Assembly (NCBI GenBank): GCA_002687935.1
Contig: NZBN01000007.1
Coordinates: forward strand, 84,383 to 148,382
DNA: 64,000 nucleotides
Direction: 5' to 3'
Origin: Methanobacteriota archaeon
Lineage (GTDB): Archaea > Undinarchaeota > Undinarchaeia > Undinarchaeales > Undinarchaeaceae
The position numbers and the translations under genes were made by a program. Shown piece by piece: positions 1 through 64,000 of this stretch (position 1 is its first letter; each line of letters opens with the position of its first letter). The notes beneath the pieces were generated by a model. It was not told the origin of the DNA. It made no database searches and saw only the letters and a program-made list of their open reading frames with translations.

Positions 1-343
1 CTCTATCAGAGTTTCCGTGGATTCCGTCTGCTTCGTCAACGAGTATTATTTTTCCATCCCCTGTCAGACTCATCTGACGGGAAGCACCTCCTATAATTTC
101 TTCTATATCTGCCTTCTTCCTTACATCTGAGGCGTTTGTCTCCAGAAGCTCATTTCCAGTTTCCTTTGCCAGGGCTGAAACAAGAACGTTTTTCCCGCAG
201 CCACTCGGTCCAATAAGAAGAATTCCTGAACCTGGTTTGTAATTCTTAACAAAAGTTTTCAGAGTCTCTGCAGCCTTTCCCTGGCCAAGCACTTCCTCAA
301 TTTTCGTCGGGCTGTATTTCTCAGCCCACGGTTCATTTCCCAT
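1..343 (-). CDS. rfcL: Replication factor C large subunit, N-terminal part (runs off window start)
   Basis: Not in ORF track. Manual translation from ATG at 343: MGNEPWAEKYSPTKIEEVLGQ...ILLIGPSGCGKNV...LLETNASDVR (RFC boxes II, III, V); overlaps the rfcS stop. Confidence 0.93.
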   Translation of the reverse strand, partial: MGNEPWAEKYSPTKIEEVLGQGKAAETLKTFVKNYKPGSGILLIGPSGCGKNVLVSALAKETGNELLETNASDVRKKADIEEIIGGASRQMSLTGDGKIILVDEADGIHGNSDR

Positions 344-1304
344 CTTTTCCGGTCTTGTAAAGCTGAGCCAGGAAGGCATTTATCTGTATAATATCGTTCG
401 AGCCTTCGGTTATTCTGAAGTCATATTCTCCTAGCCTGTCCAGGAGTCCTGCCAATGCGTTTTCCGGAATTTCTTCCATTCTCAGAAGAGCTCGGTGCAT
501 CTGCCTTATCACATCTTCTCCAGAAACACCTTTGTCAATCATCATAGTGGTAATTTTTTTCCGTGCTTCTCTGAATCCGCCATTCATGGCGAGCTTGAGA
601 CAGTCTTCAACTTCTCCGGGTTTGCTTCTTGCCGAAACAAGATAAACTGATTCCTCGCTTATACTCTCCCCACTAGATGCGACAGCCTGCATAAGGTTTA
701 TCGCTGTTCTAAGGTCTCCGGTTGCGATTTCAAGAAGAGCTTCTATTCCACTGGCGTCTACAGAAAGTTTCTCCTCCGCTGCTATAAATTTCAGTCTTTT
801 TTCAACTTCTCCCTTCTCAACTGGTCCGAATCTGAAAATTGCGCATCGTGACTGTATCGGGTCTATAATTTTTGAACTGTAATTACAGGAAAGTATGAAG
901 CGGCAGGTATGTGTATAATTTTCCATAGTGCGTCTTAGTGCCTGCTGTGCCTCTTTCGTCAGAGCGTCACTTTCATCCAGATAAATTATTTTGTAAGGAA
1001 CATCTCCGAGTGCTTTTGTTCTTGCGAAGTCCTTTACTTTATTTCTTACTACGTCAATTCCTCTTTCATCAGAGGCATTTAACTCAAGAAAATTACCTTG
1101 CCAGTTGTCTCCAAAAGTTTCTTTCGCAAGAGCGAGTGCGCAGGTAGTTTTCCCCGTTCCTGCAGGTCCTGAAAAGAGCAGATGCTGAAGCGTTTTAGAT
1201 TCTGCGAAGGCGCTTAGTCTTTCCACTATGTGTTTTTGTCCCACGACTTCCGATAGTACAGTGGGTCTGTACTTCTCTGTCCAAATATCTGTGCTAAATT
1301 CCAT
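333..1304 (-). CDS. rfcS: Replication factor C small subunit
   Basis: WTEKYRP, GPAGTGKT, LELNASDERG, DESD and SRC motifs; 323 aa, no intein. Confidence 0.97.
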   Translation of the reverse strand: MEFSTDIWTEKYRPTVLSEVVGQKHIVERLSAFAESKTLQHLLFSGPAGTGKTTCALALAKETFGDNWQGNFLELNASDERGIDVVRNKVKDFARTKALGDVPYKIIYLDESDALTKEAQQALRRTMENYTHTCRFILSCNYSSKIIDPIQSRCAIFRFGPVEKGEVEKRLKFIAAEEKLSVDASGIEALLEIATGDLRTAINLMQAVASSGESISEESVYLVSARSKPGEVEDCLKLAMNGGFREARKKITTMMIDKGVSGEDVIRQMHRALLRMEEIPENALAGLLDRLGEYDFRITEGSNDIIQINAFLAQLYKTGKDGK

Positions 1305-1387
1305 CTCCCAAAACTGTTTTTGTCTGCGTGTTATATAAAACTTCGTTGCCTGTTAATTTTTTATAGAAGTGTCTCTAATGATAGTGT

Positions 1388-2056
1388 ATGAATTATCCTC
1401 TTCACATGGGAATAATCCCTGATGGCTGTCGCCGATGGGCTTCTGAAAAAGGCTCACTTCCTTGGGATGGCCATCTTAAAGGAATTGGGGTTATGGAAAC
1501 AGTTTCCAAATGGATTCTTTCTGAAACTCCTGTGAAACATCTCACTGCATACGGACTTTCTGCGTCAAATTTGAAGCGTCCTGCTTCTCAGCTGAAGGCT
1601 CTTGAAAAATTGTATTCAAAATATTTCATTAAACTTTCAAAAGACAAGGATATTCACGAAAACCAGGTAAGGGTTGGAATTATAGGTTCCCGTAACCTTT
1701 TACCGGAAAAAATCCTTGATGCTGCTGATGTTGCTGTGGAGGCAACAGCTAATTATGACAGCAAATTTTTCAGAGTTGCTCTTGCCTATTCTGGTCGCCA
1801 GGAAATAGTAGATGCTGTCAAGAAATCCGGAGAAAAATTGTCAGTGGAAAGTATATCCCAAAATCTTTATTCAGATTATCCTGATGTCGACTTGATATTC
1901 AGGACTTCCGAGCGCCGCCTGAGCAATTTCATGCTCTGGGCTTCAAGTTATTCTGAGCTCTATTTTTTAGACAAGTATTGGCCTGATGTAAGCGTTGACG
2001 ATATTCGCGTGGCACTTGAAGACTATGATTCCCGTCAACGAAGGCACGGAGAATAG
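1388..2056 (+). CDS. uppS: cis-prenyltransferase (undecaprenyl/dolichyl diphosphate synthase family)
   Basis: IPDGCRRWA, ALAYSGRQEI, DLIFRTS-RLSNFMLW, C-terminal RRHG. Confidence 0.9.
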   Translation: MNYPLHMGIIPDGCRRWASEKGSLPWDGHLKGIGVMETVSKWILSETPVKHLTAYGLSASNLKRPASQLKALEKLYSKYFIKLSKDKDIHENQVRVGIIGSRNLLPEKILDAADVAVEATANYDSKFFRVALAYSGRQEIVDAVKKSGEKLSVESISQNLYSDYPDVDLIFRTSERRLSNFMLWASSYSELYFLDKYWPDVSVDDIRVALEDYDSRQRRHGE

Positions 2057-3118
2057 CTATCTCAGAAGACCTCTGATAAAAGGAACCTGAGTTATTAGTC
2101 TGGGATTTTTTAAGAAACCTTTCAGAAGAAGAGTCGGCTTGTCCATATCTCCATATTCCTGCATAAGTTTTACCATACTCTCGTTTCCAAGCGTGTCCCA
2201 GAATTTGTCCATCTCTTCGTCTGTCATGCTTGAGAGAATGTTATTAATCGCCACAGCCTTTTTCAAATCAGGATAAATCTCATTCCTAAATCGTTTTTCA
2301 TATATGTTTAAGTCCTTTTTTTCTATTGCATCTGCCAATATTTCTGCGGATTTCATACCCATATAAATTCCCCCACCTGTTGTTGCCTTTACCTGACCTG
2401 CCGCGTCTCCAACCAAGGCAACATTTCCCTTCAATATAGGTTTTCTGACACGCATTGGTATAAATCCTGCCAAACATTTTCGCTGTTCGACTTTTCCAAA
2501 CCTCTCTTCTATAAATCTGTCAAGGTACTCCTTCGGTTTCTCTCTTGTTCCTAGGCCTACACGGAGATTTTTGTCCGTCGGTATTATCCAGGCAAAGAAA
2601 CCTGGAGCCACCTTCTGTCCAAGATGGAGCTCTACAAAGTCCTTGTCATATCCGTCGTTGTCTATTTCAACTTGAACTCCAACGACATGTTTTTCTAGTG
2701 GCGGAAACCCTGCCAGCCTCGCAACTGTTGAGTGGGCTCCGTCTGCACCAACTATATATTCAGAATTAAAGTCTAAAGAGTTGACGTGCACTCCTTCCTT
2801 GACATCAAGACCCTTCGCTAGATGTCTGTCATATTCTCCTCTGTCAACAATATCTGCTTGTTTCTCTTCTCTTGAAACTTCAACAACTTTTTTGCTTGGA
2901 GAATAAAGCTTAGCTCCTTTTACTTGATTGAGTATTACTTTTTTTGGCATATCAAGAAGTTCTGCAAAATTGTTACTAAAAACTCCGGAACACTGAACTG
3001 GTCTTCCTATGTCTGGACTACTTTCATACACTGTCGAATCTATTCCCTTATCTTTAAGCTTTCTCGAAAGATGTAGTCCGGCTGGTCCTCCACCGACTAT
3101 TGTAACTTGAGAATCCAT
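2057..3118 (-). CDS. Geranylgeranyl reductase family FAD oxidoreductase
   Basis: GGGPAG FAD motif, CSG, GADG, FAWIIP, LVGDAAGQVKATTGGGI. Confidence 0.88.
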   Translation of the reverse strand: MDSQVTIVGGGPAGLHLSRKLKDKGIDSTVYESSPDIGRPVQCSGVFSNNFAELLDMPKKVILNQVKGAKLYSPSKKVVEVSREEKQADIVDRGEYDRHLAKGLDVKEGVHVNSLDFNSEYIVGADGAHSTVARLAGFPPLEKHVVGVQVEIDNDGYDKDFVELHLGQKVAPGFFAWIIPTDKNLRVGLGTREKPKEYLDRFIEERFGKVEQRKCLAGFIPMRVRKPILKGNVALVGDAAGQVKATTGGGIYMGMKSAEILADAIEKKDLNIYEKRFRNEIYPDLKKAVAINNILSSMTDEEMDKFWDTLGNESMVKLMQEYGDMDKPTLLLKGFLKNPRLITQVPFIRGLLR

Positions 3119-3151
3119 AAGTTTAAATTGCTCCTTCGGATATAATAATTT

Positions 3152-3400
3152 ATGGTCGAACAGGAATATCTTGAGGAATTAAAACGTGCAGTTCTTGAAA
3201 TAGAGGAACACGCAAATATGTTTTCCCTTGAGGACCTTATAAGTTACGCAAAAGGACATGGAATTCCTGAAAAAGAAGTAGATGGCTTGATTCATGAGCT
3301 TATTGCGGAAGAATACATTCACAAAATAAAGGGAACAGAACTTTATTCAAGAACTATTCACAAGGATTACAGTCAGGCGGCAGAGAAGCAGCCTCTTTAG
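3152..3400 (+). CDS. Small stand-alone winged-helix-like protein
   Basis: 82 aa with its own TATA-like element; helix pattern resembles the C-terminal WH domains of MCM and of the RPA-like protein in this window. Confidence 0.55.
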   Translation: MVEQEYLEELKRAVLEIEEHANMFSLEDLISYAKGHGIPEKEVDGLIHELIAEEYIHKIKGTELYSRTIHKDYSQAAEKQPL

Positions 3401-4191
3401 GCAGTGGCGCCTTCCATTGCGTTTTTACATTCATCAGAGCGCTCGTCCGGAATTTTTGCTATGACTTCTGCAAGGAGTTTTTTGATTTTTCCGACATTCT
3501 GTTCCATAACTGAGATTACTTCTTCATGACTTACAATATGACCTTCCTTCCAACAATCGTAATCAGTTACCATTGAAACAGGTGCATAGCAAATCGATGC
3601 CTCTTTTGCCAGAATAGATTCTGGGACAAGTGTCATTCCTATTATGTCAGCGTTCCAGCTTCTGAAAAGTTCTGATTCTGCGCGTGTAGAAAATCTTGGT
3701 CCTTGTATACAAACATAAGTAGCTTTTTCGTGGTGCTTAATTCCGAGCTCCCTTGCTCCACTTATCAGGATTTCTCTAAGGGGTTGGCACATAGGGTCAG
3801 CCATTGATACGTGGGCAACTTTTCCTTCATCGAAAAAAGTGGACTCTCGTCCTGAAGTCCTGTCTATAAACTGGTCTGTAAAAGCAAGGTCTCCAGGTTT
3901 ATATTCTTCCTTTAAAGAGCCGACTGCCTGAGCCGCTATTATTCTTTGTACTCCAAGCTGTCTGAACCCGTCTATATTTGCACGATAGTTCACCTGATGG
4001 GGTGCAAGTGCGTGATCCTTTCCGTGTCTTGGAAGAAATGCAATCTGCTTCCCAAGGTATTCTCCAACAAGATAGCTATCAGCCGGACTTCCATACTTAC
4101 CTTCTAAAGTAATTTCTTCTGAGTTTTTCAGAAACTCAGCGTCGTAGACTCCTGAGCCACCTATAACTCCAATATCAACTTGCCTTTCCAT
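3397..4191 (-). CDS. mtnP: S-methyl-5'-thioadenosine phosphorylase
   Basis: IGVIGGSG, FLPRHG, VNYRANI, DQFIDRT, GPRFSTRAES, IGMT, VTDYD motifs. Confidence 0.95.
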   Translation of the reverse strand: MERQVDIGVIGGSGVYDAEFLKNSEEITLEGKYGSPADSYLVGEYLGKQIAFLPRHGKDHALAPHQVNYRANIDGFRQLGVQRIIAAQAVGSLKEEYKPGDLAFTDQFIDRTSGRESTFFDEGKVAHVSMADPMCQPLREILISGARELGIKHHEKATYVCIQGPRFSTRAESELFRSWNADIIGMTLVPESILAKEASICYAPVSMVTDYDCWKEGHIVSHEEVISVMEQNVGKIKKLLAEVIAKIPDERSDECKNAMEGATA

Positions 4192-4206
4192 TGTTTTTCT
4201 ATGCCT

Positions 4207-4228
4207 AATAAAAGTTATAAGCTTATCT
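4207..4228. promoter_or_regulatory. Single palindromic TATA box (TTATAA, 4215-4220) with BRE-like flanks on both sides; candidate bidirectional promoter
   Basis: Box centre is about 26 bp from both the mtnP ATG (4191) and the apt ATG (4243). Confidence 0.6.
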
Positions 4229-4242
4229 TACAATTTTCCTAT

Positions 4243-4764
4243 ATGGATTTAAAGGACAAAATACGGAACATACAGGATTTCCCAAAAAAAGGAATAGTTT
4301 TCCGTGATATAACGACTTTAATACAGGATCCAGAGGTCTTCCAATATATTGTCGACAATTTCAAGAATGAATTTTCAAATTCCGAAATCGATGTAATTGT
4401 CGGAGTAGAATCTCGTGGTTTTATTTTCGGAGCAGCTCTTGCATATGCAATGGGCATTCCCTTTACAATGGTCAGAAAACCCGGAAAACTTCCAAGTAGT
4501 ATTGTTTATGAGGAATACGAACTCGAGTACGGGACCGACAGGCTGGAAGTCCATGACGATGCGGTCAAGGAAGGGGACAAAGTCTTAATTGTAGATGACC
4601 TGTTAGCGACCGGAGGAACTTCTCGAGCAACTGCCAACTTAATAGAAAAAATAGGTGGGGAACTTGTAGCCTTCGCTTTTGTCATTGAGCTGTCATTTCT
4701 TAATGGACGAGAAAAGCTTAAAGACTACAAAATATACTCGCTTGTTGATTACAAATCAGACTAA
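4243..4764 (+). CDS. apt: Adenine phosphoribosyltransferase
   Basis: MDLKDKIRNIQDFPKKGIVFRDITTL, ESRGF, EYELEYG, PRPP motif VDDLLATGGT. Start moved from 4180 to ATG 4243. Confidence 0.94.
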   Translation: MDLKDKIRNIQDFPKKGIVFRDITTLIQDPEVFQYIVDNFKNEFSNSEIDVIVGVESRGFIFGAALAYAMGIPFTMVRKPGKLPSSIVYEEYELEYGTDRLEVHDDAVKEGDKVLIVDDLLATGGTSRATANLIEKIGGELVAFAFVIELSFLNGREKLKDYKIYSLVDYKSD

Positions 4765-6014
4765 TGAGTAAAATAGCAGATGAAAAACTGGCGGCACAAG
4801 GTCGAAAGAAAATAGAGTGGGCAGAATCCAGAATGCCTGTTCTTATGAGCCTGCGCGAGAAATATGGAAAGACCAAGCCTCTGAAAGGTCAGAGAATAGC
4901 TGGCTGTCTCCATGTTACAAAGGAAACAGCTGTTCTCATAGAAACTTTGGTTGCAGCAGGGGCGGAAATCTCCTGGAGTGGTTGCAACCCCCTTTCAACA
5001 CAGGACGATGTGGCAGCAGCTCTCGCCGAAGCGGGTACGGACATCTATGCCTGGCACGGACTTTCAAATGAGGAATTCTACTGGTGTATAGACCAAACTC
5101 TGAAGTTCAAACCGACACTTACTCTCGATGATGGGGCTGATTTAATTTTTACAATACACAATAAACACCCTGAACTTGCTAAAGAGGTTATTGGAGGAAC
5201 AGAGGAAACAACGACTGGCGTTCACAGACTTCGCGCAATGGGGAATGAAGGAAAGCTTCTTTATCCTATAATAGCTGTCAATGATGCTGAAACAAAATGG
5301 GATTTCGACAATGTCTATGGAACAGGTCAGAGCACTCTCGATGGAATAATGAGGGCCACATCTGTCCTTTTCGCAGGAAAGACGGTTGTTGTCGCAGGAT
5401 ACGGACACTGTGGTAGAGGACTTGCTCTCCGGGCAAGCGGTCTTGGAGCAAATGTAATTGCAACTGAAGTTGACCCCGTTGCCGCGCTTAAGGCAACTCT
5501 AGAAGGTCACCGAGTTATGAAAATGGACGAGGCAGCAAAACTTGGAGATATATTCATAACAGCAACAGGAATGAAAGACGTAATTGTTAAGAGACATTTT
5601 GAAAGCATGAAGGACGGGGCAATAGTTTGCAACACCGGACACTATGACCTTGAAATAAATATTGGTGATTTGGAATCTATCAAAAAAGACAAACGAGAAA
5701 TTCGCCCAAACAATGAAGAATATCTTTTGCAGAATGGACGAAGAATCTATCTTCTTGCGCAGGGACGTCTTGTTAATCTTGCTGCAGCAGAAGGTCATCC
5801 CTCTGAAGTTATGGATATGAGTTTTGCAAACCAGTTTATGTCAATGATGAGTCTTGTAGAGAATAAGGGAAGTCTTGAAAACAATGTTCATGACATAGAT
5901 GCTGAGCAGGACCGGCAAATCGCTGAACTAAAACTTGAAACAATGGGGTTTTCTCTGGACAAACTCACAACAGAGCAGATAAAATACCTTACTGATTACG
6001 CCTCTGGCACATAA
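4764..6014 (+). CDS. ahcY: S-adenosylhomocysteine hydrolase
   Basis: GCLHVT, CNPLSTQD, EETTTGV, KWDFDNVYGTGQS, GRLVNL, GHPSEVMDMSFANQ. Confidence 0.97.
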   Translation: MSKIADEKLAAQGRKKIEWAESRMPVLMSLREKYGKTKPLKGQRIAGCLHVTKETAVLIETLVAAGAEISWSGCNPLSTQDDVAAALAEAGTDIYAWHGLSNEEFYWCIDQTLKFKPTLTLDDGADLIFTIHNKHPELAKEVIGGTEETTTGVHRLRAMGNEGKLLYPIIAVNDAETKWDFDNVYGTGQSTLDGIMRATSVLFAGKTVVVAGYGHCGRGLALRASGLGANVIATEVDPVAALKATLEGHRVMKMDEAAKLGDIFITATGMKDVIVKRHFESMKDGAIVCNTGHYDLEINIGDLESIKKDKREIRPNNEEYLLQNGRRIYLLAQGRLVNLAAAEGHPSEVMDMSFANQFMSMMSLVENKGSLENNVHDIDAEQDRQIAELKLETMGFSLDKLTTEQIKYLTDYASGT

Positions 6015-6096
6015 TAAAAAATCTTTATAATTTTGACTTTAGGGGAGCCTTTATATACTTTAAATACTACTTAAAGCACTCCTGGGAGGGATTATT

Positions 6097-6726
6097 ATGG
6101 CAAAAACCGCAAAAACCGCAAAAACCGCAAAAACTTCAAAAACTTCAAAAACTTCAAAAACTTCAAAAACTTCAAAAAGCACACTTAAACCAAAAATAAA
6201 GATTGAAAATGTTGTCGCAAGCGCTGCCGTCGATGCTGAAATTGACCTGGATAAGATTGCTGCGACTCTAGATAACGCTGAATATGAGCCAGAGCAGTTT
6301 CCAGGTCTCGTTCTGAGACTGACTAAACCAAAGGCCGCAATTCTCGTATTCTCTTCGGGCAAAATGGTTTGCACCGGTTCAAAAGAGATAAAAACAGTAA
6401 AGGTCGCTATTGCAGAGACTCTTAAACAAATCCGCAAATGCGGTATAAAAGTAAAGGGTGAGGCAACAATAAAAATACAAAATATTGTCGCATCTTCTGA
6501 TCTAAAATCTGAGCTAAATCTGGATAATATTGCGTTTACGCTTGAGAACACAGAGTTCGAACCGGAACAGTTTCCTGGTCTCGTTTTCAGAGTTACTGAT
6601 CCTAAGGTAGTTTTCCTACTTTTCAGATCAGGTAAAATTGTGTGCACAGGTGCAAAGAAAATTGTCGACGTCAGTAGAGGCGTCGAGAAGTTGGTCAAGG
6701 AGCTCAAAAAAGCCAAAGTTCTTTAA
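6097..6726 (+). CDS. tbp: TATA-box binding protein with N-terminal repeat tail
   Basis: Two TBP repeats (IENVVAS...YEPEQFPGLV...GKMVCTG; IQNIVAS...FEPEQFPGLV...GKIVCTG). Confidence 0.97.
   Translation: MAKTAKTAKTAKTSKTSKTSKTSKTSKSTLKPKIKIENVVASAAVDAEIDLDKIAATLDNAEYEPEQFPGLVLRLTKPKAAILVFSSGKMVCTGSKEIKTVKVAIAETLKQIRKCGIKVKGEATIKIQNIVASSDLKSELNLDNIAFTLENTEFEPEQFPGLVFRVTDPKVVFLLFRSGKIVCTGAKKIVDVSRGVEKLVKELKKAKVL
6100..6180 (+). repeat. 9-bp tandem repeat x9 (GCAAAAACC/GCAAAAACT/TCAAAAACT) coding (AKT)4(SKT)4SKS
   Basis: Read directly from the sequence, starting immediately after the tbp ATG. Confidence 0.95.
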
Positions 6727-6754
6727 CTAGGCTTTCCTAATACAAATTCTGTGA

Positions 6755-8800
6755 GTGGGAGATATGCAGGATTCTATTGACAAATTTGAGCAGTTTTTCA
6801 AGACGAAGAAATACTACGGAAGACTTCTCGAAATAGCTAAGGAATATCCGGACAAGAGGTCTGTTTTAGTAGACTTTGCTGATATTGACAAATCCTTTCC
6901 GAACTTGGCTGATGACCTACTTCTTCATCCAGAAGAAGCGCTTCGCCAAGCGCAGGATGCAATATCTGAAATAGATCTTCCAATCGATGTTGAAAATCTG
7001 TCCATCAATGTCCGTCTGCATAATCTTCCAAAAGCACACACCATTGTTATCAGGGACGTTCGTTCAGACCATCTTGATAGATTAATTTCTGTTGAGGGTA
7101 TAGTTAAAAATGCGGCTGAAGTCAGACCAAAGGCTTTGAAAGTCACTTTTGAATGCCCTGAGTGTAAGACTAATATGGTTTTGCCACAGTTTACAAAAAA
7201 CATGGTTTCTCCTAGTCAGTGTGATAATTTCGAGTGCGCACGCCGTGGAAGATTCAAAATTATCAATGAAACATTGATCGACTCTCAGATACTCAAAGTT
7301 CAGGAAGCCCCTGAGTCAATTTTTGGAGGAGAACAGCCTTCTGAATTATATGTTCACCTTTCTGATGACTTAGTTTCTCCTCCTGAAAGAAAGAAAGTAA
7401 TGCCAGGAAACAGGGTTCAGCTCGTCGGCTCTCTGAAAAAAGTCCCAATTCCTTCAAGGAGTGGAGCTCAGACTGTTAATTATGATTTCTATCTGGAGGT
7501 TAATCACGTTGACCCAACTGAACAAGAATTCCAGGAAATTGATTTGTCGGATGAAGATATTGAAAAAATAAAGAAATTCTCAAAAGATCCAAAAATCTAT
7601 GAAAAACTTATTGCATCCATTGCACCATCTATTCGAGGAAATGAAGCAATTAAAGAAGCAATACTTCTCCAGCTCATGGGTGGTGTCAGAAAACAACATC
7701 CTGATGGAACCCTTGTCAGAGGAAATGTTCACATTTTCATTGTTGGAGACCCCGCTGTCGGGAAATCTCAGATACTTCGTTATGTTTCAGGACTGGCTCC
7801 AAAAGGTCGTTTCGTTTCAGGAAAAAAAGCATCTGGGGTCGGTCTTACTGCAGCAGTTGTTCGTGACGATTTTGCAGGTGGTTGGACATTGGAAGCGGGG
7901 GCACTTATTCTTGCAAATAATGGAATTGTCTCTGTCGATGAGTTTGACAAAATGAGTGATGACGACCGCTCGGCAATGCTGGAGGCTATGGAGCAAGGTA
8001 CAATTTCTATAGCAAAGGCAGGTATTGTAACAACCCTGCGAGCTAATACCTCTGTTCTTGCTGCAGCAAACCCAAAATACGGACGTTTTGATGTGTATAA
8101 ACCTCTATATGAGCAAATAGACCTGTCTCCCGTTATATTGAGCAGATTTGATCTGAAGTTCACTTCAAGAGACTTGCCAGGCTCTGACAAGGATACTCTT
8201 CTTTCAGAACACGTTCTTACAGCCCTTATTTCTCCAAAGACAATTGAGCCTGAAATTTCTTCTGAATTCATTCAAAAATATGTTGCATATGCCAGAAATC
8301 TTGATCCGGAAATGACTGAAAAGGCAAAAGAGCTAATACAACACTTCTACGTTAGCTGGAGGGGTAAATATAGAGATGATGACGACAATGGCGGAGTAGT
8401 CCCTCTTACCCCAAGACAGCTTGAAGCTATGGTTCGTCTCTCTGAAGCCTCAGCCCGCATCAGACTGGCAAAGAAGGTGTCCCTAAATGACGCAAAGAGG
8501 GCTACAAAACTTATAGAGCAGTCCTTAAGGGATCTCGGTACTGACCCTGAAACAGGAAAAATTGATATAGACCGAATGGAAGCAGGAACTTCCTCAGTGC
8601 AGAGGAGCAGAATAAATACAATCCTCACTATAATAGATGAACTCTCAAAAGAGCAGGGTCCCAATATAAAAATAGATGATGTTTTGATAGAGGCAGCCAA
8701 CCGTGGAATAGACAATCTCAAAGCAGTTGAACTTATAAGCAAATTAAAATCAAAGGGTGATTTGTTTGAGCCGCGCCAAGGTATCCTCAAAAAGCCCTGA
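6755..8800 (+). CDS. mcm: MCM replicative helicase
   Basis: C4 zinc finger (CPEC...CDNFEC), GDPAVGKS, VDEFDKM, LSRFD, C-terminal WH; no intein. Confidence 0.97.
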   Translation: MGDMQDSIDKFEQFFKTKKYYGRLLEIAKEYPDKRSVLVDFADIDKSFPNLADDLLLHPEEALRQAQDAISEIDLPIDVENLSINVRLHNLPKAHTIVIRDVRSDHLDRLISVEGIVKNAAEVRPKALKVTFECPECKTNMVLPQFTKNMVSPSQCDNFECARRGRFKIINETLIDSQILKVQEAPESIFGGEQPSELYVHLSDDLVSPPERKKVMPGNRVQLVGSLKKVPIPSRSGAQTVNYDFYLEVNHVDPTEQEFQEIDLSDEDIEKIKKFSKDPKIYEKLIASIAPSIRGNEAIKEAILLQLMGGVRKQHPDGTLVRGNVHIFIVGDPAVGKSQILRYVSGLAPKGRFVSGKKASGVGLTAAVVRDDFAGGWTLEAGALILANNGIVSVDEFDKMSDDDRSAMLEAMEQGTISIAKAGIVTTLRANTSVLAAANPKYGRFDVYKPLYEQIDLSPVILSRFDLKFTSRDLPGSDKDTLLSEHVLTALISPKTIEPEISSEFIQKYVAYARNLDPEMTEKAKELIQHFYVSWRGKYRDDDDNGGVVPLTPRQLEAMVRLSEASARIRLAKKVSLNDAKRATKLIEQSLRDLGTDPETGKIDIDRMEAGTSSVQRSRINTILTIIDELSKEQGPNIKIDDVLIEAANRGIDNLKAVELISKLKSKGDLFEPRQGILKKP

Positions 8801-9635
8801 TTTTAGACCAAGGCTTCTTTTGTCTGAGTTATCTCTTTTCTTTACTGTTCAGATTATCGGACTTTATGTTGCGATTAGGATTGCAGCAGTCGAGATAATC
8901 CCTGTTGTTGAAACAGGACCTGCTGTAAAAAGCTTTCTGATTCTGTTCACAATAGCTACTGCAGTTTTCCTGCTATTGATAAGATTCCTCAAGAAGCGTC
9001 TCGGATTTATGAAAATTCTTATGGCTTTCATAATATTCGTCGGAAGCGAAACAGTTTTCATCGTCTTTTTCTCTGAGTTTACAGCAATGCTTCTTGCAAT
9101 TTCACTTGTTATAATAAGATTCACCTATCCTACAATTTTTGTCCAGAATGCATCTCTAATTCTGGCACTTGCCGGCGTCGGAGCAAGCATTGGCCTCCTC
9201 TTCAATGTAAGTACGATTTTCATTATACTTGCTGTATTATCTGTGTATGACATTATAGCAGTTTACAAGACAAAGCATATGCTGACATTATTTAAGGGCA
9301 CAATCAAAGGAGGTGTTCCTTTGGCTCTCATAGCTTCTGAAAAGATTTCAGGCATGCGCTCTAATTTAAAGAAAGCTAATATAAACAAACCTGCTACAAA
9401 AAGGGAGTATACTTTCCTTGGAACAGGTGACGTGGCATTTCCTCTTATACTTGCTGTATCTGCTCTTAGAACTGGCTTATTTGCTTCCCTTGCAGTCGTC
9501 GTCGGAGGACTGGTAGGAATATTAATAATTCACAGCCTTCTAATCTATGGAAAAGGAAAGCCGATTCCGGCTCTGCCTCCTCTCGCTGCCTGCACCATGG
9601 GGGCATATCTCGTCGCGTCCTACCTACTAATCTAA
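8766..9635 (+). CDS. Presenilin/SPP-type GxGD intramembrane aspartyl protease (A22)
   Basis: Multi-TM protein with VYD, LGTGD and PALP motifs. Probable TTG start at 8766 after a GGGTG SD-like element, overlapping the mcm end. Confidence 0.88.
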   Translation: MSRAKVSSKSPDFRPRLLLSELSLFFTVQIIGLYVAIRIAAVEIIPVVETGPAVKSFLILFTIATAVFLLLIRFLKKRLGFMKILMAFIIFVGSETVFIVFFSEFTAMLLAISLVIIRFTYPTIFVQNASLILALAGVGASIGLLFNVSTIFIILAVLSVYDIIAVYKTKHMLTLFKGTIKGGVPLALIASEKISGMRSNLKKANINKPATKREYTFLGTGDVAFPLILAVSALRTGLFASLAVVVGGLVGILIIHSLLIYGKGKPIPALPPLAACTMGAYLVASYLLI

Positions 9636-9636
9636 A

Positions 9637-10254
9637 ATGACAGAAAACTCTCAACTTGCATCGAAGAAAGTTCACGTAGAAAAAATAGTCACAGGAGAAT
9701 ACGTGGAGAGCGAAGGCTATGGAGTTCTCAGAGTTTCTGATGGTTCTAAAATATCAAGAGTTCGTATACTTGGCACAGTTGTTGATAGATATGTTTCAAA
9801 TGATGGTGAATATTCAAGTATTACCCTTGATGACGCGACTGAGACAATACGTGCAAAGGCTTTCAAAAAACGCGCTGACACTCTCGCGAAACTCGAAATT
9901 GGGGATATTGCTGATGTAACTGGGTCTGTCCGAGAATATGACGGAGAAATTTACATAAACTCTTTTGCAGTCCAAAAAATAAGTGATCCAAATTTCGAAT
10001 TACTGAGGAAGGTTGAACTTTCACAGCAAGTTGAATTACAGTCTTCAGAAGACAAGCCAGAAAAACTACACGAAGATGTAGAGGCTCTTATTTTAAAGAC
10101 AATTAGTGAAGTCGGTAGTGATGGAGCTTCCTTGGATGATTTGACAAGTGTTTTAAATGACTTAGATTACAATGATATACTCGAGGCAGTAAAGTCCCTT
10201 CTTCATAAAGGGGACTTATACGAGCCAAAACGAGGTGTATTCAAACAAGTATGA
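9637..10254 (+). CDS. RPA32/RPA2-like OB-fold protein with C-terminal winged helix
   Basis: RVRILGTVV...ITLDDATETIRAKAF OB fold; C-terminal KGDLYEPKRG. Confidence 0.8.
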   Translation: MTENSQLASKKVHVEKIVTGEYVESEGYGVLRVSDGSKISRVRILGTVVDRYVSNDGEYSSITLDDATETIRAKAFKKRADTLAKLEIGDIADVTGSVREYDGEIYINSFAVQKISDPNFELLRKVELSQQVELQSSEDKPEKLHEDVEALILKTISEVGSDGASLDDLTSVLNDLDYNDILEAVKSLLHKGDLYEPKRGVFKQV

Positions 10255-10658
10255 AATCCTATGAAGAACTTCTGAAAAAAGCTAAAGAACAGCTTCCAGA
10301 AGTAAGCAGTGAAAAGGCAAGATTTGAAATTCCAGTTTTCGAATCATTTATTCAGGGTGCTGAAACAATAATCTCTAATTTCCTTGAAGTAGCTAACAAG
10401 CTCGAGCGTGACCCTGCACACCTACAAAAATTTATTCTTTCTGAAGCAGGAACTTCCGGAACTCTTTCTGGTCAAAGATTGACTTTCAAGGGAAATAAAA
10501 CTCCTAAATTCTTGAACTCAAAACTCACTGATTATTACAAAGCCTTCGTTTCCTGCAAACAATGCAATCTTCCAGATACAATCCTCAATGAAGGGGATGA
10601 TTCTGCAGAACTCAAGTGTAAAGCCTGTGGAACTAAGTATATGGTAAAAGTTCTATGA
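10251..10658 (+). CDS. eif2b: Translation initiation factor 2 beta subunit (aIF2-beta)
   Basis: YEELL..RFEIP, NFLEVANKLERDPAHL, C4 zinc ribbon CKQCNLPDT...CKACG. Confidence 0.93.
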   Translation: MKSYEELLKKAKEQLPEVSSEKARFEIPVFESFIQGAETIISNFLEVANKLERDPAHLQKFILSEAGTSGTLSGQRLTFKGNKTPKFLNSKLTDYYKAFVSCKQCNLPDTILNEGDDSAELKCKACGTKYMVKVL

Positions 10659-10948
10659 TTTGTGCAAGAATAATTTCCTCAGATGCTGGCTCAATTCTCG
10701 CAGCCTGCGACAAAGAGCTCCTAGGAAAGACTTTTTCTGAAGGAGATATTTCCCTAACTGTTGATGAAAATTTTTATGGAAATGAAGAAGTTGATGCTGA
10801 AACTTTCAAAGAAATGCTAAAATCTTCAGGAATAGCAAATCTAGTTGGTGAAAATTGTGTTTCTATCGCAATTGAGCTCGGATTGGTTACAGAAAAGACC
10901 GTTCTTAAAATTGAAGGTATTCCACATGCGCAGATTCTCAACCTTTAA
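10655..10948 (+). CDS. DUF424 family protein
   Basis: [12 protein letters not shown]...FYG...[10 protein letters not shown]...GIPHAQ pattern. Confidence 0.82.
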
Positions 10949-11190
10949 TAAAGCATAGTTTCCAAGTCAGTTTCACTTATATCAACAGTTATTGCGTCCT
11001 GTCCCTGTGCCCTTCGTATAACTGTCATAGGAACTGTTCGTTCTTTAAATTCCTTAACAGCTATTTCTGTCGGGTCAGTCTCAAGTTTTCCAAGCTTAAC
11101 TAGAACTGGAGCACCCATAGATATCTGGAGAGATCTGGCTCCAATTATCCTTGCTCTTTCAAATCGTGTAAGTCTGTTTTCGTTATACAT
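10945..11190 (-). CDS. rpoK: RNA polymerase subunit Rpo6 (K)
   Basis: [24 protein letters not shown] motif. Confidence 0.96.
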
Positions 11191-11279
11191 CGTGAGCTTT
11201 TATTATCCCCTCAGTAATATATAAAGCTTGACACTGTTCCCAAAACCTTAAAAACAAGACCCCTTACATAAGGTGTTAT

Positions 11280-11765
11280 ATGTCTTATCACAAGAAAAAG
11301 AAAAAACACGGAAGCTTCGACCCAAATGCCCCTGTCCGTGTAAGAATGCCCCGGACTGACAAGAGAGAGGTACTTGGAATAATTATTGAGCATTATGGCA
11401 CAAAACTTCTTGTTGAGTGTATGGATGGCTATACGCGTCTTTGCAGAGTTCCTGGGAAAATAAGATATAAACTCAGAGTAAAACCAGGGGATGTTATACT
11501 TGTTCAGAAGTGGCCAATCCAGGAAAATGAGAAAGGAGATTATCTTTACAAATACAGACCAAATCAGATAAACATACTCAGGAGAAAAGGTCTTTTAACT
11601 ACTGAGTCTGAGGAAAAAGAAAAGTCAGAATCTTCAACACCTACATCTGAAGCACCTGAAAAAGAAACTGAAACTAGTTCTGAAGACGCTCTAAAAGAGG
11701 AAGAAAGCAGTTCAGAGAAAAGTGAAAAAAGCGAAACAGACGAGGGAAATTCGGCTGACGCATAG
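11280..11765 (+). CDS. eif1a: Translation initiation factor 1A with acidic C-terminal tail
   Basis: VRVRMP...VLGII...VECMDGYTRLCRVPGK...GDVILV...DYLYKY. Confidence 0.9.
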   Translation: MSYHKKKKKHGSFDPNAPVRVRMPRTDKREVLGIIIEHYGTKLLVECMDGYTRLCRVPGKIRYKLRVKPGDVILVQKWPIQENEKGDYLYKYRPNQINILRRKGLLTTESEEKEKSESSTPTSEAPEKETETSSEDALKEEESSSEKSEKSETDEGNSADA

Positions 11766-11833
11766 CGATTAGACATAATTAACTTTATATAGTTTCATCC
11801 CCAATATATTGTGTTGAATTTTGTTTCATTCAA

Positions 11834-12379
11834 ATGGCTGAATACGTAAAAATTCCAAAAGAGCGCCTGAAACTTCTTCTCGAGGAGGATGGTAAGCTCA
11901 TTAAATATATTGAATCTCAATCTGATACGAAAATTCGTATAGATAAACTTGAACAGGAGATTTCCATAGAGTCTTCTGGAAAATCTGATGAAATTCTTGA
12001 TTTATGGCGGGCTCGGGATACAATAAAGGCCATAGGAAGGGGCGCAGAACCCGAAGCTGCAATCGATATATTGGAATCTGATGCAGAGTTACAGATTGTT
12101 GATCTCAGTGAATTCGTTGGAAAAAAACATAATGCATTAGTCAGGATAAAAGGAAGAGTTATCGGAACAAAAGGAAAGGCAAAGAATATAATAGAGAACC
12201 TCACAAATACACAAATCTTCGTTTACGGAAAAACTGTTACGATAATTGGCGAACATGATATGGCTGTCATCGCAAAGGGTGCGGTGGAGCTTCTTGCCAG
12301 AGGTACTATGCACAGCACTGCAATCCATCATATAGAAACCGAGTTGAGCAAACTAGGAGTGAAATATAAAGATGCCTGA
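11834..12379 (+). CDS. KH-domain RNA-processing protein (Dim2/Pno1/Krr1 family)
   Basis: IKAIGRG, RIKGRVIGTKGK, VYGKTVTIIG, LARGTMH. Confidence 0.88.
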   Translation: MAEYVKIPKERLKLLLEEDGKLIKYIESQSDTKIRIDKLEQEISIESSGKSDEILDLWRARDTIKAIGRGAEPEAAIDILESDAELQIVDLSEFVGKKHNALVRIKGRVIGTKGKAKNIIENLTNTQIFVYGKTVTIIGEHDMAVIAKGAVELLARGTMHSTAIHHIETELSKLGVKYKDA

Positions 12380-14027
12380 ACAAATATCTGGTGAAAAACT
12401 GTTTGAAGAATTCAAGACCGTCCAGCTCAGCGAATTCTTCAGAAAAAACAGGCAATATCTTGGTTATGTCGGGAAAATAAAGTCCTTGACTACGGTTATA
12501 CATGAGCTTCTGTCAAACTCTCTTGACGCCTGCGAGGAGTCTAAAATAGTCCCTTCAATAAAAATTACAATCACAGAAATGGGAACGGAGCATTACAAAG
12601 TCCGTGTCGAGGATAATGGTCCGGGAATTCCTGAAAAACACCTTGAAAAAGTATTTGGACAGCTTCTCACAGGAACCAAATTCCACAGAAATATCCAACT
12701 AAGAGGTCAGCAGGGTCTTGGTGTTTCAGGTTGTGTTCTTTTCTCTCAGATGACTTCTGGAAAACCAACTTATGTAAAATCAGGTACTGGGAAGGGTAAA
12801 GTTGTTGAAGCCATGGTCGAACTTGACATAAAAACAAACTCTCCAAAACTCATCGATAAGACTGTTGAAAACAGTACAATGCGCGGAACTGTCGTTGAAT
12901 CAGAATTCAAAGGAGTTCAGTACACTAAAGGAATGCGCGGACCTTTTGAATATGTCCGCTGGACTGCCGCCGCAAATCCCCATGCTGAGATTATGTTCAA
13001 GGATCCGGAAGGAAATGAGATGCTCTTCGAACGTGTCATTGACAAAGTTCCAAAAGTTCCAAAAGAAATTAAGCCACATCCCTCAGGTTTAGAAGCCCAC
13101 GATATCTTAGATATGGCTCTCAAGTCAAAATCACGAGCAATTTCCTCATTTCTTACAACTGACCTTGCAAGGGTAAGTTCTGAGAAAGTCAGAGAAATTC
13201 AGTCTCGTGTTGATTTTGACCTGGCAAAAAGTCCGAAGCGTCTTGAATGGCCAGAAGCTGAGCAAATAGTCAAATCCTTTAAGAAAATAAAGTTCATGGC
13301 ACCCCCTACTGATGGTCTTATACCAATTGGAAAAGACCAGATAGAGAAGGCTCTGAATAACTTACTTTCTCCTGACTTTATAGAGGTCATTTCAAGGAAG
13401 CCAACAACATACAAGGGGGGTATTCCTTTCATAGTTGAGATAGCAATAGCCTATGGAGGAAATTCCGGCAGAGCCACTTCATCTAAGGAAGTTCATGAAA
13501 GAAAGGTTGAAATAATGCGATTTGCCAACCGTTCCCCACTTCTTTTCGATGCTGGAGGATGCGCTCTTACAAAAGCTGTCAACTCTATAGAATGGAGGCG
13601 CTACAAACTGAAGGATATGGAAAATTCCCCTGTATCTCTTTTCATTAATCTCATTTCGACTCATGTCCCTTACACCTCTGCAGGAAAACAGGCTGTCGCC
13701 GGCGAGGAAGAAATACTCAATGAGATAAGGATGGCGCTAATGCGTGCTTCTCGCTCTCTTCAGCGTTTCCTTTCAGGAAGAAGAAAGGCAGCTGAAATCG
13801 CAGAGAGAAAGAAGATGTATGAAAGATACATTCCAGAAACTGCCAAGGCTCTTGCAAAATTAACTGGAGGCAAGGAAGACGAGCTGGAGAAGAAGTTAAA
13901 GATATTAGTTCTTGAACGCTTCGGTGACGATGAACCGGATGAAAATGATGAGGCAGAAGAGGATTTAGAGGAAGAGGGAGCGGCATACGACGAGATTCCT
14001 GAAGATGTATCTGAGGAGGGTGAATAA
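12372..14027 (+). CDS. top6B: DNA topoisomerase VI subunit B
   Basis: SEFFRKN, HELLSNSLDA, EDNGPGI, RGQQGLG, RFANRSPLL. Confidence 0.96.
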   Translation: MPEQISGEKLFEEFKTVQLSEFFRKNRQYLGYVGKIKSLTTVIHELLSNSLDACEESKIVPSIKITITEMGTEHYKVRVEDNGPGIPEKHLEKVFGQLLTGTKFHRNIQLRGQQGLGVSGCVLFSQMTSGKPTYVKSGTGKGKVVEAMVELDIKTNSPKLIDKTVENSTMRGTVVESEFKGVQYTKGMRGPFEYVRWTAAANPHAEIMFKDPEGNEMLFERVIDKVPKVPKEIKPHPSGLEAHDILDMALKSKSRAISSFLTTDLARVSSEKVREIQSRVDFDLAKSPKRLEWPEAEQIVKSFKKIKFMAPPTDGLIPIGKDQIEKALNNLLSPDFIEVISRKPTTYKGGIPFIVEIAIAYGGNSGRATSSKEVHERKVEIMRFANRSPLLFDAGGCALTKAVNSIEWRRYKLKDMENSPVSLFINLISTHVPYTSAGKQAVAGEEEILNEIRMALMRASRSLQRFLSGRRKAAEIAERKKMYERYIPETAKALAKLTGGKEDELEKKLKILVLERFGDDEPDENDEAEEDLEEEGAAYDEIPEDVSEEGE

Positions 14028-14029
14028 TT

Positions 14030-15148
14030 ATGGCAGCAAAAAATAAGGACAAAAAATTTGATGAGAAAATTAAGAAAGAGTCCTTGGACTCAATAAGCGG
14101 TTTCGGCAAGAAAATTGTTGCCGCTGTGGAGAACAAAAATCCCCCTGTCTTTGAGATACCACTTCGTTCAAAGACAAACATAAGTTTTGATGAAAAACAG
14201 AAAATCCTTGTTCTCGGAGACAAGAAATCAAGCAGGCGTTTCCTTAATGTTGCTCACGCAAGAAAGTTCATGCAGTCAGCTTTGATAGCTTCTGCTTGCA
14301 AGGAATACATTGAACACGACAGAACAGTCGGAAAACGTGAGTTGTATTACAACTTGAAACATTCTCTTCCAAACTCTAAAGAGAATACGTTTGAAGACGA
14401 TATAGAGTCCGGAACAGTTCTCAATGACCTTGAAGCATCAATGGGAGTTCTTAGAGAACGTCTCCACATAGAGGCAAAAGCCCGCGGTTCTATCTATGGA
14501 GATATCACTCTTAGTCAGGCAGGGGATACATTCGACTGCAGTAAACTTGGAAGAGGCGGATGGGCAATTCCTGGGTATACAGAAGACGTTGATATTGTAA
14601 ACTATAAAGCGGACTTCATTCTTGCAATAGAGAATGACGCAATGATGTCCCGTCTTATACAGGAAAAAGTCTATAAGAATTTGAATTGTCTCCTCATCAC
14701 TGGTGAAGGTATGTTTCCGCGCGGTGTAAGGCGCTTCATCAAGCTTCTTAACGAGAAACTAAAACTTCCTGTCATATCATTCGTTGACGGAGATCCTTAC
14801 GGATTTTACATATATTCCGTTCTGAAATACGGTTCCATCGAACTTGCGCATCTTTCAGAAAGGTATGCAGTTCCAAATACTCGCTATGTTGGTATGACAA
14901 TGGATGACATAGAAACTTATGAGCTTCAGAATGTTACGGAACAGCTCAAGGAAGTTGACAAGAAGCGAATAAAAGAGGAGCTAGGTTATATGTGGTTCAA
15001 GAACAATCCGGCTTGGGTAAGGCAGCTCAATAAGATGCTTGAGATGGGTGTCAGAATAGAACAGCAGGCTCTCGCAAACAAGAGTCTGGACTTCGTCGCA
15101 AAGAAGTATCTTCCTGAGAAAATAAATGAAGAAAAATTCCTGGACTGA
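14030..15148 (+). CDS. top6A: DNA topoisomerase VI subunit A
   Basis: RELYY catalytic Tyr, AIENDA TOPRIM Glu, DGDPYG DxD, IEQQAL. Confidence 0.96.
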   Translation: MAAKNKDKKFDEKIKKESLDSISGFGKKIVAAVENKNPPVFEIPLRSKTNISFDEKQKILVLGDKKSSRRFLNVAHARKFMQSALIASACKEYIEHDRTVGKRELYYNLKHSLPNSKENTFEDDIESGTVLNDLEASMGVLRERLHIEAKARGSIYGDITLSQAGDTFDCSKLGRGGWAIPGYTEDVDIVNYKADFILAIENDAMMSRLIQEKVYKNLNCLLITGEGMFPRGVRRFIKLLNEKLKLPVISFVDGDPYGFYIYSVLKYGSIELAHLSERYAVPNTRYVGMTMDDIETYELQNVTEQLKEVDKKRIKEELGYMWFKNNPAWVRQLNKMLEMGVRIEQQALANKSLDFVAKKYLPEKINEEKFLD

Positions 15149-15284
15149 TTATAGCAAAAAAGAATGAGTTATTTGGGTTTAAGTAAAGTATTTTAAGCTG
15201 TTAATTTATGAATTCATTCTATTATCTTAAATAATGCCTCTGCCTATCTGACGATGGGCTAAATAGGCATATCATAGATAAAGT

Positions 15285-15356
15285 GCCCCTGTAGCTCAGC
15301 GGTAGAGCGTGTGGCTGTTAACCACAAGGTCGCAGGTTCGAATCCTGCCGGGGGCG
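15285..15356 (+). tRNA. tRNA-Asn(GTT)
   Basis: Cloverleaf: acceptor GCCCCTG/CGGGGGC, anticodon arm TGTGG-CTGTTAA-CCACA, TTCGAAT T-loop; CCA not encoded. Confidence 0.96.
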
Positions 15357-15468
15357 CTCGTTTTATTAAATATAAACTCCGTTAACAACTTATCAAATAA
15401 AAAAAATATTCGCCCCGTAAAAGTTGTTTAGACTTTAACAGGGCGTATTTTAACTAAAATTAGTAAAC

Positions 15469-15612
15469 TTAGTAGTTCCTTCGCTTTGAGAAGCAATCCC
15501 TGCAATATACAGGCCTATCTTCTGCCGGCTTGAATGGAACTTCACATTCGTTCTTGCACTCAGCGCATGTTGCCTTATGCATTTCTCTCTGTGGTCTTTC
15601 AAATTCTGCCAT
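15469..15612 (-). CDS. CxxC-x17-CxxC zinc-ribbon small protein (47 aa)
   Basis: Below the ORF-track cutoff: MAEFERPQREMHKATCAECKNECEVPFKPAEDRPVYCRDCFSKRRNY; AGGAGG SD upstream. Confidence 0.88.
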   Translation of the reverse strand: MAEFERPQREMHKATCAECKNECEVPFKPAEDRPVYCRDCFSKRRNY

Positions 15613-15748
15613 GATATCTATCCTCCTATATGACTTATAGCTACTTTATCTGCAGTTTGGGGTTTATTAAGCTTTGTATGCGCCTTCATTTTGATATTGA
15701 AAGGAATCAAAGGTCTCAAAACCCCTCCAACTTAATTTAGAGCTACAC

Positions 15749-16033
15749 TTATTGTTCAAAATCCATCTCTCGTTTTCCAAGTCTTTTTGCAGCCAAATTG
15801 TATAGAATTGCACCAACAAGCCCTGTAACAAAACCAAAGACTGCAAAATATAATGGCATGACTGGAATTGCAATATAGGCAAGTATCGTTCCTTTGTTCA
15901 GACCAATTGTCTGCAAGTCATAAAAAGTCCCACCCACAGAATATATCAGGCCTGCAATTATTCCAGCAAATGCCATTACAATGGCCTGGAATTTTGCATA
16001 GGAAAACACTTTGATTTTTTTAACTTTTGCCAT
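15749..16033 (-). CDS. Small two-TM membrane protein
   Basis: 94 aa, two hydrophobic Gly-rich helices, AT-rich promoter upstream. Confidence 0.65.
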   Translation of the reverse strand: MAKVKKIKVFSYAKFQAIVMAFAGIIAGLIYSVGGTFYDLQTIGLNKGTILAYIAIPVMPLYFAVFGFVTGLVGAILYNLAAKRLGKREMDFEQ

Positions 16034-16086
16034 AGTAACTCATCATAAATTAAAATAATAAATATTTTTAAAATTTCATACAGAAT

Positions 16087-16302
16087 TTATGTTATTGACT
16101 TTATTGTGTTCTGAGTCAGCCAGAGAATGAAAAAACCACTTACTAATGTCGTTAAGTGGCTTAGAAGATACTTCTCTGGAAATATGTAATTGTCCATCAG
16201 TCCCCAAAGACCTCTCCAGACGCCTATTATTGCGACAACTATGAGGCTCCCGAAAAGAACTCTGTGGTGCCTCTGGAGTTTCCAGAACTTTCTGTGAACC
16301 AT
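16087..16302 (-). CDS. Small membrane protein
   Basis: 71 aa, hydrophobic, GVWRGLWGLMD motif. Confidence 0.6.
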   Translation of the reverse strand: MVHRKFWKLQRHHRVLFGSLIVVAIIGVWRGLWGLMDNYIFPEKYLLSHLTTLVSGFFILWLTQNTIKSIT

Positions 16303-16333
16303 AATTTCCTTTAATAAATAAGCCTATAAATAA

Positions 16334-16936
16334 TTATTCTGAATCAGCTTTCAGATATTTTTGTATTTTTTTGTAATCTTCCTGTGTCAATTCATTATTT
16401 TTTAGTCCGTATTCCAGTGTTTCACTGAGTGTTGCGAGTGAGTGGAGTTCAATTCCCAGATTTTTCAGCCTCTTACGACCTCCCTGCTCTCTGTCGAAAA
16501 CTACAAGACAGTGTTCCACAGTCGCGCCTGAATTTCTAATTCCTTCTACAAAAGAGTCTTTACTGTATCCGCTCGTTATTAGATCCTCAACCAAAAGTAC
16601 TTTCTTCCCTGCATCCATCGAACCCTCAATTTGCGATGTTCTTCCATAACCCTTCGGTCTCCGTCTAATGTAGGTCATTGGAACTTTAGTTCTTGCAGAT
16701 ATCCAGGTCGCATATGGGATCCCTGCAGTTTCTCCGCCAGCAAGTATCTCAGTTCCAGTTTCCTTCACTATTTTTGCTGCTTCGTCTGCTATGAGGTCCA
16801 TAACATCCGGATATGATATTAGTGAGCGACAGTCGATGTATATTGGACTTTTATGTCCGGATGCAAGTTCAAAGCCCTCATCTGTCGATACAAGAATCGC
16901 TCCATACTCCCAAATTTTTTCAACTATACTATTCAT
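16334..16936 (-). CDS. pyrE: Orotate phosphoribosyltransferase
   Basis: FELASGHKSPIYID, RRRPKGYG, VEDLITSG PRPP motif. Confidence 0.93.
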   Translation of the reverse strand: MNSIVEKIWEYGAILVSTDEGFELASGHKSPIYIDCRSLISYPDVMDLIADEAAKIVKETGTEILAGGETAGIPYATWISARTKVPMTYIRRRPKGYGRTSQIEGSMDAGKKVLLVEDLITSGYSKDSFVEGIRNSGATVEHCLVVFDREQGGRKRLKNLGIELHSLATLSETLEYGLKNNELTQEDYKKIQKYLKADSE

Positions 16937-17637
16937 CGTTTTTCATAACCTCTCAGTGCACTCTCATATATCTCATCTACGACTTTCAACGGGTCTTCGG
17001 AAAGATAGATTGCCCTTCCTACAATTGGATAGTCTGTTCCTGCTTTAACTGCTTTCTCTGCCTGACCGCCTTGACTTCCTATTCCTGGTGACATTATCTT
17101 TGCTCCTGAACCTGACTCGTCAATCCAGTTTCTGTATTCTCTAAGTCTTTCGTATTTATTTCCTGGTGCGACAATATTCTTCACTCCAAGCTCCATAATA
17201 TGATCAAAAATTTTTCTAGCAGTATCTTCTTTGTGATAATCATGAGCTCCTACATGAGTCATTTCAAGAAGTACAATTGGTTCAATTCCTGCACTTTTAC
17301 AACTGGTGCAGAATCTCTCCAGTGACTTTGGACCTGCTCCGTGCGGAACCCCTATTACTGCATCTATACCACAGTCAGAAGCCAGAAGAACCTGCCTTTC
17401 AACAATGTCTGGTATGTCACTGCATCCTTTCTGGTGGTCATAAATCAGTGGAAAGTCGGAAACTTCCTTCAACATTTTTATTGTTCCCCTGAGTCCAGTA
17501 TCCATTGCATGGAGTGAGCCGACTTTCAGAGCTCCAATCTTGTCTCTTACAGGAAGTAATTTCTCTGCAAGTTGAACAGCCTCATTTGGCGCAATGTCTG
17601 CAGATACTATTATCTTCGGAGTTTTCCCAAAGTCCAT
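16933..17637 (-). CDS. pyrF: Orotidine-5'-phosphate decarboxylase (divergent subfamily)
   Basis: IVSAD, ALKVG, YDHQKGCSDIPD, SPGIGSQGG, IVGRAIY; coupled to pyrE. Confidence 0.85.
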   Translation of the reverse strand: MDFGKTPKIIVSADIAPNEAVQLAEKLLPVRDKIGALKVGSLHAMDTGLRGTIKMLKEVSDFPLIYDHQKGCSDIPDIVERQVLLASDCGIDAVIGVPHGAGPKSLERFCTSCKSAGIEPIVLLEMTHVGAHDYHKEDTARKIFDHIMELGVKNIVAPGNKYERLREYRNWIDESGSGAKIMSPGIGSQGGQAEKAVKAGTDYPIVGRAIYLSEDPLKVVDEIYESALRGYEKR

Positions 17638-17670
17638 TTTGTCTAATTCCTTGTGTTACTATATATCGTT

Positions 17671-18147
17671 TTAGAACATTAAGGTCGCAAGTATGTCTGC
17701 AAAAGAGTATATTACGAAAATCTCAAGCCCGAGCTTTCCAAGGTTCCCATACTCCTTGAAAATATGTTTGTTTCTTCTGTAAGCCAGACCAAGTTCAATA
17801 ACAACAAAGAATGAGAGAAGAAATATTGCCATTGACTGCGGGTTCAGACTTATGAATCCAGTTTTTGTTGCAACATCGGTTCCGACTACAGTTGTTCCGT
17901 ATCTTGCAGAGAGTCTTCCACTTAGTCCTCTCCCTAAAAGGGCTGCTTCTCCTACAAAAAGTCTCCTTGTGGCAAGTTTTCCAGCGAGTTTAACCCAATA
18001 TTTTCTGGCAATGTGGGGTATCACAGAAAGCATACGCTTTGGAGCCATTCCCCAGTGAAGGATTACTTCTTTTTGCTGATAAATTATATAGTGAAGTAGC
18101 CATGCAATTCCTGTTGCCGCTCCAATATATTGAATAAATCCTGTCAT
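17671..18147 (-). CDS. Hypothetical membrane protein
   Basis: 158 aa, 3 hydrophobic segments, ATGA overlap with tal. Confidence 0.6.
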
Positions 18148-18788
18148 TTTTTTCGGTTTTTCCAGTCCTCAAGGAATTTCTCAAGCCCTGCATCTGTCAG
18201 TTCGTGTTTTGCAAGATTTTCAAGAACTTTCATAGGAACTGTTGAAACATGAGCTCCTGCAAGAGCTGCCTGCAGTACATGCTCTTCACTGCGGATACTC
18301 GCTACAAGAACTTCCGTTTCAAGCCCATAATTTTGATATATCTGAACAATATCTCTGATTAGCTGCATTCCGTCTTCTCCTCTGTCATCCAGCCTTCCGA
18401 CAAAGGGACTGACATAACTTGCGCCTGCTTTTGCCGCCAGAAGTGCCTGATTTGCCGAGAAAACAAGAGTTACGTTAGTTCTTATTCCCTTTGAGCTCAG
18501 TTCCTTCGTAGCAGCCAGACCTTCAAGAGTCATAGGTATTTTTACAACAGCATTTCCTCTCAGCTTGGCTATTTCGTAGGCTTCCTTCAACATTCCCTCG
18601 GTGTCTGTGCTAATTACTTCAATACTGACTGGCCAGTCTGACTCAGAAAGTATATCTTTGACAGTTTCATCTCTTCCTTTTTCCATTTTTGCAAGAAGGG
18701 AGGGATTTGTTGTTACTCCGTCAACTATTCCGTAGGATTTTGCCTTCCGTATTTCCTCAATATCTGCGCTGTCTATAAAGAATTTCAT
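18144..18788 (-). CDS. tal: Transaldolase (short TalC/FSA-family type)
   Basis: [26 protein letters not shown]; SPF and EV residues indicate transaldolase rather than FSA. Confidence 0.92.
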
Positions 18789-18797
18789 AATAATAAA

Positions 18798-19733
18798 CTA
18801 TTTTACTTCCTCTTTAACCTTTTCGGCAATACTTTCCGAGTCGAGCCCATATTTCTTATATAGCTCTTCAGGACTTCCGGATTCTCCGAAAACATCCTGG
18901 ACACCTATTCTGACAAGTCTCGTCGGGCATCTTTCAGAAAGAACTTCAGCAACTGCGCTTCCAAGTCCCCCAATTATGCTGTGGTCTTCTGCCGTTATTA
19001 TTAATTCAGTTTCATTTGCACACTTTTCTATAAGTTCGGAGTCTATCGGTTTTATTGAGGACATATTAACCACTCTTGCTGATATTCCTTCTTTTTCAAG
19101 AATTTCAGCGGCTTTCAGAGATTCAGAAACAAGAACTCCACAAGCTATTATTGTAAGGTCGTTTCCTTCTTTCAGAACACTTCCTTTTCCAATTTCGAAT
19201 TTGTAGTTCTCATCATAAATTATTGGGGTTTTATTTCTCCCAAATCTAAGATAAAATGGTCCAGGCGTTTCAGATGCAGTAATTGTTGCCGCTTCTGCTT
19301 CCACAGAATCTGCCGGAACAATGACGCGCATATTTGGAAGAGTCCTATATATTGCTATATCTTCAACTGTCTGAGCACTGGAACCGTCTTCTCCGGTGTG
19401 AAGTCCTGAGTGGCTTCCCATTACTTTAACGTCAAGGTTCTGCCTCGCGACGGAGTTTCGTATTTGCTCAAAGGCTCTCTCTGTAAATATTGCAAAGCTT
19501 GCAGCAAAAGCAACCTTTCCTTCAGCTGCCATCCCTGAGGCTGTGCAGATCATGTCCTGCTCGGAAATTCCAACATTAAACGAGCGCTCTGGGAGCTCTC
19601 GTTTAAATTCAGCGGTTTTGCAGGAGGCTCCAAGATCGGCTTCAAGAGAAACAACATTGTCGTTCTTCTTTCCTGCCACCAGTAGGCCTCTCCCATATCC
19701 TGTTCTAGTTGCTTCGACTGCTTCAGAGCTCAT
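18798..19733 (-). CDS. tktC: Transketolase C-terminal subunit
   Basis: TRTGYG, FNVGISEQDM, GEDGSSAQ, EDHSIIGGLGSAVAE. Confidence 0.93.
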   Translation of the reverse strand: MSSEAVEATRTGYGRGLLVAGKKNDNVVSLEADLGASCKTAEFKRELPERSFNVGISEQDMICTASGMAAEGKVAFAASFAIFTERAFEQIRNSVARQNLDVKVMGSHSGLHTGEDGSSAQTVEDIAIYRTLPNMRVIVPADSVEAEAATITASETPGPFYLRFGRNKTPIIYDENYKFEIGKGSVLKEGNDLTIIACGVLVSESLKAAEILEKEGISARVVNMSSIKPIDSELIEKCANETELIITAEDHSIIGGLGSAVAEVLSERCPTRLVRIGVQDVFGESGSPEELYKKYGLDSESIAEKVKEEVK

Positions 19734-20536
19734 TTTAGTTCCTCCATTGCTGTTTTAAATTCTTCATCACTCGGAGCCATTCCGTGGAATTTAGGATTCA
19801 GTTCCATAAATGATACTCCATATCCTTTCTTGGTATTCGCTATAATTGCTACAGGTCCGTCAAGCTTTTTTGCCTCTTCCAATGCTGAAAGTATCTCTTC
19901 AAAATCGTGTCCGTCCTCCACTTTTATTGTATGCCAATTGAAGGACTTCCATTTTTCTGTGAATGAGCAAAGGCTCTTTGTTTTTTTCACAAAGTCATCA
20001 TTCTGAATTTGATTCCTGTCAATAATTGCTATGAGGTTCTGTGTTTTCATATGTCCTGCAGTCATTGCAGCTTCCCAAACTTGTCCCTCTTGACATTCTC
20101 CGTCTCCGAGAAAGGCGTAAACATAGTGATTTTTCTTATTCAGATCTCTTGCAAGTGCCATGCCGTGAGCAAAGGACAGTCCCATGCCGAGAGAGCCGGC
20201 GGACATTTCAACTCCCGGAACTGTGATGTCAGAATGCCCCTGTAAAAGTCCTCCAAGCTTTCTAAAATTCTTAAATTCACTTTTCGGAAAGAAGCCCAGG
20301 TCTCCGAGAATCGCATACAAAACTGGGCAGGCGTGACCCTTACTATATATTATCCTGTCCCGACTTTCGTCCTTTGGATTCGTCGGATTTACTTTTGCTG
20401 CATTATAATATAGTGAGCAAAGAAGTTCTACTGCAGAAAGTGAACCTCCGGGGTGGCCACACTTTGCATCGTAGACCATCTGAACAATGTCTCTTCGTAC
20501 TTGCTTCGCCTTCTCCTTCAAAGCATCAATTTCCAT
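19730..20536 (-). CDS. tktN: Transketolase N-terminal subunit
   Basis: GHPGGSLS, SKGHA, LQGH, GDGECQEG TPP motif. Confidence 0.94.
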   Translation of the reverse strand: MEIDALKEKAKQVRRDIVQMVYDAKCGHPGGSLSAVELLCSLYYNAAKVNPTNPKDESRDRIIYSKGHACPVLYAILGDLGFFPKSEFKNFRKLGGLLQGHSDITVPGVEMSAGSLGMGLSFAHGMALARDLNKKNHYVYAFLGDGECQEGQVWEAAMTAGHMKTQNLIAIIDRNQIQNDDFVKKTKSLCSFTEKWKSFNWHTIKVEDGHDFEEILSALEEAKKLDGPVAIIANTKKGYGVSFMELNPKFHGMAPSDEEFKTAMEELK

Positions 20537-21185
20537 TACTTTCTCCCTTCATTTTAATTATGGCTCCAAGAGGGTCGTCAGAGCCAAATATTGCAGAGCC
20601 AGCAATTAATATATCTGCTCCAACTTCAATAATTTTTGGCGCTGTCTCTATATTTACTCCCCCGTCAACGGCTATTTCAAATTGAAAATCATTTTCCTTC
20701 CTCAACTTTTTCAATTCTTCAATCTTCGGAAGAGCTTCCGGCATAAAAAATTGTCCTCCAAATCCTGGATTTACTGACATAACAAGAACCTGCCCGACAG
20801 AGCCGAGATAGCTCTCTATTTCCGAAACTGGCGTTTCCGGATTTATTGAAATTCCTGATCTTTTATTATGGTCTTTTATATCTTGAAGAGGCTTTCCGTC
20901 CTTTATTGTTTCAGTATGTACTATTATAGTATCTGAACCTGCGAGAGCAAAAGCTTCAATATACTTTTCAGGATTTTCTATCATCAAATGCGTGTCAAGT
21001 CGCATCTCCGTAAATTTTCTTACTGACTCAACGACAGGAACACCTATCGATATGTTTGGAACAAAATGACCGTCCATAACATCTATATGAAGTAAGTCTG
21101 TATGCTGTTCTACTATTCCTATATCCTTCCCTAAATTGGCGAAGTCAGCCGAAAGTATGGAAGGCGCTATCTTAATTTCTGCCAT
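20526..21185 (-). CDS. rpe: Ribulose-phosphate 3-epimerase
   Basis: IAPSILSADF, HIDVMDGHFVPN, MSVNPGFGGQ, VDGG. Start moved to ATG 21185. Confidence 0.95.
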   Translation of the reverse strand: MAEIKIAPSILSADFANLGKDIGIVEQHTDLLHIDVMDGHFVPNISIGVPVVESVRKFTEMRLDTHLMIENPEKYIEAFALAGSDTIIVHTETIKDGKPLQDIKDHNKRSGISINPETPVSEIESYLGSVGQVLVMSVNPGFGGQFFMPEALPKIEELKKLRKENDFQFEIAVDGGVNIETAPKIIEVGADILIAGSAIFGSDDPLGAIIKMKGESNGN

Positions 21186-21249
21186 TTCCCGTGATTGTTG
21201 GGGGAAGCTCCTATATATTATTGATGTTAGGCTTTCAATAAAATATTTA

Positions 21250-21537
21250 TACCTCGACGGAAATGGCCTCAATGACCTAAGAGTAAGTCTCTTGGGTATA
21301 AGTGAGTCTGGAAAAGCTGATTTGAAGTTTGAGATTCTCGAGGAAACAAGTCCGACATCAGCTCCTACAGAGGCTCCGTCAGCTGAAGATCTAGAAGAGG
21401 AAGTAGCCGAAGAGCCAGCCTCTGAACCTGTAACAAGTCCGGCAGAAGAGGAGCCAGTACCTTCCTCCTTACTGTGGATATTCGGAATAGTTTTGGTCGC
21501 AGCACTCTTCCTTTACTGGAAAACACAGAAGAAATAA
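21250..21537 (+). pseudogene. Orphan C-terminal fragment of a membrane-anchored surface protein
   Basis: LDGNGLNDLRVSL strand, acidic Pro-rich linker, TM helix and KTQKK tail; no in-frame start codon or signal peptide outside the rpe gene. Confidence 0.55.
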
Positions 21538-21578
21538 TCTGATTTAAAAATAATATTATTAAAAAGTCTCAGCTAGAC

Positions 21579-21809
21579 TTATTCTGAACTTTCTTTAGCT
21601 TCCTCTGCAGGCTTTTTTCCCTTCTCTTCAGGACTATCTTCTTCTTTAGGTTTGTTTGGGAACTCTGTATATCCGCAGGCTCCGCAGGACTCTCTGTCTG
21701 CGTGCTTAGCTAAGAATATTCCTGGTCCGCATCGTGGACAAATCTTATTCTTCCTTGAGACACCTTCTGATGTATCGTAAAGTTCGTGCTTATTCCTCTT
21801 CTGCGGCAT
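21579..21809 (-). CDS. rps27ae: Ribosomal protein eS31 (S27ae)
   Basis: [26 protein letters not shown]. Confidence 0.95.
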
Positions 21810-22212
21810 TTTCTGCCTCCTTTGCCTCTTCTACAGGCTTTTCATCAGCTGGAGCGTCTTCTTTGCTTTCTTCAGTTTCCTTTGGAGCCTCTTCTTTTGG
21901 TGTTTCTTCAGATGTCGCAGAAGGCGGTTCCTCAGATTCTGGTTTTTCTTCTACAGCCTTTGTCTCTCCTTCGTATTGCTTCAAAATATCTTCTGAATTA
22001 TAAACATCAACACGAGCAATTGAGTGCTTTGCACCGTAGACTTGGTTTATTTGCTGTATAACCATGAGACCTTCTTCGCATTTTAGAGCCTTGCACACCT
22101 CAGGAATAAGACTTTCCTTGCTTGCAGTAGGTCCTGGATTCTCTACAAGTATCTCGTACTCCTTCCTGCCTATAAGTTTGTTCTCTTTCTCATTAAGAAT
22201 TTTAAGATTCAT
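21790..22212 (-). CDS. rps24e: Ribosomal protein eS24 with acidic tail
   Basis: ENKLIGRKE...YG...VYNS core; conserved position upstream of S27ae. Confidence 0.88.
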
Positions 22213-22391
22213 TGCACGCTAAGGGCATATTCGCCCTTCTCCTTTATTCCCAGTTTTTCGGCTACTACAGATTTCTCTGGGTTTATGATTATGACAAGTC
22301 CGTTCCACCTGCTTGAAAAGTCTGTTGCTCCGCAGGCGACACAAACATTGCTTTCATTCAGTCTGCTGCAGGCTTTACATGCCTTACTCAT
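22209..22391 (-). CDS. spt4: Transcription elongation factor Spt4 (RpoE'')
   Basis: ACKAC...CVACG...WNGLVIIINPEKS..A..LGI...GEYAL. Confidence 0.95.
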   Translation of the reverse strand: MSKACKACSRLNESNVCVACGATDFSSRWNGLVIIINPEKSVVAEKLGIKEKGEYALSVQ

Positions 22392-22972
22392 TTCTTTGCC
22401 CCCTTCTTGGGAGTTTTAACTTTCTTTTCTGTTGGTTCTTCTTTCTGATTTATCCAGTCCAATTTTCCAAGACCTGGCTGTCTCATTGTAAGTCCTATTT
22501 TATTTTCCTTTGCCTTCTTCAGACTTATTGTAACTATTCTTGCTCTTACCTTGTCTCCGTTTTCAAGTGTTTTCTTTGATTCCTTACCCATAAACCTCTG
22601 TCCCTTCTCATCGTAGTTCAGATAATCATCAGTTATCTGCGAAACGTGAACAAGTCCGTCAAGAGGTCCAAGTCTTACAAAGGCTCCGAACTCAACTATT
22701 TCTATTACATCCCCTTCAACGATTTCCTGAAGCTCGGGTTTGTATGTAAGTGCTCTGAAGCTGGCATTATAATATGCGGCTCCGTCTCCGGGTATAACAC
22801 GACCGATTCCGTCGCTTTTTACATCAAGAACAGTGATAAGAGAGCCGATTTCTCTGTCTAGTTTTCCTTCATACTGCTCAGCCAGAATCTTCTTTAATGT
22901 TACTTCAAGTTCCTCATTGAAGTGCTCCGCTGGAACTCTTACCATGTCCTCTATTCTTACTATTTGGTACAT
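22388..22972 (-). CDS. rpoE1: RNA polymerase subunit Rpo7 (E')
   Basis: VRVP, GRVIPGDGAAY, S1 domain FGAFVRLGPLDGLVHVSQI, LTMRQPGLGK. Confidence 0.96.
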   Translation of the reverse strand: MYQIVRIEDMVRVPAEHFNEELEVTLKKILAEQYEGKLDREIGSLITVLDVKSDGIGRVIPGDGAAYYNASFRALTYKPELQEIVEGDVIEIVEFGAFVRLGPLDGLVHVSQITDDYLNYDEKGQRFMGKESKKTLENGDKVRARIVTISLKKAKENKIGLTMRQPGLGKLDWINQKEEPTEKKVKTPKKGAKK

Positions 22973-24960
22973 TATATCAGTGAATGCGCAAGCACGAGCC
23001 CAATCTCAAGAAGTGCAACCATGTTGACAACCTTGATGAGGGGGTTTATTGCAGGTCCTGCTGTATCTTTTGTTGGGTCTCCAACAGTATCTCCTACAAC
23101 AGCTGCTTTGTGTGCTTCAGATCCCTTTCCTCCGTAATTTCCGTCCTCTATATACTTTTTGGCATTGTCCCATGCCGCCCCTGAACTTGTCATAAAGAGT
23201 GCTAGGAGTAGACCTGAAACAATAACTCCTACTAACATTGCTCCGAGTGTGATGGGTCCTAGAAGGAAACCGACAGCTATTGGAGCTCCAACTGCAATTA
23301 CTGCAGGCAGTGCCATCTTCTTTATTGCTGCCTGTGTTACTATATCAACACATTTTCCATATTCTGGCTTTGCAGTTCTTTTCATTATTCCCTTTATTTC
23401 TCTGAACTGCCTTCTAACTTCATTTACTATTGAGAATGCTGCCTCTCCGACTGCCTTCATCAGAAGTGAAGAGAATATGAAGGGTAGTACAGCTCCTATA
23501 AAGAGCCCAACAATCACGCGTGGGTCATTCAGACTGAATACAAATGTAGTTGATGTGTGTAGTGCTATTTCTTCTGTATATGCAGCAAACAATACAAGTG
23601 CTGCAAGAGCAGCTGAGCCAATTGCATATCCCTTTGTAACAGCCTTTGTTGTATTTCCTACTGAGTCAAGAGCGTCTGTTATGTTTCTTACTCTTGAAGG
23701 AAGGCCTGACATTTCTGCAATTCCTCCTGCATTGTCAGTTATTGGACCATATGAATCTATAGCGACTACAATTCCTGTGAATGAAAGCATTGCCATCGCA
23801 GCTATTGCAATTCCATAAATTCCTGCTGCAGAATAGGCTATCATAATTCCTGCAGATATTACAAGAACTGGAACAAGAGTTGCTTCAAGACCGACTGCCA
23901 TACCACTTATCAAGTTTGTTGCAGCCCCTGTCTGAGATGCCTTTGCTATGGACTGGACTGGTCTGAAATTTGCTGATGTGTAATAATCTGTTATAAACAT
24001 TATTGCGAATGTAACACCGAGACCTACAAGTGAGGCAATGAAGAGTCCTATGTCATTCATCACGTACTTAGTTATTGCATAGAAAAGTACGACTGCGATT
24101 ATTCCTGTTGCGATGACTCCCTTGTAGAGTGCACGCATTATATGCTTCTTGCTATCTGTTTTTACAAAGTATGTTCCTGCAATAGATGCGAAAATTCCCC
24201 CTGCACCAAGAACCATTGGATAGAGTACAGCATTTGCACCTTCAAAGAGTAGAGTTCCCAAAAGCATTGCACTTATTGCTGTTACTGCATAAGTCTCAAA
24301 TAGGTCAGCTCCCATTCCTGCACAGTCTCCAACATTGTCTCCAACATTGTCAGCTATAACTGCAGGGTTCCTTGGATCATCTTCAGGTATTCCCGCTTCA
24401 ATCTTTCCGACCATGTCTGCTCCGACATCTGCGGCCTTTGTAAATATTCCTCCGCCAACTCGGGCAAACAAACTAACTAGTGATGCTCCAAAACCAAAAC
24501 CAATAAGAAGTGCAGCTTCTCCGAACCACATATAGAATCCACTGATTCCAAGAAGTCCAAGACCAACAACTGCCATTCCAGTTACTGCTCCTCCTCGGAA
24601 AGCTACTGCAAGTGCATTTTTCAATCCAGATTTTGCAGCAGATGCTGTCCGTACATTTGCGGCAACAGATATTGCCATTCCTATATATCCTGCAAGGGCG
24701 GACATAATTGCTCCGGCAACGAAGCCGACTGCGGTCTGCCAGTTAAGGAAGTAATATAATATTGGTGCTATAAGTGCTGTGAAAATTGTGATGGTTCTGT
24801 ACTGTCTGTTCAGATATGCCATTGCACCCTCACTTATGGCGGATGCTATCTCCTGCATTTTTGGAGTGCCCTTATTGCACTTCCTTACATCAAGTACAAG
24901 GTAGGCTGCAAAAAGCAATCCTGAAATCGCCGCTAGTGGTGCTACATATATTATGCTCAT
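22972..24960 (-). CDS. hppA: Membrane-bound pyrophosphatase, K+-independent (H+-pumping) type
   Basis: [40 protein letters not shown] (Lys), [14 protein letters not shown]. Confidence 0.96.
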
Positions 24961-25021
24961 TGGTACATCTTAGTCTAAAGAACTCTTTTCTAATATTACG
25001 CGTAATATATAAGCCTTATGC

Positions 25022-25429
25022 TCAAGCCTTCGGGTGCCTCGATTTCTTGGGATATTTTTTCTGGCTGATGTAAATAGTAAGTATATTCCGTTTTTTTGCC
25101 CTGTCTCGAAGTCCGCGGTCATTGGTATATATATAGGCGCCTCGTTCCTGTGCAAAGGAAAGTATGGCACTGTCAACAGTTCTCTGTCCTTTATTGGCTT
25201 CAACGATTTTTGCTTTTTTAATTATCTGATTCAGCGCAAGTTTTGCTGCGGCCTTTGTCTGACCTCGCCCTTTCTCAGAAAGTTTTTTCACTTCTTCGAC
25301 AACGAAGCTAGGAATTATAGCATCATAGCTCCCTAGGAAATGTTCAAGGTCACTGAAAATATCTCTGCCTCCTTTCTTTCCCGGAATCAGAAGGGCATTC
25401 GTATCCAGAACAACTTTATTGACTTTCAT
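25022..25429 (-). CDS. PIN-domain protein (Fcf1/Utp23-like)
   Basis: VVLDTNALL, VD..IL, YTNDRGLR; conserved position after eif2g. Confidence 0.85.
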   Translation of the reverse strand: MKVNKVVLDTNALLIPGKKGGRDIFSDLEHFLGSYDAIIPSFVVEEVKKLSEKGRGQTKAAAKLALNQIIKKAKIVEANKGQRTVDSAILSFAQERGAYIYTNDRGLRDRAKKRNILTIYISQKKYPKKSRHPKA

Positions 25430-25465
25430 ATTGCTAATTAAGTTTGTTACTTATAAAAAATATTC

Positions 25466-26668
25466 CTATCGTACTATTCCATAGCCAATAAGTCGCCATC
25501 TTGAGCCATATCTTCTTGCTATTGTTATACGGCCTCCTGTTTCTACACAGGCGGGGAATTTGAACTTGAATTCATACTGCCCCTTCTTTCCACCTGATTG
25601 CACTATTCCTACATTCGTTGAGGTTCCTATGTTTAGCATCAGAGGCTCGTGCTTTGAAAGTGGCTTAATTTCAAGCTCCTCTTCAGAGCCGACAGCTCTG
25701 TCCAGCAGATGAACTTCCATACTCACAGTTTTTACGGATTCAGTAAGACTTCCCCTATTTCCGACTATTCGTCCGGCCATTTTATCTGATTTTGTCAGGC
25801 TTGGGTCCAAGCCAGTTTCAATTCCAAAAGTTCCACCCCTTTCAACTACTTTAACTTCGTCTCCTCCTGACGTCAGCTTGATTATTTCTGTGCTTACAAA
25901 TTTTCCGTCTCGGCTTGGTCCAATATCAATTTCATCTCCGACTTTTAGAACTCCTTCAACAAGAGCTCCTCCTATTACACCGCCCTTCATTTTAACCGGG
26001 TCAGAACCTGGCTTGTTTATGTCGAATGAGCGGGCAATGTACATCCTCGGTTTCTTACCTTTCTTAGATTCTGCTGTTGGAATGCTTTCTTGAATAGTTT
26101 CGATTAAAGAATCTATATTAGTTCCCAGTTCTGCTGAAACCGGTATTATCGGGGCATTCTCGGCGACTGTACCTTTAACAAATTCCTGTATCTGTTTATA
26201 ATTTTCAATAGCCTGCGCCTCTGTAACTAAGTCTATTTTATTCTGAACAATTATTATGTTCCGTATTCCAACAATGTCGAGTGCCATTAAATGTTCCTTT
26301 GTCTGTGGCTGAGGACAGTCTTCACTTGCTGAAACAAGAAGAAGTGCTCCGTCCATAATTGAAGCTCCTGAAAGCATAGTTGCCATGAGGGTTTCGTGCC
26401 CCGGGGCGTCAACAAAACTTACTGAGCGAAGCTTAGTCGCGTTGCCCTTGCAATTTTCGTCCTTCTCCGTAGGGGTGTAAAAAACATTTCCTTTCTTATC
26501 TTTGCATTTGTAAAATGTCGCGTCGGCATACCCAAGCCGGATTGTAATTCCTCTCTTAAGTTCCTCAGAATGTCTGTCTGTCCAGACACCTGTCAGTCTC
26601 TTTGTAAGTGTAGTTTTGCCGTGATCAACATGTCCCACAAGCCCAATAGTAAGTTCAGGGAGCGACAC
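25466..26668 (-). CDS. eif2g: Translation initiation factor 2 gamma subunit
   Basis: GHVDHGKT, RGITIRLGYA, DAPGHE, QNKID, RWRLIGYG. Confidence 0.97.
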   Translation of the reverse strand: MSLPELTIGLVGHVDHGKTTLTKRLTGVWTDRHSEELKRGITIRLGYADATFYKCKDKKGNVFYTPTEKDENCKGNATKLRSVSFVDAPGHETLMATMLSGASIMDGALLLVSASEDCPQPQTKEHLMALDIVGIRNIIIVQNKIDLVTEAQAIENYKQIQEFVKGTVAENAPIIPVSAELGTNIDSLIETIQESIPTAESKKGKKPRMYIARSFDINKPGSDPVKMKGGVIGGALVEGVLKVGDEIDIGPSRDGKFVSTEIIKLTSGGDEVKVVERGGTFGIETGLDPSLTKSDKMAGRIVGNRGSLTESVKTVSMEVHLLDRAVGSEEELEIKPLSKHEPLMLNIGTSTNVGIVQSGGKKGQYEFKFKFPACVETGGRITIARRYGSRWRLIGYGIVR

Positions 26669-26671
26669 TAA

Positions 26672-27250
26672 TCAGCCCTCCACGGCCTTTTCGTCGCTTT
26701 CTTCCTCTGCGTTTTCTGAACTTTCTTCCTCTTTTTCCTCAGAAGCTTCTCCCGTCTTCTTTTCTTCAACGGGTGCTTTTCCTTTCTCTTCTGCTGGTTC
26801 TTCAGCCTTTTCCTCAGCTGAAGCTTTCTCAGCTTTTCCTTCAACATTTGTCTCAGTTGCTCCTTCTTCAGCAGGCGCCTCTTCAGCCGCCGGTGCGAGA
26901 AGTTTGTCCAAAGGCTCCTTACCTTCTTTGACTATTTTTGTGTTAAGCTGAACAATATTTCCTGAAACAATGGTTCCGTGAACTCTCTTCTTTCTTCTTT
27001 CTCCCTTCCTCTTTGCTCTGAATCCTGTGCTATTTGAAAGGAGAAGTTTTCTAGAAGTGGCTCCGGAAACATCACGCCTCATTGGAGTGCCACTGGCATC
27101 TGAACCTCCAGTTATTTCAAGTTCGTATCCTGCCAGGTTCAATACTTCGCCCTTTACTGCGTCTCCTACTTTCTTCCCAGTAAAATTGCTTATATCTGTT
27201 TCAACAGAGTAAGTTTTTCCTGTCTTTGTATTCCCAATAACAACTTTCAT
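26672..27250 (-). CDS. rps6e: Ribosomal protein eS6 with long acidic tail
   Basis: ITGGSDASGTPMRRDV, GFRAKRKGERRKKRVHG. Confidence 0.94.
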   Translation of the reverse strand: MKVVIGNTKTGKTYSVETDISNFTGKKVGDAVKGEVLNLAGYELEITGGSDASGTPMRRDVSGATSRKLLLSNSTGFRAKRKGERRKKRVHGTIVSGNIVQLNTKIVKEGKEPLDKLLAPAAEEAPAEEGATETNVEGKAEKASAEEKAEEPAEEKGKAPVEEKKTGEASEEKEEESSENAEEESDEKAVEG

Positions 27251-27330
27251 AGTAACTCCCTAAAAGGTGGTGTACTGCTTAATAACCTTTGTGCTATTTA
27301 AGGATTGTGAGCTTGTTCGCTTTTCCCTTT

Positions 27331-29082
27331 TTACTTCTTCCTTGCTATTTTTTCGGTTTCCTCAAGAATCGCTATATCAAAACCTGTCAAAATATCTGCC
27401 AGTTTCTCTCGCATTTCCCTTGCTTCACTCGGAGCCATTTTAACATAGAATTCATCTCCTTCAAAAATGTTCTTTCCGACAGATGCACCGTCTATCGATA
27501 CCGAAACTTGATCTCCAATTATTGCTTTTTGAACAGTATCTCCCTCTTTCTGCATTTCTTTTATTGTCCCAACAGTGATTCCGTCCTGGTTCATCAGCTC
27601 ACACTTAGGAGATATACTGCCTCCCAAGACTTCAAGACCAACAACTGCCGGCTTGTTCTGCCTGAATATCATACCTTTCATAAATTTGGCTTTTCCAGGG
27701 AGAGTCCTGTCTTTCAGAGCATTTTCCTTCCTTCTCTCTACTTCTTCCTTCTCCCATTCCTTATAATCATCAATGAGACTGTAAACTACTCCTCCCTCAA
27801 ATACCTTTATTCCAAAGTCATAAACATCTTTATCGACTCCTGGAAGCAGTTTGACATTAAAGGCAAATATAACTGCATTTGCAGGACTCTCTTCCTTCAA
27901 TGCAGCAACTTCTGTTATATCTTTCTTGGAAATTGCCCCGACTTCTGCCTTCCTCACTGATATTCCTCCTTCTGTCAGAAGTCGCACAAGAGCTTCCAAT
28001 GAACCAAGTGTATCTGCCTTAACGAATGCTCCGGTTTCTCCTGTTTCAATCTGAATCTCTTCCAACTCAGACTTCACCAGATTTTTCATCTCTTCAATTC
28101 CCTCTTCATCTCGGGCTGCGTATACTGGTGAACCTGCAATTACATCTTCAAGCCCTGGTGCCGAAATTTTTACTCCTATTGCGGCTGTGACTTGGTCAAC
28201 TGATTTGAATTTTTTCTCAACTCTGAGTTCTGCAAGAGGATTTGGGAGGAAAATTGCCTTAGTATTTGTAACTAAAGGCTCGTCAAGAGTTCCGACAACA
28301 ATTTTGTCCCCTTTCTTTAAAGTTCCGTCATAAAGTATGACGTCCATAGTCGTTCCGAGCCCTTCAGACTGCTTGACTTCTAGAACTGAGCCCTTGGCAG
28401 GCCTGTCTTTATGAACTTCCAACTGTTCTTCCATATACCTCTGAACCAAACCAACAAGGACCATAAGAATTTCCTTCAATCCCTCTCCTGTTTTTGCGCT
28501 GAAAGGAACTATTGCCACCTGCTTTGCAAAATCATTTACTCTGTCATATCGTTCCGAGCTTATGTCAGCTTTGTAGAGATTTTCAACCAAGGAGTAAAGT
28601 TTCATATCAAGATTCTGCTGAACATCTTCCTGCTGACTCTTGAATGAATCCATAAAATTCTTCTCGGGCTGACTGTTCCATCTTGGGATTAGGTCAACCT
28701 TATTCGCGGCGACTAGGAATGGCGTTTTATAAGATTTCAGAATGCTTAGCGCCTCGTGAGTCTGGGGTTTGAAGCCCTCATTTACATCGACTACGAGAAT
28801 TCCCATGTCTGATATTGAGCCTCCTCTCTTCCTGAGGTTCGTAAAAGCGGCGTGCCCCGGTGTATCTATAAACAGGAGTCCCGGAGTTTTCAGTCCATCA
28901 TCTTTAAGCAGATTTCCACAGAGTTTCTTTACAACTTCCATCGGAACTTCTGTTGCGCCGATGTGCTGCGTTATTCCTCCTGCTTCCTTTTCTGTTATAG
29001 CTGAGCCTCTAATCTTGTCTAGAAGTGATGTCTTTCCGTGGTCTATATGGCCAAGCACCGAAACTATTGGTTGTCTAATCAT
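27331..29082 (-). CDS. infB: Translation initiation factor IF-2 / aIF5B
   Basis: RQPIVSVLGHIDHGKT, ITQHIGA, DTPGHAAF, NKVD, DTLGSLEAL; no intein. Confidence 0.97.
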   Translation of the reverse strand: MIRQPIVSVLGHIDHGKTSLLDKIRGSAITEKEAGGITQHIGATEVPMEVVKKLCGNLLKDDGLKTPGLLFIDTPGHAAFTNLRKRGGSISDMGILVVDVNEGFKPQTHEALSILKSYKTPFLVAANKVDLIPRWNSQPEKNFMDSFKSQQEDVQQNLDMKLYSLVENLYKADISSERYDRVNDFAKQVAIVPFSAKTGEGLKEILMVLVGLVQRYMEEQLEVHKDRPAKGSVLEVKQSEGLGTTMDVILYDGTLKKGDKIVVGTLDEPLVTNTKAIFLPNPLAELRVEKKFKSVDQVTAAIGVKISAPGLEDVIAGSPVYAARDEEGIEEMKNLVKSELEEIQIETGETGAFVKADTLGSLEALVRLLTEGGISVRKAEVGAISKKDITEVAALKEESPANAVIFAFNVKLLPGVDKDVYDFGIKVFEGGVVYSLIDDYKEWEKEEVERRKENALKDRTLPGKAKFMKGMIFRQNKPAVVGLEVLGGSISPKCELMNQDGITVGTIKEMQKEGDTVQKAIIGDQVSVSIDGASVGKNIFEGDEFYVKMAPSEAREMREKLADILTGFDIAILEETEKIARKK

Positions 29083-29163
29083 TTTACAAATCTCCTTTTC
29101 TACTGGTTTACTGGCTTAATAACCTTTATTAAAGCTTATATAGTGACAAACTCACTCCTATAT

Positions 29164-29509
29164 TGCGAGGAGCAGAAGGGCAACTAACCCGAATGGTCTA
29201 ACTATTTGGGAGGAAAATCTTCCACCTTCAGCAATGCAGTCAGAAATGACAGTCGCGAGAGCGGCTATCGCAGTCACAGAAACGAACGCCCCTGGGTTAA
29301 TGCAATGACGCCTACAGCAGAGGTCGCACAGGGATACGGTGAAACGAGCTGCGGATGCGCGGGTGCAAGCCAAAAGTATTCCATTGACATGCTGATGAGG
29401 AATACGGTTCGGCGCTTAGTAGAATGTTGCCTGCTCCGTCAAAGGAGCCCGGTTGGCTAATTACAAATCATCCGGATAACAGAAGGAGATTTACTCTCTG
29501 CACCTCGCA
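29164..29509 (+). ncRNA. rnpB: RNase P RNA, archaeal type A
   Basis: P1 TGCGAGG/CCTCGCA; GAGGAAAATC, ACAGAAAC, GTGAAAC, GGTGCAAG and AACAGAAGG conserved regions; P8 GTCA-GAAA-TGAC; P6 TCAGC/GCTGA; TATA box at about 29136-29143. Confidence 0.93.
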
Positions 29510-29564
29510 TCTTACTTTTCCCAGTCTGCGGATTCTTTTTATAGTCCTTCTTACTAGATGTTCT

Positions 29565-29915
29565 ATGGGAGATTGGCAGGAACTGAAGAAGAAAGTAGAT
29601 GAATTTATAAAAGTGCGTGACTGGGGACAGTTCCACAATCCAAAAGATATAGCTGTGTCAATTTCAATTGAGGCGGCCGAGCTTCTTGAGAATTTCCAAT
29701 GGGTAAGGTCTGACGATGTTGAAGCACATCTTGGAAACGGCAAGCTTGCTGAAGTCAAGGACGAACTCGCAGATGTGATTATTTATTGCCTGAGTATGGC
29801 ATCCGCACTTGATGTTGATTTAGAGGCATCAGTTCTTGAGAAGCTCAGGAAAAACGGGGAGAAATATCCTGTAGATAAGTCTAAGGGCAGTTACAAAAAA
29901 TATAATGAGTTATAG
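29565..29915 (+). CDS. MazG-like nucleotide pyrophosphohydrolase
   Basis: RDWGQFHNPKD...EAAELLE..QW...DELADV...KN..KYP. Start moved to ATG 29565. Confidence 0.88.
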   Translation: MGDWQELKKKVDEFIKVRDWGQFHNPKDIAVSISIEAAELLENFQWVRSDDVEAHLGNGKLAEVKDELADVIIYCLSMASALDVDLEASVLEKLRKNGEKYPVDKSKGSYKKYNEL

Positions 29916-30094
29916 TGCAAAAATTCTCTCTGCAGTTAAATACTCAGTTGTTTTTAATCCGTTCTGATTTTAATCATAAGAAATAGTTATATTTGGGCTA
30001 TCTAAGTATCTCTAGATGAATTAAGAAAGATTATAGCTCGCGCTATTTTTTATAAAAATAAAGAGCATAACGGCCCTGCACAACAAAGAATTTG

Positions 30095-33052
<2,958 letters not shown>

Positions 33053-33197
33053 CAAGTCTTTCTTTGTTGCGCAGGACCTATATTATGCACGCAGCAATTG
33101 CTGCTCTTAGCATAAGGACCCTTCATCGGAGAGAGGGATCTATCCATCTCCTGGGTGCCTCTTAGCTCCTCGACACTTGTCTTGGAGCCGCACTACA

Positions 33198-33272
33198 TGG
33201 ACTCGGCGTGATTTGAACACGCGGCCTCCTGCTTGCAAAGCAGGCGCTCTAGCCGGGCTGAGCTACGAGCCC
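33198..33272 (-). tRNA. tRNA-Ala(TGC) in the 16S-23S spacer
   Basis: GGGCTCG/CGAGTCC acceptor with G3:U70; anticodon loop TTTGCAA. Confidence 0.96.
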
Positions 33273-33310
33273 TTTATCCGGCTTGTTCCGACCACACGAG
33301 CCGGTTATTT

Positions 33311-34858
<1,548 letters not shown>

Positions 34859-35082
34859 ATCAGATACCAATACTAAGTATTAGTCCTCATGATAAGCAAG
34901 CTACAATAAACTGTCTAAGGAAGTATAGATTCGATCACTCCTCCCAAAGCAATCATTGCAGCCGCTATCTATTTAGCCATACTTTGTAGAGGGCTAAGCT
35001 CAAATTAAATTGAGCGACTTATTGAATGCCCGAGCCACTATATATAGTTTATTAGAATTTTCCAAATTTCCTTAAAATAAAA

Positions 35083-35213
35083 TGCGGGGAGTAGGATTCG
35101 AACCTACGAAGGCACTAAGCCACATGGTGTCTTATCATCACGTCCTGCGACGTTCATCGCTCAAGACTGTGTGATCTTGAGCCATGCCCATTTGACCGCT
35201 CTGGAATCCCCGC
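35083..35213 (-). tRNA. tRNA-Leu(CAA) with 47-nt intron at 37/38 (intron 35129-35175)
   Basis: GCGGGGA/TCCCCGC acceptor, CATGG/CCATG anticodon stem, long variable arm; intron folds as a hairpin. Confidence 0.92.
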
Positions 35214-35248
35214 ATCGGCAAGTTTCACTTCTTTTCGGTAACTTGCAA

Positions 35249-35320
35249 TGCGCCGACCGGGACTCGAACCCGGGTTACGAGCTTGGAAGGCTCGGGTCAT
35301 AGCCACTAGACCACCGGCGC
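35249..35320 (-). tRNA. tRNA-Gly(TCC)
   Basis: GCGCCGG acceptor; CGAGC-CTTCCAA-GCTCG anticodon arm. Confidence 0.96.
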
Positions 35321-35367
35321 ATAAGTGTTTCTTTTGAAACAATCTTCAAGAAGCTATTAAAGAGTTT

Positions 35368-35760
35368 CTATTCTCTAGTGTTTCCAAACTCTTCCAGAAT
35401 CTTGTCAAGGTCCAAGCCCTCTTCATGATTCAGAGAAAGTGGCATCTTTCCGTAATAGGGAATAAGATGTACATGTGTGTGCGGAACTTCTTCACCCATC
35501 AGAAGAACAAAAATCTTCTCAGCTCCGAAAGATTCCTTCATTTTCTTTCCGACTTCTTGGACAGCTCCGAAAAGCTCCTTCTCAGAGTCCCTTGCCATAT
35601 CCAAAAAACTCTCAGAATGTTCCTTCGGTATAACAAGCGCGTGTCCCCTGGAAGCCGGTCGGATATCCAAAAATGCAATGTGGCTCCCATCCTCCCACAG
35701 CCGCTTTGCCGGTATGTCACCGGCTGCAATCTTACAGAATATGCAGTTTTCAGTAGCCAT
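35368..35760 (-). CDS. HIT family hydrolase
   Basis: CIFCKI, FLDIRP, GHALVIPKEH, HTHVHLIP triad. Confidence 0.94.
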   Translation of the reverse strand: MATENCIFCKIAAGDIPAKRLWEDGSHIAFLDIRPASRGHALVIPKEHSESFLDMARDSEKELFGAVQEVGKKMKESFGAEKIFVLLMGEEVPHTHVHLIPYYGKMPLSLNHEEGLDLDKILEEFGNTRE

Positions 35761-35859
35761 TCTGGAAACTCTTAGAGTTCTCTGTCATTTAAAAAGCTTT
35801 CTTTTTCCCCAGTTTCGCGGGATTCGTGTTAAATAGCTTTTCTTGACATTAATAATATT

Positions 35860-38052
35860 ATGAAAATAGTGATGAGTTTCAAAAAGTTTTTCACCATCTC
35901 TCTAATCCTTCTTGCTGTTTCAGTCGCTGGTTGCACAGGAAGTTTTGACAATCTTCCTTACAATATCAGCTCAACGGACTATGCAAATCTCTCTGGAATA
36001 ATAGAAGATAATCTAAACCAACTTTCTTGTGTCAACCAGACTGCGTCGGCGAGCTCGACAGGTTCAGTCATAAATGGACGAGTAAAAGTGGAGATAAGCC
36101 ACGATCTTTTCTTCAATGGACAGAATGTAAACAGCAAATTTATGTATCTCATCGACAGCAAGAGAACTCCTGAAAAATTCTTCCCAAAATACAGTGACTT
36201 TGTTCCAGATATCTTTGGAACTTACTATCTCTATGTTGATACTACAACAGGCAGGATTTACACAAGCCCTACAATAAATATAACGGTCGATGAGGAGTTG
36301 CATGATGGGTTTTTCACAGATTCCGATTGGCGCTGGCTTTATTCAGCAGTAACAAAGTGCTATGACTATAGCCTCGTCAATTCTAATGTTTGCTCTAGTC
36401 TCAGTATTGAGAAATTTGCTGAGTCCATAGAAGGAAATAATTATATCCGTGATGCGCAGTGTCTTACAGACCAGAAAAACCGTCACTGGTGGAGTCAGAT
36501 GAATCTTATTTATGACGGAAAGGTCCGTTCTGACCCAGAGTCTTCTGAAGAAGCCATTCTTGTTGAGGGGTCACCGGCCGAAGAAAATCTGACTTTCGAG
36601 GGTTTCAATGGCTCTGAAAGATGCTGGTCGGATTCAAGCTGTCCTTGGAATCAGGAATGTTATGGCGGTCTCTTTTCTATGCCTCCGGGGCGGGGTGTTT
36701 GCAGAGATATAGACTGCCCTGATGGAAAGATAAAGAATAATAAATGCGTTCCAAATGTTTGCCAGGTAAACAGTGATTGTACTTCAGGCTATCGCTGTGA
36801 AAGCGAAAGCAACAAATGCGTTCCAAATTCAGACTGTACGATTGTTCATGACAGCGGTCTTGGTCTTGGAAAGCTGGATATAACTTTCATAGGTGCTGGT
36901 TTCAATAGCATATCGGATGTCCATCAACTTGCCGAAGGGCTTGCTGGTAGCACCCGTGGAAGAAAAAGGACTGGCATTCTCAGAAGCAGTCCTTTCAACA
37001 AATACTCTGACAAAATTAACATAAGAGTTGCCAACCAACAGTCCGTGCTTGACGCAGGAACTACAGACATGTTTAGAAACACACCAAGATTCAAAAGAAA
37101 TAATATTAATAAAGAGAAAAGACTCTGCCCAGAAAATGATGTCGTTATCACATTAGTTGACAAAAATCTGGCGGCTGAAAATGATGTTTCTATTGCTCAC
37201 TGCAGCGGACCTACAATGGATACCTGCTTTATTCCTGTAGCCGGAACACATGCAAGTAGTAATGATATCGGGGCAACTCTACATGAACTTGGTCACGCCT
37301 TTGCTCACCTTGCCGAAGAATATGAATTTACTGAAAAATCATGGTATTTACCTTCAGGAATTTCTACAGCAAAGCCAAACTGTGCTCCTGATTTGGATGT
37401 CGCTGAAAACTGGTGGGGGGAGCTGGCAGAAAAATATCCGGCAGAGGTTGGATACTATATTGGGTGTGGTTACGGGGATGAAAATGTCCGACCTCACAGA
37501 ATATCTGTTATGCGTGACTTCAGAAGGACACACTCATATGGGCTTGTCAATGAACTGGAGATAGAAAAAACATTTGACAGATATTCACACTTTGAACCTC
37601 CGATTGTCAGATTGGCATTGAATCAGATTCATGTACCTTTTGGAATTGGAGGGCCAGAAAATGATAGGACTGTTGCTCATGGTAATGAAAAAAGCAGAAA
37701 ACGGCAGATGAAACCACGGGAGGAGAAAAATTACTTTGATCATCTCAAGAATAAATTGAGTGCCATGATTGCGGTGGATGAAAAATCAGAAAGGAAGAGA
37801 GGGAATCGGGGTAGTAAGGGTGGAAGAAATGGAAGAAAAAGTTCAGACCTGAACTACTTTGAGAAATTCAGGAAAAGCATTGACAAAGTGTTCGAACCCG
37901 ATGCACCACCTCGCCGAGGAAAACGTGCCAGAGGTAGTGAAATAGACAGAATGCTCGAGCCAAAACAGGACAAGGGTCTGAATAAACTTCTTGATAAGGT
38001 AAAGAGGGACTTCGAAAATCTTCAGAATATAATCACGAAACAAAATACCTAA
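35860..38052 (+). CDS. Lipoprotein zinc metallopeptidase, M64-like, with Cys-rich repeats and basic C-terminal tail
   Basis: Lipobox VAGC; CxxDxxC repeats; FIGAGF, HELGHAFAHLAEEY, PNC, RP...SVMR motifs. Confidence 0.72.
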   Translation: MKIVMSFKKFFTISLILLAVSVAGCTGSFDNLPYNISSTDYANLSGIIEDNLNQLSCVNQTASASSTGSVINGRVKVEISHDLFFNGQNVNSKFMYLIDSKRTPEKFFPKYSDFVPDIFGTYYLYVDTTTGRIYTSPTINITVDEELHDGFFTDSDWRWLYSAVTKCYDYSLVNSNVCSSLSIEKFAESIEGNNYIRDAQCLTDQKNRHWWSQMNLIYDGKVRSDPESSEEAILVEGSPAEENLTFEGFNGSERCWSDSSCPWNQECYGGLFSMPPGRGVCRDIDCPDGKIKNNKCVPNVCQVNSDCTSGYRCESESNKCVPNSDCTIVHDSGLGLGKLDITFIGAGFNSISDVHQLAEGLAGSTRGRKRTGILRSSPFNKYSDKINIRVANQQSVLDAGTTDMFRNTPRFKRNNINKEKRLCPENDVVITLVDKNLAAENDVSIAHCSGPTMDTCFIPVAGTHASSNDIGATLHELGHAFAHLAEEYEFTEKSWYLPSGISTAKPNCAPDLDVAENWWGELAEKYPAEVGYYIGCGYGDENVRPHRISVMRDFRRTHSYGLVNELEIEKTFDRYSHFEPPIVRLALNQIHVPFGIGGPENDRTVAHGNEKSRKRQMKPREEKNYFDHLKNKLSAMIAVDEKSERKRGNRGSKGGRNGRKSSDLNYFEKFRKSIDKVFEPDAPPRRGKRARGSEIDRMLEPKQDKGLNKLLDKVKRDFENLQNIITKQNT

Positions 38053-38080
38053 CTATACTACTTCTTGTGATAGTATAGTT
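38051..38080. repeat. Perfect 10-bp inverted repeat AACTATACTA-N10-TAGTATAGTT
   Basis: Read directly; lies at the peptidase stop codon. Confidence 0.85.
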
Positions 38081-38105
38081 TCAACAGATACAGGAGAACA
38101 AAAAA

Positions 38106-38657
38106 ATGAAAAAAACAATTGCTGTAATGCTTGCGTTCCTTTTGCTTTCAATTGGAGCCTATGCACAAACTGAGACTGGTCTGCGTTATGTGACTGATCT
38201 CAAAATCGACCCTGCTAGTGGGGTATTTGAATACATAGACTTGGATGTTGTTCCAGGAAGTGGGATAAGTGAGGCTTCTGAAGAGAGCGGTCTTGTTGTT
38301 TCCTTACACGATTATGAAGATACACTTCTCTACTATGCGTATTTCCCTGTCGATTTGAGCGGCTCTGAGGATGTATATCTTCCAATAACTCTACCTTATT
38401 TTTACGAGGGAGCTTGGCTGGATGTATATCTTCCTAATGGCACACAGTCTCATTCAATTGATGTTCGAAACTTTGCCCAGTGCAACCAGAACGCTGTTTG
38501 CGACGACAATGAATTCTTCGAAACTTGCCCATCCGACTGCGCTCTTGAGAGTCAGTATCCACAGAAGAGTAACTGGATTTTGTATGCGGCTCTGGCAGGA
38601 TTGATTGGCTACGGAGCATTCAAGCTGTTCGGCAAGAAAAAACGTATTGTGAAATAA
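38106..38657 (+). CDS. Secreted, C-terminally anchored protein with Cys motif (CNQNAVC..E....CPSDC)
   Basis: AGGAG SD, signal peptide, C-terminal TM plus KKKR. Confidence 0.75.
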   Translation: MKKTIAVMLAFLLLSIGAYAQTETGLRYVTDLKIDPASGVFEYIDLDVVPGSGISEASEESGLVVSLHDYEDTLLYYAYFPVDLSGSEDVYLPITLPYFYEGAWLDVYLPNGTQSHSIDVRNFAQCNQNAVCDDNEFFETCPSDCALESQYPQKSNWILYAALAGLIGYGAFKLFGKKKRIVK

Positions 38658-38664
38658 AGGCTAG

Positions 38665-38738
38665 TGGACCCGGCGAGATTTGAACTCGCGGCTTCTACCA
38701 TGCCAGGGTAGCACTCTACCGAGCTGAGCTACGGGCCC
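38665..38738 (-). tRNA. tRNA-Ala(GGC)
   Basis: GGGCCCG/CGGGTCC with G3:U70; CTACC-CTGGCAT-GGTAG. Confidence 0.96.
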
Positions 38739-38829
38739 ATCGAATTGGATAAATGTGGCGACTCGTTATTAAAGCTTGCGCCAAAACAAAATCTTTAAAA
38801 CGGGGTGGAAACATCAAGAAATCCTTAAT

Positions 38830-38904
38830 GCCCCGATAGTGTAGTCCGGCCAATCATACTAGGTTCTCATCCTGGTGACCTGGGTTCGAATCCCAGTCGG
38901 GGCG
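38830..38904 (+). tRNA. tRNA-Glu(CTC)
   Basis: GCCCCGA/TCGGGGC acceptor; CTAGG-TTCTCAT-CCTGG; TTCGAAT. Confidence 0.94.
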
Positions 38905-38913
38905 CTTGCTTCA

Positions 38914-39627
38914 TCAGCCGACTTCGTTCAGCTTCTTTTGAGTGTACTTCTTCCGGACTTTTGGAACTGTGTGCTTTTTCAGTTTTTCCAGATGTCCTGG
39001 GAACATTCTGTCCATTCCAAAGGCAACCAAAGATAGTCCGATAACAACAACAAGCAACCTTCCTATCCATTCTGTCATCAAGGTAGATATAATATCTTTA
39101 AATGTCAGGAGATTTTCCTGTGTTGCGAAGAACCCTGTAAAAAATATAGACATCCCAAGAAGAAGGTAAAGGAATCCTCTTGTTCTGTCTCCTATTATGC
39201 TGGCTCTTTCATAGAAAATTATAACATTTTTTCTTGTACTATGCAAACCAGAACCAGCGACCTCCTTAAGGTTTCCTATCTGGCTCCTGACTTTCGGGCT
39301 TTCCAGCGTAAAAGTAATCGGATTTTTATTTATTTTTCGTATATCTTTCTCTATCTTTGTACTGACTTCTTGGCTTACAGCCTCTCCCAGAGTTTCAAGA
39401 ACTTCTTCTACTTTCTTTTCCTGTATGTCTTTTGGGGTCTCAAGTTTTTCATATATCTCCCCTTCTTCAAGAACGGCTTTTACTGATTTTACTTCTCGAC
39501 GAGAAGCTGGACTTTTCACATCTTCAGCTTCTATAAGTTCAATTCCTGCCTCTTCAACAACTTTCTTTTTTGAATTTCGTTTCCCCCGTTTCGTTGGAAT
39601 TTTGATAGTCTTCTTTGTTTTGCTCAT
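38914..39627 (-). CDS. Hypothetical membrane protein (charged N-terminal domain, 2 TM)
   Basis: 237 aa, ATGA overlap with asnS; two hydrophobic helices near the C-terminus. Confidence 0.65.
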   Translation of the reverse strand: MSKTKKTIKIPTKRGKRNSKKKVVEEAGIELIEAEDVKSPASRREVKSVKAVLEEGEIYEKLETPKDIQEKKVEEVLETLGEAVSQEVSTKIEKDIRKINKNPITFTLESPKVRSQIGNLKEVAGSGLHSTRKNVIIFYERASIIGDRTRGFLYLLLGMSIFFTGFFATQENLLTFKDIISTLMTEWIGRLLVVVIGLSLVAFGMDRMFPGHLEKLKKHTVPKVRKKYTQKKLNEVG

Positions 39628-40913
39628 GGCGCATTCCTGTTAATTGTTCTTGGAAATGGTATAGTATCTCGTATATGTTCAAGTCCACATATCCACATTA
39701 CAAGCCTTTCAACACCCATTCCAAAACCTGCGTGAGGTACAGCTCCATACTTTCGTGTGTCGAAATACCAGTCATAGGTGCTCAAATCCTCTCCCTCTTC
39801 CTTCAGCACTTTTTTCATCGCATCAACATCAAGATCTCTTACTGAGCCGCCTATTAGCTCCCCAACTTCAGGTATTATTAAGTCAAAGCAAAGAGCAGTT
39901 CCTGGATTCTCCGGATCCTCAGGTTTGTAGAAGGCCATTATCTCCTTCGGGTAGTTTGTCACAAATACTGGCTTTTCAAAATGCTTTACGAGTTCTCGTT
40001 CTTCAAGAGTTCTCAGGTCTTTTCCGTACTTTACCTTCATCCCGTTCTTTGCCAGAATGTCCAGAGCTTCTTTGTAAGTTATTTTCGGGAAAGGTGCCTT
40101 CACCTTCTTCAGTTCAGCTGGGTCTTGTCCGAGCTCTTTTAACTCCTCAACATTTTTCCGTGCTACTTCCTGGCAGACATGCGAAACAAGCTCTTCTCCA
40201 TATTTCATTAGCTGGGGAAGATCACAATATATCGCTTCCATTTCGGCGTGCCAGTATTCAGTCAGATGGCGCGGAGTTCTCGACTTCTCAGCCCTGAAAC
40301 TCGGGGCTATTGTATAAAGCTTTTCAAGAGATGCCGTCAAAGCCTCAGAATATAGCTGCCAACTCTGGGTCAGGTAAACTGTATCTCCAAAATAGTCCAC
40401 CTTGAATAATGAGCTTCCTCCTTCGCATGCTGTCGGGGTCAGAACAGGAACTTGAGTCTCAAAGAAGTCATTTTTTCTGAAATAATCGTGTATAGCCCCA
40501 ACGACTGTTGAGCGTATTTTGAAAACATTGGTCAGCTTTCTTGACCTCACCCACAGATGTCTTACGTCTAAAAGGAATTCCTCACTCTTATCTCGCGAGA
40601 TTGGGAATGGAGCGGCCTTTCCAACTACTTCAAGATCTTTTACCTGAAGTTCATACCCTGTTGGTGCTCTCTCGTCTTTTCTTATTTTTCCGGAAACAAT
40701 AACTGAGGATTCCATCGTCGCATCCTCGGCAATCTTGAATAGCTTCTTGTCCTCAGCCTTTACAATTGCCTGTATTGTTCCACTTACATCTCTTATTACA
40801 AAAAACTTGAATTTATTGCTTCCACGTTCTCTGTGAACCCAACCTCTTATACTTACAATCTTTCCATCATTCTTCGCTGAAAGTGCCTCCCTAATCGGGA
40901 TAGTTTTCTTCAT
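39624..40913 (-). CDS. asnS: Asparagine--tRNA ligase
   Basis: N-terminal OB fold, LTQSWQLY, FRAEKS..RHLTEYWH, VPHAGFGMGVERL...FPR. Confidence 0.9.
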   Translation of the reverse strand: MKKTIPIREALSAKNDGKIVSIRGWVHRERGSNKFKFFVIRDVSGTIQAIVKAEDKKLFKIAEDATMESSVIVSGKIRKDERAPTGYELQVKDLEVVGKAAPFPISRDKSEEFLLDVRHLWVRSRKLTNVFKIRSTVVGAIHDYFRKNDFFETQVPVLTPTACEGGSSLFKVDYFGDTVYLTQSWQLYSEALTASLEKLYTIAPSFRAEKSRTPRHLTEYWHAEMEAIYCDLPQLMKYGEELVSHVCQEVARKNVEELKELGQDPAELKKVKAPFPKITYKEALDILAKNGMKVKYGKDLRTLEERELVKHFEKPVFVTNYPKEIMAFYKPEDPENPGTALCFDLIIPEVGELIGGSVRDLDVDAMKKVLKEEGEDLSTYDWYFDTRKYGAVPHAGFGMGVERLVMWICGLEHIRDTIPFPRTINRNAP

Positions 40914-41057
40914 ACTTGTTTATGAGGCGCCTTCATTTATTAAGCTTTAGGGAAATTTCCTAAAAAATAAGATTTTTTCCAAATAAAATAACAAGTTAAA
41001 GTATATTCTCCAGAACAACAATGGATATATAAATAGCTTCCTGATTAGAGAATTAGC

Positions 41058-41170
41058 CAACAGAAATAGAGCAAGTCTTTGCCAAACATCAGTTGCCGCT
41101 GATGTCTTGATTTGCTATGTTTCGAGTGTGAGTCGAATTATAGATAAGTCCTATTCAGGAGTTTATCCAT
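41058..41170 (+). ncRNA. Candidate structured RNA / long leader upstream of ftsZ (three hairpins)
   Basis: TATA at 41026-41033; stems ACATCAG/CTGATGT, TTCGA/TCGAA, GATAAGTCCT/AGGAGTTTATC. Confidence 0.35.
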
Positions 41171-41249
41171 TAAATTTTATTAATGAGTGGTTACACTCTG
41201 AGGTATATAAAGCCTTGTAACTACTCGCAAGTGAAATGGAGGGAAAAAC

Positions 41250-42341
41250 ATGGAATTCTTAGTAAAAAACGCGATGAATCGCGAACCAGAACATTCGGCA
41301 GCACCCGCTGTCGGAAAAGCAAAAATTGTAGTTGTCGGCGCTGGAGGCGCAGGCAACAACTCTATCAGCCGGCTCATGACAATGGGCGGCGTTCACGGTG
41401 CAGAAACTGTAGCAGTGAACACAGACATGCAACATCTTGAGGCCACAAAGGCTGATACAAAGATACTGCTTGGCTACAAGCTCACACAGGGGCTTGGTGC
41501 CGGAGGATATCCTGAGGTTGGCCGGAAGGCTGCAGAAGACAGCAGGAACGAAGTCCGTGAAGTTATGAGGGGTGCACATCTTGTCTTCCTCACTTGCGGA
41601 CTTGGAGGAGGTACAGGAACTGGCGCAGTTTCTATATTGGCAGACATCGCCAAGAAGGAAGGTGCAATAGTAATCGCAACGGTTACGACGCCTTTTGACC
41701 TCGAGAAAGCCCGCCTAATAAAGGCAGAAGAAGGTCTTTCGGAACTCAGGAAAGTTGCAGATACAGTAATTGTAATAGATAACAATAAGCTTGTTGAGCA
41801 GGTTCCGAACTTGCCACTTGAGCAGGCTTTTGCAGTCTGCGATGAGCTTATAGCGACTATGATTAAGGGAATATCAGAAATAATAACTGTTCCTAGCTTG
41901 GTTAATCTGGACTTTGCCGACATAAAGTCAATAATGACTGGTGGCGGAGTTGCTATGATTGGAATCGGAGAGTCTGACACCACCAATAAAGTCGAAGAAG
42001 CAGTGAAGAGTGCAATGCAGCACCCACTTCTTGATGTCGACTACAATGGCGGAACTGGTGCCTTAATCCACATAGCCGGTGGACCAGGAATGACTCTGTC
42101 TGAAGTTACAAAGGCAGGTAATCTGATATCCGGTGAGCTGGATCCAAGTGCCCAGGTAATCTGGGGTGCAAGAGTTGATCCTGAACTTGATGGACGAATA
42201 CGAGTGATGACAATCGTAACTGGTGTCACCTCACCTCATATACTTGGAAGGAACAGTCCAAGTCCTACACTGGAAAAAAATTCTTCTCCGGGTGCTGAAG
42301 CGCCTGAAATGATGAAGGAATTGCGAATAGATTACACATAA
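41250..42341 (+). CDS. ftsZ: Cell division protein FtsZ
   Basis: GAGGAGNN, AVNTD, GLGAGGYPEVG, GGGTGTG tubulin signature, NLDFAD. Confidence 0.97.
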   Translation: MEFLVKNAMNREPEHSAAPAVGKAKIVVVGAGGAGNNSISRLMTMGGVHGAETVAVNTDMQHLEATKADTKILLGYKLTQGLGAGGYPEVGRKAAEDSRNEVREVMRGAHLVFLTCGLGGGTGTGAVSILADIAKKEGAIVIATVTTPFDLEKARLIKAEEGLSELRKVADTVIVIDNNKLVEQVPNLPLEQAFAVCDELIATMIKGISEIITVPSLVNLDFADIKSIMTGGGVAMIGIGESDTTNKVEEAVKSAMQHPLLDVDYNGGTGALIHIAGGPGMTLSEVTKAGNLISGELDPSAQVIWGARVDPELDGRIRVMTIVTGVTSPHILGRNSPSPTLEKNSSPGAEAPEMMKELRIDYT

Positions 42342-42355
42342 TAAAACCACCCACG

Positions 42356-42395
42356 GGCTCCTAGTTTAAATCCTGGGAGCCTCCCTCTTTTTTTT
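42356..42395 (+). terminator. Hairpin plus U-tract terminator after ftsZ
   Basis: GGCTCCTAG-loop-CTGGGAGCC followed by T8; lies between convergent genes. Confidence 0.7.
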
Positions 42396-42401
42396 AATTT
42401 A

Positions 42402-44144
42402 TTAGAAGGTTCCAGACCAGATTCCTATTGTTATCCAGTAGGTTTTTACTAAGGTGTAGAGAGCCAATAATATGAGTATCTCGACCATCAGACCGGCTTT
42501 CAGGAGATCTTTTTGTTTGAAGTATCCTGTTGAATATGCCATAGTATTTGGAGGAGTTCCATAAACTGTCAAGAAGGCGAATGCAGTAGGTATGGCAGTT
42601 ACTAAAGCTATTAGGACTGGGTCTATATTTGAGATGAGAGCTATGTTAAGAGATATCGGAATAAGTATTGCTGCGGATGCTCCGCCACTGAGGAACTCCG
42701 TTGCTATTGCAGCTACAATTATTATACTGAGCATAATTAGAAGTGGTGATTCAGAAGGAAGAACATTTAGAGCTCCTCTTGCAAGCCACTCTGCCGCCCC
42801 TGTATCTTTGAGTGAGATACCCATTGTTATCGCAGCTCCGTAAATAAACATAATTCCCCACGGTATACTCCGTTCAGCCTCTTCCCAGTCTATAACTCCG
42901 GCAAGGAACATGAGGATGGAGCCGAATATAGCAATAGTTCCTAAGTCTATAAGGCTCGAGCTGGTAATGAAGAGAAGAATTGTAAAGCCGAATACTCCAA
43001 GTGCCCTCCATTGTCTGGTACTCATTGGTTTTACAGTTTTCTTTATTTCAGCAAGTGCATTTTCAATCGAGAAGTCCTTAGGGGGTGGGAAGGTTATTCT
43101 TAAAATTATCCACACGATTGGTATCATTATCAGGGTCAAAGGTGCCGCCGCCTTCATCCATGTGAAATATGAAAGTTCAATTCCTGCCAATTCCTGAAGG
43201 AATCCTAGTGTCACAGCATTTCTTGCTCCTCCAGATGGAGTTGCTAAACCGCCAATACTGGCTCCGAATGCCACAGCAAGAACTAGGGCTATTCTGAATG
43301 GTCCCTTCAACTCAATCATGCTCACTATAAGTATGGCAACTGGAATCAGCATCGCGGCGACTGTATGGTCCGATATAAACATGGCAAGGAATGCGGAAAC
43401 TGTGACAAAAAGAAGGAGAAGGAGATTGGCGCTATTTCGTGAATATGTAAGAATTTTGACAGCTAGTCTCTTCGCAATACCACTTTGTGTAAGCCCTTGG
43501 GCAAGTAGAAGAGAACCTATAATAAAGAATACTGCAGGGTGGGCATAGGTCTTGAAGGACTCTGTGGGTGTCCCATATATTCCGAAGAAGTATAGCAATA
43601 TTCCGGGGAGGAAGGCAGTAACGGGTAAGGGGACTACCTCAGATACCCAAAGTATGATTATAAAGACGAAAATTGCAATTGCCCTCTGCCCCAATATACT
43701 CAGCCCTGGCATAGGGATTATCAAAAGAAGAAGTAAAATTATTACTGAAAAAAGACCGAAATATCGTTTCTTTGTTACATCTTCTCTAAATTTCTCAACG
43801 TCAGTAATTTCCTCCTTTAATTTGGAGATTTCCACACGCATTCTCTCGATTCCTGTGACATCAACTTCCTTTTTCCCAATTGCGTCAAGTTCCTTTGTTA
43901 CTTTCTCAAGATGCTTACTAATGGAATCACGCGCTTTCGCTTCTTTTATCTCCTCTTTCATCCGCTCCTCTTCTGTTTCGCGGATTATGTACTCAAGAGG
44001 CTCCTCCTTTTCAGCTTTCTTATTCTCAGCTGACTTTCCGGTTTTCTTCGTTTTATCTTTCCCCTTACCGTTGCCATTGATGAGCTTTTTAAGCTTTTTA
44101 GACGTCTTTTTAACCACCATCTCTTTTTTCCTTGAGTTGTCCAC
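42402..44144 (-). CDS. SLC13/DASS sodium-coupled anion (dicarboxylate/sulfate) transporter
   Basis: WVSEVVPLPVT, ISDHT, SIGGLATPSGGARN, GTPPN motifs; about 125-aa charged N-terminal extension. Confidence 0.88.
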   Translation of the reverse strand: MDNSRKKEMVVKKTSKKLKKLINGNGKGKDKTKKTGKSAENKKAEKEEPLEYIIRETEEERMKEEIKEAKARDSISKHLEKVTKELDAIGKKEVDVTGIERMRVEISKLKEEITDVEKFREDVTKKRYFGLFSVIILLLLLIIPMPGLSILGQRAIAIFVFIIILWVSEVVPLPVTAFLPGILLYFFGIYGTPTESFKTYAHPAVFFIIGSLLLAQGLTQSGIAKRLAVKILTYSRNSANLLLLLFVTVSAFLAMFISDHTVAAMLIPVAILIVSMIELKGPFRIALVLAVAFGASIGGLATPSGGARNAVTLGFLQELAGIELSYFTWMKAAAPLTLIMIPIVWIILRITFPPPKDFSIENALAEIKKTVKPMSTRQWRALGVFGFTILLFITSSSLIDLGTIAIFGSILMFLAGVIDWEEAERSIPWGIMFIYGAAITMGISLKDTGAAEWLARGALNVLPSESPLLIMLSIIIVAAIATEFLSGGASAAILIPISLNIALISNIDPVLIALVTAIPTAFAFLTVYGTPPNTMAYSTGYFKQKDLLKAGLMVEILILLALYTLVKTYWITIGIWSGTF

Positions 44145-44203
44145 TCCTTATAAGTCTTTAGATTTGCATTAATAATTTAAATACAGGGCTTATATTGTAG
44201 CGT

Positions 44204-45874
44204 ATGAAATACGGAAAACTTGTTGATTCTTACAGAAAGCTCAGCTCCACAAACAAAAAACTGGAAAAAACGGACATAGTCTCAAAACTCTTAAAATCGG
44301 CATCAGACGAGGACCTCGAAGTTCTTGTACTACTTTCCCGTGGTAGAATTTTCCCTGAATGGGATGTGACTGAACTCGGCGTTGCCGACAGTATAATGAT
44401 AAAAACTCTTGCCAAAACTTCCGGAGTTCCTGAATCTGAAATAAAGTCAATTTCAAGAAAAAAAGGAGATCTTGGAGATGCAGCTGAGGAAATACTTGAA
44501 AAGAAAAGACAGACAACTCTTCACAAGAAGAGTTTAAGCCTTTCTGCAGTCTATTCAAACCTTCGCAAGATACCTTCTATTGGAGGTTCTGGTTCTGTTG
44601 AAAAAAGAATGGCATTAATTTCTGAGTTATTGTCGTCAGCTACTCCTGAGGAAGGAAAATACATAACCAGAACAGTATTACAGACTCTCCGCCTTGGTGT
44701 CGGGGAAGGAACCATCCGTGATGCTATAGCAAAGGCTTACGGACTTGAGGCTTCTCTTGTAGAGAGAGCTCACAATATAAGAAATGACTTCGGGGAAATT
44801 GTAAAAATAGCCAGAAAAGCGGGTGAAACTGGTCTTAAGAAGCTCTCTCTGGAAGTCGGACGTCCATTGAAACCAATGCTGGCACAGAAAACAGAGGGCA
44901 TAGAAAAAGCTGTCGAGGATATGGGTGGACTCGCTGCATGGGAAATAAAATATGACGGAATGCGTGTTCAAATACACAAAAAAGGAAGTGATATTCGCGT
45001 TTTCACACGAAGGCTTGATGATGTTACTAAGCAGTTTTATGATATAGTTGAAATTTCCTCAAAATCTATTGTTGCAAAAGACTGCATACTTGAAGGTGAA
45101 GCGGTTGGTGTAGATCCAAAGACAGGGAAGCCACTTCCCTTTCAGCAACTGTCCCGTAGGATAAAGAGAAAATATGACATCGAAGAACTTTCAAAAGAGA
45201 TTCCTGTCACAGTCAATCTTTTTGATATATTATATCTTGACGGAAAATCCCTTCTGGATTCTCCATTTGAGGAGAGGCGAAAGCTTCTTGTAAAGTCCGT
45301 AAAGCCAAACGGAGCAAAATTTGCTCTCGCTGAACAAGTTATTTCTGGTGACAAGAAAAAAATCACGAGATTTTATGATCATGCTCTTTCTATGGGTCAC
45401 GAAGGTCTTATGGCGAAGAATCTCAGTGCAAAATACACTCCTGGTTCTAGGGTGAAGCATATGTACAAGCTGAAACCTGAGATGGAAACCCTTGATTTAG
45501 TCGTAATCGGTGCCATTTGGGGGGAGGGCCGCAGAGCAAACTGGCTCGGTTCATTCATTCTCGGAGCCCGCGATGTTGATACATCAGAATTTGTCGAAGT
45601 TGGTAAGGTTGCAACAGGACTTAGCGATGAGAATCTAAAAAATCTTACAAAAATTCTCAAACCACTTATAACAAAGGACAATATTTCCACTCTTGATGTA
45701 AAACCGAAGCTAGTTGTTGAAGTCGGATATGAGGAGATACAGAAATCCCCAACATATCGCTCCGGTTTCGCTCTCCGATTTCCAAGAGTCAAGCAAATCC
45801 GGGACGACAAGGGTCCTGAGGATGCTGACAGTATAGAAAGACTGGCTAGGCTCTATGAAATGCAGAGAAAATAG
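44204..45874 (+). CDS. lig: ATP-dependent DNA ligase
   Basis: KPMLAQ, EIKYDGMR, EGLMAK, YKLK, DLVVIGA, LRFPR. Confidence 0.97.
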   Translation: MKYGKLVDSYRKLSSTNKKLEKTDIVSKLLKSASDEDLEVLVLLSRGRIFPEWDVTELGVADSIMIKTLAKTSGVPESEIKSISRKKGDLGDAAEEILEKKRQTTLHKKSLSLSAVYSNLRKIPSIGGSGSVEKRMALISELLSSATPEEGKYITRTVLQTLRLGVGEGTIRDAIAKAYGLEASLVERAHNIRNDFGEIVKIARKAGETGLKKLSLEVGRPLKPMLAQKTEGIEKAVEDMGGLAAWEIKYDGMRVQIHKKGSDIRVFTRRLDDVTKQFYDIVEISSKSIVAKDCILEGEAVGVDPKTGKPLPFQQLSRRIKRKYDIEELSKEIPVTVNLFDILYLDGKSLLDSPFEERRKLLVKSVKPNGAKFALAEQVISGDKKKITRFYDHALSMGHEGLMAKNLSAKYTPGSRVKHMYKLKPEMETLDLVVIGAIWGEGRRANWLGSFILGARDVDTSEFVEVGKVATGLSDENLKNLTKILKPLITKDNISTLDVKPKLVVEVGYEEIQKSPTYRSGFALRFPRVKQIRDDKGPEDADSIERLARLYEMQRK

Positions 45875-45933
45875 TCACTACTCGAGAATAATAAAACTTT
45901 TATATACCACCTTAGTAACTGTACCTGTGGGAA

Positions 45934-46686
45934 ATGAGTAAAAATTCAGACGTCCTTAATTTGCTGAACCGCGTTGGCTTAAACAAGTATGAATCAGAGC
46001 TCTATACGGCGCTTCTTAAACTAGGAAGCTCTACTGCCGGCGAGCTTGCATCAAAGTCAAACGTTCCAAGGTCAAGAGTTTATGATGTTCTTATAAGTCT
46101 GGAGAAGAAGGGCTTTGCCCTTATTCAGGTGGGAAGGCCTGTAAAATATACAGCAACAGCTCCGGATAAACTTGTCGGAAGTATAGTTTCAAATTATGAG
46201 GATGACCACAAGGAAAGACTTTCAGATTTTGAAAGAATAAAAGGAAATCTTTTGAAAAGTCTCAGCAGTATTCACGGAACTGAAGGTTCTGAAGATGACA
46301 ATCTTGTCGGAATTATTCGCGGAAAGTCTAATATCTACAGTCAGATGAAAAATATGATTTCTGATTCAAAATCTTCAATTGTGAAGATTGCAAGCGGAGA
46401 AAGTGCAGGGCATTTTGAAAAACATTGTTCAGGTCATATTGAGGGAGCAAAGAAAAGAGGAGTCAATACTCGTCTTATAATTAATTCAGACGGAAAGGAC
46501 TCAGATTCAAAATCTTCAGCAGATTCAAGACTGTCAAAAAACAGCCACGGACGTTTTTTCGTTAAAGATGGAGAAGAACTTCTTGCATTTCTAAAGGGTG
46601 GCGAATCTGCTCTCTGGATACGCGATTCATCTTTGGCAGGCTCTTTTGCAGGACTCTTCGAATCAGTTTGGCAGAACAGCAAGTAA
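45934..46686 (+). CDS. TrmB-family transcriptional regulator
   Basis: GLNKYESELY...ELASKSNVPRSRVYDVLISLEKKG HTH followed by a PLD-like effector domain. Confidence 0.9.
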   Translation: MSKNSDVLNLLNRVGLNKYESELYTALLKLGSSTAGELASKSNVPRSRVYDVLISLEKKGFALIQVGRPVKYTATAPDKLVGSIVSNYEDDHKERLSDFERIKGNLLKSLSSIHGTEGSEDDNLVGIIRGKSNIYSQMKNMISDSKSSIVKIASGESAGHFEKHCSGHIEGAKKRGVNTRLIINSDGKDSDSKSSADSRLSKNSHGRFFVKDGEELLAFLKGGESALWIRDSSLAGSFAGLFESVWQNSK

Positions 46687-46703
46687 TCACTTATTAAACA
46701 AGG

Positions 46704-46765
46704 TTTATAAATGGAGTTACACTACATTTTCAGGGTGTAACCAGCACTATGTGGCGTTACACTAC
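46704..46765 (+). promoter_or_regulatory. Promoter (TTTATAAA 46704-46711) with operator-like GTTACAC(TAC) repeats
   Basis: GTTACACTAC at 46716-25 and 46756-65 (40 bp apart); inverted GTGTAAC at 46735-41. Confidence 0.65.
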
Positions 46766-46782
46766 TAAAACGGTGCTTTGAA

Positions 46783-49700
46783 TTGGTCTATAAACGCTAT
46801 ATCAAAAAAGGCGGGAAGAAAGTAGGTCCTTATTATTATGACAGTATGCGCGACGCAGACGGAAAAGTTCGTACAATATATATAGGACGCGACCCGACGG
46901 AATATCTCAGGAAAAAAGAGAGTTCAAAAAATAATATTTCATCTCCGTCTTCAAATTCTTCATCTCCAATGAGGAAAATTCCCTCCCGTCCCTTGGGCGG
47001 TTATCGCAAGACGAAAGTTGACTCAAAGTTCATAGGTTTCTCTCTGGTTTTTCTTGCTCTTATTGCAGTGGTTCTATCTTCTCCTTTATCGGACGCGCCA
47101 ACAGGACTTCTTGCGGGCGGTCAAAAAGTTTCAACAAGCTGGGAAAATGTAGAGTTTCTGCAAATCGCGACTGGTCAGAGAGCGGTTTCCCATCACATAG
47201 TTTTCGGAAGCAACAAGCCAGAGGCCTGTGAAGATGGCATATTTGTTCTCTCTGGTAATGGAGAGGAAGTTGATTTTACTCTTACTGACAAGATTATTTC
47301 TGGAGGAGAATGTCAGAAAGCAATTATCCACTTCACTGCGGGTCCTGAGGCAGATATTGCTGCTGTTTTAGGCCTCTTTGAAATAGATGAAATAAATCTT
47401 GCATCTGAATATTCAATATTCTATGGTCTTGTAATATCAGGGGGTGTCGGAAGTTCTCCTTCTACTGTTGAAGCGGCAGACGAACAGGAACTGCAGGACA
47501 TTCACCTGGAATCTTCCCAGATAGTCGCCGGAGAAGATATTATGTGGACAAAGAAGGTGAAAGTTCAGAATACTGAAAAGCGCCCAAGGACCCTGGATGT
47601 CAGTATTGGCATACCAGATGATGCGAAGAGTGTCACTTTTACAAGCTACACATCTCCAAATGAATTTTTTGTTTCAGACACTGTGGAGGGGCAGTCTGTT
47701 GATTACGAGTATTCATTAGAGAGTCTTGAGTCAGAAACTTTTGAAGTAGAATATGTTACGGAGGGTCCAGTTGTTGAAGAATCAAATCTTTCAGAGGCTG
47801 ATGGCAGGCTCACAAAGACTGTTAATGTTTCATCGGACTATCATTACGAAAATGTTCTCACCTATGCAGCAGTTCCTGACCTCGAGCCTGAGCAGGTTCA
47901 TCTCTTCTGGATTATTGATGGTATTAAAACTGATGTCACTGAAAGGGCAGATTTCAATGTGAGCTTCTACGACGAGAACGGCGACGGGCTCATTGATAAA
48001 ATGTCCTGGGTCGTTCCCCACCTCTCTACTCAGGAATTCGTTCTTGTTTTTGACATCACTGTAATAAATCCATGGCATTATGGAGCCAGCGGAGAGGACT
48101 GGATTGTTTACTTTAACACAACGGGTGAGGGGACGCTGAACATAAGCAAAGACAGTTTAGCAGATTCAGTGCTTTCTTTTAACTGGATAAAATGCGGTAT
48201 TGCTACCCTGACTCCGATTATTGATGGTCCAAGTGTTATTGTCTACAACTATTCCTGTGACTATAAAGGAAGTATCAGTCATACGATATCTGAGATGCCG
48301 TCTGAGGTCTTCAGTCAGACTTTGAACTTTGGAAATGACCTGTATAATGATGTTGATTTTGCTTATGATCCTTCGTGTACTGAAGAGCTTCAACATCCAA
48401 TTACTTGCGACACTTCAACATACCCTGGTGGTGGTCCAGGGATTACTTGCGATATGATGTTTGGACTTCCTGTTGTATACCAGGATGGAACGAACTGCTT
48501 CGCAACTGGAGCTCCTGGCACCGGAATGGAGTGCACTAACATGGGGCCTCCCGTCTCCGTAGAATGCGCGGTCTTCAGTTCTGGAATTCCGGAAGCAACA
48601 ATAACGGCCTCCGATGCAACTGCAACAGAAGCAGGTTTAACAACTGGTGACTTCACAATAGCTCTTGATTCAGCCGCCTCCGGCAATCTGGTAATAGATT
48701 TTACCGTCAGCGGAAATGCTACATCTGGAAGTGACTATACAAGTATTGGAACTGTTGCAACAGTCAAAAATGGCTTCGACAATGTTGTTGTAACTGTCAC
48801 TCCCTTGTATGATAGACTTATTGACGAATCAGAAACTGTAATCGTAACTCTTGATTCTGGTTCAGGTTACACCATGGGAATTCCATACTCGGCAACGGTT
48901 ACTATAACAAATAATGACCACAGATTTACTATGGGTACAGAGGGTACAACATCGGCTTACACTGTAAATGGATCAACAAATATGACGATTTTAAACAACA
49001 CTATCTACAATACTGATCAGATAATAAACTTCACTCACTCAACACACGGAGTCAGGCTGGCTTTGAATGCCCCATTATCCACTTCCTTCATAAACCTAAC
49101 GTCTCTTGTAATTGATGCTAGCTATCTAAAAACTGCCATAAACTTTACTAGTGTTTCAGGTCCTGATTCTGCTAACCATACTATATATTTCCCTCTAACT
49201 GGAGCCGGCGGATATATATGTCCGGATGCAAATGCGACTTCTCAGGTTTCATCAGGCTGTTCAAAAGTTGTCACCTTCTCACATCCTGAGGCTTTAAACG
49301 GAAGTGCAAAAGGAGGTTTCCAGTTCTATATAGAAGGGTCAAGCTACAAAATAATGAATCTCTCTGGTAGCGGAGGCGGCGGCTGGGAACAGCCCGGTCA
49401 TACGACGCCCCTGCTCAATATGACGGACAATCCAAACAACACAAGCAGTGCAAATCTCACAGCCTGGAACCAGTCCACAAACCAGAATAACAGCGTTGCC
49501 GTTTACAACAATTATGACTGGATTGTCAACAACACCTCAATCGCTGTGGTAAACATGGCATTCGATGTTAACAACTCGACGGGCGTTAACAACTACGGGA
49601 ATGGAAGCTCTGGTGTTGTCAGCGGACCGACTCATATGTCAAACGCAAGTTGCAAGAGAGGCGGCTGCTACAAGTTCGACGGTGTCAATGATTTCATCAA

Positions 49701-51756
49701 CATTTCTGACAGCAACTCATTAGATATAACTCAGAATATCTCAATTAGCTTCTGGCTCAATATCACAGCCCTTCCTACAGCCTATTCAACAATAATTTTG
49801 GGCAAGGCGAACACCTCAACTCACTGGGCCGGTCCTTACTGGTTTGAGCTCTACGGAAACAACAACCCATCAGGAAAGACTCTGTCTTTCTGGATTGCCA
49901 ACGCATCCGACCAAGGAAGTTCAATAAATCATGCCAACTCTGCAAGTCTTTCCTACCAACATATAGTTGGAACTTATGATGGAAAGACTATGAGGCTCTT
50001 CGTGAATGGAACGCAGGTCAGTTCCAAGGCAATATCTGCCACACTAAAAACTAATGCACATCCCTTCTATATCGGAAAGGGCTACGGAGGTACGAGCTAC
50101 GGGGGCAATTACAGCGATGTAGTTGTTGACGAACTTACAGTTTACGACAGAACTTTGACGGCTCAGCAGATTTCTACAATTTACAATTCCGGAACTCCAA
50201 AATACAATGTCACTGTTGCTGAAGAGCTAAAGCGCGGAGAGATTTGGAAGGTCAATGTCACTCCTATTGACAAGTACAGGAGCGGTCCAACTAAAACTTC
50301 TGCAACTGTTACAATAATGAACTCTGTCCCTACTCAGATTTCTCCAATCCTCAATGCGACTGACGACCCTCTCAACAGGACTGATGCAAATCTTACAGCA
50401 TACAACAAGTCAACGAATGATGTGGATAATGATACTGTAATTAATGTCTTCAACTGGGTTGTCAATGAAAGTTCAATAACAGTACTGAATATGCCATTTG
50501 AAATAGGAAATGGAACTCTAGGTGTTGCTGTACAGGACTGGTCAGGCGCAGAGAGAGACGGAAGTATAATGGGCGGAGCTCTGACCTGGACTACAGGCGG
50601 CCCTGCAAATAACTTCTACAATTTCGGTGGTACAAACGAATATGTCTCAATTCCTTATAGCGCTGACTTTAACTTTGCAGGAGCTTCTCCCTTTACTCTG
50701 AACCTTTGGCTGAGGACTTCAACTACTTCAAAACAGGGAATTTTCCAGGTACTTGATGAGGCAATGGAGGCACGGGGCGGCTGTGGTGCTGGTCCTCCTG
50801 GTGCAATGTACTTCCTTTACCAAAAGGCAGGACCTCCTTCTTTTGTCGAATTCATAATCTGTGATGGTTCCGGTCAAAAAGACACTATAACAGGTATTCG
50901 TGATGTTGCAGATGGAAACTGGCATATGATTACGGTTACGAAGACTGCCGTTGACTTAAATCTGTTTTATGACGGTGCTCCAGATATTCTAGGAATTCCT
51001 CATACCCAAATCAACATCCCCGGCAAGAGAGCATCCGATCCTAACTCTAATCAGACAATTGGAAGAGTAAAGGACACGCAAACTCTCGGCGGAACTTTCT
51101 ATTATGATGGAGATATAGATGATGTTATTGTTTACAACCGAGCTCTGAGTGTGCAACAAATTGGTCTTATATACAACGCCGGCACGGCAAAATATGATGC
51201 CCAGAATGCCGCTGAGACAAATGAGGGTGATGTCTGGTATGTAAACGTCACTCCTATCGATTTAATATCCAATGGAACTACCAACAGGTCCAACAATGTA
51301 AGCACTGGAGCAGTTGTGACTCTAACACTGTCCAACTGCGATGTCAGTTTCGGAAATATGATTCCGGGGCAGGCGGACAACACCACGGACGGTTCTCCAA
51401 CGCCTTGTGTTGTTAACAACACAGGAAATGTTGATGTAAATCTATCAGTTGAGAAGAATGCCAGTCTCTTTAGTACAGGGGATGGTTCAGGCTCAGGCTC
51501 GACTGTAAACTTCGGAGTTATGATAGCTAACACAAGCGGTTCTACTTCCTGTTGTGTAGGGACAGGTTCCGGCGGTCGCTGTGTCGGAGGAAACTTCAGC
51601 GTTATTAACAGCTCAATAAATGAAGTTGTCCGCAACTTGTCATATATTGATGGCAGTGATGCCTGCGAACTTGAATATTCTGTCAAAATTCCAAGTGAGG
51701 AGCCTCCTGGGTTGAAGAACGCTACGGTTTTTGTTACTGGAGCAAAATCTGGTTAA
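46783..51756 (+). CDS. Giant multi-domain surface adhesin (GPYYY head, TM, Calx-beta, 2x LamG, C-terminal pilin-like domain)
   Basis: TTG start after GGTG; TM at aa 83-99; Calx-beta about 48595-48918; LamG FDG/YDG/DEL motifs; many N-x-S/T sequons. Confidence 0.85.
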   Translation: MVYKRYIKKGGKKVGPYYYDSMRDADGKVRTIYIGRDPTEYLRKKESSKNNISSPSSNSSSPMRKIPSRPLGGYRKTKVDSKFIGFSLVFLALIAVVLSSPLSDAPTGLLAGGQKVSTSWENVEFLQIATGQRAVSHHIVFGSNKPEACEDGIFVLSGNGEEVDFTLTDKIISGGECQKAIIHFTAGPEADIAAVLGLFEIDEINLASEYSIFYGLVISGGVGSSPSTVEAADEQELQDIHLESSQIVAGEDIMWTKKVKVQNTEKRPRTLDVSIGIPDDAKSVTFTSYTSPNEFFVSDTVEGQSVDYEYSLESLESETFEVEYVTEGPVVEESNLSEADGRLTKTVNVSSDYHYENVLTYAAVPDLEPEQVHLFWIIDGIKTDVTERADFNVSFYDENGDGLIDKMSWVVPHLSTQEFVLVFDITVINPWHYGASGEDWIVYFNTTGEGTLNISKDSLADSVLSFNWIKCGIATLTPIIDGPSVIVYNYSCDYKGSISHTISEMPSEVFSQTLNFGNDLYNDVDFAYDPSCTEELQHPITCDTSTYPGGGPGITCDMMFGLPVVYQDGTNCFATGAPGTGMECTNMGPPVSVECAVFSSGIPEATITASDATATEAGLTTGDFTIALDSAASGNLVIDFTVSGNATSGSDYTSIGTVATVKNGFDNVVVTVTPLYDRLIDESETVIVTLDSGSGYTMGIPYSATVTITNNDHRFTMGTEGTTSAYTVNGSTNMTILNNTIYNTDQIINFTHSTHGVRLALNAPLSTSFINLTSLVIDASYLKTAINFTSVSGPDSANHTIYFPLTGAGGYICPDANATSQVSSGCSKVVTFSHPEALNGSAKGGFQFYIEGSSYKIMNLSGSGGGGWEQPGHTTPLLNMTDNPNNTSSANLTAWNQSTNQNNSVAVYNNYDWIVNNTSIAVVNMAFDVNNSTGVNNYGNGSSGVVSGPTHMSNASCKRGGCYKFDGVNDFINISDSNSLDITQNISISFWLNITALPTAYSTIILGKANTSTHWAGPYWFELYGNNNPSGKTLSFWIANASDQGSSINHANSASLSYQHIVGTYDGKTMRLFVNGTQVSSKAISATLKTNAHPFYIGKGYGGTSYGGNYSDVVVDELTVYDRTLTAQQISTIYNSGTPKYNVTVAEELKRGEIWKVNVTPIDKYRSGPTKTSATVTIMNSVPTQISPILNATDDPLNRTDANLTAYNKSTNDVDNDTVINVFNWVVNESSITVLNMPFEIGNGTLGVAVQDWSGAERDGSIMGGALTWTTGGPANNFYNFGGTNEYVSIPYSADFNFAGASPFTLNLWLRTSTTSKQGIFQVLDEAMEARGGCGAGPPGAMYFLYQKAGPPSFVEFIICDGSGQKDTITGIRDVADGNWHMITVTKTAVDLNLFYDGAPDILGIPHTQINIPGKRASDPNSNQTIGRVKDTQTLGGTFYYDGDIDDVIVYNRALSVQQIGLIYNAGTAKYDAQNAAETNEGDVWYVNVTPIDLISNGTTNRSNNVSTGAVVTLTLSNCDVSFGNMIPGQADNTTDGSPTPCVVNNTGNVDVNLSVEKNASLFSTGDGSGSGSTVNFGVMIANTSGSTSCCVGTGSGGRCVGGNFSVINSSINEVVRNLSYIDGSDACELEYSVKIPSEEPPGLKNATVFVTGAKSG

Positions 51757-51787
51757 GTTTATATACCTCTTAGACGTATTCCGAATT

Positions 51788-52021
51788 ATGAAAGAAACTA
51801 TGTCTGTAAGGTCTTTTTCCGTGTTACTCATTGCTGTTGTGTTTATCTCTGTTATTGGAACTACATTAGTTCTTCAGAGTCTTGGATTTTTATCTCTTCC
51901 GACCTCTGTAGATGCAGGCTCTGCTACAGTTTCAGTTACTGTAGTTTCTCCGGATTCTGTAGTCGGCATAGAAACCACTGGTGAGGTGAAAGTCGACATA
52001 ATTTCAGAAGAATCAACGTGA
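51788..52021 (+). CDS. 77-aa signal/TM protein carrying only two beta-strand motifs
   Basis: ATG 51788 after TATA at about 51758-65; ATVSVTVV and TTGEVKVDI strands; shares SV[IL]GTT with the next gene. Confidence 0.65.
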   Translation: MKETMSVRSFSVLLIAVVFISVIGTTLVLQSLGFLSLPTSVDAGSATVSVTVVSPDSVVGIETTGEVKVDIISEEST

Positions 52022-52070
52022 TTGCAATAAAGTATATATAGCATATTTTTCACGTTAGAGTAGTAAAAAA

Positions 52071-52703
52071 ATGGCAAAACAAATAGAATCAGGAACAGCG
52101 GCATTTGTGCTTACTCTTGTAGCTATTGTCTCAGTTCTTGGAACTACTGCAATACTTACTTCTGGTGGTCCTGTGCCCTTTATTACAGGTTTTGCAACAT
52201 CTGGAGCCAACAATACAACTGCAACAGCCTCTGTTAATGTCTCTGAGTATGTTATAATGTCTCTCAATTCTTCTGTTCTAAAATTCGGAGAGGATGCTCC
52301 ACTTACTCCTGGAGCCTCGGACGATACAACTGACGGAAATCCTGACCCACTTATCCTTACTAATGATGGTAATGTTGAAATGAACGTTTCAGTCCAGAAA
52401 AACGACGATTTGTTCACAACAGATGTTGCGGGAAGCCTCCAGATAAAAGCTCTTAATGACACTGCAGGAGACAACGCCGGCTGTGGTACAGGAGGAGGTA
52501 CTGGAAGGATGGTGGACTCCTTCGCAGACATTAATGACAGTCCAAATCCAGACCAGATTATCAAAAACCTTGGATATGTTGCTGCAAACGATACCTGCGC
52601 AATACACCTAAAAGTTACAGTTCCATCTGATGAGCCTGCAGGAAATTACACTTCAGTTCTTACATTCACTGGAGTAAAAAGAGGCTATCTACTCCTAAAG
52701 TAG
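52071..52703 (+). CDS. Putative fimbrial subunit A (paralogue of the adhesin C-terminal domain)
   Basis: Signal + ITGFATSGANNTTATASVNVSE; shared FG, TTDxxPxP, NxGN, KNLxY and VPSDExG motifs. Confidence 0.75.
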   Translation: MAKQIESGTAAFVLTLVAIVSVLGTTAILTSGGPVPFITGFATSGANNTTATASVNVSEYVIMSLNSSVLKFGEDAPLTPGASDDTTDGNPDPLILTNDGNVEMNVSVQKNDDLFTTDVAGSLQIKALNDTAGDNAGCGTGGGTGRMVDSFADINDSPNPDQIIKNLGYVAANDTCAIHLKVTVPSDEPAGNYTSVLTFTGVKRGYLLLK

Positions 52704-52751
52704 TGGTGGCTTTGTTTGCTGCACTTGGTTTCCTGTCATACTGGTTTCACC

Positions 52752-53363
52752 ATGCAAGGAAAAATAAAGACAAACATAGCAATTCTGGCAATTATTCCGA
52801 CTGTACTAATAGTGATTATATTGATCCTTTCCTCAATGGGTTCATTCAACATATCATTGTCAGGTTTCACAACAGCCGGAGCTAACAACACGACTCTAAT
52901 GGCATCTGTAAATGTTTCAGAAACTATTACCTTGTCTCTTTCAGCTGCGACTATAAACTTCGGCTCCCTTGTCCAAGGTACAGCAAACAATACAACAAAC
53001 GACGCTCCAAATCCATTTATTCTCGTCAATGGAGGGAATATTGGTATAGATTTGACAATTAAAATGAATCAGAGTCCCTTCAACGGAACAGGAAGTGGAA
53101 ATAATACGAACACTTTCAGATTCAAAGCCGGAAACTGCTCTACAGCAGTCTGCGGCACCGGTAATACTAGTGTATTCAATTGGGGTTCTTCCCAGACAAG
53201 TTTCCAGAATTTCACCACTGTGGCTCAGAACCTTATTAAAAATCTGAGCTATACAAGTGGAAATGATATTGCTGAAGCGGAGCTACTTCTTAGTGTTCCC
53301 AGCGATGAATCAACTGGCACAAAGTCAGTTGCAATAACTTTCACAGCCTCCAAAACCGAATAG
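52752..53363 (+). CDS. Putative fimbrial subunit B
   Basis: Signal + LSGFTTAGANNTTLMASVNVSE; same domain motifs. Start moved to ATG 52752. Confidence 0.75.
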   Translation: MQGKIKTNIAILAIIPTVLIVIILILSSMGSFNISLSGFTTAGANNTTLMASVNVSETITLSLSAATINFGSLVQGTANNTTNDAPNPFILVNGGNIGIDLTIKMNQSPFNGTGSGNNTNTFRFKAGNCSTAVCGTGNTSVFNWGSSQTSFQNFTTVAQNLIKNLSYTSGNDIAEAELLLSVPSDESTGTKSVAITFTASKTE

Positions 53364-53398
53364 AGGTGACTTTTATATATTAGTGCGAAATATTGTCT

Positions 53399-54577
53399 AT
53401 GATGAGATTGGGTAAGCTTCTGACGATTGGTTTAGTATTCTTTTTTCTATTAGTGTCCAACGTACAAGCAATAGGAATAACTCCTGCCCGTGTTACTGTT
53501 GATTTTGAGCCCGGTATGGAGGGCGTTAAAAACTTCTGCGTAATCAACAATCAGAAAAAGAGTATGGGTGTTGACCTTTTCGTGAACGGCGGATTGGCAG
53601 AATATATTGAGCTCAGTGCTACGAGGGCTACAATAAACCCGGCAGAGTATTCAAAATGCTTTAGTTACATTTATTCTCTTCCTGACAGGATGGAACCCGG
53701 AACGCACGAAGCACGAATAGGTGTTACTGAAATTCCCCCCGAAAATATATTCGAGGGTACAGGAATCAGCACAAGGGCAAGCGTTCTCAGCCAGTTCAGG
53801 GTCTTTGTTCCTCCTGAAGGAAGTCACATACAAATCGAGAGGATTCTCACAAGCCAGGCTGATGTTGGTCATCAGGTAAGTATCAAACTTCTTGTCAGGA
53901 GCATAGGAACGGAAGACACAGAATTTTATGGTGATGTTAAAATTTCTGATTCTAATAATGTCAATCTTGGAACTCTCTCTGTTCCAAAAACTCTTGTTAC
54001 AGCAGGAGCCGTCAAGATAGTTGAGCTAAACTGGGGTGGTTCTACAATTCCTGGTCGATATTCAATTCTCGCCAGTCTGACTTACGACGAAGGTGTTGAA
54101 ACAACTGAAACTGCTGAAATAAAAATTGGTGGAGAGCACGTGGATATAATTGCAGAAGATTCTATGCAGGTTGCCCTTGACGATATCTCTAATTTTATCC
54201 TGACAGTCGAGAACTTCTGGAGCGAAGAGATAGAAGATGTCTCAGGTCGAATAGTGATACAGGACAGCGCAGGAAAAACTGTTGAACAACTGAGTATAGA
54301 ATCTTTTGACCTCAAGGCTCTCGGAACTAAGAACATGAACCTGTTCTGGGACTCAAGAGACGCTGCTGAAGGTGAATATCTTGTCACAATTGTTCTTGAT
54401 TATCTCGACGGTAAGGTTTCAACAAAGAAGATAACACTATCTATCGGAGCCGTCTCAGCAGTAGCAGAATCAAGTTCAGTTGATGCACCAAGTCAGGAAT
54501 TAGTTGCAACACTTTCACTTCTGCTCATTGTTCTAGTTATCCTAACTATTATCTACGTAGCAATAAGGAAGAAGTAA
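53399..54577 (+). CDS. DUF916/PapD-like Ig protein with further Ig domains and C-terminal TM anchor
   Basis: Signal ending VQA, then IGITPARVTVDFEPG...N; PGRY; C-terminal TM plus RKK. Confidence 0.65.
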   Translation: MMRLGKLLTIGLVFFFLLVSNVQAIGITPARVTVDFEPGMEGVKNFCVINNQKKSMGVDLFVNGGLAEYIELSATRATINPAEYSKCFSYIYSLPDRMEPGTHEARIGVTEIPPENIFEGTGISTRASVLSQFRVFVPPEGSHIQIERILTSQADVGHQVSIKLLVRSIGTEDTEFYGDVKISDSNNVNLGTLSVPKTLVTAGAVKIVELNWGGSTIPGRYSILASLTYDEGVETTETAEIKIGGEHVDIIAEDSMQVALDDISNFILTVENFWSEEIEDVSGRIVIQDSAGKTVEQLSIESFDLKALGTKNMNLFWDSRDAAEGEYLVTIVLDYLDGKVSTKKITLSIGAVSAVAESSSVDAPSQELVATLSLLLIVLVILTIIYVAIRKK

Positions 54578-56299
54578 ATGCCCCCCAAATCAAAAAAGAT
54601 TCCGAAAATTGCAGTTATTGCAGTATTCCTTGCGGTTCTTGCAACTCTAATTGCTCTTTCAGGTCCTTCTTACGAATATGAGCTCCAAGAGCTTGATATG
54701 CATCTTACAGTTGGCAAGAGTCTGGGCTTTAATGTAGATTCAGATGCAGTGTATTTTGGAACCACTTTTCCTGGGGGAAGCTCAACTCGTGAAATTATAA
54801 TCTTCAATAATCAAACAAGAGATGCCTATGTAACTGTTGGTGCAAAGGGTGACCTTTCAAACTGGGTGTCAGTCTCTAAAAACAATTTTACGATTCCTGG
54901 AAAGTCAGGGACTACTCTTAAAGTAACTGCGTCCCCTCCTGGGTCAGCAATCCAGGGGAATTACAGCGCTGTTCTACAAATCTTTCTCAGATATCAAAAA
55001 GCTGATAGCAAGGTAAGCGGTCTTGCCGCTGGGGCGGTCAATTTCTCTGTAACAGCGGTTGGCGACGTCACAGCTCCTGTTATAACTGCAGTAACTATAA
55101 CTTCAGACCTTTCTGACGGAGATACAGCAACAATAAGGGCAAATGTTACTGATGACATTGCGGTCGACACAGTTTTCGCAACAGTTGATGTAAGCAGTTC
55201 TCTGACAAATTACACAATGTCACAGGAAGGTTCGACTGATTTCTATAGTACAACATTTACTGCGGCAGAGGGAACCCATTCTTACATCGTGACTGCCAAC
55301 GATACATCTGGAAACTCGACAAATACTAGCTATACAAGCTTTACAGTGTCTGCTCCACCGGCTACTGCAGTTGGCGACGTAAGTGGGGGTGGAGGCGGTG
55401 GCGGAGGTGGAGTCGGCGGAACTATGGCAGAATCTTTTAGAGTACATATCAAAGCTCCAGAAATCGTTTCTGCCTACAGTGACGAAGAAAAAACCATAAC
55501 TGTTATAGTGTCAAACCTCGGAAATGGAGTTCTTACAGACCTCTCTCTTTCTGCAAGCGGAAGAATTTCTCCTTATACAATTACTCCTCCCACAATCAAG
55601 GCTCTGTCTCCCGGAATGCGTGCTACCTTCCTTCTCAAACTTACTGCTCCTGATATTGTCGACGACAATGAGTTCAATATAACAATCAGTGCTTCTTCAA
55701 AACAGGCAAGCACTTCTTCCAGTTTCCTTCTCAAAGTAATTGGTATACAAAAACCTGCTCTTGAAATACGACTTCAGCAGAGTTTCGATGAAATAGAAAA
55801 ACTTCTGGATGAAATCTGGTCTGAGGCAGAATGGCTCGCTCTTCGGGGAGCAGAGGTCTCAAAAGTATTTACACTTCTAGATAGTGCCAAGTCCTCCCTT
55901 GAAGAGGCGAAGGCGGCAATTGGACCGCTCGGTTATACTGCGGCGCAGGAAAAGCGGGATGAAGCCAGAGCCTTCCTGGAGGATGCCGTCATAGCTCTTG
56001 GTGAGGCACAACCTTCAATCAAATTTACTCTGACAAATACGGCTATACTCTTTATTGCTCTCGCAGTTCTTATTGTAAGTGCTCTAACCATCTATACTAT
56101 ACGGAATGCAGGAAAGACACGTTCTACATATAAAACAATTAAGTCCCGCGAAAGAGCTCAGAAAGGAAGGATGGACAAACGTAAACAGATCCGTCTAAAG
56201 AAGCAGGCAGCCCTGATAAAAGAGGCGTATAAAGAAGGCCACATTAGCAAGAAGACCTATGAAAAATCCAGGCGGAAGCTTAAGCGTAGCAAGAAATAA
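54578..56299 (+). CDS. Multi-Ig membrane protein with N-terminal anchor, helical region, C-terminal TM and basic SHOCT-like tail
   Basis: VYFGTTFPG Ig domain, DVTAP...ANDTSGN domain, poly-Gly linker, TM, AYKEGHISKKTY. Confidence 0.7.
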   Translation: MPPKSKKIPKIAVIAVFLAVLATLIALSGPSYEYELQELDMHLTVGKSLGFNVDSDAVYFGTTFPGGSSTREIIIFNNQTRDAYVTVGAKGDLSNWVSVSKNNFTIPGKSGTTLKVTASPPGSAIQGNYSAVLQIFLRYQKADSKVSGLAAGAVNFSVTAVGDVTAPVITAVTITSDLSDGDTATIRANVTDDIAVDTVFATVDVSSSLTNYTMSQEGSTDFYSTTFTAAEGTHSYIVTANDTSGNSTNTSYTSFTVSAPPATAVGDVSGGGGGGGGGVGGTMAESFRVHIKAPEIVSAYSDEEKTITVIVSNLGNGVLTDLSLSASGRISPYTITPPTIKALSPGMRATFLLKLTAPDIVDDNEFNITISASSKQASTSSSFLLKVIGIQKPALEIRLQQSFDEIEKLLDEIWSEAEWLALRGAEVSKVFTLLDSAKSSLEEAKAAIGPLGYTAAQEKRDEARAFLEDAVIALGEAQPSIKFTLTNTAILFIALAVLIVSALTIYTIRNAGKTRSTYKTIKSRERAQKGRMDKRKQIRLKKQAALIKEAYKEGHISKKTYEKSRRKLKRSKK

Positions 56300-56333
56300 A
56301 GATTTATAAAGAAGTAGCTCTTACGGAATTAAT

Positions 56334-56660
56334 ATGGCTGGAGACGCAAAGAAATCTGGAACAAAGGAAAAAGTCCTTGAGACTGAGGATCACGTTCTTG
56401 ACGCCCTAAAGGATTTACAGGCACAACTTGAGCAACTTTCCGAAGAAAAGAGGAAGCTCGAGAATACGGTTGCCAGTGTCGAGGGTAAGATAGAATCAAC
56501 AACTCAAAAAGAGGACGACACAAGGCGTCAGCTTGCTGAGCTTGTAAAGCACGAAGATGCCCTCAGAAGGACTGAGAGAGCTCTCCACAAGAAGCTGGAG
56601 ACACTTAAATCCGAGAGTTCAAGGGTTCTGGAAATAAAATCAAGGCTTCAGGAAGTTTAA
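56334..56660 (+). CDS. Coiled-coil protein
   Basis: 108 aa with heptad-like L/E/K pattern. Confidence 0.65.
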   Translation: MAGDAKKSGTKEKVLETEDHVLDALKDLQAQLEQLSEEKRKLENTVASVEGKIESTTQKEDDTRRQLAELVKHEDALRRTERALHKKLETLKSESSRVLEIKSRLQEV

Positions 56661-56665
56661 TTTAT

Positions 56666-57553
56666 TTAGCTTTGAAATGAAGGCAGGCTGTTTATATTAT
56701 TGCTTATAGTTAGACCTATTGTTCTTGCTATTCTGTCAGAATACGAACCTATAAGCGACTCTAAAAGGCTACCTTCCTGCCCAATCTCAACAAGTGCCAG
56801 GTCTTCTTCTCCAGCAAGCTCCTCAGCCAAACTTATTGCGGATTCTCTACTTCCTACAGAATCAACAAGCCCGAGCTCCAGAGCTTTTTTGCCGATGCAG
56901 GGTCTTCCGTCAGATACTTCAGATAAATCTGCACCTTCCCTTCTTTCACGAACGACTCTTACAAATTCTTCATTTATTTGGTCAACCATATTCTGAAATA
57001 TGGCTTCCTCACTTTCTGTCATTTCTCTATAAGGGTTTCCAATATCCTTATGCTCTCCAGATTTTATTGTAGTCTGGCTCACATTATAATCTTCAAGCAG
57101 TTTCGAAAAGTCTGAAATCTGTATGTAGGCACCTATGCTGCAGGTCATTGAAAGGGGATGTGATACAATTCTGTCTGCTGAAGTAGCTACCCAGTAAGCT
57201 CCTGAGGCTCCGACCTCAGCTATCCAGGCGACTACAGGTTTTTCACTTTGCAGTATTATAGCTGCAATCTCTGCACTTGCCACAGGTGAGCCTCCTGGTG
57301 AGTTTATTTCAACTACAATTGCCTTCACATTGGAATTGTCTTCTGCCTCCTCGAAAAGTCTTGAGAATTCAGATACTGTCATTGCCTCATCCATAAATCC
57401 ACTAGAACTCCTTATAACTCCCTCAAGCCTGACAACTGCAACTGAGTCTTCAAAATAGACTCCGTCTGACCATCCTCCAAACATAAAAATAATTGCAATA
57501 ATTATGAGTGAGATTATTAGTGTTTTAGTCCTTTTTCCTACGTTCTTCGCCAT
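56666..57553 (-). CDS. sppA: Signal peptide peptidase SppA (S49)
   Basis: INSPGGS, GASGAYWVA, SIG, KSGEHKD, ALELGLVD. Confidence 0.93.
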   Translation of the reverse strand: MAKNVGKRTKTLIISLIIIAIIFMFGGWSDGVYFEDSVAVVRLEGVIRSSSGFMDEAMTVSEFSRLFEEAEDNSNVKAIVVEINSPGGSPVASAEIAAIILQSEKPVVAWIAEVGASGAYWVATSADRIVSHPLSMTCSIGAYIQISDFSKLLEDYNVSQTTIKSGEHKDIGNPYREMTESEEAIFQNMVDQINEEFVRVVRERREGADLSEVSDGRPCIGKKALELGLVDSVGSRESAISLAEELAGEEDLALVEIGQEGSLLESLIGSYSDRIARTIGLTISNNINSLPSFQS

Positions 57554-57630
57554 AATTTCCTTAAGTTCTTGGTCTTTAAATATCTGCCCGCCTAAAAAAA
57601 CTTAAATAAGCTTCCTGTCATGATTTGAGT

Positions 57631-58644
57631 ATGAAAATTCTGATAACAGGTGGGGCTGGCTTCATTGGATGTAATTCCGCGGATTATTTTCTGGGGAAGG
57701 ATCACGAAGTAAGTGTTCTCGACAATCTGTCTCGTGCAGGAACAGACAAGAACCTTGAGTGGCTACAAAAACGTCATCCTAATGTCATATTTGTCAAGGC
57801 CGATGTCAGAACTGACCAGTCTGTTCTTAATGAGGAAGTTTCCAAAGCTGATGCTGTTATTCATCTTGCGGCACAAGTTGCGGTTACCACCTCTGTTACA
57901 AATCCCCGTGAAGATTTTGACATAAATGCTCTCGGGACTTTCAACGTTCTAGAGGCAATCAGAAAATCTGAGAATAAGCCACCTCTTATTTACTCCTCTA
58001 CAAACAAAGTATACGGAAAAATGGAGGAACTCGAAGTAGTTGAGGGAGAAAATCGTTACAAATACAAAGATATTGAGGGTGTTGATGAAAATCAAAATCT
58101 CGATTTCCACTCCCCCTATGGCTGCAGCAAGGGTGCGGCAGACCAATATGTTCTCGACTATGCCAGAATCTATAATTTGAAGACAGTCGTCCTCCGGCAG
58201 AGCTGCATTTATGGCACAAGACAGTTTGGAATCGAGGACCAGGGCTGGGTTGCATGGTTTATAATCGCAACAAGTCTCGGAACACCACTTAAAATATACG
58301 GAAACGGAAAACAAGTTCGCGATGTTCTATATATAGATGACCTTGTAAGATGCTTTGAAATGGCTTTTGATAATATTAACAAGACTACAGGAAAGGCCTA
58401 CAACATCGGAGGGGGTCCAAACAACTCCCTTTCACTTCTTGAACTCATTGCTCAACTTGAAAACTTGCACGGTAATGAAATAGAGCACAGTTTCCACGAT
58501 TGGCGTCCTGGTGATCAACCAGTTTTCATTTGTGACATAAGCAAAGCAAAGAATGATTTTGGTTGGGAGCCCAAGGTCAGTCCTGAAGAGGGCGTGAAGA
58601 AACTCTTCAACTGGGTTCAGGAGAATAAGGAACTTTTCCAATAA
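57631..58644 (+). CDS. NAD-dependent epimerase, CDP-paratose 2-epimerase (RfbE)-like
   Basis: GGAGFIG, STNKVYG, SPYGCSKGAADQYVLDYARIY, DQGWVAWF. Confidence 0.85.
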   Translation: MKILITGGAGFIGCNSADYFLGKDHEVSVLDNLSRAGTDKNLEWLQKRHPNVIFVKADVRTDQSVLNEEVSKADAVIHLAAQVAVTTSVTNPREDFDINALGTFNVLEAIRKSENKPPLIYSSTNKVYGKMEELEVVEGENRYKYKDIEGVDENQNLDFHSPYGCSKGAADQYVLDYARIYNLKTVVLRQSCIYGTRQFGIEDQGWVAWFIIATSLGTPLKIYGNGKQVRDVLYIDDLVRCFEMAFDNINKTTGKAYNIGGGPNNSLSLLELIAQLENLHGNEIEHSFHDWRPGDQPVFICDISKAKNDFGWEPKVSPEEGVKKLFNWVQENKELFQ

Positions 58645-58645
58645 A

Positions 58646-59860
58646 ATGAAACTTCTAATGGTCCAGCACCATTATTATCCATCCCTAGGTGGCGGGCAGG
58701 AGTATGCAAAACTCCTCTCAGAAGGTCTTGTAAAAAAAGGTCACAAGGTCACAGTTTTTACAACAAACAGTCTTACAAATGAAGATATCCTCTCTCTTTC
58801 CTTTACTCCTCCCTTCCTTTCTCGCAAGAAGAAAATAAAGCCTCTTAAGTCAAAGGAAACAGTCGGCGGAGTATCTGTCAAGAGGTTTCCTGTAAAAGGA
58901 AGATTTTACAGTTTCAACAGTATCCCTGAAATGTTCAGAAGCATGGACGATTTCTCAGATTATGATGTCATTACATCATATGGTTTCAACCTTCTCTCTT
59001 CTTTTGAAGCCTGCAGAAAGGCACGAAAACAGGGAAAGCCCTTTATTCTGAATGGTGTTGATGTTCTCGTTCCGAAAAGTCTTCCCCTTCCAGCAAGAGT
59101 TCTGAAATGGTTTTATGATTTAAGCTTCGGAAGATATATTGCAAAAAATTCTGACTACATTATCTCCTTTACAGAAGATCAGGTTAAGGACTATGTAAAA
59201 AGAGGTGCCGTTGAATCAAAAATAGGGATAATTCCACCTCCCCTCATTCTGAAGGATTATTCATCTAAGATAAGCGAGGCCTTTCTGAAACGCCACGGAA
59301 TAAAGAAGAAGGATAAAGTTCTACTCTATGCCGGAAGACTCACAGAACACAAGGGTATTCAAGATGTTATTGAGGAACTTCCAGAAATCAGGAAAAAAGT
59401 TCCAAACGTAAAGTTCTTCATAGCTGGAGAAGACTATGGCTATAAGAAAAGTCTTCAGAGCCTTATCAGAGAAAAGGGTGTGGAAGATTCTGTCTTTTTT
59501 GTCGGTCCATACAGGGCGCGTGAGAAGGAATTAATACAGTTCTTTGCCGCCGCCGATCTTTTTGTTCTTCCTTCAAACATGGAAGGCTTTGGTATTGTTC
59601 TAGCTGAAGCAATGGCCTGCGGAACTCCATGCATTGCTTATAATATTCCTGCTGTCAGAGAAGTTATTAGTGATGGGGAAAATGGTTATCTTGCTAAAGA
59701 CAGAAGAGATTTGAGTAAGCACATAATTTCTCTACTTTCTAGTCCCTCAGAGCTCAAGAGAATGGGTGAAAATGGCAAAAAATCTGTAAAAAGACTGTCT
59801 CAATCTACAGTAGTTTCCGATCTTGAAAGCATATACAAAAAGCTATTAAAGAATAAATAA
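58646..59860 (+). CDS. Glycosyltransferase family 4
   Basis: GGGQE N-terminal motif, [22 protein letters not shown]. Confidence 0.92.
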
Positions 59861-59874
59861 GAGAAATCTTGAAG

Positions 59875-60813
59875 ATGGCAAAACAAAAAATACTGGTAAC
59901 AGGGGGTTCAGGCTTCATTGGCAGTCACCTCTGTGATTTTCTCATAGAGAAAGGCAATTCTGTAGTCTGCGTTGACAATCTTTTCACCGGAACGAAAAAA
60001 AACGTTGAACACCTTATGGATAGTGATTCATTTGAGTTTATAGAGCACGATATAATCGAGCCCATGGAAATAAAAGTTGACCAGATATACAATCTTGCCT
60101 GCCCTGCATCTCCTATCCACTATCAGGAAAATCCTGTCAAGACAGTAAAAACAAGCGTTATGGGTATGATAAACATGCTGGATCTCGCACAGTCTTCAAA
60201 TGTTAGAATCTTACAGGCATCAACTTCTGAAGTTTACGGGGACCCGGAAGTTCATCCTCAGCCGGAGACTTACAATGGAAATGTCAACCCTCTTGGTCCA
60301 CGAGCTTGCTATGATGAGGGAAAACGTGTCGCTGAAACTTTAATGATGGATTATCATCGTGAGAATCAGGTTGATGTCAGAATTGCAAGAATTTTCAACA
60401 CATACGGACCAAGAATGGCACAGGATGACGGAAGGGTTGTTTCTAATTTTATAACTCAGGCACTCACTGGAAAAGATTTGACAATCTACGGTGACGGAAA
60501 ACAGACAAGAAGTTTCTGCTATGTCAGCGATATGGTTATAGGGCTCTATGAAATGATGAACCAGAATAATATAGGTCCGATAAACCTGGGAAATCCACAT
60601 GAAATAACTGTTGGAGACCTTGCAACTGAGATAATTGAGCTCTCAGATTCCATCTCTCAGGTAATTTTTAAAAAGCTTCCAGAAGATGATCCAAAGCAGA
60701 GGAAGCCGGATATAAGCCTTGCCCGTGAAGTTCTTGGTTGGGACCCCCAGGTTTCTCTCAAGGAAGGTATGTCTCTCACAGTAAAATATTTCAAAGAAGT
60801 TCTTGGTAAGTGA
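59875..60813 (+). CDS. UDP-glucuronate decarboxylase (UDP-xylose synthase)
   Basis: [44 protein letters not shown]. Confidence 0.92.
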
Positions 60814-62210
60814 TGAAGAGAAAAAAGACCATACTGTTCGGAATAACAAACAACTTTTTCAAGGAGCCACTGTCTCTTATTTCAAATGAGCTTATTTCAC
60901 GCGGTTATAATGTGATTATTCTGACAAGTTCAAGAAAGGTAAACAATTATTTCCTTCTCAAGAGCCCTGATGTACGTTCTATATATCTTCCAAAAGCTGG
61001 ACGCTCACTCGGACTAAAATATTCCGATACTGCTCTCGACAAACTTTTCAAAAAATACAATTTCAACCAGGAGCAGTTTTTCTTCCGAGAAACAAAAATA
61101 TTGGGGAGAAAGAAAAAATGCCTCAGACATTACAGTTTTCCGATATTATCTTATTTGGATAAATTCTTTGAAGAGGAAAAAATCGATTACTTCGTTAACT
61201 GTGGGGAAGGTCTTTCCAATATAATGATGTGGCGTGTTTCAAAAAAGACAGACGCAGAATACTTTCACACAACGTGGGTTGGCTATATCGACAATATGCA
61301 TTACTGGGATTCTGACCTTAACAGAATAAGCTGGATAAAACCTGAGTTTCTCAAAAAGAAAATGACGAAAGCTGACTTAAAGATCGCGGAAGATTTCCTC
61401 TCAGGCAGTAAAAAAGCGAAGAAGGTTCAGGGCTTCGAGCCGAGAAAAGTTTTCACTTACTATTTTTTCAAGAAATATCTAATGTATCTATATAATTACA
61501 TTTCAACGGGTCCTGCTCGTATGGAGACTTACTCGCCACCGACTCTTGCAAATCTCTGGGTATCAAGGTTTTTCAAGCGCCTTTACTACCGCTCATATTA
61601 CAAGGACTTCGATAAAACTGAGAAATATTTTTACTTCCCTCTGCACCTTTACTACGATGCGATAATTGCTCTGACGAACCAGAAGTTCTACAGACAGGAC
61701 GATGCAATAAAAATGGTCGCCGAAAATATTCCGAAAGACCATATAATTATTACAAAGGAGCATCCGGTACTTGACGGAACTATGCCCTTTGATATGATGA
61801 GTGTTATCTCGAAACTGGACAATGTGAAAATTGTAAATCCACATACCAATTCTCACGAATTGATAAAAAACTCATCTGGTGTAATTACAATTGCCTCTTC
61901 AGTCGGTTGGGAAGCAATGCAGTACGGAAAACCGGTTATAACTCTTGCTGACACCTTCTTTGACTATAAGAATCTCACAAGGAAGGCGAATAGTGAGGCA
62001 GAGCTAAAAAAACTTGCTAAACAGGCAGCGGATGGAAAATTAAAGTTCAATAAAAACGACCTTCTGCAATATACTTACTCTTTCGTTAAATCACATCAGC
62101 CAAATGATTATTTTGCTGAGGATAGTCTGTCCTTTGACCGTAGTGCGAAAAACATCCGGGGCCTTGCCGACGCGATAGAGGCTGAAATAAAATACAGGGA
62201 AGGCAATTAG
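60810..62210 (+). CDS. Capsule polysaccharide biosynthesis (KpsS-like) GT-B protein
   Basis: [27 protein letters not shown]-terminal motifs. Confidence 0.65.
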
Positions 62211-62285
62211 CAGTTTTTCGGACTGTGCTATTCCCTTGCCTAGGATAAGTTATTTAACTTCCCAATATCATCTAAAATTACAAAA

Positions 62286-62358
62286 GGGGCTATGGTGTAA
62301 TCCGGGAGCACGGTTGGCTCCAAACCAACTGGTCGGGGTTCAAATCCCTGTGGCCCCA
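62286..62358 (+). tRNA. tRNA-Trp(CCA), intron-less
   Basis: GGGGCTA/TGGCCCC; GTTGG-CTCCAAA-CCAAC. Confidence 0.95.
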
Positions 62359-62452
62359 CTCATTTCTTCTCTTGAGCGTTAGCAATAACAATCATCAAGA
62401 TTTCACTTACTACTTTCTAAACATATTTAAGCTCAGGAATTTAATCCAGATT

Positions 62453-63223
62453 ATGACCAGAATCATGGCAATCGCCGCCGGTAAGGGCGGGGTTGGTAAA
62501 ACAACAACTACTGTGAATCTCGGCTCTGCGCTTGCCAAACTGGGCAAGAATGTTATAATTGTCGATACTAATCTTACCACGCCTAATGTTGGTCTTCATC
62601 TCGGCATGCACGGCAAGATGACCACGCTCAATGATGTTCTGGAGGGCAATGCAAACATAATTGATGCTATTCACATTCATGAATCTGGAATGCGCGTAAT
62701 CCCTGCAGGGCTTCACATGCGCTATCTTAAAACGACTAATCCTAACCGGCTCTGGGACACAGTTCTCGACCTCTTTGGAAGCGCCGATTTCGTTCTCCTT
62801 GACACACCCGCCGGCTTGGAGGAAGGAGCAAAAGCTGTTCTGAACGCAGGCGAGGAAGTTCTTATCGTTACAAATCCGGAAATCCCTGCGCTTACGGATG
62901 CTCTCAAAACCGTTAGGATGGCCTACGAGTCTGGGGCATATGTCGTCGGTGCCGTGATAAACAAACATCGCAAGGATCCTAAAGCTCTGAGGAAGGAAGA
63001 AATAGAGGCTATGCTTGATTTACCTGTTATCGGAATAATTCCACACGACGACGAAGTCAGAAAAAGCATACAGGCAAAGAATCCTGTTGTTTTAAGAAAA
63101 CCAAAATCTCCAGGTGCTATGTCTTACAAAAGACTGGCATCAGAACTGGCTGGTGTTGAATATACAGTTCCTGCAGAAGGTCTTCCGGTTGTAAACGCTC
63201 TGAAAAAAATGTTCGGGGTATGA
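62453..63223 (+). CDS. minD: MinD family ATPase
   Basis: GKGGVGKTT deviant Walker A, VDTNL, LDTPAG, VTNPEI.ALTDA. Start moved to ATG 62453. Confidence 0.9.
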   Translation: MTRIMAIAAGKGGVGKTTTTVNLGSALAKLGKNVIIVDTNLTTPNVGLHLGMHGKMTTLNDVLEGNANIIDAIHIHESGMRVIPAGLHMRYLKTTNPNRLWDTVLDLFGSADFVLLDTPAGLEEGAKAVLNAGEEVLIVTNPEIPALTDALKTVRMAYESGAYVVGAVINKHRKDPKALRKEEIEAMLDLPVIGIIPHDDEVRKSIQAKNPVVLRKPKSPGAMSYKRLASELAGVEYTVPAEGLPVVNALKKMFGV

Positions 63224-63235
63224 ACTAGGTTATTT

Positions 63236-64000
63236 TTACTCCAATCCTTCAACTTTAATCTCAAAAAGCGTAACTCCGACACCTATTCCGAAATTATCAA
63301 GCACTTCAGGGTGAACCTCGCCAAATGCGCCGATTGCTTTGCCATTGGCGACGACTTCTGCGGCTCTTCCTTCTATAAACAACGGGTCCTTGCTCTCCTT
63401 GAGCGCGAATGGAGTCCCCGTCGAACGCATAAAGGCCTCAAAAAGCGACTTTATTTCTGAAAATCCTGCTCCTGTGTGAGACAGAGCTGCAGCAATCCGG
63501 GTTTCATTAACTGCTCCCGTTTCTGAGCTCTTGTCGAGCTTAGCAACGGCGCCGGCTTCAAAGATTCTGTGAGGCATTTCCGAGCTCGCATTTGTTGAAA
63601 GTGTCCATAAAAGACCTGGCGCAAGCGAGGTTCTCAGACAGGTATAGTCTGAAGTTTTAGGGTTCTCTATTTCGACACAAGTCTCTTTCTTTCTTCGGAG
63701 CATTCCGAACTCGCGCTCGGGGTTTGAAAGTATAAAATTCTTCACTTCTTGCAGTCTGAGTCCTGCAAGCGCCCTGGCAAGGAAGAGCATCCTGTCAACT
63801 ACAGGGTCTGGTTTCGCAACAGAAGGAATATCAGGTATTCTAGGTTCGAAGCGCCAGTAACCATGTGATATTGCAATGTCTTCAACCAAGTCTATCTGGT
63901 GCATAATATCTGTCCTGTAAGCTGGTATTGTTATTTTGTCTCCTGAAACTCCGTATCGCATTTTCTCAAGAGCACTTTTTATTTCAGGAGATTTCATATT
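63236..64000 (-). CDS. pheT: Phenylalanine--tRNA ligase beta subunit, C-terminal part (runs off window end)
   Basis: PAYRTDIMHQIDLVEDIAISHGY, ENPKTSDY..LRTSL, FGEVHPEVL. Confidence 0.93.
   Translation of the reverse strand, partial: NMKSPEIKSALEKMRYGVSGDKITIPAYRTDIMHQIDLVEDIAISHGYWRFEPRIPDIPSVAKPDPVVDRMLFLARALAGLRLQEVKNFILSNPEREFGMLRRKKETCVEIENPKTSDYTCLRTSLAPGLLWTLSTNASSEMPHRIFEAGAVAKLDKSSETGAVNETRIAAALSHTGAGFSEIKSLFEAFMRSTGTPFALKESKDPLFIEGRAAEVVANGKAIGAFGEVHPEVLDNFGIGVGVTLFEIKVEGLE

What the first reader, a model, noticed from the sequence alone, without database searches (positions are those of the whole stretch)
45934..57553. Candidate new archaeal fimbrial/adhesion system: adhesin + paralogous pilin-like subunits + chaperone-like anchor, with regulator and peptidase
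Seen directly: the last about 150 aa of the 1657-aa protein and the two small secreted proteins are clear paralogues. They share (L/I/V)xFG, G..[DN][DN]TT[DN]xxPxP, NxGN, [KR]NL[SG]Y, D and [VI]PS[DE]ExG...T[GA]xK. Only the small ones carry an N-terminal alternating strand (GANNTTATASVNVSE / GANNTTLMASVNVSE); the adhesin has lectin domains there instead. Known parallels: tip adhesin = lectin + pilin domain and donor-strand exchange in chaperone-usher pili (compare the CfaB N-terminus VEKNITVTASVD), and Firmicute csc/WxL clusters (large ConA/LamG protein, small paralogues, DUF916 anchor). Inference: a donor-strand-polymerised, glycosylated filament tipped by a LamG/Calx-beta adhesin and built on membrane-anchored Ig proteins, plausibly for host attachment. 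No type IV signal, ATPase or usher is present, so it is not an archaellum or type IV pilus.
Basis: partly seen in the sequence, partly recalled or inferred. Interest (0 to 1): 0.9.

Follow-up and report, generated by a model that had tools for sequence, protein, structure and literature searches.

The report
DPANN archaeal adhesin-fibre gene cluster
A small symbiotic-type archaeon (Undinarchaeota) carries a conserved cluster for a giant lectin adhesin, small look-alike subunits and a membrane-anchored helper resembling the chaperone of a newly described Gram-positive pilus, so it probably builds a sugar-coated attachment fibre of a kind not yet reported in archaea.

Summary
The last ~150 aa of the 1657-aa protein and the two ~210-aa secreted proteins are true paralogues (BLASTP E 2e-22, 5e-19, 8e-29).

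The shared domain has no Pfam, NCBIfam or PDB sequence match. It is nevertheless a large family: 1363 representatives at 50% identity. It occurs either as a stand-alone protein with a leader, or at the extreme C-terminus of secreted proteins of 240-4150 aa.

The 394-aa protein P4 almost always follows it. All 74 subunit-positive genomes among 151 genomes of another DPANN phylum also have P4. At least 29 of the 30 best subunit matches have a P4 gene within 520 nt downstream.

P4 resembles WxLIP (DUF916/DUF3324), the membrane-anchored chaperone of the Enterococcus Elr/WxL donor-strand pilus (preprint, Oct 2026):
- language-model feature score 0.90;
- near-threshold Pfam hits in relatives.

The subunits do not detectably match the WxL domain.

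P5 and a ~108-aa coiled-coil protein also belong to the conserved cluster. TrmB and SppA do not.

Best reading (about 50%): an usher-less, chaperone-assisted donor-strand fibre. The strand exchange itself is inferred, not shown. This would be a new variant of a known kind. The scan's index held no look-alike on other DNA.

The parts
45934..46686 (+). TrmB-family regulator upstream; adjacent, but no homologue found beside the cluster in other genera
   Evidence: PF01978 E 1e-21. No phmmer hit in six syntenic loci. An unassigned ~290-aa gene sits upstream in two Nanoarchaeota-like loci.
46783..51756 (+). 1657-aa adhesin: conserved basic N-terminal segment, one TM or signal segment, Calx-beta-like domain, two LamG domains, C-terminal subunit-like domain
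   Evidence: PF13385 E 4e-36. The NCBIfam TafC hit goes through LamG only.
46783..46920 (+). Adhesin aa 1-46, predicted cytoplasmic motif (VYKxYI..GKK.GPYY...DGKV..[IV]Y[IL]G), conserved across phyla in a subset of giant family members
   Evidence: 81% identity over aa 1-200 to a congeneric orthologue, near-identical over aa 1-44. The same motif heads adhesins of G218 and G205 and seven of the 96 representatives of 300 aa or more, counting this window's adhesin and its congeneric orthologue.
51298..51753 (+). Adhesin C-terminal domain (aa ~1506-1657), paralogue of A and B, candidate acceptor or attachment module
   Evidence: Profile match 8.5e-70.
51788..52021 (+). 77-aa ORF: subunit-like leader plus two short strands carrying the extension motif (..G.A.V.V.V..), with no Ig body
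   Evidence: 95-97% aa identity in the two congeneric genomes; no convincing match (E < 0.01) in the other genera's loci.
52071..52703 (+). Subunit A (210 aa): leader, N-terminal extension (aa 38-59, nt 52182-52247), Ig-like domain
   Evidence: AF2 pLDDT 85.5, pTM 0.79. Fold matches.
52716..53363 (+). Subunit B (215 aa from the TTG; an ATG at 52752 may be the real start)
   Evidence: Its orthologues are the best-conserved subunit in other genera (subB E 2e-42 to 2e-30).
53393..54577 (+). P4: signal peptide, three Ig-like domains (long hairpin aa 103-139 with a disordered tip, nt 53699-53809), C-terminal TM; WxLIP-like candidate chaperone or anchor
54578..56299 (+). P5 (573 aa): N-terminal TM, ASH/PapD-like Ig domain, internal extension-like strand (aa 146-159, nt 55013-55054), further Ig domains, helical region, C-terminal TM, Lys-rich cytoplasmic tail; candidate base anchor
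56334..56660 (+). 108-aa coiled-coil protein without TM, conserved in position after P5 in other phyla
   Evidence: Alignment of five position-matched proteins; loci.
56666..57553 (-). SppA (S49) signal peptide peptidase, opposite strand; no conserved linkage found
   Evidence: TIGR00706 E 6e-54. No SppA next to the cluster in six other loci.

Best explanation
The cluster encodes a Sec-dependent, usher-less surface fibre built at the membrane by a tethered chaperone. P4 (signal peptide, WxLIP/PapD-like Ig domains, C-terminal TM) captures newly exported proteins that carry the family's Ig-like domain. These are the giant LamG/Calx-beta adhesin, through its C-terminal domain, and the small subunits A and B. 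Each small subunit then inserts its N-terminal extension ([IL][TS]G..G.A.V.V.) into the domain of the previously added protein. The adhesin therefore ends up distal, and A/B form a short shaft or adaptor. P5 carries the same extension motif plus a C-terminal TM and cytoplasmic tail, and would anchor or terminate the fibre. The exposed parts are probably N-glycosylated, and the likely use is attachment to a host cell or surface. Shown here: paralogy, family size, domain placement, gene order, co-occurrence, and the resemblance of P4 to WxLIP. Inferred: strand insertion, order of assembly, and the roles of P5, the 77-aa ORF and the coiled-coil protein.
For: (1) Paralogy.
(2) Family: 1363 representatives. 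Of the best 150, 99 carry the domain C-terminally with a median of 4 residues after it, and 46 are stand-alone with a leader.
(3) Most payload proteins start with ordinary signal peptides, so the C-terminal domain is their only evident attachment device.
(4) Tight linkage to P4. In the order, the same 10 of 13 genomes have both families and 3 have neither. In 151 genomes of another phylum, 74/74 subunit-positive genomes are P4-positive, 21 have P4 only and 56 have neither. At least 29 of the 30 best subunit matches have P4 within 520 nt downstream.
(6) The WxLIP protein ElrE is reported to be a donor-strand chaperone, with C-terminal WxL adhesins and small pilins (bioRxiv 10.64898/2026.10.17.759780). 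CPR Pam pili also use TM-anchored PapD-like chaperones (PMC13278184).
(7) The Foldseek list for subunit A is dominated by donor-strand pilins: TLP-1, FimG, TasA, CfaB, PapE, cannulae.
(8) The G of the extension motif is at least 90% conserved among stand-alone subunits.
(9) Fusion and fission. In other genera a short TM+Ig protein and a long protein starting with leader+extension motif are separate genes. In Undinarchaeota they are fused, with the motif about 10 residues after the Ig domain.
(10) Sequons per 100 aa: adhesin 3.7, A 4.3, B 6.4, P4 0.
Confidence: 0.5

Rival explanations
1. A non-filamentous cell-surface display complex. The shared domain is a sorting or anchoring module. It docks secreted proteins (giant adhesins and small coat proteins) non-covalently onto the membrane-anchored Ig proteins P4 and P5, one to one, without polymerisation. 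This is the older Csc/WxL 'cell-surface complex' model.
For: It explains the extreme C-terminal placement on many different payloads and the strict P4 linkage. It also fits the complete-looking Ig fold of the monomer. WxLIP was first described as a WxL-binding anchor (PMC10599100).
Against: It does not explain why genomes keep 2-3 stand-alone copies with a conserved N-terminal extension. It also does not explain why the same motif heads the TM-anchored long P5 proteins and is fused behind an Ig domain in this genome. The bacterial model that inspired it has been replaced by a pilus model (bioRxiv 10.64898/2026.10.17.759780).
Confidence: 0.3
2. The small subunits form a two-dimensional glycoprotein coat or sheath (S-layer-like). 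P4 and P5 act as membrane pedestals, and the giant proteins are inserted into the lattice through the shared domain.
For: The subunits have a high sequon density. The nearest annotated Atlas neighbours of P4 include COG1361/COG1470 S-layer-type CARDB/NPCBM_assoc proteins. DPANN cells need some envelope protein.
Against: The family is missing from about half of the high-quality genomes of the sampled phylum and from 3 of 13 genomes in the order, which is odd for an essential wall. The subunits are single small Ig domains. No match to a characterised S-layer family was found.
Confidence: 0.1
3. A chaperone-free strand-donation filament of the TasA / archaeal bundling pilus / thread / Tafi type, with P4 and P5 as unrelated surface proteins.
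Against: There is no sequence match to Peptidase_M73/TasA or DUF1102. The cluster has no TafD-type signal peptidase or DUF5305 gene. The near-obligatory P4 gene directly downstream argues against P4 being unrelated. In TafC the pilin-like part is N-terminal, whereas here it is C-terminal.
Confidence: 0.07

Closest known systems
Elr / WxL pilus of Enterococcus faecalis and the csc/WxL clusters of Bacillota (bioRxiv 10.64898/2026.10.17.759780; PMC10599100; PMC1534035)
   Same: The gene set has the same logic: a large adhesin with the attachment domain at its C-terminus, small stand-alone paralogues with an N-terminal extension, and a signal-peptide / Ig-domain / C-terminal-TM protein. P4 is the best structural match of solved WxLIP and matches WxLIP by Atlas features. 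Both organisms have a single membrane, and neither system has an usher.
   Different: The subunit domain is not a detectable WxL domain. P4 has a third Ig domain. There is no LPxTG terminator or sortase; instead there are TM-anchored P5 proteins and a predicted cytoplasmic coiled-coil protein. The host is an archaeon, whereas the preprint reports the system as confined to Bacillota.
Pam pilus of CPR bacteria (PMC13278184)
   Same: It occurs in an ultrasmall episymbiont. It has Sec-exported Ig-like pilins joined by strand exchange, PapD-like chaperones tethered by a C-terminal TM, and a terminator with an N-terminal strand plus a C-terminal TM (compare the long P5 proteins).
   Different: No sequence relation was tested or seen. 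Pam pilins have two domains. The system is bacterial.
Chaperone-usher pili (Fim, Pap, Caf1, CFA/I)
   Different: There is no usher and no outer membrane. The chaperone candidate is membrane-anchored. No sequence similarity was found.
Archaeal strand-donation filaments: Tafi (PMC11821415, PMC12337348), bundling pili, threads, cannulae
   Same: They are archaeal, Sec- or Tat-exported and glycosylated, with an Ig-like/jelly-roll subunit. Tafi has a LamG tip protein, TafC, which the adhesin matches through its LamG domains.

Membership tests
WxL/Elr chaperone-pilin system | DUF916/DUF3324 (WxLIP) protein with signal peptide and C-terminal TM encoded next to the pilins | tested here: inconclusive
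WxL/Elr chaperone-pilin system | Pilins and adhesin carry a WxL domain (PF13731) | tested here: not met
   No PF13731 hit in this genome at E<=1. No hit in any subunit gene of 151 genomes. There is only a 0.79 Atlas feature lead.
WxL/Elr chaperone-pilin system | [quoted passage not shown] | tested here: met
   99 of the 150 best representatives carry it C-terminally, with a median of 4 aa after the domain. Stand-alone forms have a conserved extension. Whether the extension acts as a donor strand was not tested.
WxL/Elr chaperone-pilin system | LPxTG terminator and sortase anchoring | tested here: not met
   Pfam and NCBIfam scans of the cluster proteins return no LPxTG-anchor or sortase family, and none of the printed translations ends in an LPxTG sorting signal. 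TM-anchored P5 stands in that place.
Chaperone-usher pili | Outer-membrane usher | tested here: not met
   No usher family among the cluster proteins.
Chaperone-usher pili | Incomplete Ig pilin completed by a neighbour's N-terminal strand | tested here: inconclusive
TasA / camelysin superfamily and DUF1102 (Tafi-like) | Sequence match to PF12389 or DUF1102; SipW/TafD-type signal peptidase in the cluster | tested here: not met

The most novel reading that the evidence does not exclude
DPANN archaea (Undinarchaeota, Nanoarchaeota-like lineages, Aenigmatarchaeota) widely use a chaperone-assisted donor-strand-exchange fibre. Its membrane-tethered chaperone would be a distant homologue of the Bacillota WxLIP/ElrE chaperone, while its pilin domain would be a separate, unnamed family. 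This would be the first chaperone-dependent strand-exchange pilus in Archaea. It would be the organelle that displays their giant, highly variable adhesins for host attachment. It would also have a cytoplasmic side (adhesin N-domain, P5 tail, coiled-coil protein) not seen in the bacterial systems.
Probability: 0.4. Interest if true: 0.85.

Novelty: new variant of a known kind. Interest (0 to 1): 0.74.

Why it matters
DPANN archaea live attached to other cells, yet how they attach is largely unknown. This cluster is found in about half of the sampled high-quality genomes of one large DPANN phylum and in 10 of 13 genomes of the order in which the window's genome lies. It links proteins of up to several thousand residues, with variable payloads, to one conserved C-terminal module and one conserved membrane protein.

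If the fibre model holds, three consequences follow. Membrane-tethered-chaperone strand-exchange pili would extend from Bacillota and CPR bacteria to Archaea. The statements that the WxL-type system is confined to Bacillota, and that archaeal strand-donation pili need no chaperone, would need revision. Hundreds of unannotated giant DPANN proteins could be recognised by a single profile as displayed adhesins. Even under the anchoring rival, the domain/P4 pair would be a new protein-sorting system in archaea.

Tried and rejected
- **Complex prediction.** Complex prediction with three copies of mature subunit A returned 'no answer' (ipSAE 0.31, 0.27, 0.12; mark 0.42). It is not used either way.
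- **Word-indexed homologue searches.** These found only near-identical or very few relatives. The exhaustive profile search was needed.
- **PDB sequence searches.** The subunit and P4 profiles found nothing meaningful.
- **Pfam and NCBIfam for A and B.** No family was found.
- **WxL Pfam model.** No hit in this genome. One borderline hit in 151 genomes (G268, 25.1 vs 25 bits, partial, internal, overlapping He_PIG). It is not next to a P4 gene and was rejected as a bridge.
- **Whole-protein Foldseek of P4.** The list was swamped by multi-Ig ciliary and complement proteins. The VIA re-ranking was informative.
- **VIA-wide search for A.** The WxL chain was not among the 50 best matches. This is inconclusive rather than negative.
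- **hhalign of P5 against the P4 profile.** Weak: E 0.0016, probability 16%. The genome HMM search gave 1.1e-5.
- **SppA and TrmB as cluster members.** Rejected for lack of homologues beside the cluster in other genera.
- **Phylum of G030.** The family is found there only sporadically, in 8 of 61 genomes, mostly as partial matches.
Full report
**Anatomy.** On the + strand lie, in order:
- a TrmB regulator (45934-46686);
- a 1657-aa protein (46783-51756);
- a 77-aa ORF (51788-52021);
- subunit A (52071-52703);
- subunit B (52716-53363);
- a 394-aa protein, P4 (53393-54577);
- a 573-aa protein, P5 (54578-56299);
- a 108-aa coiled-coil protein (56334-56660).

SppA lies on the opposite strand (56666-57553). 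The large protein has two LamG domains (PF13385, E 4e-36) and a sub-threshold Calx-beta match. Its NCBIfam 'TafC fimbrial protein' hit comes from the LamG part only. The genome is 667 kb and 87% complete. A close relative of subunit A is recorded from Candidatus Undinarchaeum marinum.

**Observation.** The paralogy is real. BLASTP gives A-B 8e-29, adhesin C-terminus-A 2e-22, and adhesin C-terminus-B 5e-19.

**The domain family.** Neither Pfam, NCBIfam nor PDB sequences recognise the domain. An exhaustive profile search nevertheless finds 1363 representatives at E<=1e-3, of which 791 are at <=1e-10. Among the best 150:
- 99 carry the domain at the very C-terminus of proteins of 243-4153 aa, with a median of 4 residues after it;
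- 46 are ~170-260-aa stand-alone proteins with a hydrophobic leader.

Most of the larger proteins begin with ordinary signal peptides and carry varied payloads. Stand-alone members have, after the leader, a conserved [IL][TS]G[FAL][AV]..G.A.V.V. segment whose Gly is at least 90% conserved. C-terminal-domain proteins instead have the last strand of an upstream Fn3-like domain at that place. The difference in profile start is moderate (median 10.5 vs 15, p 0.0013).

**Gene context.** Subunit genes, a P4 homologue and a P5 homologue are adjacent in six loci from five genera (three genera of the same order, two from other phyla). They are also adjacent in three further loci of another phylum. Within the order, the same 10 of 13 genomes have both the subunit and the P4 family, and 3 have neither.

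In 151 high-quality genomes of the phylum of G035, 74 have the subunit and 95 have P4. All 74 subunit-positive genomes are P4-positive. For at least 29 of the 30 best subunit matches, a P4 gene starts within 520 nt downstream on the same strand. Related genomes are not independent, so these counts overstate the statistical weight, but the gene order recurs across many families.

A ~105-111-aa coiled-coil protein without a TM follows P5 in the loci examined. No SppA or TrmB homologue was found beside the cluster outside the genus.

**P4.** The AF2 model (pLDDT 85) shows:
- a signal helix;
- three beta-sandwich domains (27-139, 146-245, 250-352);
- a C-terminal TM;
- in domain 1, a long hairpin (103-114 / 130-139) with a disordered tip.

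Language-model features give 0.90 with 203 shared features to a Bacillota cluster that is 98% PF06030+PF11797. Pfam WxLIP_HBD hits are mostly below the cut-off, but 13 of 22 hits in the 151 genomes fall inside P4 genes and two pass the cut-off. PGBD-like hits lie in domain 1 and HBD-like hits in domains 2-3, matching the WxLIP order. I judge homology to WxLIP likely but not proven.

**P5 and the 77-aa ORF.** P5's first Ig domain is ASH/PapD-like and weakly similar to P4 domain 1. In other genera two genes stand in its place:
- a short TM+Ig protein;
- a long protein that starts with a leader plus the extension-like motif and ends with a TM and a conserved Lys-rich tail.

In this genome and in G004 the two are fused. 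The motif (aa 146-159 here) then lies about 10 residues after the Ig domain. This order, Ig domain followed by strand, is the layout used in engineered donor-strand-complemented pilins (established knowledge of chaperone-usher work). I read it as indirect support for strand-domain pairing.

The 77-aa ORF has a subunit-type leader and two strands with the motif, but no Ig body. It is 95-97% conserved within the genus, and no convincing match was found in the other genera's loci.

**Other features.** Sequons are dense in the adhesin, A and B (3.7-6.4 per 100 aa), absent from P4, and 0-0.9 per 100 aa in the neighbouring cytoplasmic proteins. The adhesin's first ~45 residues are strongly conserved in a congener. 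The same motif heads giant family members in another phylum. Some adhesins may therefore keep a cytoplasmic domain and a membrane anchor.

**Literature.**
- The Elr/WxL operon of E. faecalis was reported in October 2026 to build a donor-strand pilus. Its chaperone is the membrane-anchored DUF916/DUF3324 protein, and its tip adhesins carry the WxL domain C-terminally. The authors state that the system is confined to Bacillota and that archaeal strand-donation pili need no chaperone.
- CPR bacteria have an analogous Pam pilus with TM-anchored PapD-like chaperones.
- Haloarchaeal Tafi have a LamG tip protein.
- Searches for DPANN with 'donor strand' or 'chaperone-usher' found no description of this system.

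**Verdict.** The cluster is a conserved, widespread and unannotated DPANN surface system. The best-supported mechanism is a chaperone-assisted strand-exchange fibre (about 0.5). An anchoring-only complex is the main rival (about 0.3). This is a new variant of a known kind.

Noticed in passing
window 46783-46920; L053:7380-7520; L055 (adhesin start near 12166, minus strand): A basic N-terminal motif (VYKxYI..GKK.GPYY...DGKV..[IV]Y[IL]G) precedes the TM of giant family members in Undinarchaeota and in another phylum. It has no Pfam match. Seven of the 96 representatives of 300 aa or more have it, counting this window's adhesin and its congeneric orthologue.
   Followed up: partly
window 56334-56660; L019:6183-6515; L053:6976-7293; L054:13611-13943; L055:12262-12576: A ~105-111-aa coiled-coil protein with no TM keeps its position after the P5 gene across phyla. 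A predicted cytoplasmic component in a surface-fibre cluster is unexplained. P5 also has a conserved Lys-rich cytoplasmic tail.
   Followed up: partly
window 57625-62210: Genes for a GDP-mannose dehydratase/epimerase-family enzyme and further ORFs follow the cluster. They may be glycan-synthesis genes that serve the sequon-rich subunits.
   Followed up: no
proteins P0015, P0027, P0045, P0049-P0051, P0094, P0098, P0106, P0137 and others; L020:6184-7125: Many mid-size family members share an N-terminal module directly after the signal peptide, with repeated S.NY...GG...S.NY....GF[FW]. Another group shares a Cys-containing module (C.I...C...L.N..GGY.NAHA). Both are recurrent, unannotated payload or cap domains.
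   Followed up: no
L052:6091-8136 (G268:C2): One archaeal genome has a borderline, partial, internal Pfam WxL hit (25.1 bits vs a cut-off of 25) in a 682-aa protein that is not next to a P4 gene. It is probably spurious.
   Followed up: yes
Atlas results: Clusters carrying WxL or WxLIP_PGBD are listed from Actinomycetota and several CPR phyla (Minisyncoccota, Saccharimonadota, Vogeliibacteriota, Levyibacteriota). WxL-type systems may therefore reach beyond Bacillota in bacteria too.
   Followed up: no
window 30001-36000: GC content rises to 0.47-0.51 against ~0.41 elsewhere, which is typical of an rRNA/tRNA region. An earlier scan note mentions a tRNA-Leu intron here.
   Followed up: no
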